Under the pieces are notes generated by a model. The model was not told the origin of the DNA and did not search any database. It was given only the letters and a program-made list of their open reading frames with translations. 49,738 nucleotides of DNA from Chitinophagaceae bacterium (GTDB taxonomy: Bacteria > Bacteroidota > Bacteroidia > Chitinophagales > Chitinophagaceae). The stretch lies in assembly GCA_031417315.1 (NCBI GenBank), contig JANOVK010000216.1:1-49738 (forward strand), read 5' to 3'. Position 1 is the stretch's first letter, and each line of letters starts with the position of its first letter. Below are positions 1 through 49,738 of the stretch, one piece after another. A program made the translations under genes and the position numbers.

Positions 1-129
1 AAATCTCATGATTTTCCGCAAAAAATTTCTTACAATTTTTCAATAAAAGATAGTTTAATTGCAACTATTGAAGGCCCATTAAATGGAGCATTAAAAAGAA
101 TTAATTATAATTATACCAAAAAGAATTAA
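1..129 (+). CDS. 3' end of an unidentified CDS entering from the left edge
   Basis: Frame 1 is open from base 1 to TAA at 127-129 (...IEGPLNGALKRINYNYTKKN*). A hairpin terminator follows directly. Product not recognisable. Confidence 0.3.
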   Translation, partial: KSHDFPQKISYNFSIKDSLIATIEGPLNGALKRINYNYTKKN

Positions 130-132
130 ACT

Positions 133-166
133 AAAAAAGCCTCTTGAAAATTCAGGAGGCTTTTTT
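133..166. terminator. Bidirectional rho-independent terminator between the left-edge CDS and ftsZ
   Basis: Stem agcctc (138-143) pairs with gaggct (156-161). An A-run lies on the left and a T-run on the right, so a U-tract follows the hairpin on either strand. Confidence 0.6.
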
Positions 167-187
167 AGTTTGTGTTTAGTCTATAAG

Positions 188-2119
188 TTAATCTGGTCTT
201 TGTCCATCTAAAAATGAATTTTTTGTTGAGATAACAGTTTCTTCATTCTCATTTTTTTCAACTGTTGCTCGTCCATAAAAATTTTCAACAGTAGAGATAG
301 TATTTCCAAAAAGCTCCATATTTCTGCGTACATAAGCTGGAACATTATCAAACTCTGTATTTGGATCTGAATTGTTCATATTAAAAGAAAGATTACGCAA
401 TTTTTGAATTCTCTCTAATGCTCTTCTTCGTTGTTCTTCTTCCTCAGATAAATCGTCTATAACAATGGTTGCTGTTGGTATTTCTTGTATTATTTCTTCT
501 CTATTATTTAGTTCAAAACTTAATTCTCCATCGTTAGTTTCTAAATTAATATATGTTTCAAAAGCTGCAACATTTGGCACTTCATGAATGGTTAATTCAA
601 AAGTGTTTTCTAAATTTTCGCTTATTTCATTTAACTCAATATTTTCATCAAGTTCAACATCGTTACTTGAATAAATGTTTAGAGGTTTACTTAAAAAAGT
701 TGTTGGTGCAATAGCTTCATCTTCTATTAAAGTCATACGAATAATACTATCTTCTTCGATTGTAGAAATTATTTGAACTGCTTCTAATTTAATTTCTTCA
801 ACAATATCGTCAGTAATAATATCATTTCCAAAATATGGTGCTTCGAAAATTTCAGTTGATTGTAATTCTAATTCAAATATTTCGGTTTCTTTAGCATCTA
901 ATTCTGCTTCTCTTTGAGCATCAAAATCGTTACTAGAATATTTCATTCCTATTACATCAAAATAAGATGGGGGTTCGGGCAAATGTTCTATTAATTGTGG
1001 CTCGTATGGATTTTTATCTTCGAAAGGAATAGCTTGTTGCTGCATTGCAACAGCATCAAAAACTTTTGGAGTTTCAGTTTCTTGATTTAATGTTAAAACA
1101 ATTTTTTCTTCTTTAGGTTTTTGTTTTACAATAACTTCTTTAGAAAATGGATTTTTATTTTCAAACCCAGTTGCTATTATTGTTATTCCAATTTTTTTAT
1201 CTAAAGTATTGTCAATACCCATTCCTACAATAACATCAGTTTCATCACCAGCTTCAGTACGTAAATATTCATTTATAATATCTATTTCATCCATTGTACA
1301 TTCAAAATCTCCTTCTGCACTATTAATATTTATTAAAATCCATTTAGCACCTTTAATATCACTATCATTTAATAATGGAGAAGTTAATGCTTCTTGAATG
1401 GCTTCTTGAGCTCTATTTTCACCTTCAACACTTGCACTTCCCAAAATGGCAACTCCACCATTTTTCATTACTGTACATACATCAGCAAAATCAACAATAA
1501 TATGACCTTTGCTATTAATAATATCTGTTATACATTTTGCAGCAGTTGCTAAAACATTATCAGCTTTGCCAAATGCTTCTTTCATTTTTAAGTTCCCATA
1601 TTGCATTCTTAACTTATCATTATTAATAACAAGTAAAGTATCTACATGAGGTTTTAATGCTTTAATACCTGCTTCTGCTTGTTGCATTCTACGAGGCCCT
1701 TCGAAAGAAAAAGGAGTTGTAACAATACCAACAGTTAAAATGCCCAACTCTTTACATATTTGAGCAACGATTGGTGCACCACCAGTTCCAGTTCCTCCAC
1801 CCATGCCAGCAGTTATAAAAGCCATTCTAGTATTTACTTCAAGAATACTTTTAATTTCTTGCAACGATTCTTCGGTTGCAATTTTTCCAACTTCAGGATT
1901 TGCTCCTGCACCTAAACCCTGTGTTGAGGCTGGGCCTAACTGAATTTTATTTAATACTGGACTTTGCTCTATTGCTTTTGCATCTGTATTACAAACAACA
2001 AAATCTACACCTTCAATATTTTGTGCATACATGTAATTTACAGCATTACTACCTCCGCCACCAATACCAAACACTTTAATGATTGATGACTTTTGTTTTG
2101 GTAAATCAAAATGGATCAT
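188..2119 (-). CDS. ftsZ: Cell division GTPase FtsZ (643 aa, long acidic linker)
   Basis: Tubulin/FtsZ signature AGMGGGTGTGGAP with an N-terminal GIGGGGSNAV. Conserved C-terminal peptide NVPAYVRRN. Last gene of the dcw cluster. ATG at 2117-2119. Confidence 0.97.
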   Translation of the reverse strand: MIHFDLPKQKSSIIKVFGIGGGGSNAVNYMYAQNIEGVDFVVCNTDAKAIEQSPVLNKIQLGPASTQGLGAGANPEVGKIATEESLQEIKSILEVNTRMAFITAGMGGGTGTGGAPIVAQICKELGILTVGIVTTPFSFEGPRRMQQAEAGIKALKPHVDTLLVINNDKLRMQYGNLKMKEAFGKADNVLATAAKCITDIINSKGHIIVDFADVCTVMKNGGVAILGSASVEGENRAQEAIQEALTSPLLNDSDIKGAKWILININSAEGDFECTMDEIDIINEYLRTEAGDETDVIVGMGIDNTLDKKIGITIIATGFENKNPFSKEVIVKQKPKEEKIVLTLNQETETPKVFDAVAMQQQAIPFEDKNPYEPQLIEHLPEPPSYFDVIGMKYSSNDFDAQREAELDAKETEIFELELQSTEIFEAPYFGNDIITDDIVEEIKLEAVQIISTIEEDSIIRMTLIEDEAIAPTTFLSKPLNIYSSNDVELDENIELNEISENLENTFELTIHEVPNVAAFETYINLETNDGELSFELNNREEIIQEIPTATIVIDDLSEEEEQRRRALERIQKLRNLSFNMNNSDPNTEFDNVPAYVRRNMELFGNTISTVENFYGRATVEKNENEETVISTKNSFLDGQRPD

Positions 2120-2196
2120 TGATTTAAATTTAATGGGTTAATTCGAATTATTTTTTTCAAGTATTTAGGGTAAATGATTTTTTGCTTTTGTTAGAA

Positions 2197-3582
2197 TTAG
2201 ATTAATTTATCTTCTTCTTCTTTAAACAAATCAATTATATTCTTCATCATTTTATCCCAAACACCAATTTTGTTTTTACGATTTTCAATAGGTAATCCAT
2301 CACTAGCTTTTGGTGTTTCTGATGTATTATCTTGTTGAATATTATTTTGTTTATTCTTAAATTCTCGAGGTATTGAGACTGCCTTAAATGATTTTTCAAA
2401 ATCTTTATGCTTATTCTCATAATCATCATAACCTTTCAATATTAAACCTAAACAAGTACTGTACATTGGTTTTTTAAGTTCATCAATATGGTTAGGTGCT
2501 AAATGTTCAGTTGGCAAACCAATTCTTGCATTTAAACCTGTAGCATATTCTGTAAGTTGTACTAAATGTTTTAGCTGTGCTCCGCCACCAGTAAGAATTA
2601 CACCACCATTTAACATTTTATTATCGAGCTGTAAAAGCTTTAAATTATATACCACAAAATCGAGTATTTCAGTCATTCTTGCTTCTATAATTTGACTTAA
2701 ACTCTTAACACTAATTTCTTTTTTAGGCAATCCTCTAAATCCCGGAATAGTAATATATGCATTTGCATTTGCTTCATGTGCTAGTGCACTGCCAAATTGA
2801 ACTTTCATTAATTCTGCTTCTTTAAGAAATACACCAAGTCCTTGCTTAATATCGTTTGTAATATTCTCACCACCAAAAGGAATTACAGCTGTGTGTTTTA
2901 AAATTCCATCATGAAAAACTGCAATATCACTAGTACCTCCACCAATATCTAATATAACAACGCCTGCTTCAAAATCTTCATCACACATCACTGCACCAGC
3001 ACTTGCAAGAGGTTGTAATACTAAATCTTTTGTAATTAAATCGCTTTTTGTAACTGCTCTATTAATATTACGAATTGCATTTTTATCTCCAGTAATTATA
3101 TGAAAATTTGCTCCAACTTTTACACCATTATAACCACAAGGATCTTTAATACTTTGAATATTATCTACATGAAAATCTTGAGGAATTACATCGATAATTT
3201 GATCTCCTGCTGGAATAAAAGTTTTACGTTGTTGTTCTATCAACATATCAATTTCGAATCGTTGTATTTCAATTTCAGAATCTTGGCGAACAATATCACC
3301 TCTTGTTTGTAAACTTTTTATATGATGACCTGCAATACCAACATAAACTTCTTTTATCTCTAAATCTGGATTACTTTTATAACAATTAGCTAAAGCTTCT
3401 TGAATTGCTTTTACAGTATTATCAATATTTAAAACTTGTCCATGTTTCACTCCATTACTAACAGCTTTTCCAAAACCAAGAATTTCTAACTTTCCATATT
3501 CATTTTTTCTTCCAGCAATTGCTGCAATTTTAGTGGTCCCAATATCAAGCCCAACAATAATCGGTGCTTCAGTAATATTCAT
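2197..3582 (-). CDS. ftsA: Cell division protein FtsA (actin-like ATPase)
   Basis: Phosphate-binding motifs LDIGTTK and LDIGGGTSD. C-terminal amphipathic tail. Sits between ftsQ and ftsZ. Confidence 0.95.
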   Translation of the reverse strand: MNITEAPIIVGLDIGTTKIAAIAGRKNEYGKLEILGFGKAVSNGVKHGQVLNIDNTVKAIQEALANCYKSNPDLEIKEVYVGIAGHHIKSLQTRGDIVRQDSEIEIQRFEIDMLIEQQRKTFIPAGDQIIDVIPQDFHVDNIQSIKDPCGYNGVKVGANFHIITGDKNAIRNINRAVTKSDLITKDLVLQPLASAGAVMCDEDFEAGVVILDIGGGTSDIAVFHDGILKHTAVIPFGGENITNDIKQGLGVFLKEAELMKVQFGSALAHEANANAYITIPGFRGLPKKEISVKSLSQIIEARMTEILDFVVYNLKLLQLDNKMLNGGVILTGGGAQLKHLVQLTEYATGLNARIGLPTEHLAPNHIDELKKPMYSTCLGLILKGYDDYENKHKDFEKSFKAVSIPREFKNKQNNIQQDNTSETPKASDGLPIENRKNKIGVWDKMMKNIIDLFKEEEDKLI

Positions 3583-3662
3583 AAGATGTTTTTTGTTAGT
3601 TTCTTAATTCCTAGCTAATGGGTATATGCCCATAATAAGAACATAACGATTTTTTTAATATT

Positions 3663-4460
3663 TTATTTTAAAATTGAACTATCAGAAATAGGTAAATTTT
3701 CTTTAAAATTCGAAGCCACAACTTGATCTTTAAATCTAACATCTAATAAATTATATTTATTGATACCTAATTGCAGCCATGCTTTTGAATAAAATGTATA
3801 TAGTTTATTAAATTTTTCTTTAATATCATCAGCATTTCCAAAATTTATAATGTGATTTCCTAAGTTAGGTATTAATTCAAAATTTCCGGAAGTTGAAATA
3901 TTTATTTGAGCAATTTGAGCATTCCAAAAACTATCTGCATAAATATAATTTGAAATATTTTTAACTTCTATTAATAATAAACTATCACCATGAGATAAAA
4001 TTTCATTGTCGCTAGGGAAATTTGTAATTACTAATACTCTAGCATTTGCATTTTGCTTAATGGGTAATCTTAAAGCATTATTATCTAAATAATTCGACCC
4101 TCCATTAACTGTAAAAATTCGTGAAATGGGCTGTCTTTGTGCAATATCAACATGCAGTATATTTTTATTATCAATATATAATTCTGCATTTTTTACCCAT
4201 AAATTTTTTTGCAAAGCTTTTTCTAAACTTTGTAAATCTATTTTTTTAATTGGCTTCGAATTTATAACTCCACTCGGATTAACCACTTCATTAATTTCTT
4301 TTTCGGTTATAAAATTTGTTTGATTATTGTTGCTAATTTCAATTTTAAGTCCATGACAATTATTATTTTTTCTTTTTTGAACAGCAGCTATAAATAAGGT
4401 TAATATAAATAATCCTATTACTAACCAAAGTCCATTTAATATTTTATTTTTTAGTTTCAA
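3663..4460 (-). CDS. ftsQ: Cell division protein FtsQ-like (single TM plus POTRA-type region)
   Basis: N-terminal TM helix LWLVIGLFILTLFIAAV. Size and position (murC-ftsQ-ftsA) fit FtsQ. The start is TTG at 4458-4460, with no nearby ATG. Confidence 0.75.
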   Translation of the reverse strand: MKLKNKILNGLWLVIGLFILTLFIAAVQKRKNNNCHGLKIEISNNNQTNFITEKEINEVVNPSGVINSKPIKKIDLQSLEKALQKNLWVKNAELYIDNKNILHVDIAQRQPISRIFTVNGGSNYLDNNALRLPIKQNANARVLVITNFPSDNEILSHGDSLLLIEVKNISNYIYADSFWNAQIAQINISTSGNFELIPNLGNHIINFGNADDIKEKFNKLYTFYSKAWLQLGINKYNLLDVRFKDQVVASNFKENLPISDSSILK

Positions 4461-4465
4461 TTATT

Positions 4466-5872
4466 TTAATGCTCCATTATTTTTTTAATATCGTTTACTA
4501 ATACATCAATATCGCCTGCACCAGCCATTACAATTAATTTTGGTTTTAAGTGTTCAATATAATTTTTCATTTCAATTTTAGAAAACACATTTTTATTTTC
4601 TAGTTTCATTTTTCCAAAAATCAACTCGCTATTTACTCCTTCAATTGGTAATTCTCGTGCAGGATAAATGGGCAATAAAATAACTTCATCTGCCCTATCT
4701 AAACTTTCAGCAAATTCATTTGCTAAATCTTTTGTTCTACTATATAAATGTGGTTGAAAAATAAGTGTAATTTTTTCTGATGGATAAATACTTTTTACTC
4801 CATTTATCAAAGCTTTTAATTCTTCGGGATGGTGTGCATAGTCATCAATTAAAATTGCCTCCCCTTGCCCCTCCAAAAGAGGGGAAGAAGGTTTCAGTAT
4901 ATACTCAAATCTTCTTTTTACACCTTTAAATTCTGATAAAGCTTCAATAATTTTTGCGTCATCAATTTTTAAATATTTTGCTACACCAATGGCTGCTAAA
5001 GCATTTTCGATATTATGTAATCCACCCATGTGTAACACTACATTTTTTAAGGTCCAATATTGATTAATTACATCAAAATGATATGAACCATTTTGAACTT
5101 TTAAATTAGAAATATGGATGTCTGCATTTGTATCAGAAACACTGTATGTACAAGTATCTGGAACAGTAAAATCATTTCTATTTTTTAGTCCATGTTTAAT
5201 AATTAAACACCCTCCATCTTTTGTTTTTTGCGAAAATTGAACAAAGGCATTTTCAACTTCTTTTGGTGTTCCATAAATATCTAAATGATCAGAATCTACA
5301 GAAGTAATTATACCAATATTTGGAGAAAGTTTTAAAAAACTTCTATCATATTCATCTGCTTCAACAACTACATTATTTGCTTTGTTGCTCCAAAAATTTG
5401 TATTATAATTTGATGAAATTCCACCCAGAAAAGCATTACAGCCAAATCCTGTATGTCGTAAAACATGACCAACAATTGTACTAGTAGTTGTTTTTCCATG
5501 TGTACCAGCAACACAAATATTAAAAGTGTTTTCAGTAATTATTTGCAGCACATCACTTCTTTTTAACAACTGATAATTATTATTTTTATAATAATTTAAA
5601 CCTGCATGATTCGATGGAATAGCAGGTGTATAAACAACAAAATCTATTTCTTTTGGAATTAATTCTACATCATCAACAAAATGAATTTTAATTCCTTCAG
5701 TTTGTAATTGCTTGGTTAAATTAGTTTCAGTTTTATCGTAACCACTAACCTTAACTCCTAAATTATTATAATACCTAGCTATTGCACTCATTCCTATACC
5801 TCCAATACCAATAAAATAAATACTCGATAAAGAATTTAAATTAATGTCAATAATATTATTTTGATGGTTCAT
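4466..5872 (-). CDS. murC: UDP-N-acetylmuramate--L-alanine ligase
   Basis: N-terminal GIGGIGMSA, Mur-ligase P-loop GTHGKTTT, and the DDYAHHP motif. Lies in the dcw cluster. Confidence 0.95.
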   Translation of the reverse strand: MNHQNNIIDINLNSLSSIYFIGIGGIGMSAIARYYNNLGVKVSGYDKTETNLTKQLQTEGIKIHFVDDVELIPKEIDFVVYTPAIPSNHAGLNYYKNNNYQLLKRSDVLQIITENTFNICVAGTHGKTTTSTIVGHVLRHTGFGCNAFLGGISSNYNTNFWSNKANNVVVEADEYDRSFLKLSPNIGIITSVDSDHLDIYGTPKEVENAFVQFSQKTKDGGCLIIKHGLKNRNDFTVPDTCTYSVSDTNADIHISNLKVQNGSYHFDVINQYWTLKNVVLHMGGLHNIENALAAIGVAKYLKIDDAKIIEALSEFKGVKRRFEYILKPSSPLLEGQGEAILIDDYAHHPEELKALINGVKSIYPSEKITLIFQPHLYSRTKDLANEFAESLDRADEVILLPIYPARELPIEGVNSELIFGKMKLENKNVFSKIEMKNYIEHLKPKLIVMAGAGDIDVLVNDIKKIMEH

Positions 5873-5878
5873 TATTAT

Positions 5879-7012
5879 TTATTCAACAATATTTAAAATC
5901 TGTTCTGCAATTTTTTCATCTGCATTTAGAATTGCTATTTCACTAATGTTAAAAATTAATTCGTTTTGCTTTTCATTATTCTCCAATAATTCAACAACAG
6001 TATTAAATAAAACATCTCGAACTTTATTATCTTTAATAATTAATGCTGCATTTTTATTAACCAAATGCATTGCATTAACAGTTTGATGATCTTCTGCTGC
6101 AAAAGGAAAAGGTATAAAAATTACAGGTTTTTTTACAACACTTAATTCAGCAACACTCATAGCCCCACTTCTACTAATAACTATATCTGCAGCAGCATAA
6201 GCTATTTCCATTTTATCAATAAATGCACTTACCCAAATTCCGTTTTCAGTATCATTAAATTGAGTAAACTGGTTAGCCGATGTTTTGCCAGTTTGCCATA
6301 TTAATTGAATATTTTTATTTTTAAAATCATTAAGATGTTGCTCGATTGTTTCATTAATACTTTTTGCTCCCAAACTTCCACCAACAATTAAAATAATTTT
6401 TTTATTGTTATTTAGTTTGAAATAACTTACAGCATCTGATTTCGAAATTTGAGCATTTACAATTGACTTTCTTACAGGATTTCCTGTTAGAACAATTTTT
6501 TCTTTAATAAAAAATTTTTCCATTGCATCACTTGCTACAAATATTTTAGTTGCTTTTTTACCAAGCCAAATATTTGCTTTGCCAGCAAATGAATTGCTCT
6601 CGTGAATAAAAGTTTTAATTCCTTTTGTTTGACAAAACTTTAATACTGGAAAGCTAGAATACCCACCAACACCAATAGCAGCATCAGGTTTAAACTCGTT
6701 TACAATTTTTCTTACTTGCCAAAAACTCTTTAAAATTTTAAATGGAAGAAAAATATTTTTTAAAAAAGATGATCTATTAAATCCTGCAATATCTATTCCT
6801 TTTATATTAAATCCAGCTTGAGGAACTTTTTCCATTTCCATTTTACCATTAGCACCAATAAATAAAATTTCAATATTTTCTCTTTTCATTAATAGTGCGT
6901 TTGCAATTGAAATTGCAGGAAAAATATGACCACCCGTTCCACCGCCTGCAATTAAAAATTTTAAAACTGCAGTAGTAGGATATTTTAAATTATTGGTTAC
7001 TATAGTTTTCAA
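5879..7012 (-). CDS. murG: Undecaprenyldiphospho-muramoylpentapeptide beta-N-acetylglucosaminyltransferase
   Basis: GT28 G-loop GGGTGGHIFPA, with dcw context. The only in-frame start is TTG at 7010-7012, so the N-terminus is uncertain. Confidence 0.9.
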   Translation of the reverse strand: MKTIVTNNLKYPTTAVLKFLIAGGGTGGHIFPAISIANALLMKRENIEILFIGANGKMEMEKVPQAGFNIKGIDIAGFNRSSFLKNIFLPFKILKSFWQVRKIVNEFKPDAAIGVGGYSSFPVLKFCQTKGIKTFIHESNSFAGKANIWLGKKATKIFVASDAMEKFFIKEKIVLTGNPVRKSIVNAQISKSDAVSYFKLNNNKKIILIVGGSLGAKSINETIEQHLNDFKNKNIQLIWQTGKTSANQFTQFNDTENGIWVSAFIDKMEIAYAAADIVISRSGAMSVAELSVVKKPVIFIPFPFAAEDHQTVNAMHLVNKNAALIIKDNKVRDVLFNTVVELLENNEKQNELIFNISEIAILNADEKIAEQILNIVE

Positions 7013-8326
7013 CTAAATATTTTTTTTTGTAACAATTATAGGGTTATTAATTGTGTTATTTTGAATATCTCCAACAGTTTTTTTGTCTTCTAATAACTGA
7101 ACATTTCTACTTACACTTAAAATTATTCCGATAGCTGCACAAGTAAATAAAAACGAACTTCCACCCATACTTATTAAAGGCAATGTAATTCCTGTAACTG
7201 GCACAATACCTACACTTACAGCCATATTAGCTAGTGCTTGAAATACCAATGTAAAACTTAATCCCAATGCCAAAAATGCACCAAATGCATAAGGAATTTT
7301 TTTATAAATTCTTATACACCTATATAAAAAAAGTACATAAATAAAAAGTATTAATGCCCCACCTAACAAACCATATTCTTCAATAATAATTGCAAAAATA
7401 AAATCGTTGTATGCTTGTGGTAAATAATTCGAAGCAGTACTATTTCCCGGTCCTACACCAAAAAAAATACTTCCATTTGCAATGGCAATATTTGCTTGTT
7501 GTGATTGATAAGAGGAAGTTTTTTTATCTACATCAATAAAATCTTGAACTCGTTTAACCCAAGTGCCAACCCTGCCTACTAATTTTATTTTTTCTGAAAC
7601 TGAAGGTTTATCAAGGTCTGCTTGGTTTCCATTTGTAGTATATACTGCAATAGCCACAATTATTGCAACTGGAATTAGTGCAATTAAAATTGTTACTATT
7701 ATATGTTTTAATTTAACTCTGCCTATATACATTATAAATAATGCTGTAACAAACGTTAATGCAGCATTTGATAAATTAGCAGGAAAAATGCATCCACAAA
7801 TTATTGCAACTGGTAATATTGCCGGAAAAAATCCTTTGTTCAAATCTTTTATTGCTTCTTGCTTTTTACTTAAAATTTTGGCTAAATAAATAAACAATGC
7901 CAATCTTGCAAAGTCGCTTGTTTGAACTGTTAGATTAATAATTGGAATTTTTAACCATCTACTGCCATCATTTATTTCAGTACCAAAAAATAATGTATAA
8001 ATTAACAATGGTACAGCAGCAATTATTAAGTATGCAGCAATTCTTGAAAAAAAATAATAATTAATTTGATGAACAAAAAATATTACTAATAATCCAATGC
8101 AAGAAAAAGCTATTTGTTTAAATAAAAAGAATTCTGTATTACCATGATATTTTTTATACGCCAAAGAGCCAGTTGCACTATATACAACAAGTATTGAAAC
8201 TAGTGACAGTAAAATTACAATACCCCAAATATATTTATCTCCCTTAGCTTTTGCTAATAACGCAAAGCCAGAGTCTTTAATTTGTGGAAGCTCTGCAAAT
8301 AAAATATCGGAAGTTTGTTTAAACAT
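7013..8326 (-). CDS. ftsW: SEDS-family peptidoglycan glycosyltransferase FtsW
   Basis: About 10 TM helices and the conserved SEDS C-terminal block (PVTGITLPLISMGGSS). Sits between murD and murG. Confidence 0.9.
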   Translation of the reverse strand: MFKQTSDILFAELPQIKDSGFALLAKAKGDKYIWGIVILLSLVSILVVYSATGSLAYKKYHGNTEFFLFKQIAFSCIGLLVIFFVHQINYYFFSRIAAYLIIAAVPLLIYTLFFGTEINDGSRWLKIPIINLTVQTSDFARLALFIYLAKILSKKQEAIKDLNKGFFPAILPVAIICGCIFPANLSNAALTFVTALFIMYIGRVKLKHIIVTILIALIPVAIIVAIAVYTTNGNQADLDKPSVSEKIKLVGRVGTWVKRVQDFIDVDKKTSSYQSQQANIAIANGSIFFGVGPGNSTASNYLPQAYNDFIFAIIIEEYGLLGGALILFIYVLFLYRCIRIYKKIPYAFGAFLALGLSFTLVFQALANMAVSVGIVPVTGITLPLISMGGSSFLFTCAAIGIILSVSRNVQLLEDKKTVGDIQNNTINNPIIVTKKNI

Positions 8327-8358
8327 TTATTTAGTGTAACAATTGAAATTATTGATGC

Positions 8359-9699
8359 TTATAATTGTAATACAGCAGCTTTAAATTGTTTCCCTCTATC
8401 TTCATAATTTTTAAATAAATCGAAACTTGCACAAGCCGGACTTAATAAAACAGCGTCGCCTTTTGCTGCTAGTTTAAAGCAAGCTTCAACACATTTTAAA
8501 GCAGATTCAGTTTCTACAATTTTTGGTGCAATTCCTTTAAATGCATCTTTAATTTTTTTGTTATCGACACCCAAACAAACAATTACTTTAACTTTTTCTT
8601 TTACTAGTTCAGCAATTAAAGAATAGTCGTTGCCTTTGTCTGTTCCTCCTAAAATTAAAATAGTTGGTTTGTTCATACTTTCAAGTGCAAACCAAGTACT
8701 ATTAATGTTTGTTGCTTTACTGTCGTTAATAAATTCTACTCCTCGAACAGAAGCAACAGATTCCATTCGATGTTCTAATCCAGAATAGTCTAAAACTGCT
8801 TCACGAATTTTTTCTTTTCGAATGCCAATTGTTGTGGCTGCAATGCAGGCTGCCATAGTGTTAATTTGATTGTGTTTTCCTTTTAATGCGAAATCATAAA
8901 TGCTCATAGATACTCTTTCTTCTTGAATTCGTATCATCATCTGATCGCCTTTAATGTGTCCACCTTTTTTAATTTCATGTTTCATAGAGAAGGGTAATGG
9001 GTTTGAGTAAATGGTTAGTGTTGGTAAGTATTTTGTAATTATTTCATCATCTTCGGAATAGATGAAATAATCTTGATTTGTTTGATTTTTTGTTATGTTG
9101 AATTTTGCATATATATAATTTTCAAATTTGTAATCATATCTATCTAAATGGTCTTCTGTAATGTTTAATAATATTGCTATATCTGGTCGAAAAGTTTCTA
9201 TATCATCTAACTGAAAAGAACTTATTTCTGCTACATATAACTCTTTTGGATCTTCAGCCATTTGTCTCGAAATACTGTAACCAATATTTCCAACAAGTGC
9301 ACAATTCAATCCTGCATGTTTACATATATGATAACATAAACTAGTAGTTGTACTTTTTCCATTTGTACCAGTTATTCCAATTATTTTACTAGTTCCTTTA
9401 TGTCTATATGCCAACTCAAACTCACTTATTATTTTAATTCCTTTTTCTCTTATTAATTTTACAACTTCATTTTTTTCGGGTATACCAGGGCTTTTCAATA
9501 CTTCATTTGCACTTAAAATAATATTCAGCGAATGCGATGCTTCTTCATATTTAATATTATTTTGTTCTAACTCTTTTTTATAATTTTCTTTTATAATTCC
9601 CCCATCACTTACAAAAACATCATAGCCTTTTTGTTTAGCTAATAGAGCTGAACCAATTCCTGTTTCTCCACTTCCTAATATGACTAACTTTTGATTCAC
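8359..9699 (-). CDS. murD: UDP-N-acetylmuramoylalanine--D-glutamate ligase
   Basis: N-terminal GSGETG Rossmann-like motif and P-loop GITGTNGKSTT. dcw context. GTG start at 9697-9699. Confidence 0.93.
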   Translation of the reverse strand: MNQKLVILGSGETGIGSALLAKQKGYDVFVSDGGIIKENYKKELEQNNIKYEEASHSLNIILSANEVLKSPGIPEKNEVVKLIREKGIKIISEFELAYRHKGTSKIIGITGTNGKSTTTSLCYHICKHAGLNCALVGNIGYSISRQMAEDPKELYVAEISSFQLDDIETFRPDIAILLNITEDHLDRYDYKFENYIYAKFNITKNQTNQDYFIYSEDDEIITKYLPTLTIYSNPLPFSMKHEIKKGGHIKGDQMMIRIQEERVSMSIYDFALKGKHNQINTMAACIAATTIGIRKEKIREAVLDYSGLEHRMESVASVRGVEFINDSKATNINSTWFALESMNKPTILILGGTDKGNDYSLIAELVKEKVKVIVCLGVDNKKIKDAFKGIAPKIVETESALKCVEACFKLAAKGDAVLLSPACASFDLFKNYEDRGKQFKAAVLQL

Positions 9700-9706
9700 A
9701 ATTGTT

Positions 9707-11026
9707 CTATCTAATTTTTAATGTCATGATACTAGCAACAACAAGCATTATAGTAATGATCCAAAATCTTATTGCAATTTTATTTTCATGATATCCTTTT
9801 TTTTGATAATGATGATGTAATGGACTCATTAAAAAAACTCTTCTGCCTTCACCAAATTTTTTCTTAGTGTATTTGAAATATGCAACTTGAATTATTACGC
9901 TTAAATTTTCGATTAAAAAGATGCCACAGAAAATTGGTATTAGCCATTCTTTACGAACTATAATTGCAAGTGAAGCAATAATTCCACCCAAAGCAAGGCT
10001 ACCTGTATCGCCCATAAAAATTTGTGCTGGGTAAGCATTATACCACAAAAATCCAATACATGCACCCACAAATGCACCCACAAATATTGATAACTCACCA
10101 AGATTTGGTATGTACATAATATTTAAATAATCGGCAAAAATGTAATTGCCACTTACATAAACAAATACTCCGAGGCCTGCACCAATAATTGCACTTACAC
10201 CAGCAGCTAAACCATCTAAACCATCGGTTAAATTTGCTCCATTACTAACAGCAGTTATTATAAGAGTTACAATTAAAATATAAATTATCCAAGTATATTT
10301 TTCTGCACCATCACCCATCCAACTTATTAATTTACTATAATTAAATTCATGTCCTTTTATAAAAGGAATAGTAGTTATGGGTGTTTTTACTTGAACATAT
10401 AATCTTTCTTTTCCATCAATTGTTCTAACAATAATATTTGAATCTTTTGCTAATTTTTCTCCTTCTTGCAACACATATTTAGAGCTAGTTGCAGTTGTTT
10501 GAATTTGACGTTCAACTGTTACTGAATTACTAAAATATAATGTAAGACCAATTATTATTCCTAATCCAATTTGTCCAATTATTTTTGAAATACCAGCAAG
10601 TCCATCGCTATCTTTTTTTCTATATGCATCGCCTTTTGCTAATGCAATTTTCTTAGACCGTATTTTAAAGTAATCATCTAAAAAACCAATAATACCAAGC
10701 CATACAGTACACAAAATCATTAAACGTATATAAACTTTATCGAGATTGGCAAATAATAAAGTTGGAATTAAAATGCTTAATAAAATAATAATTCCACCCA
10801 TAGTTGGGGTACCTTTTTTTTGCATTTGTCCTTCTAATCCTAAATCTCTAACGCTTTCTCCTATTTGCTTTTTTTGTAGATATAAAATTATTTTTTTGCC
10901 AAAAACAGTTGCAATAAATAATGATAATACTATGGCCATTGCAATACGAAATGTTTGGTATTGAAATAATCCTGCACCAGGAATATCATAATATTTATCT
11001 AACCATTTAAACAAGTGATATAGCAT
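9707..11026 (-). CDS. mraY: Phospho-N-acetylmuramoyl-pentapeptide transferase
   Basis: Polytopic membrane protein with MraY motifs [10 protein letters not shown] and [12 protein letters not shown]. It carries an internal loop insertion of about 70 aa. Confidence 0.95.
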
Positions 11027-11040
11027 ATCTACAATTAATT

Positions 11041-12504
11041 TTAATTAATATTCTTAGTTAATAATTGATGTAATATTTCTTTATCGTTAAATGGATATTT
11101 TACTCCATTTATATCCTGATATTTTTCGTGTCCTTTACCTGCAACTAAAATGATGTCTTCCTTTTTAGCCATCATTACAGCAGATTTTATTGCTTCGTTT
11201 CTATCAACAATCGAAACAAATTTTCTTTTTGCTGAACTCGTTAATCCAACTTCCATATCGTTTAAAATTTCATTTGCATTTTCAGTTCTAGGATTATCAC
11301 TTGTGAAAATTGCTTTATCACTTAAATCGCATGCAACCTGAGCCATAATTGGTCTTTTAGATTTATCTCTATCTCCACCACAACCAATTACAGTAATAAT
11401 TTGCTCGTGTCCTTTGCGAAGTTTTTTTATTGTACCTAATACATTTTCTAATGCATCAGGTGTGTGTGCATAATCTACAATTCCAACAACTAAATTGTCG
11501 CCAATTATATAATCAAATCTTCCTTCAGCACCAGTAACCAGACTTAAATTTGTTAGAATATTTTGTTTCTCTTCGCCCAAACAAATTGCTGTAGCATATA
11601 CCGACAAAAGGTTGTATGCATTAAACTCTCCTATTAATCTAAAATGAACTTCTACATCGTTTACTAACATTTGTAACCCAGTTAGTGCATTATCTAAAAT
11701 TTTTCCTTTTATATCTGATGGATTTTTTAAGCTATAATATATTTTTTTAGCTTTTGTATTTTGCAACATTACTTCGCCACGTTTGTCATCCATATTTGAT
11801 ATGGCAAATGATGTTGCTGATAAATTATCGAAAAATGTTTTTTTAGCTTTTATATATTCATCAAAAGTTTTATGATAATCTAAATGATCGTGAGTTATAT
11901 TGCTAAATATGCCAACTGCAAAATGCAATCCTGAAATTCTATGTTGATGAATTGCATGACTACTACATTCCATAAAAACAAATGCACATTTTTCATCAAC
12001 CATTTTAACTAAAAGTTTATTTAAAGTAATAGCATCAGGTGTTGTGTGTGTTGATGGAATAATTGTATTCGCAATTTGATTTTGAATAGTACTTATTAAA
12101 CCGCATTTATAACCAAGTTGAGTAAACAAATTAAATAGAACCGTTGCTATTGTTGTTTTTCCATTAGTGCCTGTTACGCCTATTAATTTAATTTTTTTTG
12201 ATGGCTCGCCATAAAATTGATGTGCCATTAACGCTGCAGATTCATGAGAATTATTAACAACTAAATAAGTAACATTTTCGATTTGCGATAAGGGCATTTC
12301 TTCGCAAACTATTGTAGTAGCACCTAAATCAATTGCATTATTTATATAAGCATGCCCATCAGTTTTCTCTCCTTTAATTGCAATAAATACAAAACTTTTT
12401 TGTACAAATCTTGAATCAATTGTAATACCAACAACAACATTTTCTGTTGAGCCTTGCACTGCTTTTAGCTGCACTTTATACAATATGTCTTTTAATAATA
12501 TCAT
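11041..12504 (-). CDS. murE: UDP-N-acetylmuramoyl-L-alanyl-D-glutamate--2,6-diaminopimelate ligase
   Basis: P-loop [10 protein letters not shown] and the DNPR motif (TSDNPRTE) typical of meso-DAP-adding MurE. Its ATG overlaps the ftsI TAA (TAATG). Confidence 0.93.
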
Positions 12505-14626
12505 TAATTTAAAAAAAGATTTATAGTTTGTCCAAACGAAATTTTTGCACCATCTTCAATCGATTGAACATTCACTTTTCCTTTACCACTAATCTTTGTT
12601 TTTAATCCAATCGATTCACATAAATAAACTGCATCTTTTATATTCATACCTTTTAACAAAGGCATAATTTGCTTATTAATTTTTTTTGATGTGATGCTTA
12701 ATAATTTTGAATTTCCATTTGAGTTTATCCAATCATCTGCTAACCCAACATTTTCTTTATATTTTAATCCTACTCTCGACATCACATATGTTATGTCATC
12801 TTTGTTTCCACTGAAATTGATTAACGAGCTATCATTTTTTACTAATTCGTCTCCACTGTTTTTTGAATTTTTTACATACGTTGTATAAAGCCTATCTGCT
12901 ATTTCTTTAAAAACTGGGCCTGCAACTTCAGCTCCATAATGCAATACAGGATGGGGTTTATTAACTATTACAACAACACAAGTAAACTGTGGATTATCTG
13001 CAGGAAAAATCCTGCAAATGAAGATTGATAGATTTTATCTGAATATTTTATTTTATTATCAACAACAAAAGAAGTTCCTGTTTTACCTGCAACTAAATAA
13101 TTATTTTCTTTAAATAATTTTCTTGCAGTTCCTAAATCACTATGGCAAACTCCAACTAAACAATCTTTTAACATTGCTAAAGTTGCATCGCTACAAATTT
13201 TTTCATTTAAAATTGTAGGAGAAAAATTTTGAATTAATTCTCCATCTTTACTAATTGAATTAACTAAATAAGGTTTCATCATTTTACCATTATTAGCAAC
13301 TGCATTATATAAGGTTAATGTTTGAAGAGGTGTTATACTAATATTATATCCATGAGCCATCCAAGGCAATGTAGTTCTGCTCCAAGTTTTATTACCAGGT
13401 TTATGAAATATTGGAAATCTTTCTCCAACAATATCAATTCCACTAACCGTATCTAATCTTAAACTATGTAACTTATTTATAAATTGATTGGGATTACTTG
13501 CATAATTCATCCAAACCATTTTTGCCATTCCAACATTACTACTTAGCTCAAAAGCTTCTTTAGCTGTAACCTCTTTTCGTCCATGAATTTCTGAATCAAA
13601 AACAGTAGCATTTGTTGCAAAATTCCAAACTCCTCCACCTAAGTTTACTAATGTTGATGGCTTTACTTTTCCTTGATCGAACAATGCTATCATTGTTGCT
13701 AACTTAAATGTGCTACCAGGTTCAGTTGCATATAATGCATAATTTTTATTCTCGATATAAGTTTGAGTATTTTCATCAAACCCCAAATTTGCAATGGCTT
13801 TAATTTTCCCTGTTTTGGTTTCCATAACAATGGCACAACCAAACTGGGCTTGATTTTTAGTCAACATACTTTCTAAAGCAGTTTCAGTAATTTCTTGTGT
13901 TAAAACATCAATGGTTGTTATAATATCTTTTCCATTTTGAGTTTCTGTTTCAATTGCTCCTTCAACAGGAACAGCAACTCCACCTGCTATATATCTTACA
14001 GTTCTAGTTCCACCAATTCCCTTTAAAACACTATCATAACTTAATTCTAAACCAACCTTAAAACTATCTCTTGCTAACCCAATTGTTCTAAATGCAAGTT
14101 TGCCATAAGGATTTAATCTTTTATTTTTTACCTCACCAATAAAACCACTTGTATTTCTACCCAATTTAATTAATGGAAATGTATTTAATTCTTTAAACTG
14201 ATTATAATTAATATGTTTTTTAAATGAAAAATACCGAGTCTTTTTTTTGTACTCTTTAACCAAAATTTTTTTATACTCTGCTTCAGTAAAATCTTTAAAT
14301 TGGTTACTTAAATAATAACTTAACGAATCTATATTTTTATAAAATTTACTGCCTCTATCTGCTCTTAAACCTTCTGCACCAAAATCAATATATACATCAA
14401 ATTCTGGAATACTAGTGCTTAACATTTTTCCATCTTGGCTATAAATTGTACCTCGTTCTGCAATAATCGTATCAGTTTTAATATGCAAGGATTCGTTTAA
14501 ACTTCTCCAATATTTTCCTTCAGTTTGTTGAATTTTTGCTGCACTACCGATTATAAAAATACTAATGATAACAATTAGCATGAAGCACAAATAAGCTCGA
14601 GATAATATATCGTTTTTTATATCCAT
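12504..14626 (-). pseudogene. ftsI: Class B penicillin-binding protein FtsI/PBP3 with C-terminal PASTA-like domain, frame broken by a 1-nt deletion
   Basis: The 552-aa ORF (12968-14626) carries SxxK (STFK), SxN (SSN) and KTG (KTGT). It ends in the nonsense tail ...FFLQIIHSLLVLL*. Shifting one base at the T5 run (plus-strand A5, 13005-13009) gives GFFPADNPQFTCVVVIVNKPHPVLHYGAEVAGPVFKEIADR. That reading runs straight into ORF 12504-12944. Reconstructed length is 707 aa. Confidence 0.85.
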
Positions 14627-14645
14627 TCAGCTACTAAAAATTAAA

Positions 14646-14999
14646 TTAGTTTTTGGTTTTTGATTCTAATTTTATTCTCCTTGGCATTTCTTTACTTAAA
14701 TGCAAACCCAGTGGTGTAGCTGCTTTTACAACTTCACCTTCTTCACTCATTTTCATTACCTCACTTTTTACAGTTTTATATTCGTATTGTAAATCGTTAA
14801 TGCTTTTTTGAGAATTGTTTATTGAACGAATTGTTTTATCAGTCCAATGTCCGTAGGCTATATATACAACTGCTAATAAGGCTATGTATAAAAAAAATCC
14901 GAGATTATTATTAATCCATTTTGATTGGAATAATCCAACTACACCTTTGTTAGATGTTTTTAATTGATCGTTTGAAATTGGGGCAGCTGTTTCAGTCAC
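14646..14999 (-). CDS. ftsL: FtsL-like small bitopic division protein
   Basis: 117 aa with a single TM (FFLYIALLAVVYIAYG) followed by a coiled-coil-like stretch. Sits between rsmH and ftsI. GTG start at 14997-14999. Confidence 0.6.
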   Translation of the reverse strand: MTETAAPISNDQLKTSNKGVVGLFQSKWINNNLGFFLYIALLAVVYIAYGHWTDKTIRSINNSQKSINDLQYEYKTVKSEVMKMSEEGEVVKAATPLGLHLSKEMPRRIKLESKTKN

Positions 15000-15033
15000 G
15001 GATTAAGGAATTATCTTTATGTTAATGCTACTA

Positions 15034-15954
15034 TTAAACTTTTTCTACTACTCTTAATTTTGCACTTCTACTTCTTTTATTTCTCTCCAATTCTTCCTCA
15101 CTCGCTTCAATTGGTTTTTTTGAAATGGGTTTAAAAATTTTATCCTTTATAACAGTTGAGAAAGGATTTAAATCTTCTTCTATTTCAATATTTCCATGTT
15201 TAAAAAAATTCTTTACAATTCAATCTTCTATAGAATGAAATGTAATAATGGCAACTCTTGATCTAGTTTGAAGCACATTTGGTAATTGCATAAGCATTTC
15301 TTTTAATGCACCTACTTCATCATTCACTTCAATTCGTAATGCCTGAAACACTTGTGCCAAATACTTATTTGGATTACCTTTAATTAAAGAGCTGATTAAA
15401 ATTTTAAACTGACTAATTGTTTCCAAATTTGCATTACGCCTATTTTGAACAATAAGGTTAGCCAATGTTTTTGCATTTGTTACTTGTCCATATTCCTGAA
15501 AAATTAATTGCAACTTTTCGGCAGAATAAGTTTCAAGTATATGTTTAGCATTTACGTTTTGGCTCGAATCCATTCTCATATCTAAGGGTCCATCAAATCT
15601 TGTAGAAAATCCTCTTGTACCTTCGTCGAATTGATGACTACTTACACCCAAATCTGCCAAAACACCATCTACTTTTTCAATTTTATACAATCGTAAAAAA
15701 CGTTGTATATGTTTAAAATTTTGAGGAACAAAAACCAAACGATCATCACTTATTACATTTTTTTTAGCATCAGCATCTTGATCGAATACAACTAATCTTC
15801 CCTCTGCACTTAATTTTTCTAAAATCGCTTTACTATGCCCACCCCCTCCATAAGTACAATCAACATAAATTCCATTTGGCTTAATGTTCAAGGCATCTAT
15901 TACTTCATTTAAAAGAACAGGTATATGATAATCGTTGTTGTTTTCTTTACTCAT
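15034..15954 (-). pseudogene. rsmH: 16S rRNA (cytosine1402-N4)-methyltransferase RsmH/MraW interrupted by an in-frame TGA
   Basis: HIPVLLNEV and DCTYGGGGHS motifs. The ORF stops at TGA (15220-15222), exactly where the conserved FHSLEDR arginine is expected. The same frame stays open for 62 more codons (IVKNFFKHGNIE...NKRSRSAKLRVVEKV*) to TAA at 15034-15036, giving a normal 306-codon RsmH. Confidence 0.85.
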
Positions 15955-15965
15955 AAAAACAAAAA

Positions 15966-16430
15966 CTAATCATTAAAATTTATTTTATACTCATCTAAAA
16001 TTGCCCTTGCATTTTCACTTAAATTATCTTCTGTTGTGTTTTCGAACATTTGGTTATACTTGGTTTTATCCCATATTTCGAACCGAGATAAAACACCAAA
16101 AACAACAATGTCTTTTTCTATACCAGCATACTCTTTTAAAGATTGTTGAAGATTCAATCTTCCAGCACTATCTAAACTTACTTCTGTAGCACCTCGTAAA
16201 AAATTTCTTTTAAAAACAACAACTCTTGGGTCGAGGTCGTTTAATCCACTAATTTTGTTAAGTATTTTGTCCCAAGTAGATTTAGGATATAACGTTAAGC
16301 AGTTTCCAGCACCGCGACTTATAGTGAAGCTATTCTCCGATTCAGGCAGTTGTTTTTTTACAGCAGCTGGCATCAGAAAGCGACCTTTAGAGTCTATTGT
16401 TGCTTCATATTCGCCTTGAAATTTGCTCAT
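15966..16430 (-). CDS. mraZ: Transcriptional regulator MraZ
   Basis: Two SpoVT/AbrB-like halves (DSKGRFLMPA and DSAGRLNL). First gene of the dcw cluster. I use the internal ATG at 16428-16430 (MSKFQGEYE...), because the 27-codon upstream extension in the ORF track looks non-native. Confidence 0.9.
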   Translation of the reverse strand: MSKFQGEYEATIDSKGRFLMPAAVKKQLPESENSFTISRGAGNCLTLYPKSTWDKILNKISGLNDLDPRVVVFKRNFLRGATEVSLDSAGRLNLQQSLKEYAGIEKDIVVFGVLSRFEIWDKTKYNQMFENTTEDNLSENARAILDEYKINFND

Positions 16431-16523
16431 TGTTAAGAAATATTTTAAATCTTCCCACTTATTGACACAAAATAACAGAGAAAAACACAAACCAACAATT
16501 TGTTTTTTCAATTATTTGATATT

Positions 16524-16567
16524 GATGTGGATTAGTATGTTAATTAGTAGGTGAATTTATGTGGATA
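16524..16567 (+). promoter_or_regulatory. Array of four GTKRA direct repeats upstream of mraZ (candidate MraZ operator)
   Basis: GTGGAttagtat GTTAAttagtag GTGAAtttat GTGGAta. Cores lie at 16527, 16539, 16551 and 16561 (spacing 12/12/10 nt), 95-135 bp upstream of the mraZ ATG. Confidence 0.3.
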
Positions 16568-16690
16568 AACAACTACTTTATAATGCCATATTGAATTTCA
16601 ATTAACACGGCTATTTAAATAAATTGTTAATAATTATTAAAAGAATTTGTGTAGAAAAGTGTTGAATTAATTCTATTTAAAGAAAAAAGG

Positions 16691-17914
16691 ATGAACAAAA
16701 GCCCTAAAAATATAAAAATTGAAGATTATTTGTACAATTTACCAGATGAAAAAATTGCAAAATATCCGTTACAAAAAAGAGATGAAAGTAAATTATTAGT
16801 TTTCGAAAAAGGAGTAATAACTGAAACTATTTATTTTAATTTGGCTCTTAAAATTCCAGAAAAAAGTTTACTAGTTTTTAACAATACTAAAGTTGTTGAA
16901 GCAAGATTATTATTTAAAAAAGATTCTGGGAGTATCATAGAAATTTTTTGTTTAGAGCCATCAGAAATTTATGCCGATATAACGAGTGCAATGCTTGAAA
17001 AAAGTAGTGTACAATGGAAGTGTTTAATTGGTGGGGCAAAAAAATGGAAAGATGAAACTCTTACAAAACAAATTAATGAACTCCATAATTTATCGGTACA
17101 TAAAATTGAAAAGAAAACAGATTATTTTTTAATTGAATTTAATTGGAGTAATAGCAATTTAACCTTCGCTGAGATTTTACATTTAGCTGGAGAAATACCA
17201 TTACCACCATACTTAAATAGAAACGTTGAGGAAAATGATAAACTAACATACCAAACTATTTATGCTACTGAAAATGGCTCTGTAGCTGCTCCAACTGCAG
17301 GTTTACATTTTACAGATTCGGTTTTTAATGATTTAAAAAATAAAAAAATAAAAATAGACTTTGTAACACTACATGTAGGTGCAGGAACTTTTAAGCCTGT
17401 AAAAGCAGCAACTATACAAGAGCACGAAATGCATGCAGAGTTTATTGAAGTAGAGTTAATTTTTATTGAAAATGTTTTACAAAATTTAACTGAAAATATT
17501 ATTGCTATTGGTACAACATCATTACGAACTATTGAAAGTTTATATTGGATAGGAGTTAAATTAATTAGTAATAAAATAATTTACGAAAAAATAGTTCCAG
17601 AAGTTTTTCAGTGGGATGCTTACGAATTACCACAAAATATATCTGCAATTGATTCATTTAATTTTTTAATAGGTTGGATGAAAAATAATAGTCTTAAAAA
17701 AATTATTACTAAAACTCAAATTATTATTGCTCCAGGATATAAATTAAAAATTGCGAATGGATTAATTACAAATTTTCATCAACCAAAATCTACACTTTTA
17801 TTATTAATTGCCGCAATTGTTGGAGATGATTGGAAGAAAATCTACCAACATGCTTTAGAAAATAATTATAGATTTTTAAGTTATGGGGATGGGTGTTTAC
17901 TTTGGAACAATTAA
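16691..17914 (+). CDS. queA: S-adenosylmethionine:tRNA ribosyltransferase-isomerase
   Basis: N-terminal YNLPDEKIAKYPLQKRDESKLLV. Also LPPYL, AAPTAGLHFT, GAGTF and the C-terminal FLSYGD motif. Confidence 0.92.
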   Translation: MNKSPKNIKIEDYLYNLPDEKIAKYPLQKRDESKLLVFEKGVITETIYFNLALKIPEKSLLVFNNTKVVEARLLFKKDSGSIIEIFCLEPSEIYADITSAMLEKSSVQWKCLIGGAKKWKDETLTKQINELHNLSVHKIEKKTDYFLIEFNWSNSNLTFAEILHLAGEIPLPPYLNRNVEENDKLTYQTIYATENGSVAAPTAGLHFTDSVFNDLKNKKIKIDFVTLHVGAGTFKPVKAATIQEHEMHAEFIEVELIFIENVLQNLTENIIAIGTTSLRTIESLYWIGVKLISNKIIYEKIVPEVFQWDAYELPQNISAIDSFNFLIGWMKNNSLKKIITKTQIIIAPGYKLKIANGLITNFHQPKSTLLLLIAAIVGDDWKKIYQHALENNYRFLSYGDGCLLWNN

Positions 17915-18324
17915 ACAAATATTTTTATGTTTCTAATGTTTTCTGATATCAGTGAAATATTTATTTTAACAAAATCATTTGGTAAAATTTCGATTATTTT
18001 TTCTGGCCATTCAATAAAACAATAATGGTTACTATTCAAAATTTCTTCAATGCCACATTGTATGGCTTCTTCTTCATCTTTTAGCCTATACAAATCAATA
18101 TGGTAAATAGTTCCAACTTGTTTACTCGTATACTCGTTAATGATTGAAAATGTTGGACTATTTGATAATTCAATTATGTTTAAATACTTACATAAAGCAT
18201 TTATAAAAGTGGTTTTTCCACTACCCATTGGAGCATCAAAAAGCCAAATTTTTTTGTGTTTACAATTTTGCCAAACTTGTTTAACAATTTTATCTAAATC
18301 TACTAAATCGTAAGTAAAATTCAT
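17911..18324 (-). CDS. tsaE: tRNA t6A37 biosynthesis ATPase TsaE
   Basis: 137 aa with P-loop PMGSGKTT, then SPTF and HIDLYRL motifs. Its stop codon overlaps the convergent queA stop. Confidence 0.9.
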   Translation of the reverse strand: MNFTYDLVDLDKIVKQVWQNCKHKKIWLFDAPMGSGKTTFINALCKYLNIIELSNSPTFSIINEYTSKQVGTIYHIDLYRLKDEEEAIQCGIEEILNSNHYCFIEWPEKIIEILPNDFVKINISLISENIRNIKIFV

Positions 18325-18354
18325 AATACAAAAGTAGTTAAGGAAACAAGATTA

Positions 18355-18385
18355 TTGTTTTCAATATTTTCATTAAGTAAATTTG
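18355..18385 (+). promoter_or_regulatory. Bacteroidota-type promoter (-33 TTG / -7 TAnnTTTG) for the P-type ATPase
   Basis: TTG at 18355-18357, a 20-nt spacer, then TAAATTTG at 18378-18385, 13 nt before the ATG. Confidence 0.4.
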
Positions 18386-18398
18386 CTAAAATTGAGTT

Positions 18399-20519
18399 AT
18401 GGAAACAACTGATATTAATGTTGAAGGAATGAGTTGTACAAGTTGTGCATTAAGCATTCAGAAATATTTAGAAAAAGAAGGTGCTGAAGATGTTAAAGTA
18501 AATTATGTTTCGGGAGATATTAGCTTTAAAAATGCTTTAAACAAAAATTCAGAAACTATAGAAAAAGGAATTAATCAATTAGGTTATTCAATAAAAAAAG
18601 CTTCATCTCAAAAAAATCAACATTCATTTAAATCAAAAAATACACACCTAAATAGATTTTTATTTAGTTTAATTTTTTCACTCCCATTATTTGTTTCTCA
18701 CATTATTCATTTCAATTGGATCATGAATCCCTTTGTACAACTGGCTCTCACCACCCCAGTATATATTATAGGTATGAGCTATTTTGGAAAGAGTGCTATT
18801 AAAAGTTTGATGAATAGATACCCCAATATGAATGTATTAATTTCTGTTGGTGTAACAGCTGCTTACGGATATAGTTTATATGGTTTATTAATTGGCAATG
18901 CCCATGAGTTTATGTTTTTTGAAACTACTGCAACAACTTTAACATTAGTTTTTTTAGGAAATTATTTAGAAGAAAAAACAAGTGATCAAACACAAAAAGC
19001 AGTTAAGTCATTAATCAAAAGCCAAGATCAAAAGGCAACTATGATTGCATTTGACGATAAATATCAAGAACAAACTTTTATTGTTGATAGTAAAGATTTA
19101 AAAGTTGGTGATTTAATTTTAATTAAAACTGGTGAGCAAATACCTGCAGATTGTAAAATTCTTTGGGGTGATGGAAGAGTAAACGAAAGTATTTTAACTG
19201 GTGAAAGTGTTCCTATTTTAAAAAAACAAACAGAACTATTAATTGGTGGAAGCATTGTTGAAGAAGGATTATTTAAAGCACAGGTTACTGCTGCTGGAAA
19301 CGATTCAATACTTGCACAAATAATAAAACTTATTCAACAAGCACAAACTGAAAAACCACCCATGCAGCAACTTGCAGATAAAATAAGTGCTGTATTTGTG
19401 CCAGCAGTAATTGTAATTGCTTTTTTAACATTAACAATAAATTATTTTGTTTTTAATATTACATTTACAGAGAGTTTAATTCGTTGTGTTGCAGTGCTAG
19501 TAATATCTTGCCCCTGTGCTATGGGCTTAGCAACTCCTGCTGCCATTGCTGTTGGCTTGGGTAGGGCAATAAAAAATGGCGTTCTATTTAAAGATGCTAA
19601 GAGTTTAGAATTATTTAAAAAAATTACACAAATTGTATTCGATAAAACAGGAACACTTACAACAGGAATTTTTAAAATAGTAAAATATGAAACCTCAATA
19701 ACTAATGAAAATTTTAAACAAATAGTATATTCATTAGAGAAATATTCTAATCATCCTTTAGCAAAAACAATAACAAATGATTGGAAAACTACAGATGAAA
19801 TTAGATGGGAAAAAATTGATGAAATAAAGGGCTTAGGATTATTGGCCACAGACAAAGATGGTAATAAATTTTCTGCAACATCATTTAAACATGTTAGGGA
19901 TTTAACTTTAGATTATTCTCATAATATTTATATCACAAAAAACAATGAATTAATTGGCTGGATTGATGTTGCAGATGAAATAAGACCAGAATCTAAACAA
20001 ATAATTTCGTATTTAAAAAGCAAAAAAATTAAAACCATTTTATTAAGTGGTGATAAAAAAGAAAGTTGTTTAAAAGTTGCGAACGAACTTGAAATTGATG
20101 AAGTTTATGCTGAACAAACTCCAGAAGATAAAATAAAATTTATTGCTAAATTAAATGCTATAACCCCTACTGCAATGGTTGGTGATGGAATAAATGATGC
20201 CCCTGCATTAGCCAAAGCTAGTATTGGAATTTCGTTAAGCGAAGCCAGCCAATTAGCTATACAATCTTCGCAAGTTGTGTTAATGAAATCGGGATTAAAA
20301 AAATTACCTTTTGCATTAGGTATTGGCAAGCACACTTTTATTACCATTCAAGAAAATTTATTTTGGGCATTAATTTATAATGTTATTGCAATTCCAGTTG
20401 CTGCAGTTGGTTTATTAGGTAAATATGGACCCACTTATGGTGCTATTATTATGGGGTTAAGTGATGTTGTACTTGCAGTTAATAGTTTAAGATTAAGATT
20501 TAAAAATGTAGAAAAATAA
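18399..20519 (+). CDS. copA: Heavy-metal (Cu+-type, P1B) translocating P-type ATPase
   Basis: N-terminal HMA domain with GMSCTSC, TM6 CPC (SCPCAMG) and phosphorylation site FDKTGTLT, plus GDGINDAP. TM7 reads N-x6-YN-x4-P and TM8 reads M-x2-SD-x5-N, which is close to the P1B-1 copper signature. Confidence 0.88.
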   Translation: METTDINVEGMSCTSCALSIQKYLEKEGAEDVKVNYVSGDISFKNALNKNSETIEKGINQLGYSIKKASSQKNQHSFKSKNTHLNRFLFSLIFSLPLFVSHIIHFNWIMNPFVQLALTTPVYIIGMSYFGKSAIKSLMNRYPNMNVLISVGVTAAYGYSLYGLLIGNAHEFMFFETTATTLTLVFLGNYLEEKTSDQTQKAVKSLIKSQDQKATMIAFDDKYQEQTFIVDSKDLKVGDLILIKTGEQIPADCKILWGDGRVNESILTGESVPILKKQTELLIGGSIVEEGLFKAQVTAAGNDSILAQIIKLIQQAQTEKPPMQQLADKISAVFVPAVIVIAFLTLTINYFVFNITFTESLIRCVAVLVISCPCAMGLATPAAIAVGLGRAIKNGVLFKDAKSLELFKKITQIVFDKTGTLTTGIFKIVKYETSITNENFKQIVYSLEKYSNHPLAKTITNDWKTTDEIRWEKIDEIKGLGLLATDKDGNKFSATSFKHVRDLTLDYSHNIYITKNNELIGWIDVADEIRPESKQIISYLKSKKIKTILLSGDKKESCLKVANELEIDEVYAEQTPEDKIKFIAKLNAITPTAMVGDGINDAPALAKASIGISLSEASQLAIQSSQVVLMKSGLKKLPFALGIGKHTFITIQENLFWALIYNVIAIPVAAVGLLGKYGPTYGAIIMGLSDVVLAVNSLRLRFKNVEK

Positions 20520-20534
20520 TATTTTTTTTAAGAA

Positions 20535-21524
20535 TTATAATAACCCATTTTGCAACATATATTCTGCAATTTGTATAGCATTTGTTGCAGCACCTTTTCT
20601 TAAGTTATCGCTCACAATCCACATGTTTAGTGTATTTGGCTGAGTTTCGTCTCTACGCAATCTTCCAACAAATACAGCATCTTTTTCGTGTGCGTTCATT
20701 GGCATTGGATAAATAAAGTTTGCAATGTCATCTTCAACAATAACACCAGGAGAAACTGAAAGTAATTGTTTCAATTCATTTATTTCAAAATCATTTTCGA
20801 ACTCAACATTTACACTTTCGCTGTGCCCACCAATTACAGGAATTCTGACAGTTGTTGCTGTAACTTTAATGGAATCGTCCCTCATTATTTTACAAGTCTC
20901 TTTAGCCATTTTCATTTCTTCTTTAGTATATCCATTTTCTAAAAAAACATCAATTTGCGGTATTGCATTTAAATCAATTTTATAATTATAAGCCATGGGA
21001 CCATCAATCCCATTTCTTTCATTCATTAATTGATCCACTGCATTTTTTCCTGTGCCAGTAACACTTTGATAAGTGCTTACTACAATTCGTTTAATTTGAT
21101 ATTTTTTATGCAAAGGCTGTAATGCAACCACCATTTGAATTGTAGAGCAATTAGGATTTGCAATAATAAAATCGGAACTAGTTAAAACATTAGCATTTAC
21201 TTCGGGTACTACTAACTTTTTTGAACTATCCATTCGCCAAGCACTTGAATTATCAATCACTTTTATACCTGCATCAGCAAATTTTGGAGCCCATTCTAAA
21301 GAAGTATTGCCACCAGCTGAAAATAAAGCTAGCGTTGGTTTTAAAGCTATACAATCATCCATACTAACAACTTTATAAAAGTTGTTTTTGAATTTAATTT
21401 CTTTACCAATACTATTTTGGCTCGCAACAGGAATTAGTTCGGTTACGGGAAAATTTCTTTCTGTTAATATTTGCAACATTTTTGTGCCTACTAATCCAGT
21501 TGCACCAACTACTGCTACTTTCAT
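20535..21524 (-). CDS. asd: Aspartate-semialdehyde dehydrogenase
   Basis: MKVAVVGATGLVG NAD(P) fold, active-site context NPNCSTIQ, 329 aa. Confidence 0.95.
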   Translation of the reverse strand: MKVAVVGATGLVGTKMLQILTERNFPVTELIPVASQNSIGKEIKFKNNFYKVVSMDDCIALKPTLALFSAGGNTSLEWAPKFADAGIKVIDNSSAWRMDSSKKLVVPEVNANVLTSSDFIIANPNCSTIQMVVALQPLHKKYQIKRIVVSTYQSVTGTGKNAVDQLMNERNGIDGPMAYNYKIDLNAIPQIDVFLENGYTKEEMKMAKETCKIMRDDSIKVTATTVRIPVIGGHSESVNVEFENDFEINELKQLLSVSPGVIVEDDIANFIYPMPMNAHEKDAVFVGRLRRDETQPNTLNMWIVSDNLRKGAATNAIQIAEYMLQNGLL

Positions 21525-21556
21525 TTAATGTTTTCTTTAATATTTTCTGAATGAAG

Positions 21557-21564
21557 CAAATATA
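21557..21564 (-). promoter_or_regulatory. -7 box TATATTTG upstream of asd
   Basis: The reverse complement of caaatata matches TAnnTTTG, 33 nt upstream of the asd ATG. I found no clear -33 element. Confidence 0.3.
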
Positions 21565-21658
21565 ATTATCGCATTTTAATTTTCGTTTAGATGATTGCTG
21601 ATTACTAAACTAATTTTAGAGAAGTATCTCTTCAAATTTCTCTTATACTTATTTTTTA

Positions 21659-21708
21659 CTCACAGATAACACAGATAGCTCGGATAATATCAGTGCTATC
21701 TGTGTGAG
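21659..21708. repeat. Imperfect palindrome/hairpin in the asd-holA divergent intergenic region
   Basis: cacagatagc (21670-21679) pairs with gctatctgtg (21695-21704) across a 15-nt loop. The left arm is preceded by a direct half-repeat, cacagataa. ctca...tgag can extend the stem across a bulge. Confidence 0.5.
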
Positions 21709-21794
21709 AATTGATACAATATAATTATAATTGAATATTAATTTATATTTCACGAAGCAAATTTTCTACACTCAATAACCAAAAGCCTTCTCCG

Positions 21795-21802
21795 TACATT
21801 TG
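21795..21802 (+). promoter_or_regulatory. -7 box TACATTTG immediately upstream of holA
   Basis: Matches TAnnTTTG and ends 4 nt before the holA ATG (21807). This would imply a leaderless or near-leaderless mRNA, or it is a chance match. Confidence 0.3.
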
Positions 21803-21806
21803 TACA

Positions 21807-22817
21807 ATGAGTGCAGAAAAAATAATTTCAGATTTAAGAAAAAAGAACTTTAAGCCAATTTATTGGTTAGAAGGTGATGAACCTTTTTTTATTGATGAAG
21901 TAATGAATTTTGCTGAACATCATATTTTATCGGAAAGTGAAGCATCTTTTAATTTATCTATCTTTTATGGAAAAGATGCTGATTGGGCTGCTGTTTTAAA
22001 TGCATGTAGAAGATACCCTATGATGTCTGATAAACAAGTTGTTTTATTAAAAGAGGCCCAACAAATGAGGCCAGATGATTTAGAAAAAATTGAAAGTTAT
22101 TTTGAAAATCCACTTATCTCTACAATTTTTGTTATTAGTTATAAAGACAAAAAATTAGATGCACGAAAAAAAATTGTAAAAAATATAAAATCGAAAGGTG
22201 AATTATTTACCACTAAAAAAATATACGACAATCAATTGCCAGAATGGATTAATTCGATAGTTCACAACAATGGATTAACAATAAACCCAAAAGCAATAGC
22301 TATGATTGTTGAAAACATTGGCAACGATTTAAGTAGAATAAAAAATGAAATTGAAAAAATTAGTATTAATTTAGGCAAGAGAAAAAGCATCAATGAAGAT
22401 GACATAGAATTGTATATTGGAGTTAGCAAAGAATACAATGTTTTTGAACTACAAAATGCAATTGGAAAAAAGAATATATCGAAAGCCTTAAAAATTATTC
22501 AATACTTTGAAAAAAATCCTAAAGCTGCACCAATTCAATTAATACTTCCTTCACTGTACAGTTTTTTTAGTAAAGTATACTCTATTTTTTCTGCCCCATC
22601 AAAAAATGAAAAAGAAATTGCAATTTGGTTAGGCATTAATCCATTTTTTATTAAAGATTATTTGGCAGCTGTAAACAATTATCAACTAAAGGGTATTGAA
22701 AAAATACTTTTATTATTACATCATTATAATTTAAAAAGTGTGGGTATTGGAAATAATAGCAGCACAACATCTGATGCTGATTTATTAAAAGAATTGGTTG
22801 TTAAAATAATGGCATAA
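21807..22817 (+). CDS. holA: DNA polymerase III subunit delta
   Basis: 336 aa. The N-terminal block (KPIYWLEGDEPFFID), size and helical C-terminal domain are typical of HolA. Confidence 0.8.
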   Translation: MSAEKIISDLRKKNFKPIYWLEGDEPFFIDEVMNFAEHHILSESEASFNLSIFYGKDADWAAVLNACRRYPMMSDKQVVLLKEAQQMRPDDLEKIESYFENPLISTIFVISYKDKKLDARKKIVKNIKSKGELFTTKKIYDNQLPEWINSIVHNNGLTINPKAIAMIVENIGNDLSRIKNEIEKISINLGKRKSINEDDIELYIGVSKEYNVFELQNAIGKKNISKALKIIQYFEKNPKAAPIQLILPSLYSFFSKVYSIFSAPSKNEKEIAIWLGINPFFIKDYLAAVNNYQLKGIEKILLLLHHYNLKSVGIGNNSSTTSDADLLKELVVKIMA

Positions 22818-22850
22818 AAAAAGCCTGATTGCAAATTAATCAGGCTTTAA
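22816..22850. terminator. Bidirectional terminator between holA and the convergent EPS-module operon
   Basis: 9-bp stem: agcctgatt (22822-22830) pairs with aatcaggct (22838-22846), with a 7-nt loop. An A-run precedes it and T residues follow. Confidence 0.6.
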
Positions 22851-22865
22851 ATTAGTTAAAATAAA

Positions 22866-24500
22866 CTATCCACCACGTCCTTCATCTAAACGATAAACAG
22901 CCCAATTTTCAGTTTCAAACATTATTACTGGATGAACTAAGCCATTGTTTGTTATTCTATTTAAATTATACTGATTTAAAACAGTAAAACTTTTTAATCT
23001 ATTTTTTTCTTTTGCAATACAAATATATTTTGCTTCTACTTTAGGATTTTCTGCAACAGTAATAAAGTATGTATTAATTGGTAATATTACATTACTACTT
23101 AGTTGTCTCATTTGTGCTACAATAGAATAAGCTGCAGCATCATCCATTAGAATTCTACCATTATCGCCATTTTTCTCAGCATTCATTAAATTAGTAATGT
23201 ATGATGCCATTCTATGCTCCTCAGAAACTTTTCTTGATCCTGATTTTTTTGCTACATTTTTAACAGAAGCAAAAAAACTTCTTTCTTCTTTATCACTTGT
23301 TTGTCTGAAATAATAAACACCAGCTAGAATATTTAAAAAGGCAACAACTATAATAATTGGATACATATTTGTGCCAGTATACTTTCTACCTGTATAATAA
23401 TATATTCCAATTAATGCCAATACCAAGAAAATTAAATAATATTCTATGGTTAAATAGGTTTGATTATCTAACAATAAAATTCCAATAAATAAAAACGGTG
23501 ATAATAAAGTTAACAGCTCATACAATCTACCTTTAAACATAGCAAATACTAAAATAAATAAAGGAGTTAAAGCTAACAAATATCCTTGAAAAACTATTTG
23601 AGTTTGAGCAACAACATTTGTTCCTACAAAATTTGCAGAAGATGTTTTATAATAATCTATTCCAGTAAAAATGCTACCTAATGTTTCTGTTCCAGTAATA
23701 CTCCAATTTGCATATTGACTAGTTAAGAAATAAGTTGCATTACCAGCATGCACTTGGTTTAGTAATTTAAAAAGATATACTGAACTTAATGGTAAAATAA
23801 ATAGAATTATATAAATTGCTATGGTTCTATTGGTAAGTTTTCGTCTTTGAGAACGATTGTTTATTGACTCGTAATATTGAACAATAGGAGAACCATGTTT
23901 TGATTGTTTAACTCCTTCGAGAGAAATTAAAACAACAAACGGCATTAATGCAAGTAATAACCAAATAAAATTATAATTACAAAAAATTAAACAAGTTAAA
24001 TAAATACTTGCCATTGATAAAGAAAACGTTGTTTGTGTTTTATAGTAAATAAACAAACTTCTAAATAACAAGTAAAAAAAAAGCAATAGCAGTGCAATAC
24101 TTCTGCCTGTTACAGCAGTATAAACTAATCCAGGATGCAATAAAAACAACATACAAAGCATTGGAATAAAAAACTTTTTCTGCAAACTTGTTTTCGAAAA
24201 ATCTTGCACTAATAACAAAAACAAAATAGTAGTAAAAGTTACTGAAGCTAAAATGGGTGCAAATGGATATCCAAATAAAGAGAATACTACTGTAGATAAA
24301 TAAACAAGGGTAGGAAAAGTAGTACCCAAAATTAAAAGGGTATTCTCTTTTGCTTCAAACAACAAACGAGATTTCTCTGCTAAGAATAAGGCTTCAGAAT
24401 GTTCATATCCTGTTCTATGTAATACCCAAGCTATAATTAAATAATAACTTAGCAATACAATAGCTAATAAAACTGGGACATATTTTTTTAAAAATACCAT
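22866..24500 (-). CDS. 544-aa polytopic membrane protein with C-terminal soluble domain, function unknown (last gene of the EPS-like operon)
   Basis: At least 10 hydrophobic helices over aa 1-400, then a soluble tail of about 140 aa. Starts 5 nt after the GT2 stop. I recognise no catalytic motif. Confidence 0.6.
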   Translation of the reverse strand: MVFLKKYVPVLLAIVLLSYYLIIAWVLHRTGYEHSEALFLAEKSRLLFEAKENTLLILGTTFPTLVYLSTVVFSLFGYPFAPILASVTFTTILFLLLVQDFSKTSLQKKFFIPMLCMLFLLHPGLVYTAVTGRSIALLLLFFYLLFRSLFIYYKTQTTFSLSMASIYLTCLIFCNYNFIWLLLALMPFVVLISLEGVKQSKHGSPIVQYYESINNRSQRRKLTNRTIAIYIILFILPLSSVYLFKLLNQVHAGNATYFLTSQYANWSITGTETLGSIFTGIDYYKTSSANFVGTNVVAQTQIVFQGYLLALTPLFILVFAMFKGRLYELLTLLSPFLFIGILLLDNQTYLTIEYYLIFLVLALIGIYYYTGRKYTGTNMYPIIIVVAFLNILAGVYYFRQTSDKEERSFFASVKNVAKKSGSRKVSEEHRMASYITNLMNAEKNGDNGRILMDDAAAYSIVAQMRQLSSNVILPINTYFITVAENPKVEAKYICIAKEKNRLKSFTVLNQYNLNRITNNGLVHPVIMFETENWAVYRLDEGRGG

Positions 24501-24505
24501 GGCTT

Positions 24506-26359
24506 TTATATTGCTGGTACAGCAGCATTAGTTGAATGTTGCTTGCTGAGACCGTGATGAGTTTTTTCCCAATAAAATGGTTTATAAATCAACTGCCATA
24601 ATCCTTTATAAGCAGCAACTGAGTGCATTAGCCAATAAATAGGATTTAAAGCAGAGAATAGAATGAGTTCATAATAACGACGTTTGAAAACTGCCATCAT
24701 ATTTACATAAATCATTAAAACATTTCCTGCAACGAAATTGAATGTTGCAAAATATAATACCCAATCTGGAAACACAGTTTTTACACCAGATATATTAAAT
24801 ACTAAATACACTAAGAAGAAAAGTAATAATATCGGATATATTAAAAATGTTATTGCTGTTCCTCCAATAAAAAAGTTAAATCCAAAAAAACCACCCCAAC
24901 CAATACGTCTGATTAAATTTATTGGAGATCGCATGTGCACCAAGTAGGTTTGCATATAACCTTTAATCCATCTGCTTCTTTGTCTAATCCAGTTAAAGGG
25001 TTCATTGTTTGCTTCTTCGTAAGTAGTACTTTTTACAATACCAATTTTGTATTGTTTATCGTAAACTCGAACTCCTAAATCTGCATCTTCAGTTACGTTA
25101 AATGGATCCCAACAACCAAGTTCAATTAATTTATCAAGTTTAAAGTGATTGCTTGTGCCTCCCAATGGTATTGGCACATCTAAGGTTTCTAATCCAGGCA
25201 ACATATAATCAAACCAATAAGAATATTCTAAGGTAAACATTCTTGTTAATAGGTTTTCGTTTCTATTAAAATAGTTTAATGCACCTTGTACAACCACGTA
25301 TTCTTTTGGAAGTTTTTTAAACATTAAAAATGCTTTTTTCAATTGCCAAGTATCAGGAATATCTTCAGCATCATAAATGGTTAGTAACTCACCACGTGAA
25401 AAGAAAATGCCATAATTACAAGCTTTTGGTTTTGTTTTTGGCATCATAAAAGGTACAACAACTACTTCAAAATTTGCAGGGAAATCTAAATCTCTAACAG
25501 CATTTAAAGTTTCGTCGTCATCTTCTTCTATCAATAATTTTACATCCAATTTTTCTTTAGGATAGTTTAATCCTTTCAAATTCCAAATTAATTTTCTAAT
25601 TAATTTATCTTCTTTATATACTGGAAGTAAAATAGTGTAAACAGGAACTTCTTCATTTTTTAAAGCACCTAATTCCTCAATAGATACATCATCGTGCAAC
25701 TCAGATTGAGATCCTTTTAATGCCAAGTATAATTTAAACATTATTGAACCCAAGAATGCTACACTAGCTAAAAAGTTTAAAGCAATAATGGTTGGAATGG
25801 AATAAACAAACAACATCACAACAACGAATCCAACCATACCAAAAATAAATAATAATTGAGAATCGGTAAAAGTTATATGGCCAGAACTCGAAGGATCTTT
25901 TTTTAATAAACTATAAACTGCTTCGTTTACTAATTCTCTTCCTCTAATGGTATGTGCAAGCCAAATAATATCCAAATCGTCTGCAGCTACAAGTTTAATA
26001 TTTGTTCTAAACTTTGCCATTAAACTGTTGGCAAGTCTTTCATCAAAAGGATCAGCGGCAGCTACCAATAAGCTGCCGTCGAAATCTTGTTTTAAAGGTA
26101 TATATAAGAAAGAATTGATATGATGGATATCGCATTGATTTAAATACGATGGATCAATTTCATAATTTCTCACATCAACTATTTCTTTTCCTTCGTTCTT
26201 AAGAAAAATTTTGTACTCTTTTCTTGTTAAAAATCCAAAGCATAGTGCAACCTTTATAGGGGCGTAACTATATGTAGTTGCAATTGCTTCTACTCTATCT
26301 TGTTTTTCGGTATCAAAATTATTTTTAGATACCATTAAATCTATTGCACTACGAATCAT
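24506..26359 (-). CDS. Processive family-2 glycosyltransferase (synthase) with N-terminal T2SSE_N/MshEN-like domain
   Basis: - aa 75-140 resemble the GspE/PilB N-terminal domain (FLYIPLKQDFDGSLLVAAADPFDERLANSL...KLVAADDLDI).
- Two TM helices follow.
- The GT-A core has LLPVYKED, DAED (330-333), TED (423-425) and QRSRW (460-464).
- There are four or more C-terminal TM helices.
- There is no PilZ domain. Confidence 0.85.
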   Translation of the reverse strand: MIRSAIDLMVSKNNFDTEKQDRVEAIATTYSYAPIKVALCFGFLTRKEYKIFLKNEGKEIVDVRNYEIDPSYLNQCDIHHINSFLYIPLKQDFDGSLLVAAADPFDERLANSLMAKFRTNIKLVAADDLDIIWLAHTIRGRELVNEAVYSLLKKDPSSSGHITFTDSQLLFIFGMVGFVVVMLFVYSIPTIIALNFLASVAFLGSIMFKLYLALKGSQSELHDDVSIEELGALKNEEVPVYTILLPVYKEDKLIRKLIWNLKGLNYPKEKLDVKLLIEEDDDETLNAVRDLDFPANFEVVVVPFMMPKTKPKACNYGIFFSRGELLTIYDAEDIPDTWQLKKAFLMFKKLPKEYVVVQGALNYFNRNENLLTRMFTLEYSYWFDYMLPGLETLDVPIPLGGTSNHFKLDKLIELGCWDPFNVTEDADLGVRVYDKQYKIGIVKSTTYEEANNEPFNWIRQRSRWIKGYMQTYLVHMRSPINLIRRIGWGGFFGFNFFIGGTAITFLIYPILLLFFLVYLVFNISGVKTVFPDWVLYFATFNFVAGNVLMIYVNMMAVFKRRYYELILFSALNPIYWLMHSVAAYKGLWQLIYKPFYWEKTHHGLSKQHSTNAAVPAI

Positions 26360-26421
26360 AAGTTAATACTTTCAAAAGGATGAATTATTGCTTAATACAT
26401 TTTACAATTTATTAAGCTATT

Positions 26422-28449
26422 TTAAACAACCGAATCAGTAGCTTGTTTAACTCTGCCTTTAACCATAAAATAGCCAAGAATTAATAATACTATCAATAGG
26501 CCCATTACCCAGAACTTATAATTGTTCCAGAAACGTTCAAAGTCGCTCATATTATTTGCATAGCTAACTATATTATTATCTTCTGGTGCTTTAAAGAAAT
26601 AGTTACTGATACCATTATTATTAGCAATACAGATATTACTTTCAATTTCTGTTAACTGAGTACTAAAATTTTTCACTACACTTAAATATGAACCTTGAAT
26701 AGCACTATCTCCTCCTAATGAAGTTACCATTAAGACTGTGTTTCCTTTATCTCTAAAAATTTGAGCTAAACCACTATTAGAAAAATCGTTGATAGAATAA
26801 CTTGCAGCTCCTTGCATTCCTTTATAAATACTGAAATCTTTATCAAAACTGATAGGCAATACTTTGCTATCAAACTTTTTAATAAAATTATCATTTCTGT
26901 CAATCAATGCAATTAAATTATAATCAGCTATATCACCTACACTTGCAGAAGTTACAATTGGAGGAACTATTAGTCTGCTATAATCGTTCTTTAATGGAGT
27001 ATTAAGTTGATAATATATTTCACCAATTGAAGAAACCACTTTACCCAAAATATTTTGAGAAACTACTATTTTAGTTTGTTTTTTTCTAAATTCTGCCGGG
27101 AAATTAAAAAAGCTAAAGAATTTATTTTCTCTTTCTCCTGTGTAGGTTAAACTAGATGTTTTTGTATTAATAAATGCAAAGAAATTACTAAATCCATCTT
27201 TACACACATCCTTTCCTGGATAGAATCGAAATTCGATTTCTAAAGTATTGAACTTTGTAAGTAAATGTGTTTTTAAATCAATATCATTAATAAAGTTAGT
27301 TTTATCAGACAAGTTGCCATTATAAACTAAATTTTGATTTAAATAAACATTTACAAAACCTCTATCATCTGGTTTTAAAATTGAAAAATAGCTCTCTAAA
27401 TGTAAAGTTAGTTTTGTTGGAATTGCATTAAAATTAGCCAAAGAAAAATTGAATTTTTTACGCAATGCACCAATACCTTCCATTAAATCACTATTACCAC
27501 CCATATCGGCTAAAGGTGTAACTAATGGAGATGCTCCTGCAACAATTTCAGTAGATATAGTTGCATCAGATATTAATAATTTATCTGTAAATGCACTACT
27601 TAATCTTTTATTACTTGCTAGTGTATTAATTGCTTTTTTGTAACCTGCATTATCGCCTCCAGTAATTACCATCACATAACGTTGGCTCATACCTACATTA
27701 ATAGGCACTAATGCAATTAAACCCTGACCAGAAGAAACTGCAGGCAATGCTTGTTTAACAGAATAGGGAAGTTTATCTGAAACTCCAGCAATAATGCCAC
27801 CTGGCACAGAATCTTGAGGAGAATAAGTTGCAGTAAACACCTGTTTAGATGCTGCACCTTGACGAACAATTGCATAAAGCAATCCTCCTGCCATTAAATC
27901 ATCAATGTCTGCTTGATCTGGTGTATAAACTGAATTATATTCTTGAATCATCTCTTTAATACTTCTTTGATAATTGAAAGTATTTTGAGTTGTAGCAGCG
28001 ATGTAAGAAGAGTTTTTAACTCCTAACCAACAAGCTGGATTATCAATATCTTTACAATACTCATCTCCAACACTCATTTTAGCAGCTATTCGAAGTTTAA
28101 TAAATCTGCCATCTGGTTGTAAATATTTTGTGTTTAGAGGAACTCTAACACTCAAAACAGTATCAACTGCAGAAGTAACTATTCTTTGTGTGTATACTGG
28201 TTCATCTCGTAAGTAAACCACAACAAAAGAATTGTTTGGATTAAGAACTTGTGAAGCTCTTAGGTTAATTACTAAACTACATTGATCGATATTATCATCT
28301 GGCTTTACTTTAAGAAAATAACTTAAAGAACCTGAGATACCATTGATGGATGCATCATCGTAGCCCATTGACTTGAAAGTCCTATCTTGTGCGTTTATTT
28401 GTAAAGCACAAAAAATTAAAGCTACGGATAAAAGAAATTTAGATTTCAT
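26422..28449 (-). CDS. BcsB-like periplasmic synthase partner (signal peptide plus C-terminal TM anchor)
   Basis: Signal peptide MKSKFLLSVALIFCALQINAQ. Two internally similar halves are visible (SLSYFLKVKPDD...VVVYLRDEPVY and LHLESYFSILKPDD...VNVYLNQNLVY). A single C-terminal TM (FWVMGLLIVLLILGYFMV) follows. The topology matches BcsB, and the gene lies directly upstream of the GT2 synthase. Confidence 0.5.
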   Translation of the reverse strand: MKSKFLLSVALIFCALQINAQDRTFKSMGYDDASINGISGSLSYFLKVKPDDNIDQCSLVINLRASQVLNPNNSFVVVYLRDEPVYTQRIVTSAVDTVLSVRVPLNTKYLQPDGRFIKLRIAAKMSVGDEYCKDIDNPACWLGVKNSSYIAATTQNTFNYQRSIKEMIQEYNSVYTPDQADIDDLMAGGLLYAIVRQGAASKQVFTATYSPQDSVPGGIIAGVSDKLPYSVKQALPAVSSGQGLIALVPINVGMSQRYVMVITGGDNAGYKKAINTLASNKRLSSAFTDKLLISDATISTEIVAGASPLVTPLADMGGNSDLMEGIGALRKKFNFSLANFNAIPTKLTLHLESYFSILKPDDRGFVNVYLNQNLVYNGNLSDKTNFINDIDLKTHLLTKFNTLEIEFRFYPGKDVCKDGFSNFFAFINTKTSSLTYTGERENKFFSFFNFPAEFRKKQTKIVVSQNILGKVVSSIGEIYYQLNTPLKNDYSRLIVPPIVTSASVGDIADYNLIALIDRNDNFIKKFDSKVLPISFDKDFSIYKGMQGAASYSINDFSNSGLAQIFRDKGNTVLMVTSLGGDSAIQGSYLSVVKNFSTQLTEIESNICIANNNGISNYFFKAPEDNNIVSYANNMSDFERFWNNYKFWVMGLLIVLLILGYFMVKGRVKQATDSVV

Positions 28450-28460
28450 ATTATTTAAAT

Positions 28461-29840
28461 TTACTGGGTACTTGGGAATTCAATTTTAAAATAGTTACCT
28501 GTTGCATCTTCACTACTAAAAGTAAAAGATCCATTCATTGTTTCTACTAATTTTTTTGTTGCTGCTAAACCTAAATCGTTTAAAGCATTTTCATCGGTAA
28601 TAGAATTAATTTTTAGTTTGTTAACCATTTCGGTTAATTTTTCCATACCAATTGCAGCACCATGGCTTATAGTTTCTACTACAGCTTTTCCACCATTACT
28701 TTCTGCTCTAACTGTAATAATTGAACCAGGTTCGCTGTGTCGAATTACGTTATTCATTAGCTTACTTAAAACTTGTTCTGTAAACAATTTATCTAAGTAA
28801 ACTGGGTTAGCTGCCGGAGAAATATTTAATTGCAAACTCATATTTTTTAACATTGCTGATTCAGCAATTTCAAAAACAGCTTTTTCAACTTCCGGATTTA
28901 AATCGAAATTTTCTTTATTAAAATGAAGTGTAGATTCTTCTTTATTTGTAGTAGTTTCTGTTCCACTTAATTTTTGTGCTAAATAAATTAATTTATCATT
29001 TTGAGAAGATATAGAAGATATAATATCTAATTGCGATGGTAATAAGTTATAAGAATTAGATTTAATAGAATCGATAGAAGTTTTTACAGTATCAGAAAAT
29101 GTTTTATAGTCGTGCATTAGTACAGTCATGTTTTCTTGGCTGTTCACATTTACAACTTTTAACTTTCTGTTTGTTTCTTCAATTAAATAATGTTGGTCTT
29201 TTATTTTTTCATTTCTATCTACTAATTTTAAATTAGCTTCATTAATCATAATACTTCTTTCTGTATCTCTACATAATAAAGTAAATCTTGTATATGCTAA
29301 CAAACAAGAGAAAGCAGAAATTAAAAAATACACTCCACCACCATGGTCAATCATTATACTATACTTATCTACTCTATTTTTTAAAGAGTAAATAAAGAAT
29401 ATTACAATATAAGATGCAATGCACACGTATATTGAATTAATGGGTGGCCAGAAAATAGTTGTATTAACTATTAACATGACAATAGACAAAATTAGAAAGT
29501 AAGCCAACGTAGAACCTGATGTTGGAACTACACCACAGATTATTGCATGAACAAAAATGTTCACTCCAACAAACCATGATACAGTTTTAATATAGCTCCA
29601 ATTTTGTTTTGTTGAATAAGTGTATATTAAATAAGATACACCCCAACCTATTAGGCGAATCAATGTAAAGTCTAACCACAAGTCGCGAGAAAATAAGTAA
29701 TCTATTAAAAGAAACAAGGGCAGTGAAAACAAAGTTGTCCACATAACAACGTTTGCATAATACTTCCCTCTTTTACTTAATTCTTGGGTAAAAACATTTT
29801 TGTTGATATTCGCGTAAGAAAATTTGTAATCGTTATACAT
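28461..29840 (-). CDS. Membrane sensor histidine-kinase-like protein with degenerate ATP-binding boxes
   Basis: - About six N-terminal TM helices and a coiled-coil linker.
- H-box-like VLMHDYKTFSD.
- N-box LMNNVIRHS.
- G1 position reads SHGAA instead of DxGxG.
- G2 reads NDLGLA.
- I prefer the ATG at 29838-29840 (MYNDYKF...) to the GTG at 29882 used in the ORF track. Confidence 0.6.
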   Translation of the reverse strand: MYNDYKFSYANINKNVFTQELSKRGKYYANVVMWTTLFSLPLFLLIDYLFSRDLWLDFTLIRLIGWGVSYLIYTYSTKQNWSYIKTVSWFVGVNIFVHAIICGVVPTSGSTLAYFLILSIVMLIVNTTIFWPPINSIYVCIASYIVIFFIYSLKNRVDKYSIMIDHGGGVYFLISAFSCLLAYTRFTLLCRDTERSIMINEANLKLVDRNEKIKDQHYLIEETNRKLKVVNVNSQENMTVLMHDYKTFSDTVKTSIDSIKSNSYNLLPSQLDIISSISSQNDKLIYLAQKLSGTETTTNKEESTLHFNKENFDLNPEVEKAVFEIAESAMLKNMSLQLNISPAANPVYLDKLFTEQVLSKLMNNVIRHSEPGSIITVRAESNGGKAVVETISHGAAIGMEKLTEMVNKLKINSITDENALNDLGLAATKKLVETMNGSFTFSSEDATGNYFKIEFPSTQ

Positions 29841-29850
29841 ATTTATTTTT

Positions 29851-31008
29851 ATGCAGTCAAATTTTGATAAATGCTTAATCACATTTCTTGATGTGAAAAT
29901 AACAACTAAGGTTTCAAGATTACTTATCTTGATAACTTTTTATTTCTTACTCTCTCAATTCACATTTTGTGTAAAAAAGGGATTTCCTACTTTACCCGAA
30001 ATAAAAAATAGCTTGGGTAGTGGTACTAATTTATCGTGGTATGAACACACCTGGTCATCGCCTGAAACCCTATTAAAAGCTGATGTTGCAGCCAAATTAA
30101 CACAGATAGCAAATCAAGGATTCAAGACAGTTAGATTACCTGTTGCATTTGATTTATTTGTTTATCCTAACTCATCAACACTACAACCAGAGCTTTTAAA
30201 AAAGCTAAAAGAAATTTATTATACTTGTTATAATTTAAAGTTGCATTTAATTATTACATATCACTACGGAATTTTTGATGAGAACAGTTTATACAACGAA
30301 GAAATAAATCATGTGTCATGGCTTTGGAAGCAAGTACAGCAAGAGTTTAAGGGTCATGGATATGATTATCTTTTTTTTGAATTATATAATGAACCAACTA
30401 TGGGAGCATTTCGCTGGAAGCTTACCGTTGAGAAATTAATTAGTTATATTAGGCAAGAGGATCCAAGTAGAATATATATTATTGGTGGTACAAATTATAA
30501 TGGATTAAATGATTTAATTGAGCTTGGAAAACTAAAAGATGAAAAATTATTTTACACTTTTCATTTTTACGAGCCTTATATTTTTACACATCAAGGTGCA
30601 GACTGGACAATTGATAAAACTTATATGAAAGGATTCCCCTATCCATATAGAAGAAAAAAAATGCCACCAATGAGTAAGGATGCAATTGGCACTTCTGTTG
30701 AAAAAGATTATACAAAATATTATTACGAAGGCACTAAACAATATATAACTAGTAGGCTAAGGGAAGTAGCTGGTTTTTGTTTAAGAAACAACATGCCACT
30801 TATATGTACAGAGGCTGGAGTTATTGATATTGCTGATGTTGAGTCGAGAGCAAACTATTTAAAAGATATTACTTTAAGTATGCACGAATATAGAATTCCA
30901 TTAACATTATGGGACTATGATCAAAGATTTAAAATATTAAAAGACTCAACAACATTATTTAAAACTTTACAGCCATGGATAAGGAAAAGTAAAAGAGGTA
31001 CTAAATAA
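29851..31008 (+). CDS. Glycoside hydrolase family 5 (cellulase/mannanase-type), secreted or membrane-anchored
   Basis: GH5 acid/base motif FFELYNEP and nucleophile context LICTEAG. The hydrophobic N-terminus is RLLILITFYFLLSQFTFC. An alternative in-frame GTG at 29893 would give MKITTKVSRLLIL..., which looks more like a signal peptide. Confidence 0.8.
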   Translation: MQSNFDKCLITFLDVKITTKVSRLLILITFYFLLSQFTFCVKKGFPTLPEIKNSLGSGTNLSWYEHTWSSPETLLKADVAAKLTQIANQGFKTVRLPVAFDLFVYPNSSTLQPELLKKLKEIYYTCYNLKLHLIITYHYGIFDENSLYNEEINHVSWLWKQVQQEFKGHGYDYLFFELYNEPTMGAFRWKLTVEKLISYIRQEDPSRIYIIGGTNYNGLNDLIELGKLKDEKLFYTFHFYEPYIFTHQGADWTIDKTYMKGFPYPYRRKKMPPMSKDAIGTSVEKDYTKYYYEGTKQYITSRLREVAGFCLRNNMPLICTEAGVIDIADVESRANYLKDITLSMHEYRIPLTLWDYDQRFKILKDSTTLFKTLQPWIRKSKRGTK

Positions 31009-31013
31009 TAATT

Positions 31014-32321
31014 TTAATTACATCTATAAATTTCAGCACCTAAGGCACGAAATCTTTCATCAATTTTTTGGTAACCTCTATCTATTTGTTCAATGTTTTG
31101 AATAACACTTTTTCCTTCAGCACTTAATGCTGCAATTAATAAAGCTTGCCCTGCTCGAATATCAGGACTGCTCATCGTTATTCCACGAAGTTTATTTTTT
31201 CTACCTAAGCCTATAACTGTTGCCCTATGTGGATCGCAGAGAATTATTTGTGCACCCATATCAATTAATTTATCAACAAAAAACAACCTGCTTTCGAACA
31301 TTTTTTGATGAATTAATATACTTCCTTTTGCCTGTGTTGCTATTACTAAAACTATACTTAATAAATCTGGAGTAAATCCTGGCCAAGGATGGTCGTACAT
31401 TGATAATACACTTCCATCTAAAAATGTTTGAATTTCATAAACATCTTGTTCTGGAATATAAATATCATCTCCTTTTATTTCAAGTTTAATTCCAAGCTGC
31501 TGAAATTTTTCGGGTATCATTCCTAAATGTTCAACACCTGCATTTTTTATTGTTAAACTACTTTGTGTCATAGCTGCTAAGCCAATAAAACTGCCCACTT
31601 CAATCATATCTGGCAGCATGGTATGATTGGTTCCATTCAACTTTTCAACACCATTAATAATTAACATATTGCTACCAATACCTTTAATATTAGCACCCAT
31701 TCGAACTAACATTTTACATAACTGTTGAATATAAGGTTCGCATGCAGCATTATAAATTGTTGTTTCGCCTTCTGCTAAAACCGAAGCCATTAAAATATTT
31801 GCAGTACCAGTAACCGAGGGCTCATCGAGTAACATAAATGCACCAAATAATTTATCAGCTTTTACAATAAAAATATTTTTTATATTATCGTAAATAAAAG
31901 TTGCACCCAATTTTTCAAAGCCAATAATATGTGTATCTAATCTTCTTCTTCCAATTTTATCTCCACCTGGTTTTGGAATAAACGCTTTTTTAAATCTTGC
32001 TAACATTGGCCCAGCAAGCATTACAGATCCACGAAGCATTCCACCTTTTTTTCTAAACTCATCGCTTGCTAAATAATCAATATTAATATTATCTGCTTTA
32101 AACGAATAAGTATGAGCATCAAATTTGTTTACTACAACGCCCATTTCTTTTAATAAATCAATTAAAAGATTTACATCAATAATATCTGGTATATTAGAAA
32201 TAATAACTTCTTGTGCAGTTAATAAAACTGCACTAATAATTTGCAAGGCTTCATTTTTTGCACCTTGAGGAATTATGGTTCCACTTAACTTTTTACCTCC
32301 TATTACTTCGAAACTTGCCAT
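31014..32321 (-). CDS. murA: UDP-N-acetylglucosamine 1-carboxyvinyltransferase (Asp in place of the fosfomycin-target Cys)
   Basis: EPSP-synthase/MurA fold motifs (QGAKNEAL, KPGGDKIGRRRLDTH), 435 aa. Residue 121 is Asp (codon 31959-31961). Confidence 0.95.
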   Translation of the reverse strand: MASFEVIGGKKLSGTIIPQGAKNEALQIISAVLLTAQEVIISNIPDIIDVNLLIDLLKEMGVVVNKFDAHTYSFKADNINIDYLASDEFRKKGGMLRGSVMLAGPMLARFKKAFIPKPGGDKIGRRRLDTHIIGFEKLGATFIYDNIKNIFIVKADKLFGAFMLLDEPSVTGTANILMASVLAEGETTIYNAACEPYIQQLCKMLVRMGANIKGIGSNMLIINGVEKLNGTNHTMLPDMIEVGSFIGLAAMTQSSLTIKNAGVEHLGMIPEKFQQLGIKLEIKGDDIYIPEQDVYEIQTFLDGSVLSMYDHPWPGFTPDLLSIVLVIATQAKGSILIHQKMFESRLFFVDKLIDMGAQIILCDPHRATVIGLGRKNKLRGITMSSPDIRAGQALLIAALSAEGKSVIQNIEQIDRGYQKIDERFRALGAEIYRCN

Positions 32322-32377
32322 AATGATTTATTGAAATTTTTGCAATTAAAATACAAATTAAAAATAAGAATTAATAA

Positions 32378-34240
32378 TTACCATTTAGTAAACATTCTAT
32401 CTAAATAATCTTCCTTAAATTCTATAAAAGTTGGATTTCCAGATGCTGTGGTGTTAGGTGTTTGACACTTAAATAAATCTTCAATTAAATGATGGATTTC
32501 TGTTTGAGATAATTGTTGTCCTTCCTTTATTGCGTTTTGTTTGGAAAAGCAACGAATTAATTTTTCCCTTTTTCCAAATTTTATATCGCTACTAAAATGT
32601 TTAAATTGTTCTAATAATAATTCAATACTATTTTTTTCATTACCCTGCGAAACGTCTGCTGGCGTTCCTTGTATTACAAAGTTGTTGTTACTCACAAAAT
32701 CAATATCATAGCCTAGTTCATTAATATCAAGTAATAATTCTAATAACAAAATAGTATCGGTTGGAGCCAATTCAATTTTTATTGGAAACAAACTTTTTTG
32801 AGTAATAGATTTTTTATTGTTTAATAACTTACTATACTTTTCATATAAAATTCTTTCGTGTGCTAATTGCTGATGAATTAACATAAATCCACTTGGTGTT
32901 GATGAAATAATATATGAATTATGTAGTTGAATATTTATTGCATGAAATGAATTGAAAGTTGATTTATTTAAAACCTGAAATTCACTAGATTCAAATTCAA
33001 ATTTTTTGCCTTCTTCAATTGTTTTTTTTCTGTTCTCTTCAATAGAATGTGAGGGTACAAAAAAATCTTTCCAATGTTTTAATTCACTTTTTTGTGTTGG
33101 CTCAATAAAATGTGCTTGATTTTTTTTTGTAAAAGTTTTAAATAAAGTAGAGGTTGATGCTGCTTCTCTTATCTCATCTGTAAAAGGATTATTAACTGCA
33201 TCGAGACTTTGAATATTGGCGTTTAAAGTAAAATCTAAACTTGGTGCAATACTGAATTGAGCTAATGCATGTTTAACTGCAGCTTGTACAAAAGCATATA
33301 CAATTTTTTCATCTTCGAATTTTATTTCTTGTTTTGTTGGATGAACATTTATATCTATTTGCTCTGGGTCTAAATCAATAAATAAAACATAACTTGGATA
33401 ACTATCTTTTGACAATAAATTTTCGCAAGCAGAATTTACTGCATGATTTAAGTAAGCACTTTTAATATATCTATTATTTACAAAAAAATACTGATCCCCT
33501 CTTGTTTTCTTTGCTGTATCTGGTTTTCCAATAAATCCATATACATTTAAATAGTCTGTATTTTCTTTTACTGGAACTAATTTTGAATTATAATTGTTGC
33601 CTAAAATTTGTAGTACCCTTTGTTTTAAATTTCCAATTTCTAGATGAAAAACTTCTTGACCATTTGCATTTAACGAAAAGAAAATATTTGGATACGCCAT
33701 AGAAACTCTAATAAACTCTTCAACAATATGTTTCATTTCTACTGCATTGCTTTTTAAAAAATTTCTGCGTGCAGGAACATTAAAAAACAAATTTTTCATA
33801 CTAATACTAGTACCAGTATTAAATGCACAGGGTTCTTGTTTTATTACAATACTATTTTCAATTTCAATATAAGTACCAATTTTATCGCTATCCTTTTTAG
33901 ATTTTAATTCCACTTGAGCAACAGCAGCAATGCTGGCTAAAGCTTCTCCTCGAAACCCCATTGTTTTAATTCTAAATAAATCATCAATTTTTTTTATCTT
34001 GCTTGTTGCATGACGCTCAAAAGCCATTCTAGCATCAGTTTCACTCATTCCAGTTCCATTATCTATTACCTGAATTAAGTTTTTACCTGCATCTAAAACA
34101 ATCAATTTTATTTCTGTTGCTCCAGCATCAATAGCATTTTCCATTAATTCTTTTACAGCACTCGCTGGTCTTTGTATAACTTCTCCAGCTGCAATTTGAT
34201 TAGCAATATTATCTGGCAATAAGTGAATAATGTCGGCCAC
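32378..34240 (-). CDS. mutL: DNA mismatch repair protein MutL
   Basis: GHKL ATPase N-terminus (IAAGEVIQRPASAVKELMENAIDAG, DNGTGM, GFRGEAL). 620 aa. GTG start at 34238-34240. Confidence 0.95.
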   Translation of the reverse strand: MADIIHLLPDNIANQIAAGEVIQRPASAVKELMENAIDAGATEIKLIVLDAGKNLIQVIDNGTGMSETDARMAFERHATSKIKKIDDLFRIKTMGFRGEALASIAAVAQVELKSKKDSDKIGTYIEIENSIVIKQEPCAFNTGTSISMKNLFFNVPARRNFLKSNAVEMKHIVEEFIRVSMAYPNIFFSLNANGQEVFHLEIGNLKQRVLQILGNNYNSKLVPVKENTDYLNVYGFIGKPDTAKKTRGDQYFFVNNRYIKSAYLNHAVNSACENLLSKDSYPSYVLFIDLDPEQIDINVHPTKQEIKFEDEKIVYAFVQAAVKHALAQFSIAPSLDFTLNANIQSLDAVNNPFTDEIREAASTSTLFKTFTKKNQAHFIEPTQKSELKHWKDFFVPSHSIEENRKKTIEEGKKFEFESSEFQVLNKSTFNSFHAINIQLHNSYIISSTPSGFMLIHQQLAHERILYEKYSKLLNNKKSITQKSLFPIKIELAPTDTILLLELLLDINELGYDIDFVSNNNFVIQGTPADVSQGNEKNSIELLLEQFKHFSSDIKFGKREKLIRCFSKQNAIKEGQQLSQTEIHHLIEDLFKCQTPNTTASGNPTFIEFKEDYLDRMFTKW

Positions 34241-34259
34241 TAATAATGTATTAAGTGTA

Positions 34260-37200
34260 TTAAAGTTTAATAATTTTCTGAGTAATTTGTGCTTCTTTTA
34301 ATAACAAACTTATTTGGTATAATCCAGCATTTAAATAAGAAACATTAATTTTATTTGTCTGAAACCCTTTTCGTAACTCGATTTTATTTGAACTAACTAT
34401 TCTCCCATATAAATCTGTTATAAGTATTGTTGCAAATTCTGACTTATTTGAATTTATATTTAAATTAACTAAATTATCAATTGGATTTGGATAAATACTA
34501 AATGCATTGATTTCGCTTTTTGTAATATTTATAGAGCTCACCTTAGAATATGAATATTTTCCATTATTATCAATTTGTTTTAATCTATAATAATTTATTC
34601 CGTTAAATGGATTTTTATCATTAACAAAATATTCATTAATGGTAGACTGATTTTTTGCTATTACTGAATCCAAACTATAAAACTCTACACCGTTGCTTGA
34701 TTTTTCTACAATAAAATTTTTATTATTAATTTCATTTGTAGTTCTCCAATGTAACTGAACAGTTCTATTATTATTTAAATTAGCTTGAAAAGATAGTAGT
34801 GTTACAGGCACAACGCCTGTTTTTGTGTACCATATAGGTGATGTAATTGTTCTATTGCCAGCAATTGTTATATCTGCATAATAATAACCTGTAGAACCTT
34901 CAGGTATTAAGTTATCTGAATAAAATAAATTATTTCCACTCATAGATGAAATTTGAATAGGCAAATTTCCTGTGCCAATTGTGCCATACATTAATTTAAT
35001 AAAAGGAGTTGCAACTGAGTTTGATGGATCTATAGCATAAACACTTATTGCAGGTGCATTAGAACCAGAAATGATACTTCCCATTACTTCATTATTAATA
35101 GTAAAATTTACTCTGGTATCACAATCTTCTGTTGCATAAAATCTTCTTGCTTTCATTGCCCCATAAAAATTTAAACTATTAAGTGCAGGTGCAATTACAG
35201 CTAAACGATTATTATTACTTCTACCAAAATTTGTGTTATGAGAATCATGATCCATTAATGGTCCAATGTGATATCCTTTAGAAAGCATTTTATTATAAAA
35301 ATCAATATATCTCATTGATGTTGGAGGATCGCTATAGGTTGTATTTGTAGAAAATGCTGGTCCACTTGCTATTGCAGATCCAACAACAGCACTATCTGCA
35401 GATGCATTATAAGAAATATTTGATAAGTTATTATAATCTGCAAAATCGGGATGAGCAAATGTGGCAAAAGCATTTAGCCCACTATTATTTAAATTATTTA
35501 TTGTTCTAAATAAACCTGTAGTTGAAGTAGATTCTGGCGAACCTATATAATCACTCTTTGGAACATAAATATTATAATTACCGTTTTCCCAACCTATTAA
35601 ACTATTTGTACCATAAATTAAAACATGTCCTCCATTTGCAATAACGCCATATTCCATTCCATACAAAGCTAAAAAATTAGAAGATGTTGCTGCTGCTGCT
35701 TGATTTAAACCTGGTTGAAAATTTGATAATAGCATATTTGCACCAGAGTGATTATGATCTGAAATACCTAAAAAATCCAAACACAAAGAATTTTTTGCAT
35801 AAGCATAATTATCAGCTGGAGTGAAAGATGTATTATCTACATTGCCATCAGAATAAGATGAATGAGCATGCAGATTACCAAAATAATAATTATATACTGA
35901 AGATGATGTTGTAGTGGTATTTGCTGTTAATGGATTTAATGTTTGATACATTGGCGATGTGCCTGTACAAATATTATTTCTAGAAAAAACAAAATAATAA
36001 TATTGAGTAATACTAGTTAATCCATTATCTAAAAAAGAACTTGAAGTATTATTAGAAACAACTGTTCCATTGCCAATTATATTTCCAGCTACATAATTTA
36101 TTCCATTTACTGGTAAACTTGATAATGTTGTCGATAAACTTCTAACTACTAAATATCCATCTGCAACTGTAGTAACAAAATATCCATTTACAGAATTATT
36201 TGTAGCCGTTAAATTTAATTGCGTAGGCTGTGCAATTGGTGCTACACAAATTGGTAAAGAAAAAGTTGTAGCATTTGAAGTAAGGGGCAACACTGTTCTA
36301 TAAGCAGGACCATTATTACAATTTTGGCTTTGTATTGCAAAAACATAAAAGAAATATTGAGTGCCACTTATTAAATTTGATGAAGTAAAACTGGTAATCG
36401 AAGTTCGCGTAACTACTGTACCATTACCCAAAACATTTCCACCATTATATACAGTTCCATTATTTAAAGTGCCGGTAAAAGTTGAAGATAAAGATCGAAT
36501 AACTAAATATTCATCTGTATTTAAAGCTGCATCAAAAGTTCCAGAAATGCTTGTTGTAGAAATGCTATTAAAAATTAATGAAGTAGGTTGTGCTAACGGT
36601 GCAACACAATTTATTGGACCAGATAAAGTAGTTGCAGATCCCACCATTGCTGGTAAATTAGAATAAAGTGGCCCACCTGTACAAGCATTGTTCATAGAAA
36701 AAACAAAGAAATAATATGTTGTAGAATTTGATAAACCCGTTGCTGTTACTGTATTTCCACTGGTAATTGAAATTACAGTTCCATCTCCTAAATTATCTCC
36801 TAAATTATAATTATAAAAATTTACAGGGTCGGAACTTAGCAAACTATTACTGCTCATAACTACTAAATAATTATTTGGAGCTGGAGAAGCTGGAGAAAAA
36901 GAAAACTGAATTGAATTATGTAATACTGTATTTGTAAAAAATCCAAAGGGCTGTGCAGTTGGCGTAGTACATGGTATTGTTGGCAATGCAGTTACTTTTA
37001 TATTATCTAAACTAATTCTGGGTCTTGAACCTCCCGTTCCACCAGTACCATTTGAATAATAAAATCGTAATCGAGCAGATGATGAACCACTAAAATTAGC
37101 AGGCAATGCAATATTACTAATGCTTCCAGAAGTTGGGCTATTATTTGTAAAATTTAAAACCTGTGCTAAGGGTAGTTCTGTAAAACTAACGCCATCAATA

Positions 37201-37679
37201 GACCCATAAACTCTTAAAGACCCTTTTCTATCTCCTGTACTATTATTTAACGAAGCCCAATCAAAACTAATCGTACCAGCATTTACAGTTGTGAAATTTA
37301 AAAAAAAATCAATTGCAATTGAAGAAGTGTTATCTGTTGTTCCAGATGAAATCATAAAAACAGATTGAGAACCTCTATAAAAACCAGAGCTATAAAAAGT
37401 TCCTCCGGGTGTTTGAAAAAAAGTAGAAGCATTTGTTATTCTTGTTCCATTAGGAATAGATCCAACTCCACCCACATCAATTCCTTTCCAAGCCGAAGCA
37501 CCACTTCCAGAAACAAAATTTCCATCTGCTGGTAAACTATTAAATATCCAATTACTAATATCAGAAAAGTTTTCTGTGTATGAAAGACCAGATTGAGCAG
37601 CCATATTAACTGGCGTTTGAGAAAATGCTTGATTAACCATGTAGAAAAACACAATAAATACTAATGTCATTTTTTTCAT
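34260..37679 (-). CDS. 1139-aa T9SS-secreted multidomain protein with three tandem FN3-like modules and a PHP metallophosphoesterase domain
   Basis: Signal peptide MKKMTLVFIVFFYMVNQAFSQ. Three modules of about 115 aa follow. PHP motifs are NLHAHSSYSDGN and ISDHNH. The C-terminal Por/T9SS sorting domain reads FSIYPNPIDNLVNLNI...GLYQISLL...KIIKL. Confidence 0.8.
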   Translation of the reverse strand: MKKMTLVFIVFFYMVNQAFSQTPVNMAAQSGLSYTENFSDISNWIFNSLPADGNFVSGSGASAWKGIDVGGVGSIPNGTRITNASTFFQTPGGTFYSSGFYRGSQSVFMISSGTTDNTSSIAIDFFLNFTTVNAGTISFDWASLNNSTGDRKGSLRVYGSIDGVSFTELPLAQVLNFTNNSPTSGSISNIALPANFSGSSSARLRFYYSNGTGGTGGSRPRISLDNIKVTALPTIPCTTPTAQPFGFFTNTVLHNSIQFSFSPASPAPNNYLVVMSSNSLLSSDPVNFYNYNLGDNLGDGTVISITSGNTVTATGLSNSTTYYFFVFSMNNACTGGPLYSNLPAMVGSATTLSGPINCVAPLAQPTSLIFNSISTTSISGTFDAALNTDEYLVIRSLSSTFTGTLNNGTVYNGGNVLGNGTVVTRTSITSFTSSNLISGTQYFFYVFAIQSQNCNNGPAYRTVLPLTSNATTFSLPICVAPIAQPTQLNLTATNNSVNGYFVTTVADGYLVVRSLSTTLSSLPVNGINYVAGNIIGNGTVVSNNTSSSFLDNGLTSITQYYYFVFSRNNICTGTSPMYQTLNPLTANTTTTSSSVYNYYFGNLHAHSSYSDGNVDNTSFTPADNYAYAKNSLCLDFLGISDHNHSGANMLLSNFQPGLNQAAAATSSNFLALYGMEYGVIANGGHVLIYGTNSLIGWENGNYNIYVPKSDYIGSPESTSTTGLFRTINNLNNSGLNAFATFAHPDFADYNNLSNISYNASADSAVVGSAIASGPAFSTNTTYSDPPTSMRYIDFYNKMLSKGYHIGPLMDHDSHNTNFGRSNNNRLAVIAPALNSLNFYGAMKARRFYATEDCDTRVNFTINNEVMGSIISGSNAPAISVYAIDPSNSVATPFIKLMYGTIGTGNLPIQISSMSGNNLFYSDNLIPEGSTGYYYADITIAGNRTITSPIWYTKTGVVPVTLLSFQANLNNNRTVQLHWRTTNEINNKNFIVEKSSNGVEFYSLDSVIAKNQSTINEYFVNDKNPFNGINYYRLKQIDNNGKYSYSKVSSINITKSEINAFSIYPNPIDNLVNLNINSNKSEFATILITDLYGRIVSSNKIELRKGFQTNKINVSYLNAGLYQISLLLKEAQITQKIIKL
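35910..36971 (-). repeat. Three tandem repeats of about 345 nt (about 115 aa) inside the T9SS cargo gene
   Basis: Modules span aa 237-351, 358-472 and 478-590. Each begins C-x-x-P-x-AQP, contains YLV(V/I)xS...GNGTVV...(Y/F)(Y/F)F(F/Y)VF, and ends ...TT. Confidence 0.7.
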
Positions 37680-37801
37680 TCTATTGAATTATACTTTTTT
37701 TTAAGGTTACAAAAATAAGTACTAATAAATTTCTTCTCTGTTAAAAACAAAAGCTATTCATATCTAATTGCTTATTTTAGCAAGGTTTCAAAAAAATAGT
37801 T

Positions 37802-38533
37802 ATGCAAAAACAAACTTCATCTTGGTTTAGCCCTGTATTAAATAAAGAAATGCCAATAGTTAGCTATGGCTACAATGGTTTTGCACTTTTATTAATTCCC
37901 ACAGCTGCAGCAGATTATTTAGAATACGAACGTTTTAAAATGATTGATGCATTGGCACCATTTATTAATAATGGGAAAATGAGAGTATTTAGTATTGATA
38001 GTATTAATAACGAAAGTTGGTTAAATAACGAAATGAAACCCGAACATAAAGCCATTCGACAAAATCAGTTTAACGATTATGTGTTTAATGAAGTAGTTCC
38101 TTTTATAAGAAACAACACTAGCCAAGAAACTTTTATTTATACCTGTGGTGCAAGTTTTGGTGCTTTACATTCTATGAACTTATTTTTAAAACGACCCGAT
38201 ATAATTAATGGTTGTATATGTATGAGTGGTGTGTACGATTTAACTGAATACACTAAAGGATATTGGGACGAGCAAGTTTATTTTAATAGTCCTTTTCATT
38301 ATGTGCCTAATTTAACCGACCCCTGGTTTTTCGATAAAATAAAAGCCAGTCATCACATACATATTTATACTGGCTCTGGTAGTTACGAAGATCCTGAAGC
38401 TAATAAAAAATTTAGTCAAGTACTTTGGGATAAAGATATTTGGCACGACATTGATATTTGGGGACCCGATGTTTCACACGATTGGCCAACTTGGAGAGCC
38501 ATGTTACCCTATATTATTGAAAAAAAGTTTTAG
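37802..38533 (+). CDS. Esterase-family alpha/beta hydrolase
   Basis: 243 aa. Nucleophile elbow GASFG (CGASFGALHS) and a C-terminal HDW block typical of the putative-esterase family. Confidence 0.65.
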   Translation: MQKQTSSWFSPVLNKEMPIVSYGYNGFALLLIPTAAADYLEYERFKMIDALAPFINNGKMRVFSIDSINNESWLNNEMKPEHKAIRQNQFNDYVFNEVVPFIRNNTSQETFIYTCGASFGALHSMNLFLKRPDIINGCICMSGVYDLTEYTKGYWDEQVYFNSPFHYVPNLTDPWFFDKIKASHHIHIYTGSGSYEDPEANKKFSQVLWDKDIWHDIDIWGPDVSHDWPTWRAMLPYIIEKKF

Positions 38534-38552
38534 TTATTAATTTATTTTTTGA

Positions 38553-39254
38553 ATGAAGAAATTTTGGAGATACTTAAAAAAAATACTCCTTTGGTGTTTT
38601 ATTTCCTCTTTAATTTATATTGTTATTTGTAAATGGATAATGCCTCCATTTACAATAACACAATTAAGTAATGCAATTAGTTTTGGTTTAAAAAGAGATT
38701 ATGTAAATTTTAACGAAATATCTTACAATGCAAAGTTGGCAGCTATTGCAAGCGAAGATCAAGCTTTTCCAGACCATAGTGGATTTGATTGGGATGCCAT
38801 TGAAAAAAGTTTAAAACCAAAAAAGAAAAATAAAAAAACAAAGATTCCTTTAGGTGGTGGTGCAAGTACCATTACACAACAAGTTGCTAAAAACGTTTTT
38901 TTATGGCAAGGCAGTGGTATAAGTAAGTATATCAGAAAAGTTCCTGAAATTTATTTCACATTTATGATTGAATTGGTTTGGGGCAAAAAAAGAATATTAG
39001 AAGTCTATTTAAATTCAATTGAAATGGGTAAAGGAATTTTTGGAATAGAAGCTGCTTCGCAGAATTATTTTAAAAAATCTGCAAGTAAACTAACAAGAGA
39101 AGAAGCAGCAAAAATTATTGCTTGTTTACCAAATCCAAAAAAATTTACTGTTGTGCCATTAAGTAGAAGAGTTGCTTGGCGTTACACACAAAGTTTAATA
39201 GAGATGAATAATATTGAAGATGATATGGATGTTTTAGAAATAATAAAAAACTAA
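38553..39254 (+). CDS. mtgA: Monofunctional peptidoglycan glycosyltransferase
   Basis: N-terminal TM anchor and GT51 motifs ASEDQAFPDHSGFD and GGASTITQQVAKN. Confidence 0.9.
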   Translation: MKKFWRYLKKILLWCFISSLIYIVICKWIMPPFTITQLSNAISFGLKRDYVNFNEISYNAKLAAIASEDQAFPDHSGFDWDAIEKSLKPKKKNKKTKIPLGGGASTITQQVAKNVFLWQGSGISKYIRKVPEIYFTFMIELVWGKKRILEVYLNSIEMGKGIFGIEAASQNYFKKSASKLTREEAAKIIACLPNPKKFTVVPLSRRVAWRYTQSLIEMNNIEDDMDVLEIIKN

Positions 39255-39256
39255 TA

Positions 39257-40180
39257 GTGTATTCTCAAAAAAAAATATTAATTAAACTGTTGTTTTTATT
39301 TCTACCATTTACAATTATATTTTTCTTCTTAGAACATCAATTAAAAACAAAACCATTTGTAAGCAGTTATTCTATTAAAAAAAAATATTTAGAAACTCAA
39401 CTAGATAGTATTGAAACATTGATTCTTGGCTCATCTCAGGCTTTTAATGGAATTGACCCCATTTGTTTTTCAACAAAAACATTTAACCTTGCAAACGTTT
39501 CGCAAACACTTTATTACGATAAAAGATTAACGTTACAATATCTTCCAAAACTTACAAAACTTAAAACTGTAATAATAAATATTGGTTATTTTTCTTTTTT
39601 TTATCAGTTGTTTGATATTAAAGAAAGTTGGAGAGATTATTATTATTTACAACATTTTGGAATTAAATATTATCAGCTTTCAAATTTTTCACTAACTAAT
39701 TATTCGGCGGTTTTAACTTATAAAATTCCACACACATTTAAGTTATTATTAAAGAATTTTAAAGACGAAACTGCAATAGAAATTTTAAGAAATGGATACC
39801 AGCCAAAATTTATTCAAGAAACAATTAGCGATAGTGTAGGATTAAAAAGAGTAACACTTCATAACGATGAAAATTTTAAACGAAGAACTGAAATAGAAAA
39901 AGACCTCGAAGATTTTATTAAACAATTAAGCAATAAAAAAATAAATGTAGTATTTGTTACAACGCCTGTGTTTAATACTTATTCTAAGTTTTGTAATAAT
40001 AAAATTATTGATACAAATAATAATTTTATAAGCAGCTTATGCAAAAAATATAATTGTAAATATCTAAACTATTTTAGCGATTTGAAGTTTGAGAAAACTG
40101 ATTTTTTTGATAACGACCATTTAAAATATAATGGTGCAAAAAAATTAAGTACGTTAATTAATGATACTTTAAAAGAGTAA
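39257..40180 (+). CDS. Membrane-anchored DltD/SGNH-like hydrolase or acyltransferase, function unknown
   Basis: N-terminal TM. A GSSQ block (LILGSSQAFNGIDP) resembles the DltD/SGNH block I serine. A C-terminal D-x-x-H is present (FFDNDHL). GTG start 2 nt after the mtgA stop. Confidence 0.45.
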   Translation: MYSQKKILIKLLFLFLPFTIIFFFLEHQLKTKPFVSSYSIKKKYLETQLDSIETLILGSSQAFNGIDPICFSTKTFNLANVSQTLYYDKRLTLQYLPKLTKLKTVIINIGYFSFFYQLFDIKESWRDYYYLQHFGIKYYQLSNFSLTNYSAVLTYKIPHTFKLLLKNFKDETAIEILRNGYQPKFIQETISDSVGLKRVTLHNDENFKRRTEIEKDLEDFIKQLSNKKINVVFVTTPVFNTYSKFCNNKIIDTNNNFISSLCKKYNCKYLNYFSDLKFEKTDFFDNDHLKYNGAKKLSTLINDTLKE

Positions 40181-40182
40181 AT

Positions 40183-40359
40183 TTAATATTTAAACTTGGG
40201 TGCTTTTTTTGCATCCTTCATGGCTTGCGGATTACCAGCAGCTAATTTTTCAGCTCCAATATTTCTTCCATTAGTTGGGCAACCAGTTTTGTTTGAACCA
40301 AAAATACTACAAGAACTTAAAAATGCTATCATCCCAAAAGCTATTAATATTTTTTTCAT
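40183..40359 (-). CDS. 58-aa lipoprotein, below the ORF-track length cutoff
   Basis: Minus-strand ATG at 40357-40359 to TAA at 40183-40185. Sequence: MKKILIAFGMIAFLSSCSIFGSNKTGCPTNGRNIGAEKLAAGNPQAMKDAKKAPKFKY. It has a clean signal peptide and an LSSC lipobox, and is co-directional with the gene upstream. Confidence 0.6.
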   Translation of the reverse strand: MKKILIAFGMIAFLSSCSIFGSNKTGCPTNGRNIGAEKLAAGNPQAMKDAKKAPKFKY

Positions 40360-40413
40360 TACAAAAGTTGATATGCAAATTAAACGAATCTTTTTAAATT
40401 AAATTTCACAAAA

Positions 40414-40938
40414 TTATTTTTCATCAAACTTATACCAACTCGAATACATAAGATAATTATTTGCAATTCTATCAATTTCTCCATTTATCATTTCTTGAGA
40501 AATATCTTTTACTTTTTTTGCAGGCACACCAGCATAAATACTTCCTGTTTCAACAATTGTATTTTCTAAAACTACTGAGCCAGCTGCTATTATTGTATTA
40601 CTATTTACAATACAACCATCCATAACTATTGAACCCATACCAATTAAAACATTATCGTGAACAGTACAACCATGCACAATTGCATTATGCCCAATAGAAA
40701 CATTATTGCCAATAATTGTTGCATGTTTACTAAAAGTACAATGTATAACTGCACCATCCTGAATATTTACTTTATTGCCTATAGAAATAGTATTCACATC
40801 TCCACGTATAACAGCATTAAACCAAATGCTACAATCGTTACCAGTGATAACTTGTCCAACAACAGTTGCATTAGGAGCAATAAAACAATTTTCACCAAAT
40901 TTTGGCGAAACATTATTTACAGGAAGTATTATAGGCAT
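40414..40938 (-). CDS. Gamma-carbonic-anhydrase-family (left-handed beta-helix, hexapeptide repeat) protein
   Basis: Starts at MPIILPVNNVSPKFGENCFIAPNATVVGQV and is hexapeptide-repeat rich throughout. I use the ATG at 40936-40938, because the 39-codon upstream extension would overlap the trmB start region. Confidence 0.85.
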   Translation of the reverse strand: MPIILPVNNVSPKFGENCFIAPNATVVGQVITGNDCSIWFNAVIRGDVNTISIGNKVNIQDGAVIHCTFSKHATIIGNNVSIGHNAIVHGCTVHDNVLIGMGSIVMDGCIVNSNTIIAAGSVVLENTIVETGSIYAGVPAKKVKDISQEMINGEIDRIANNYLMYSSWYKFDEK

Positions 40939-41006
40939 AAAACAATATTTAACGAAAATAAGAATTGAATAAATAAATAAGTTCTTTTGCAATTCTAAAA
41001 TAAAAT

Positions 41007-41717
41007 ATGGGCCAAAAAAAATTAATACGTTTCGAAGCAATAAATGAGTTTTCAAATGTGTTTCAACACACCACTGAAATGAAAGGAAAATGGCATGAAT
41101 ATTTTAAAAACAATCATCCAATAATTTTAGAATTAGCATGTGGAAAAGGAGAATATTCTGTTGGTATGGGAAGATTGTTTTTTAACAAAAACTTTATTGG
41201 CATTGACATTAAAGGCAATAGAATTTGGCGTGGTGCAAAAACAGCATTAGAAGAAAAATTAATTAATGTTGCTTTTTTAAGAGCTGAAATAGACAAACTC
41301 TCTGAATATTTTGAAACTGATGAAGTAACTGAAATTTGGATAACCTTTCCCGACCCACAACTTCGATTATCGAAAGCAAAAAAAAGATTAACACATCCAA
41401 AATTTTTAAGATTGTATCAATCTATTTTAAAAAAAGGGGGCTTGGTTCATTTAAAAACTGATAGTCCTAATTTATATAATTTTACTAAAACTGTAATTGA
41501 ATTATATCAGTTGGACATTTTAGTTGACTATGATAATCTCTATCAAAATCAAAACTTACAACAAGAACTTTATATTAAAACGCATTACGAAAAATTAGAT
41601 ATAGCACAAAGTAATAAAATTCATTATTTGCAATTTAAAATTGATAAAAAGTTGCCACTTGCAATAGATGAAGAATTGAAAAAAATAATTAATGAACAAA
41701 CAAGAGAAAGAACTTAA
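41007..41717 (+). CDS. trmB: tRNA (guanine46-N7)-methyltransferase
   Basis: ILELACGKGEYS SAM motif, and IWITFPDPQLRLSKAKKRL (the FPDPW/KRR block). Confidence 0.92.
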   Translation: MGQKKLIRFEAINEFSNVFQHTTEMKGKWHEYFKNNHPIILELACGKGEYSVGMGRLFFNKNFIGIDIKGNRIWRGAKTALEEKLINVAFLRAEIDKLSEYFETDEVTEIWITFPDPQLRLSKAKKRLTHPKFLRLYQSILKKGGLVHLKTDSPNLYNFTKTVIELYQLDILVDYDNLYQNQNLQQELYIKTHYEKLDIAQSNKIHYLQFKIDKKLPLAIDEELKKIINEQTRERT

Positions 41718-41877
41718 AGATTTTTATTTTACAGAAAATGGATTAATGGTTTTTACAGAACAATATCTTTTAAAAAGAGGATTTTGTTGTGGTAATGGTT
41801 GCAAGCATTGCCCATACAATTACCAAAATGTATCAGAACCAACCAAGTCAAAAATATTAAAAGAGAAAGAAAATTAA
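41692..41877 (+). CDS. Small cysteine-rich DUF5522-like protein
   Basis: 61 aa with RGFCCGNGCKHCPY. Overlaps the trmB 3' end by 26 nt. Confidence 0.55.
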   Translation: MNKQEKELKDFYFTENGLMVFTEQYLLKRGFCCGNGCKHCPYNYQNVSEPTKSKILKEKEN

Positions 41878-41886
41878 TTTCTTAAT

Positions 41887-42261
41887 ATGAAAATTAAAAA
41901 TACAATAATAAAGGAAACAATAAAACCAAAAGAATATTCATTTTTTGCAGATGTTTATGATGTTGTACGACAAATACCAAAAGGTAGAGTTACAAATTAT
42001 GGTGCAATTGCAAATTATTTAGGAACCAAATTAAGTGCACGCATGGTAGGCTGGGCAATGAATGGAGCACATTACATTAAACCAAAAGTACCAGCTCATA
42101 GAGTTGTAAATAGAAATGGAATGTTAACTGGAAAAGCACATTTCTCAACTCCTACACAAATGCAAGAATTGCTAGAAAAGGAAGGGATAATAGTTGAAAA
42201 AGATACCATCATTAATTTTAAAACTAATTTTTGGAACCCACAAACAGAACTTAGTTTGTAG
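41887..42261 (+). CDS. Alkyltransferase-like (ATL) protein: MGMT DNA-binding domain lacking the acceptor Cys
   Basis: 124 aa with the helix-turn-helix block IPKGRVTNYGAIANYLG. The active-site motif reads PAHRVV instead of PCHRV. Confidence 0.8.
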   Translation: MKIKNTIIKETIKPKEYSFFADVYDVVRQIPKGRVTNYGAIANYLGTKLSARMVGWAMNGAHYIKPKVPAHRVVNRNGMLTGKAHFSTPTQMQELLEKEGIIVEKDTIINFKTNFWNPQTELSL

Positions 42262-42295
42262 TAATGTTGTACTACATTTCATTTTTTAATTTCAA

Positions 42296-43522
42296 ATGAT
42301 TCAAAAAAAACAAGCTGCTTTAGGTTTTATTTTTGTTACACTTTTAATTGATATAACTGGTTGGGGAATTATAATACCTGTTATACCAACTTTATTACAA
42401 AATCTTACTAATTGCAATGTAAGCGAAGCATCGATTTATGGAGGATGGCTACAAATGTCGTATGCAATAATGCAATTTTTCTTTGCTCCTATTTTAGGAA
42501 ATTTAAGTGATAAATATGGAAGAAGACCTATTCTCTTATTTTCACTTTTTGGTTTTGCAGTAGATTATTTATTTACTGCTTTTGCACCAACTTTACTTTG
42601 GTTATTTTTTGGAAGAATTATTGCAGGAATAACTGGAGCAAGTTTTTCTACAGCTGGTGCTTATATAAGTGATGTGAGTACACCAGAAAAGAAAGCACAA
42701 AATTTTGGAATGATTGGAGTTGCTTTTGGTATTGGTTTTATAATTGGCCCAGCATTGGGTGGCATGTTAGGAAAATACGATGTTAGATTACCATTTTTTG
42801 CTGCAGCATTTCTTGCAATGATGAATTGGATTTATGGATATTTTATTTTACCAGAATCTTTACCAAAAGAAAAAAGAAGAGAGTTTAGTTGGAAAAGAGC
42901 AAACCCAATTGGAACCTTATTGCAATTTAAAAAATATCCTATAATTATTGGTTTAGTAATTTCTATTTTTTTATTATACGTTGCATCTCATGCTGTGCAA
43001 ACTACTTGGGGCTATTATGGCATTTATAAGTTTGGATGGAATGAAACTCAAATAGGATACTCATTGGCTTTTGTGGGATTAGTAGTTGCCATAGTACAAG
43101 GTGGATTAATAAGAATTTTAATTCCAAAATTTGGACAAGAAAAAAGTATTTATATTGGTTTAACTTTTTATGCAATTGGATTTTTATTATTTGGATTGGC
43201 AACTCAAACCTGGATGATGTATGCCTTTATGTTAGTGTATGGTTTAGGTGGTTTAACCATGCCATCTTTACAAGGAATTATTAGCAATGAAGTACCAGCC
43301 AATCAACAAGGTGAATTACAAGGAGGGTTAACAAGTATTATGAGTATTGCACTCATATTTGGGCCACCATTAATGACACATGTTTTTGCGTATTTCACCT
43401 CTACAAAAGCTCCATTTATTTTATCGGGGGCAGCTATGTTTTTAGCAAGTTTTCTAACAATTATTAGTAGCTTTTTAGCGTATAATTCTTTGGTACGAAA
43501 GAAAAGAAAAAAGAAATTTTAA
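42296..43522 (+). CDS. MFS transporter (TetA/TCR-like, 12 TM)
   Basis: MFS motif A, GNLSDKYGRRPILL, between TM2 and TM3. 408 aa. Confidence 0.85.
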   Translation: MIQKKQAALGFIFVTLLIDITGWGIIIPVIPTLLQNLTNCNVSEASIYGGWLQMSYAIMQFFFAPILGNLSDKYGRRPILLFSLFGFAVDYLFTAFAPTLLWLFFGRIIAGITGASFSTAGAYISDVSTPEKKAQNFGMIGVAFGIGFIIGPALGGMLGKYDVRLPFFAAAFLAMMNWIYGYFILPESLPKEKRREFSWKRANPIGTLLQFKKYPIIIGLVISIFLLYVASHAVQTTWGYYGIYKFGWNETQIGYSLAFVGLVVAIVQGGLIRILIPKFGQEKSIYIGLTFYAIGFLLFGLATQTWMMYAFMLVYGLGGLTMPSLQGIISNEVPANQQGELQGGLTSIMSIALIFGPPLMTHVFAYFTSTKAPFILSGAAMFLASFLTIISSFLAYNSLVRKKRKKKF

Positions 43523-44667
43523 GTTTTAACTCTCTTATACAAATTATAGTAACATAGTGCCATAGTTACAACAAAAGGAAGTAAAGCAACATTAAATTGT
43601 TGAGGTAAAATAAACCATATTACCACTAATAATACTGTAATAATAAATGCAGATTTAAAATAAATTTTTGTGTATAGTGTTTTAAAGTTCAGTGCAAAAA
43701 CAAAATACAAATTTGTTGGCAATGCCCATATTAAATTATAATTATTAGCAAAACTTTTATGCTCTGTAAAGAACCACATATATAACAATACACATCCTAT
43801 AATACCTGTTAAAAAAATAAAAAACATTGTTGCATAATTTTTTATTTTTTTTGCAATTAAGTTTTTATTAAACTCTAACAAAAGCATTCCTAAAAAGACA
43901 ATACTAAAAATAATAATTGGTGAAAACCATTGTTTATACTCAATTGGTAGATTTGTTTTATACTCTTTTTTAGATATTAAAAATTGATGTTTATTATTTG
44001 CACTATCAATTGCAAGCATTAAATAAGTTGGCAAAAAAGTAGATTGCTCAATTGTTAAAGGCTTATCCACTTTGCTACCCATTAATAAATCAATTCCCAA
44101 TTTGCTCCATTGCATATTCATACTATCTAAAAAAATGTGTAATAAATTTCTAAAAGTGGCACTGCTATTAACCAATTTTTTATTGCAAACTAAAGAGCTG
44201 TTATTTTTTAATAAGTCTCTAATTCTTGTAGTGCAGTTATCAAATAAAAAATCGTATTTATAAAACTTATTTTCTTCTTTTAAATTTCGAATTAATGATT
44301 GCTGAATATTATTTTTTTCTTTTTGATTTAGATTTAATACTTGCTCAACAATAGTTCTATTTTCATTTTTGTATGATAATAAAAAATTATTCCCTTCCTC
44401 GATAGATAAAAAATAAAGCAATTTTCCGTGAACAAATTTTGGAAGAAAGTTGGGGTCATTGAAATCGAATGTGCCGAAATTATAAAATAAATCAGTCTGA
44501 TTTGTAGAATCAATTATTCTTATGGCAGTATGCCCAAATATAGAGTACAACTCATTTCCAGGTGCACAAGTAATTATACTTACTTGCAATCTAGAGTCAT
44601 CAGTTTGAGAAAAACCTGTAATAGAAAAAAATAATGATAGAAGAAGGGTATATTTTTTCAAAATCAT
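43519..44667 (-). CDS. DUF4105-domain protein with C-terminal multi-TM region
   Basis: Signal peptide MILKKYTLLLSLFFSITGFSQ and the hallmark block CAPGNELYSIFGHTAIRI. I prefer the ATG at 44665-44667, which forms an ATGA overlap with the GNAT stop. Confidence 0.7.
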   Translation of the reverse strand: MILKKYTLLLSLFFSITGFSQTDDSRLQVSIITCAPGNELYSIFGHTAIRIIDSTNQTDLFYNFGTFDFNDPNFLPKFVHGKLLYFLSIEEGNNFLLSYKNENRTIVEQVLNLNQKEKNNIQQSLIRNLKEENKFYKYDFLFDNCTTRIRDLLKNNSSLVCNKKLVNSSATFRNLLHIFLDSMNMQWSKLGIDLLMGSKVDKPLTIEQSTFLPTYLMLAIDSANNKHQFLISKKEYKTNLPIEYKQWFSPIIIFSIVFLGMLLLEFNKNLIAKKIKNYATMFFIFLTGIIGCVLLYMWFFTEHKSFANNYNLIWALPTNLYFVFALNFKTLYTKIYFKSAFIITVLLVVIWFILPQQFNVALLPFVVTMALCYYNLYKRVKT

Positions 44668-45113
44668 TTTTTTAATTTTAATGCAACCCATGTTTCAAAT
44701 TTCATTTCAAATTTTACTTCACCTTTATTAACTGTTCCTACATTTTCCCAACCAGTTTTTGTATAAAATAATTCAGCTCTTGTATTTGGTGCAGTGCCTA
44801 ACCAAATTGTATTTTCAGTTTTCGAAAAATACCAATCAATCATTATTTGTTGTAATTTTTTTCCAATCCCATTTTTTTCAAATTCAGGATGCACAAATAA
44901 AGCCCACACATTATTTTCTTTTAAATCTACAATTGAAAACCCTACAATTGCACTATCCATTTCACAAACCCAACCCTTACCTTTTTCTGTAATAAATTCT
45001 TTACAATCTTCATCTGTTACTAAGTTTGGATTAGATAGTGTATTTTCTTTAACCAAATTTCTTACTACTTGAATTTGAGGAATATCAGCAATTTTACATT
45101 CTCTAATTATCAT
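44664..45113 (-). CDS. GNAT-family N-acetyltransferase
   Basis: 149 aa. Acetyl-CoA motif A context FVHPEFEKNGIGKKL. Stop codon is TGA at 44664-44666. Confidence 0.8.
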   Translation of the reverse strand: MIIRECKIADIPQIQVVRNLVKENTLSNPNLVTDEDCKEFITEKGKGWVCEMDSAIVGFSIVDLKENNVWALFVHPEFEKNGIGKKLQQIMIDWYFSKTENTIWLGTAPNTRAELFYTKTGWENVGTVNKGEVKFEMKFETWVALKLKK

Positions 45114-45116
45114 TAC

Positions 45117-46163
45117 TTATTTTTTGGGTGTACCTATTAGCAAAATTAATGGGGCTATAGTTCTACTTAAATATTGTTTTCTGAAAATAGAAATTAAAAG
45201 ATTAAAAATAAATTGAATAAACGACTTTATAATATTTCCACTAACATTATAATTCCCTGAAATAATTTGCAATGAAAACTGATTAATTGAATACAATTTA
45301 TGATATGCACTTGTGCTTAAAATTCTCTCTGTAAAATTTCCAGAAATGGGATCACAAGTATTAAAAGGATGATTTAATACTTCATTTTTCAACTCTCCAG
45401 TTTTTAAATATTTTGTAACTAAAACCTTAATATCCTCTTCTTTTAATCCTCTAGATTGTTTTGCTAAATACTCAGTTTTTTTGGGTTCAATATTTGGAAA
45501 TTCTTGTATAACAATTTTTTTTCTAATATTCAAATATGGCATTCCAACAAATTCATCATTAGCTGTAGCATCATTTTCATTAGTTCCAATTAGTTCATCT
45601 TTTTGCATTAATTTATGTAAACTTTTTGTTTTAAAAAAATTATCATTTACAGATGCTGTTGTAAAAGCTGTAATCATTTTGGGGTTTAATGCTGCAATAT
45701 TTTTATAAAAAATCTCTAAGTTATAAATATGCTCAATTACATCTGTACCAACTATTACATCTAATTCATAAGTATTAAAATTATTGAATAATTCATTTTC
45801 GCTACACAAAATACATTGATCAATTTTAATATTCAGTAATTCACTCAATCGAGAAGTTGCTTCAACAAAATTTTTATTAAAATCACATGCGAAAACTTTT
45901 TTAAATCCACAATGCTTTGCAAATAATGCTAATAACCCATTACCACATCCAAAATCTAATAAACAAATTTCTTCTTTAGATTTATTTGTATTTACTAAAA
46001 CATTTTTTAATACAAACGAATAAATTTTCGTATAATAATTTATACTATAAATTACACTTTTTAAATAATTATTTACTAGTGGAGTATTTGAAACAGCATT
46101 TGGATTTATAAGTTTTATTTTATTTATAAAGGAAGTTGAATAACTTAAAAAATCCTGATTCAT
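45117..46163 (-). CDS. Class I SAM-dependent methyltransferase, substrate unknown
   Basis: Motif I LLDFGCGNGLLALFA, then an acidic residue (ACDFN), then motif DVIVGTDVIEH. Confidence 0.72.
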   Translation of the reverse strand: MNQDFLSYSTSFINKIKLINPNAVSNTPLVNNYLKSVIYSINYYTKIYSFVLKNVLVNTNKSKEEICLLDFGCGNGLLALFAKHCGFKKVFACDFNKNFVEATSRLSELLNIKIDQCILCSENELFNNFNTYELDVIVGTDVIEHIYNLEIFYKNIAALNPKMITAFTTASVNDNFFKTKSLHKLMQKDELIGTNENDATANDEFVGMPYLNIRKKIVIQEFPNIEPKKTEYLAKQSRGLKEEDIKVLVTKYLKTGELKNEVLNHPFNTCDPISGNFTERILSTSAYHKLYSINQFSLQIISGNYNVSGNIIKSFIQFIFNLLISIFRKQYLSRTIAPLILLIGTPKK

Positions 46164-46173
46164 AAAAATTTAA

Positions 46174-47070
46174 TTATTCTACTTCTACTCTTTTATCAAC
46201 TAAAGCACCTTCATGTGTTTCTATTATAAATTTTCTTTCATCTACTAAATATCCATTTCCTTTTTCGCAAAAATGAACCTTAATATTTTCAACACTAATA
46301 GGGTTTCCATCTGGAATATCAGCAATATTATTATGCAAAATATCATGGCCATCAATTATCATTACTAATCCACTTCCAATGGCTTCCATTTTATTTCCTT
46401 CTGTAATTAACATACCAGTATCTTCTCCTAAACCAATGCCAATACAACCTGGGTTTGCTGCAACAGCCTGAGCTAATCTTCCAAATCTGCCACGTTTTTC
46501 AAAATGACTATCAAAAATTACCTTATCCATAAAACCTAAACCTGTTGTAATTTTTACTTCTCCTTTTAAATGTGCTTTAGTTGCGTTGCCTTCATAAATC
46601 ATGGTATTGCTCATTGCCATTGCACCAGCACTTGTACCAGCAATTATAAATTTATCGTCATTATTAAATCTTTCTTTAATAATTTGTAGAAACTCTGTAC
46701 CGCCAAATATTGATGTTAATCGCAACTGATTTCCTCCAGTAAACATTACAACTGTACAAGCTGCTATTCTTTTTAAATAATTATTATCGTTTACATCATC
46801 TCTTTTTCTAATATGAATTACATCAACATTGTTACAACCAATTTTAGAAAATGCATCTAAATAATTTTCTCCCACTTCGTAGGGAATTGTTGAAGCAGTG
46901 GTAACAATTTCTATTCTTGTACTTAACCCTCCAGCTTCTTGAGCAATTCTTCTTAAAATTCCAAGCTCAAAAAAATTAAGATTGTTTCTTTGTATTTGTC
47001 CTGTTTCTAAATTTGTGCCTTTATCCTCAGCTCCCCCAACAGCAATTAACTTTCCAACTGGTATCATCAT
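46174..47070 (-). CDS. cphB: Cyanophycinase (peptidase S51), cytoplasmic type
   Basis: LIAVGGAEDKG, FTGGNQLRL and the catalytic-serine block IAGTSAGAMAMS. No signal peptide. Confidence 0.82.
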   Translation of the reverse strand: MMIPVGKLIAVGGAEDKGTNLETGQIQRNNLNFFELGILRRIAQEAGGLSTRIEIVTTASTIPYEVGENYLDAFSKIGCNNVDVIHIRKRDDVNDNNYLKRIAACTVVMFTGGNQLRLTSIFGGTEFLQIIKERFNNDDKFIIAGTSAGAMAMSNTMIYEGNATKAHLKGEVKITTGLGFMDKVIFDSHFEKRGRFGRLAQAVAANPGCIGIGLGEDTGMLITEGNKMEAIGSGLVMIIDGHDILHNNIADIPDGNPISVENIKVHFCEKGNGYLVDERKFIIETHEGALVDKRVEVE

Positions 47071-47089
47071 TTCAAAATTTGTGGTTTTA

Positions 47090-47097
47090 CAAAACTA
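47090..47097 (-). promoter_or_regulatory. -7 box TAGTTTTG upstream of cyanophycinase
   Basis: The reverse complement of caaaacta matches TAnnTTTG, 20 nt upstream of the ATG at 47070. Confidence 0.3.
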
Positions 47098-47157
47098 TGG
47101 AATTGATGTTTAGAGAGCTTTTTATTTAAAAAAATATCCTATTCAATTACATTAAAA

Positions 47158-47187
47158 TTTGAGTTTAATTCCTCAATCATATCTTTG
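47158..47187 (+). promoter_or_regulatory. Bacteroidota-type promoter (-33 TTTG / -7 TATCTTTG) for prs
   Basis: TTTG at 47158-47161, an 18-nt spacer, then TATCTTTG at 47180-47187, 15 nt before the prs ATG. Confidence 0.4.
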
Positions 47188-47202
47188 TAGCAATATAATA
47201 TT

Positions 47203-48150
47203 ATGAACTCTTCGGTTAAAATTTTTGCAGGAACAGGCTCTCAACAATTAGCTGAAAAAATTGCTAAAAGTTTTGGTTGTAAGCTTGGGAAAATAAATTT
47301 ACAAAAATTTAGTGATGGAGAAATTCAGCCTGTTTATTTAGAAAGCATTAGAGGTGATTATGTTTTTTTAATACAAAGCACACATTCGCCAGCAGATAAT
47401 TTAATGGAATTATTATTAATGATTGATGCTGCAAAGCGTGCTAGTGCTTATAAAATTGTTGCAGTAATTCCTTATTTTGGTTATGCACGACAAGATAGAA
47501 AAGATAAACCAAGGGTTGCAATTGGCAGTCGATTAGTGTCTAATTTATTAGAAGCTGCAGGTGCCAATAGAGTTATCACAATGGATTTGCACGCACCACA
47601 AATTCAAGCATTTTTTGAAGTTCCAGTTGACCACTTAGATAGTTCAGCTATATTTATTCCGTATATAGAAAGTTTAAAATTAAAAAATCTTTGCTTTGCT
47701 GCACCCGATGTTGGTAGTACAAATAGAGTAAGAGAAATTGCAAGTTTTTTTAATGCCCCAATGGTAATTTGTGATAAACATAGAAAACGAGCCAACGAAA
47801 TTTCGAGTATGGTTGTAATTGGTGATGTAGAAGGTAGAGATATGGTTTTAATTGATGATATATGTGATACTGGTGGAACGCTTTCAAAAAGTGCAGCTTT
47901 GCTATTAGAGAAAGGAGCCACAAGCATTAGAGCAGTTTGCACACACCCTGTTTTAAGTGGTAAAGCCTATGAAAATATTGACAATAGTGTGATAGAAGAA
48001 TTAGTTGTTTGCGATACTATTCCACTAAAACAACAATCAAAAAAAATAAAAGTAATTTCAGTTTCAGATTTATTTGCGATTGCAATTCGTAATGCTGCAG
48101 AAAATAAAAGTATTACCAGTTTATTTATTCATAGCCAATTGAAAAAATAA
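47203..48150 (+). CDS. prs: Ribose-phosphate pyrophosphokinase
   Basis: IFAGTGSQQLA, YFGYARQDRK, DLHAPQIQAFF and the PRPP loop LIDDICDTGGT. Confidence 0.96.
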   Translation: MNSSVKIFAGTGSQQLAEKIAKSFGCKLGKINLQKFSDGEIQPVYLESIRGDYVFLIQSTHSPADNLMELLLMIDAAKRASAYKIVAVIPYFGYARQDRKDKPRVAIGSRLVSNLLEAAGANRVITMDLHAPQIQAFFEVPVDHLDSSAIFIPYIESLKLKNLCFAAPDVGSTNRVREIASFFNAPMVICDKHRKRANEISSMVVIGDVEGRDMVLIDDICDTGGTLSKSAALLLEKGATSIRAVCTHPVLSGKAYENIDNSVIEELVVCDTIPLKQQSKKIKVISVSDLFAIAIRNAAENKSITSLFIHSQLKK

Positions 48151-48161
48151 TTTAATAAACT

Positions 48162-48950
48162 TTGAGTTTAACCATACATACAAAAGATTTAGTAAAAATT
48201 TATAAAAATAGAACTGTAGTGTCTAATGTTTCTATTAGTGTAAATCAGGGAGAGATTGTAGGTTTATTAGGACCAAATGGTGCAGGAAAAACTACTTCGT
48301 TTTATATGGTTGTTGGACTTGTGCAACCAGATAGAGGAACTGTTTTTTTAAATAGTAATGATATTACTAAACTACCTATGTATAAAAGAGCACAATTAGG
48401 AATTGGATATTTACCACAAGAACCTAGTGTGTTTAGAAAGTTGAGTGTGGAGGATAATATTTTAGCAGTTTTAGAAATGACCAAGCTTTCGAAAGTTCAG
48501 CGTTACGAAAAATTAGAAAATTTAATTGAAGAATTTAATTTAGGAAAAGTTAGAAAAAATAATGGGGATAGTTTAAGTGGTGGTGAAAGGAGAAGAACAG
48601 AAATTGCAAGGGCTTTAGCAGTAGATCCTAAATTTATTTTGTTAGATGAACCCTTTGCTGGCGTGGATCCTATTGCTGTTGAAGATATTCAAACGGTTGT
48701 AGCAAAATTAAAATATAAGAATATTGGAATTTTAATTACAGACCATAATGTAAACGAAACTTTATCTATATGCGATAGAGCTTATTTATTAATTGATGGA
48801 AAAATATTTAAACATGGAACTGCAGAGGAACTTGCAGAAGATGAACAAGTGAGACGTTTATATTTAGGAACTAACTTTGAATTGAAACGTAAAGATTGGA
48901 TTATTGATATGGAAAGAGATAGTGCATTATTAAGAGACGAATTAAAATAA
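48162..48950 (+). CDS. lptB: LPS export ABC transporter ATP-binding protein
   Basis: Walker [13 protein letters not shown] signature LSGGERRR and Walker [14 protein letters not shown], plus an LptB-like C-terminal extension. TTG start at 48162. Confidence 0.88.
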
Positions 48951-49315
48951 TAACTACAAACCCGAGCTATCGCTTGATAGTAAAATATCATGAGGAAAGT
49001 CCGGACAGCATAGAGCAATCTACTGGTTAAGAGCCAGGTCTTGTTTACAAGAACAGAAAGTGCCACAGAAAATTACCGCCAATTAAATAATTGGTAAGGG
49101 TGAAAACGTAGAGTAAGAGCCTACGATCTATTGCAGTAATGCAGTTTATGGGTAAACCTTAGATGCTGTAATGCCACATATAGGTGCTTTTGAGGGCTGC
49201 TCGTTCGAGCCTTAGGGCAAGTACCAGGGTAGGCAGCAAGACTTAGTTAGTAATAACTGAGCTAGATAAATGATAGTTTAGAAACAGAATCCGGCTTATG
49301 AGGTTTGTGGTTATT
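48951..49315 (+). ncRNA. rnpB: RNase P RNA, bacterial type A
   Basis: - Universal GAGGAAAGTCCGG box, starting near 48992.
- GTGCCACAGAAAATTACCGCC.
- GGTAAGGGTGAAA...GTAAGAGC.
- GGGTAGGCAGC.
- 3' ACAGAATCCGGCTTAT.
- P1 pairing of taactacaaacc (48951-) with ggtttgtggtta (49302-49313). Confidence 0.9.
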
Positions 49316-49325
49316 GTATTTTAAT

Positions 49326-49363
49326 AAAAAGTCCTTTCTAATTTTTTTGAAAGGACTTTTTTG
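49326..49363. terminator. Bidirectional terminator between rnpB and the Arc-like gene
   Basis: Stem gtcctttc (49331-49338) pairs with gaaaggac (49349-49356). An A-run precedes it and a T-run follows. Confidence 0.7.
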
Positions 49364-49366
49364 TTG

Positions 49367-49552
49367 TTATTTCTTTTTCTTTTCTTCAGTTTCTTTTTTT
49401 GTTGTTCTTAATCTACCTTTTTCAAAAAGTTTTTGTTGAATTAGCCATTCTATTTGCCCATTAACACTTCTAAATTCATTTGAAGCCCATTGCTCCAAAG
49501 ACTTATAAGTGTCTTCATCAATTCTTAAAACAAAACTTTTTTTATTTGCCAC
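49367..49552 (-). CDS. Arc/MetJ-type ribbon-helix-helix DNA-binding protein
   Basis: 61 aa. FVLRIDEDTYKSLEQWASNEFRSVNGQIEWLI fits the RHH beta-strand plus two helices. Lys/Glu-rich tail. GTG start. Confidence 0.55.
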   Translation of the reverse strand: MANKKSFVLRIDEDTYKSLEQWASNEFRSVNGQIEWLIQQKLFEKGRLRTTKKETEEKKKK

Positions 49553-49572
49553 AAGCTTTCATTTTGATATAA

Positions 49573-49737
49573 TTAATTATATAAAGTACCGGTATTTAAA
49601 ACTGGTGAAGCAGCCCTCTCACCACAAAGCACCACCATTAAGTTGCTTACCATTGCTGCTTTACGCTCTTCATCTAAATTTATTATATTTTTTTTACTTA
49701 ATTGTTCTAAAGCCATTTCTACCATACTAACAGCACC
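49573..49737 (-). CDS. 3' end of an unidentified CDS entering from the right edge
   Basis: The minus strand is open from the window edge to TAA at 49573-49575 (...[53 protein letters not shown]). The composition looks protein-like. Too short for the ORF track. Product not recognised. Confidence 0.35.
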
Positions 49738-49738
49738 T

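What the first reader, a model, noticed from the sequence alone, without database searches (positions are those of the whole stretch)
22866..31008. Non-canonical Bcs-like synthase-dependent exopolysaccharide module
Four minus-strand genes are packed with 11-, 62- and 5-nt gaps:
- a sensor-kinase-like membrane protein;
- a 675-aa protein with signal peptide, duplicated periplasmic halves and a C-terminal TM anchor, which is BcsB topology;
- a processive GT2 synthase with D,D,D and QRSRW motifs, i.e. the class that includes BcsA, PgaC, chitin synthase and hyaluronan synthase;
- a 544-aa polytopic membrane protein of unknown function.

A GH5 glycosidase (NEP and TEAG catalytic glutamates) is transcribed divergently from the same promoter region. 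Synthase plus BcsB-like partner plus dedicated glycosidase is the logic of cellulose-type systems. Several parts do not fit:
- the synthase has no PilZ domain;
- the hydrolase is GH5 rather than the GH8 BcsZ;
- there is no BcsC/TPR-porin-like outer-membrane exporter;
- two extra membrane proteins are present (a degenerate kinase and the 544-aa protein).

To my knowledge no such operon type is described among the classical bcs operon classes. The block sits between holA and murA, which are core housekeeping genes.
Basis: partly seen in the sequence, partly recalled or inferred. Interest (0 to 1): 0.75.

Follow-up and report, generated by a model that had tools for sequence, protein, structure and literature searches.

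The report
Bacteroidota xag/sfz-type exopolysaccharide synthase operon
This is a real, widely conserved gene cassette for making and exporting a sugar polymer; it is not a new kind of system but the Bacteroidota version of the poorly studied "xag/sfz" cluster known from Xanthomonas and stalk-forming iron bacteria, with a different control module.

Summary
All five genes are present at the stated coordinates, with the stated 5-, 62- and 11-nt gaps. The 675-aa protein is a true BcsB-fold subunit: Pfam BcsB 4e-23, and the top 22 Foldseek PDB hits are all BcsB (E 9e-32).

The GT2 carries DAED, TED and QRSRW. It also has an N-terminal MshEN/T2SSE_N domain and is 41% identical over 614 residues to Sfz2, the XagB-like synthase of Mariprofundus.

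The "unknown" 544-aa protein has a GT-C fold resembling STT3, PglB, ArnT and PMT. It is homologous to Sfz3/XagC (hhalign 96.6%).

The cassette is collinear in essentially all 80 related Bacteroidota genome loci. These include Chitinophagaceae, Sediminibacterium, Pedobacter and Spirosoma. Flanking genes differ outside the closest relatives.

The module is therefore the Bacteroidota form of the published bcsB-xagBCD / sfz1-4 cluster, not a new operon class. Three features differ from the described clusters:
- The canonical c-di-GMP-binding MshEN motifs are absent in 0 of 81 Bacteroidota synthases, but present in Sfz2 and in a Geobacillus and a Hyphomicrobiales homolog.
- A membrane histidine-kinase gene always leads the operon. 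It is degenerate in this window.
- The hydrolase is GH5 rather than GH113.

The polymer, its route across the outer membrane and its regulation are all untested.

The parts
28461..29840 (-). First gene of the operon: a membrane histidine-kinase-like sensor, with about 5-6 N-terminal TM segments, a coiled coil, a diverged DHp and an HATPase_c domain. The ORF extends to GTG 29882, but homologs start at the ATG at 29840.
   Evidence: HATPase_c 1.7e-11 with no HisKA hit. Hydrophobic segments at 42-204. In alignment A3 the H-box His is present here (MHDYKTF) but is replaced in L011, L077 and L079. The G1-box Asp is Ser here (ISH-GAAIG). N364 of the N-box is invariant. Deeper lineages have canonical HisKA, G1 and G2 boxes. 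The gene is conserved at this position in all loci with enough flank.
26422..28449 (-). BcsB-fold periplasmic subunit: N-terminal signal-peptide-like segment, two repeated halves and a C-terminal TM anchor.
   Evidence: Pfam BcsB 4.4e-23 in two stretches. AF2 model pLDDT 76.5. The top 22 Foldseek PDB hits are all BcsB chains (9fmt, 6yg8, 7l2z, 4hg6_B), with E down to 8.8e-32 and TM about 0.6 over the full length. TM segment at 645-663. Public annotation of homologs is 'BcsB'.
24506..26359 (-). Processive family-2 glycosyltransferase (XagB/Sfz2 ortholog) with an N-terminal MshEN-like domain whose c-di-GMP motifs are degenerate.
   Evidence: Pfam Glyco_trans_2_3, Glyco_tranf_2_3 and MshEN. DAED330, TED423 and QRSRW460. 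41% identity over 614 aa to Sfz2, E 9e-143. JGI names homologs 'glycosyltransferase XagB'. The nearest solved structure is BcsA, only at E about 6e-6. The scores against the CelA and PgaC equivalog models are far below their cut-offs. The MshEN motif regex matches 0 of 81 Bacteroidota homologs.
22866..24500 (-). GT-C-fold polytopic membrane protein (XagC/Sfz3 homolog) with a C-terminal soluble domain predicted to be periplasmic. It is a probable periplasmic-face glycosyltransferase.
   Evidence: No Pfam hit for this protein. AF2 pLDDT 85.3, pTM 0.87. The top Foldseek PDB hits are all GT-C enzymes (STT3, DPY19, PglB, AglB, ALG9, ArnT, PMT), prob 1.0, TM 0.40-0.47. hhalign to Sfz3: 96.6%, E 6e-10. 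The C-terminal domain matches a Geobacillus 'GT39 family protein' at 95%. 12 of 48 diverse family members hit Pfam PMT_2 and 2 hit PMT. E36 in the first external loop is acidic in 36 of 48 members.
29851..31008 (+). Divergently transcribed, secreted (probably lipoprotein) GH5 endo-beta-1,4-glycanase. The likely true start is GTG 29893.
   Evidence: Pfam Cellulase 2.2e-32. NEP180 and TEAG320. The best solved relatives are FnCel5A, TmCel5A, CelC and CelH. A signal segment followed by a Cys is conserved in the closest relatives. Present and divergent in most related loci, but absent from one subclade.
22820..22848 (-). Terminator-like hairpin (11-bp stem plus a T run) 18 nt downstream of the last gene of the operon.
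   Evidence: No terminator-like site lies between the four genes. The total count in the region is not above chance, so only the position is suggestive.

Best explanation
The block is the Bacteroidota version of the xag/sfz-type synthase-dependent exopolysaccharide system. It is a four-gene operon (kinase-like sensor, BcsB-like subunit, MshEN-GT2 synthase, GT-C enzyme) plus a divergent secreted GH5.

**Shown here**
- The GT2 has the D, DxD, TED and QxxRW signature of processive membrane synthases. It is orthologous to Sfz2/XagB.
- The 675-aa protein has the full BcsB fold, with a C-terminal membrane anchor.
- The 544-aa protein has a GT-C fold and is homologous to Sfz3/XagC.
- The five genes travel together across deep Bacteroidota lineages while the flanking genes change.

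**Inferred mechanism**
- The synthase polymerises a beta-linked hexose chain from a nucleotide sugar at the cytoplasmic face and threads it through its own transmembrane channel.
- The BcsB-like subunit sits over the periplasmic exit and guides the chain.
- The GT-C enzyme, whose first external loop carries a mostly conserved acidic residue, acts on the periplasmic face. Most likely it adds side-chain sugars from a polyprenyl-phosphate-sugar donor. Less likely, it ligates the chain to an acceptor.
- The GH5 lipoprotein trims or releases the polymer, as BcsZ does for cellulose.
- The backbone is most likely beta-1,4-glucan or beta-1,4-mannan/glucomannan. The GH5's closest solved relatives include the Thermotoga (TmCel5A) and Fervidobacterium (FnCel5A) Cel5A enzymes. 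From my own knowledge, not tested here, these act on both glucans and mannans. Sfz4 at the equivalent position is GH113. A Geobacillus plasmid copy sits beside a ManC-like gene.

**Inferred regulation**
- The proteobacterial and Geobacillus synthases keep canonical c-di-GMP-binding MshEN motifs. All Bacteroidota copies have lost them and have instead gained a co-transcribed membrane kinase.
- Control has therefore probably shifted from c-di-GMP to this sensor. It may work by phosphotransfer to an unlinked regulator, or by direct contact with the relic MshEN domain.
- Direct contact is the more likely route in this window, where the kinase's ATP-lid Asp is lost.
For: - Gene content and motifs.
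- BcsB fold.
- GT-C fold and family.
- Orthology of the synthase to Sfz2. 'XagB' naming of homologs.
- Published cluster descriptions: PMC4643136, PMC8250860, PMC3609779.
- Synteny in 80 genome loci plus 3 deeper metagenome loci.
- The same BcsB / GT2 / GT39-like trio sits on a Geobacillus plasmid next to a ManC-like gene.
- Sfz4 is GH113. GH5 relatives. GH5 signal segment and conserved Cys.
- MshEN motif present in Sfz2, Geobacillus and Hyphomicrobiales homologs but in 0 of 81 Bacteroidota copies, and also absent in L084.
- Kinase degeneracy here against canonical kinases in deeper lineages.
- Terminator-like hairpin only after the last gene.
Against: - No biochemical or genetic data exist for any Bacteroidota member. 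Even for xag/sfz, the polymer structure is unknown in the papers read.
- No outer-membrane exporter lies in or next to the cassette, so true secretion is unproven. The product could stay in the periplasm or at the cell surface.
- BcsB-like against Sfz1 is only weakly similar at profile level (hhalign prob 29%, E 6e-4). The two are linked through the shared Pfam family and fold rather than direct orthology.
- XagA, XagC and XagD sequences from Xanthomonas were not available. The link to xag rests on Sfz proteins, on published statements and on database names.
- The GT-C role is inferred from fold alone. E36 is acidic in 36 of 48 members, not all.
- Loss of the textbook MshEN motif does not prove loss of c-di-GMP binding.
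- GH5 is missing in one subclade with no adjacent substitute, so it is accessory.
Confidence: 0.75

Rival explanations
1. It is a divergent but genuine cellulose (bcs) operon. On this reading the GT2 is a BcsA equivalent that makes plain beta-1,4-glucan with BcsB, and the GH5 replaces BcsZ.
For: - BcsB fold.
- BcsA is the nearest solved structure to the GT2.
- The GH5's closest solved relatives are endoglucanases.
- Public annotation of homologs reads 'cellulose synthase/PGA synthase-like' and 'BcsB'.
Against: - The GT2 scores 44 bits against the CelA equivalog model, whose cut-off is 699, and it has no PilZ.
- It is 41% identical to Sfz2/XagB but matches BcsA only at E about 6e-6 over 210 residues.
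- An obligate GT-C partner is not part of the bcs operon types as I know them.
- There is no BcsC, BcsZ, BcsQ, BcsE or BcsG.
- Related clusters carry GH113 and ManC-like genes, which point at least as much to mannose as to glucose.
Confidence: 0.12
2. It is not a polymer synthase system but a lipid-linked glycosylation pathway. On this reading the GT2 makes a glycolipid or polyprenyl-phosphate-sugar, as GtrB, DPM1 or monoglucosyl-DAG synthase do. The GT-C enzyme then transfers that sugar to a protein or envelope glycan.
For: - A GT2 paired with a GT-C is the logic of the Gtr, CsbB-YfhO and PMT systems.
- Some homologs are auto-annotated 'beta-monoglucosyldiacylglycerol synthase' (also noted in PMC4643136).
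- No outer-membrane exporter is present.
Against: - The QRSRW and TED motifs, plus hydrophobic segments after the catalytic domain, match processive synthases. The best NCBIfam matches are PgaC/IcaA and CelA.
- A full-length BcsB-fold partner and a dedicated endo-glycanase have no role in single-sugar transfer.
- No GtrA-like flippase is present.
Confidence: 0.08
3. The cassette is decaying in this particular genome. The degenerate kinase, and frameshifts elsewhere in the window, could indicate that it is no longer functional.
For: - The G1-box Asp of the kinase is lost and HisKA is not detectable.
- ftsI and rsmH look interrupted elsewhere in the window. This could reflect either assembly errors or gene decay.
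Against: - All five ORFs are intact and full length. They share 77-88% identity with the closest relatives, and all catalytic motifs are kept.
- The same kinase substitutions are shared by many Chitinophagaceae genomes. They are therefore a conserved state, not recent decay.
Confidence: 0.03

Closest known systems
sfz1-sfz4 / 'bcsB-xagBCD' cluster of stalk-forming Fe(II) oxidisers (Mariprofundus, Ferriphaselus): Kato 2015 PMC4643136, Koeksoy 2021 PMC8250860
   Same: - Same core and same gene order: BcsB-like protein (signal peptide, two BcsB halves, C-terminal TM), then T2SSE_N/MshEN-GT2 with QxxRW, then a ~500-aa polytopic membrane protein, plus a clan GH-A glycoside hydrolase.
- GT2 is 41% identical to Sfz2.
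- The 544-aa protein is homologous to Sfz3.
   Different: - Sfz2 has canonical MshEN c-di-GMP motifs, two full copies plus two near-copies. The Bacteroidota proteins have none.
- The hydrolase is GH113 in sfz and GH5 here.
- sfz has no kinase gene. The paper describes additional sfz5 and sfz6 genes.
- BcsB-like against Sfz1 is only marginally similar in sequence.
Xanthomonas xagABCD biofilm polysaccharide operon (Tao 2010; PMC3609779)
   Same: - Database naming (KEGG/JGI 'glycosyltransferase XagB') places the GT2 in this orthologous group.
- Kato 2015 states that the sfz-type genes are similar to xagBCD.
- xag genes contribute to biofilm formation.
   Different: - No Xanthomonas sequences could be compared here.
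- Kato 2015 found no homolog of xagA in the Fe-oxidiser genomes, where a BcsB-like gene occupies the first position of the cluster.
- xag expression rises when rpfF, rpfC or rpfG is deleted. No equivalent regulator is linked here.
E. coli NfrB-NfrA-YbcH system (PMC8669469)
   Same: A processive GT2 fused to an MshEN domain. It is a synthase-dependent secreted polysaccharide system outside the classical Bcs, Pga, Alg and Pel sets.
   Different: [quoted passage not shown] Here it is N-terminal and lacks the motifs.
- Nfr has an outer-membrane TPR beta-barrel (NfrA) and YbcH, but no BcsB or GT-C partner.
Classical bacterial cellulose synthase BcsAB(ZC)
   Same: - BcsB fold.
- GT2 with D, DxD, TED and QxxRW. 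BcsA is the nearest solved structure.
- A dedicated extracytoplasmic endoglycanase.
   Different: - No PilZ, no BcsC, and GH5 rather than GH8.
- The GT2 is far below the CelA model cut-off.
- An additional GT-C enzyme and a kinase gene are present.
GT-C glycosyltransferases (PMT/GT39, ArnT/GT83, STT3/PglB/GT66)
   Same: The 544-aa protein shares the fold, the predicted N-in topology with a first external loop carrying a mostly conserved acidic residue, and a C-terminal soluble domain. 12 of 48 family members hit Pfam PMT_2.
   Different: - The window protein itself matches no Pfam model, and no PDB sequence by profile.
- Donor and acceptor are unknown.
- Pairing of a GT-C enzyme with a BcsAB-type synthase has not been characterised in the literature I could search.

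Membership tests
xag/sfz-type synthase cluster | GT2 with an N-terminal T2SSE_N/MshEN domain and QxxRW, orthologous to Sfz2/XagB | tested here: met
   Pfam MshEN plus GT2. QRSRW460. 41% identity over 614 aa to Sfz2, E 9e-143.
xag/sfz-type synthase cluster | BcsB-like subunit encoded immediately upstream of the synthase | tested here: met
   Pfam BcsB 4e-23. Foldseek hits to BcsB at E 9e-32. The gene order is the same as sfz1-sfz2. Direct profile similarity to Sfz1 is weak.
xag/sfz-type synthase cluster | Sfz3/XagC-like ~500-aa polytopic membrane protein immediately downstream of the synthase | tested here: met
   hhalign of profile A1 against Sfz3: 96.6%, E 6.4e-10, 415 aligned columns.
xag/sfz-type synthase cluster | Associated glycoside hydrolase (Sfz4/XagD-like) | tested here: inconclusive
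   A hydrolase is present, but it is GH5, whereas Sfz4 is GH113. The two are different families with the same likely role. The GH5 is absent in one Bacteroidota subclade.
xag/sfz-type synthase cluster | Canonical c-di-GMP-binding MshEN 24-residue motifs in the synthase | tested here: not met
   The relaxed motif of Wang 2016 (PMC5013675) was searched. It matched 0 of 81 Bacteroidota homologs, but matched Sfz2 and the Geobacillus homolog. Reading the Hyphomicrobiales N-terminus shows the same motif by eye.
Classical bcs cellulose operon | BcsA-type catalytic subunit (CelA equivalog) with a C-terminal PilZ domain | tested here: not met
   TIGR03030 scores 44 bits against a cut-off of 699. There is no PilZ hit in Pfam.
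Classical bcs cellulose operon | BcsB subunit | tested here: met
Classical bcs cellulose operon | BcsC outer-membrane TPR-porin and GH8 BcsZ | tested here: not met
   Neither is present among the annotated window genes nor next to the cassette in the related loci examined. The hydrolase is GH5.
Nfr system | [quoted passage not shown] | tested here: not met
   The domain order is reversed and the motifs are absent. No NfrA-like or YbcH-like gene is present in the cassette.
Pga (PNAG) system | PgaC/IcaA equivalog synthase with PgaA, PgaB and PgaD | tested here: not met
   TIGR03937 scores 51.6 bits against a cut-off of 422. No PgaA, PgaB or PgaD is present.
GT-C glycosyltransferase superfamily (for the 544-aa protein) | GT-C membrane fold | tested here: met
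   AF2 pLDDT 85. All significant Foldseek PDB hits are GT-C enzymes. Family members hit PMT_2 and PMT.
GT-C glycosyltransferase superfamily (for the 544-aa protein) | Catalytic acidic residue in the first external loop, and use of a lipid-phosphate-linked donor | tested here: inconclusive
   E36 is Glu or Asp in 36 of 48 diverse members. Donor use cannot be tested with these tools.
Two-component sensor histidine kinase (for the 459/473-aa protein) | HisKA/DHp with phospho-accepting His, plus an HATPase_c domain with N, G1 and G2 boxes | tested here: inconclusive
   - HATPase_c is met.
- HisKA is not detected here, and is detected in only 2 of 18 aligned homologs.
- The H-box His is present here but not invariant. 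The G1 Asp is Ser here.
- Deeper lineages have a canonical kinase.
- No response regulator is linked.

The most novel reading that the evidence does not exclude
In Bacteroidota, a phylum generally considered poor in c-di-GMP signalling (my own knowledge, not checked here), the xag/sfz-type synthase may have been rewired. The MshEN domain would have lost nucleotide binding and become the docking site for a dedicated, co-transcribed membrane (pseudo)kinase that gates the synthase directly. The obligate GT-C partner would make this a two-enzyme machine, with a processive GT2 inside and a lipid-donor GT-C outside. It would build a branched or covalently anchored beta-glycan without a dedicated outer-membrane porin. 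That would be a distinct class of synthase-dependent system, and the first defined for Bacteroidota.
Probability: 0.2. Interest if true: 0.7.

Novelty: new variant of a known kind. Interest (0 to 1): 0.45.

Why it matters
Synthase-dependent exopolysaccharide systems (Bcs, Pga, Alg, Pel, Nfr) are central to biofilm biology. The xag/sfz type is the least understood of them. Its polymer, the role of XagC/Sfz3 and its export route are all unknown in the papers I read.

This work contributes three things.
- It places a large set of freshwater and soil Bacteroidota in that family. 485 genome stretches encoded a relative, and the best 80, all examined, were annotated as Bacteroidota. They include the culturable genera Pedobacter and Spirosoma.
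- It identifies the unknown third subunit as a GT-C-fold enzyme. That gives a concrete, testable hypothesis of periplasmic decoration or ligation of the nascent chain, which also applies to the Fe-oxidiser stalk genes and to Xanthomonas.
- It shows a clean natural contrast in regulation between lineages: canonical c-di-GMP motifs versus lost motifs plus a dedicated kinase. This contrast could be used to study how MshEN domains control synthases.

It is not a new class of system. Its value is as an entry point to an under-studied one.

Tried and rejected
- A profile of the 544-aa family against PDB sequences found nothing, even at E 10. The fold search was needed.
- A profile of the BcsB-like family against PDB sequences found nothing at E 0.01, although Pfam and Foldseek are both clear.
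- hhalign of the 544-aa profile against the 581-aa membrane protein of the Hyphomicrobiales cluster was not significant (prob 4%). That protein cannot be claimed as a homolog.
- The Bacteroidetes-type promoter pattern (TTTG-N17-21-TAnnTTTG) and the sigma-70 scan gave no more matches than chance, and none at the divergent junction. No promoter is assigned.
- A literature search for MshEN in Bacteroidota found nothing relevant. I therefore cannot say the Bacteroidota variant has been described, nor that it has not been described in unsearched journals.
- The Roseobacter paper that mentions xagB gave only an expression datum.
- Rejected: that the GH5-less subclade carries another hydrolase next door. 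The neighbours are ABC-transporter, FtsZ, fatty-acid and LysM/SLT genes.
- Rejected: that the module is tied to holA and murA. Those flanks occur only in the closest relatives.

Full report
**1.

The ORF table gives four minus-strand genes:
- 22866-24500 (544 aa)
- 24506-26359 (617 aa)
- 26422-28449 (675 aa)
- 28461-29882 (473 aa)

They are separated by 5, 62 and 11 nt. A plus-strand ORF at 29851-31008 (385 aa) runs the other way. holA (21807-22817) and murA (31014-32321) flank the block.

Pfam hits:

| Protein | Pfam result |
|---|---|
| 617 aa | Glyco_trans_2_3 3.6e-17, Glyco_tranf_2_3 2.5e-14, MshEN 1.8e-9 at residues 59-141 |
| 675 aa | BcsB 4.4e-23, in two stretches |
| 473 aa | HATPase_c 1.7e-11 only |
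| 385 aa | GH5 Cellulase 2.2e-32 |
| 544 aa | no hit |

Two small corrections apply. Homologs of the kinase start at the position of ATG 29840, not GTG 29882. That ATG lies only 10 bp from the GH5 ORF's ATG at 29851. The GH5 more plausibly starts at GTG 29893, which gives a lipoprotein-type signal, MKITTKVSR...QFTFC, whose Cys is conserved in the closest relatives.

A terminator-like hairpin at 22820-22848 lies 18 nt after the last gene, and none lies between the four genes. The total count of such sites in the region is not above chance, so only the position is suggestive.

**2. The cassette is a conserved unit**

A scan of one genome per species found 485 stretches that encode relatives of the GT2. 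The best 80 loci were all annotated as Bacteroidota: Chitinophagaceae, Sediminibacterium, Hydrotalea, Parasediminibacterium, Pedobacter and Spirosoma.

tblastn of all five proteins shows the order kinase, BcsB-like, GT2, 544-aa on one strand wherever enough flank is present. Identities fall to 21-32% for the partners while the GT2 stays at 61-63%. The GH5 is divergent upstream in most loci but is missing in one subclade and in Spirosoma. In two of those GH5-less loci (L022, L078) the neighbours were checked, and no other hydrolase takes its place.

holA and murA flank the cassette only in the closest relatives. Three deeper metagenomic loci, about 35% identical in the 544-aa protein, keep all five genes in the same arrangement.

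**3. The 675-aa protein is BcsB-fold**

An AlphaFold2 model built with 32 homologs reached pLDDT 76.5. Its top 22 Foldseek hits in the PDB are all BcsB chains from E. coli and Rhodobacter. E goes down to 8.8e-32 and TM is about 0.6 over the whole length. The next hits are unrelated, with TM about 0.1.

A hydrophobic C-terminal segment at 645-663 is present. The N-terminus looks like a signal peptide by eye. NCBI already names homologs BcsB.

**4. The GT2 is an XagB/Sfz2 ortholog, not BcsA, PgaC or NfrB**

Its best solved relative is BcsA, but only at E about 6e-6 over about 210 residues. The NCBIfam equivalog models for PgaC/IcaA and CelA score 52 and 44 bits, against cut-offs of 422 and 699. 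JGI names several close homologs 'glycosyltransferase XagB'.

The literature gives the context.
- Kato et al. 2015 described a 'bcsB-xagB-xagC-xagD' cassette in stalk-forming Fe(II) oxidisers.
- Koeksoy et al. 2021 renamed it sfz1-sfz4 and described its parts:
  - Sfz1 has two BcsB-like domains, a signal peptide and a C-terminal TM.
  - Sfz2 is an N-terminal T2SS-E-like domain plus a GT2 with QxxRW.
  - Sfz3 is an unknown protein of about 500 aa.
  - Sfz4 is a glycoside hydrolase.

Using the Sfz sequences printed in that paper's supplement, the window GT2 is 41% identical to Sfz2 over 614 residues, E 9e-143.

The same family occurs on plasmids of other phyla. A Geobacillus conjugative plasmid carries a ManC-like gene, BcsB, the GT2 and a 'GT39 family protein' in a row. 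A Hyphomicrobiales replicon carries a 713-aa protein, the MshEN-GT2 and a 581-aa membrane protein. These are followed by a receiver protein and a HisKA kinase.

**5. The 544-aa protein is a GT-C-fold enzyme homologous to Sfz3**

It has no Pfam hit, and its profile hits no PDB sequence. All 118 word-sharing relatives are unnamed 'hypothetical proteins'.

The AlphaFold2 model is confident, with pLDDT 85.3 and pTM 0.87. Every significant Foldseek PDB hit is a GT-C glycosyltransferase: STT3/OST, DPY19, PglB, AglB, ALG9, ArnT, AftA and PMT. Probability is 1.0 and TM is 0.40-0.47.

Further links:
- The family profile aligns with Sfz3 over 415 columns at 96.6% probability, E 6.4e-10.
- Its C-terminal domain aligns with the Geobacillus GT39-like protein at 95%.
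- An exhaustive profile search of 1.84 billion representatives finds only 384 clusters at E <= 1e-3. Of 48 diverse members, 12 hit Pfam PMT_2 and 2 hit PMT.
- Position 36, in the first external loop just after TM1, is Glu or Asp in 36 of 48 members. That is where GT-C enzymes place their catalytic acid (my own knowledge of the family).

I did not find the GT-C identity of XagC/Sfz3 stated in the papers I could read. Koeksoy 2021 lists Sfz3 as unknown.

**6. The hydrolase and the likely polymer**

The GH5's closest solved relatives are FnCel5A, TmCel5A, CelC and CelH. From my own knowledge, the Thermotoga and Fervidobacterium Cel5A enzymes act on both glucans and mannans.

Sfz4, at the equivalent position in the Fe-oxidiser cluster, is GH113 by Pfam, 5.6e-39. 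To my knowledge GH113 is a beta-mannanase family. The Geobacillus copy sits next to a ManC-like nucleotidyltransferase. Koeksoy 2021 also notes a phosphomannose isomerase beside sfz.

A beta-1,4-linked glucan, mannan or glucomannan backbone is therefore the best guess. It is only a guess.

**7. Regulation differs from the described relatives**

[quoted passage not shown] Wang 2016 gives the relaxed form [RKPN]hGxxhhxx[GAS]hhxxxxhxxxhxx[QNKRYWST]. I searched for that pattern, and for its 12-residue core, in the first 160 residues of each synthase.

| Synthase | Result |
|---|---|
| Sfz2 | two full matches plus two near-matches |
| Geobacillus homolog | one full match, plus 'RLGELLVKEKLL' |
| Hyphomicrobiales homolog | 'PIGELLVAKGLL' and 'RFGDIILSKGWV' (read by eye) |
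| 81 Bacteroidota homologs, window included | no full match and no core match |

The deeper L084 lineage also lacks the motif.

In exchange, every Bacteroidota cassette starts with a polytopic membrane kinase gene. In deeper lineages and in Spirosoma it is a canonical HisKA+HATPase_c kinase, with H-box 'GHDLKNL', G1 'DEGIAIG' and G2 'GLGLS'.

In the window and many Chitinophagaceae, HisKA is no longer detectable and the G1 Asp is replaced by Ser or Asn. In some genomes the H-box His itself is replaced. No response regulator is linked.

My inference is that control moved from c-di-GMP to this sensor. Whether it acts by phosphotransfer or by contact with the relic MshEN domain cannot be decided here.

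**8. What remains open**

- No outer-membrane exporter is encoded in or beside the cassette in any locus examined.
- No Xanthomonas Xag sequence could be fetched, so the xag link is indirect.
- BcsB-like against Sfz1 is only marginally similar by profile.
- No experiment exists for any Bacteroidota member.

**9. Verdict**

The finding is real and well observed, but the claim of an undescribed operon type is not upheld. It is the Bacteroidota variant of the xag/sfz-type synthase-dependent system. Three points are new or unappreciated:
- the GT-C nature of the third subunit
- loss of the c-di-GMP motifs
- a dedicated kinase gene, degenerate in this lineage

The window itself is ordinary chromosomal Bacteroidota DNA. 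It holds a complete dcw cluster, queA, a Cu-ATPase, asd, mutL and a protein with a T9SS sorting domain.

Noticed in passing
window 12504-14626 (-): ftsI appears split into two ORFs. ORF 12968-14626 ends abruptly ('...SFAGFFLQIIHSLLVLL*'). ORF 12504-12944 carries the usual PBP C-terminal part ('YGAEVAGPVFKEIADRLY...'). This is a frameshift, an assembly error or a pseudogene.
   Followed up: partly
window 15000-15954 (-): The rsmH (MraW) ORF stops at '...ITFHSIED*' after 244 aa. It covers only positions 3-246 of the 309-position Pfam model. The remaining ~220 bp before ftsL has no clean continuation in frame. This is a probable second frameshift in the dcw cluster.
   Followed up: partly
window 34260-37679 (-): A 1139-aa protein whose only clear domain is a type IX secretion C-terminal sorting domain. 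Its function is unknown. It confirms a Bacteroidota origin.
   Followed up: no
window 29838-29895: The start codons of the kinase (ATG 29840, minus strand) and of the GH5 ORF (ATG 29851, plus strand) are 10 bp apart. Even with the likelier GH5 start at GTG 29893, the divergent genes share about 52 bp. Each promoter must therefore lie inside the other gene.
   Followed up: partly
L081 (Geobacillus stearothermophilus plasmid pEF60063-1) 4483-11220: A conjugative plasmid of a Gram-positive thermophile carries a ManC-like gene, BcsB, an MshEN-motif GT2 and a GT39-like protein, flanked by transposase and integrase genes. The core module is horizontally mobile and works without an outer membrane.
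   Followed up: partly
L082 (Hyphomicrobiales bacterium UR115 replicon) 5820-14070: An unannotated xag-like cluster: a 713-aa protein with no significant Pfam hit, a canonical MshEN-GT2 and a 581-aa membrane protein. It is followed by a receiver-domain protein with an unknown ~190-aa output and by a HisKA kinase. This is a second, independent association of this synthase type with two-component proteins.
   Followed up: partly
Sfz4 of Mariprofundus ferrooxydans PV-1 (sequence from PMC8250860 supplement): Sfz4, described in the paper only as a carbohydrate or cell-wall hydrolase, scores as Pfam GH113 at 5.6e-39. To my knowledge that is a beta-mannanase family, which hints that the stalk polysaccharide backbone may be mannan-like.
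   Followed up: partly
L084-L086 (metagenome contigs), genes at about 4640-6022: In deeper Bacteroidota lineages the cassette's kinase is fully canonical, with HisKA plus HATPase_c and intact H, N, G1 and G2 boxes. Kinase degeneration is therefore a derived state of the window's Chitinophagaceae lineage.
   Followed up: yes
window 188-2119 (-): FtsZ is 643 aa, with about 320 residues beyond the FtsZ_C domain. An FtsZ of similar length (630 aa) lies a few kb from the cassette in locus L022, probably by coincidence.
   Followed up: no
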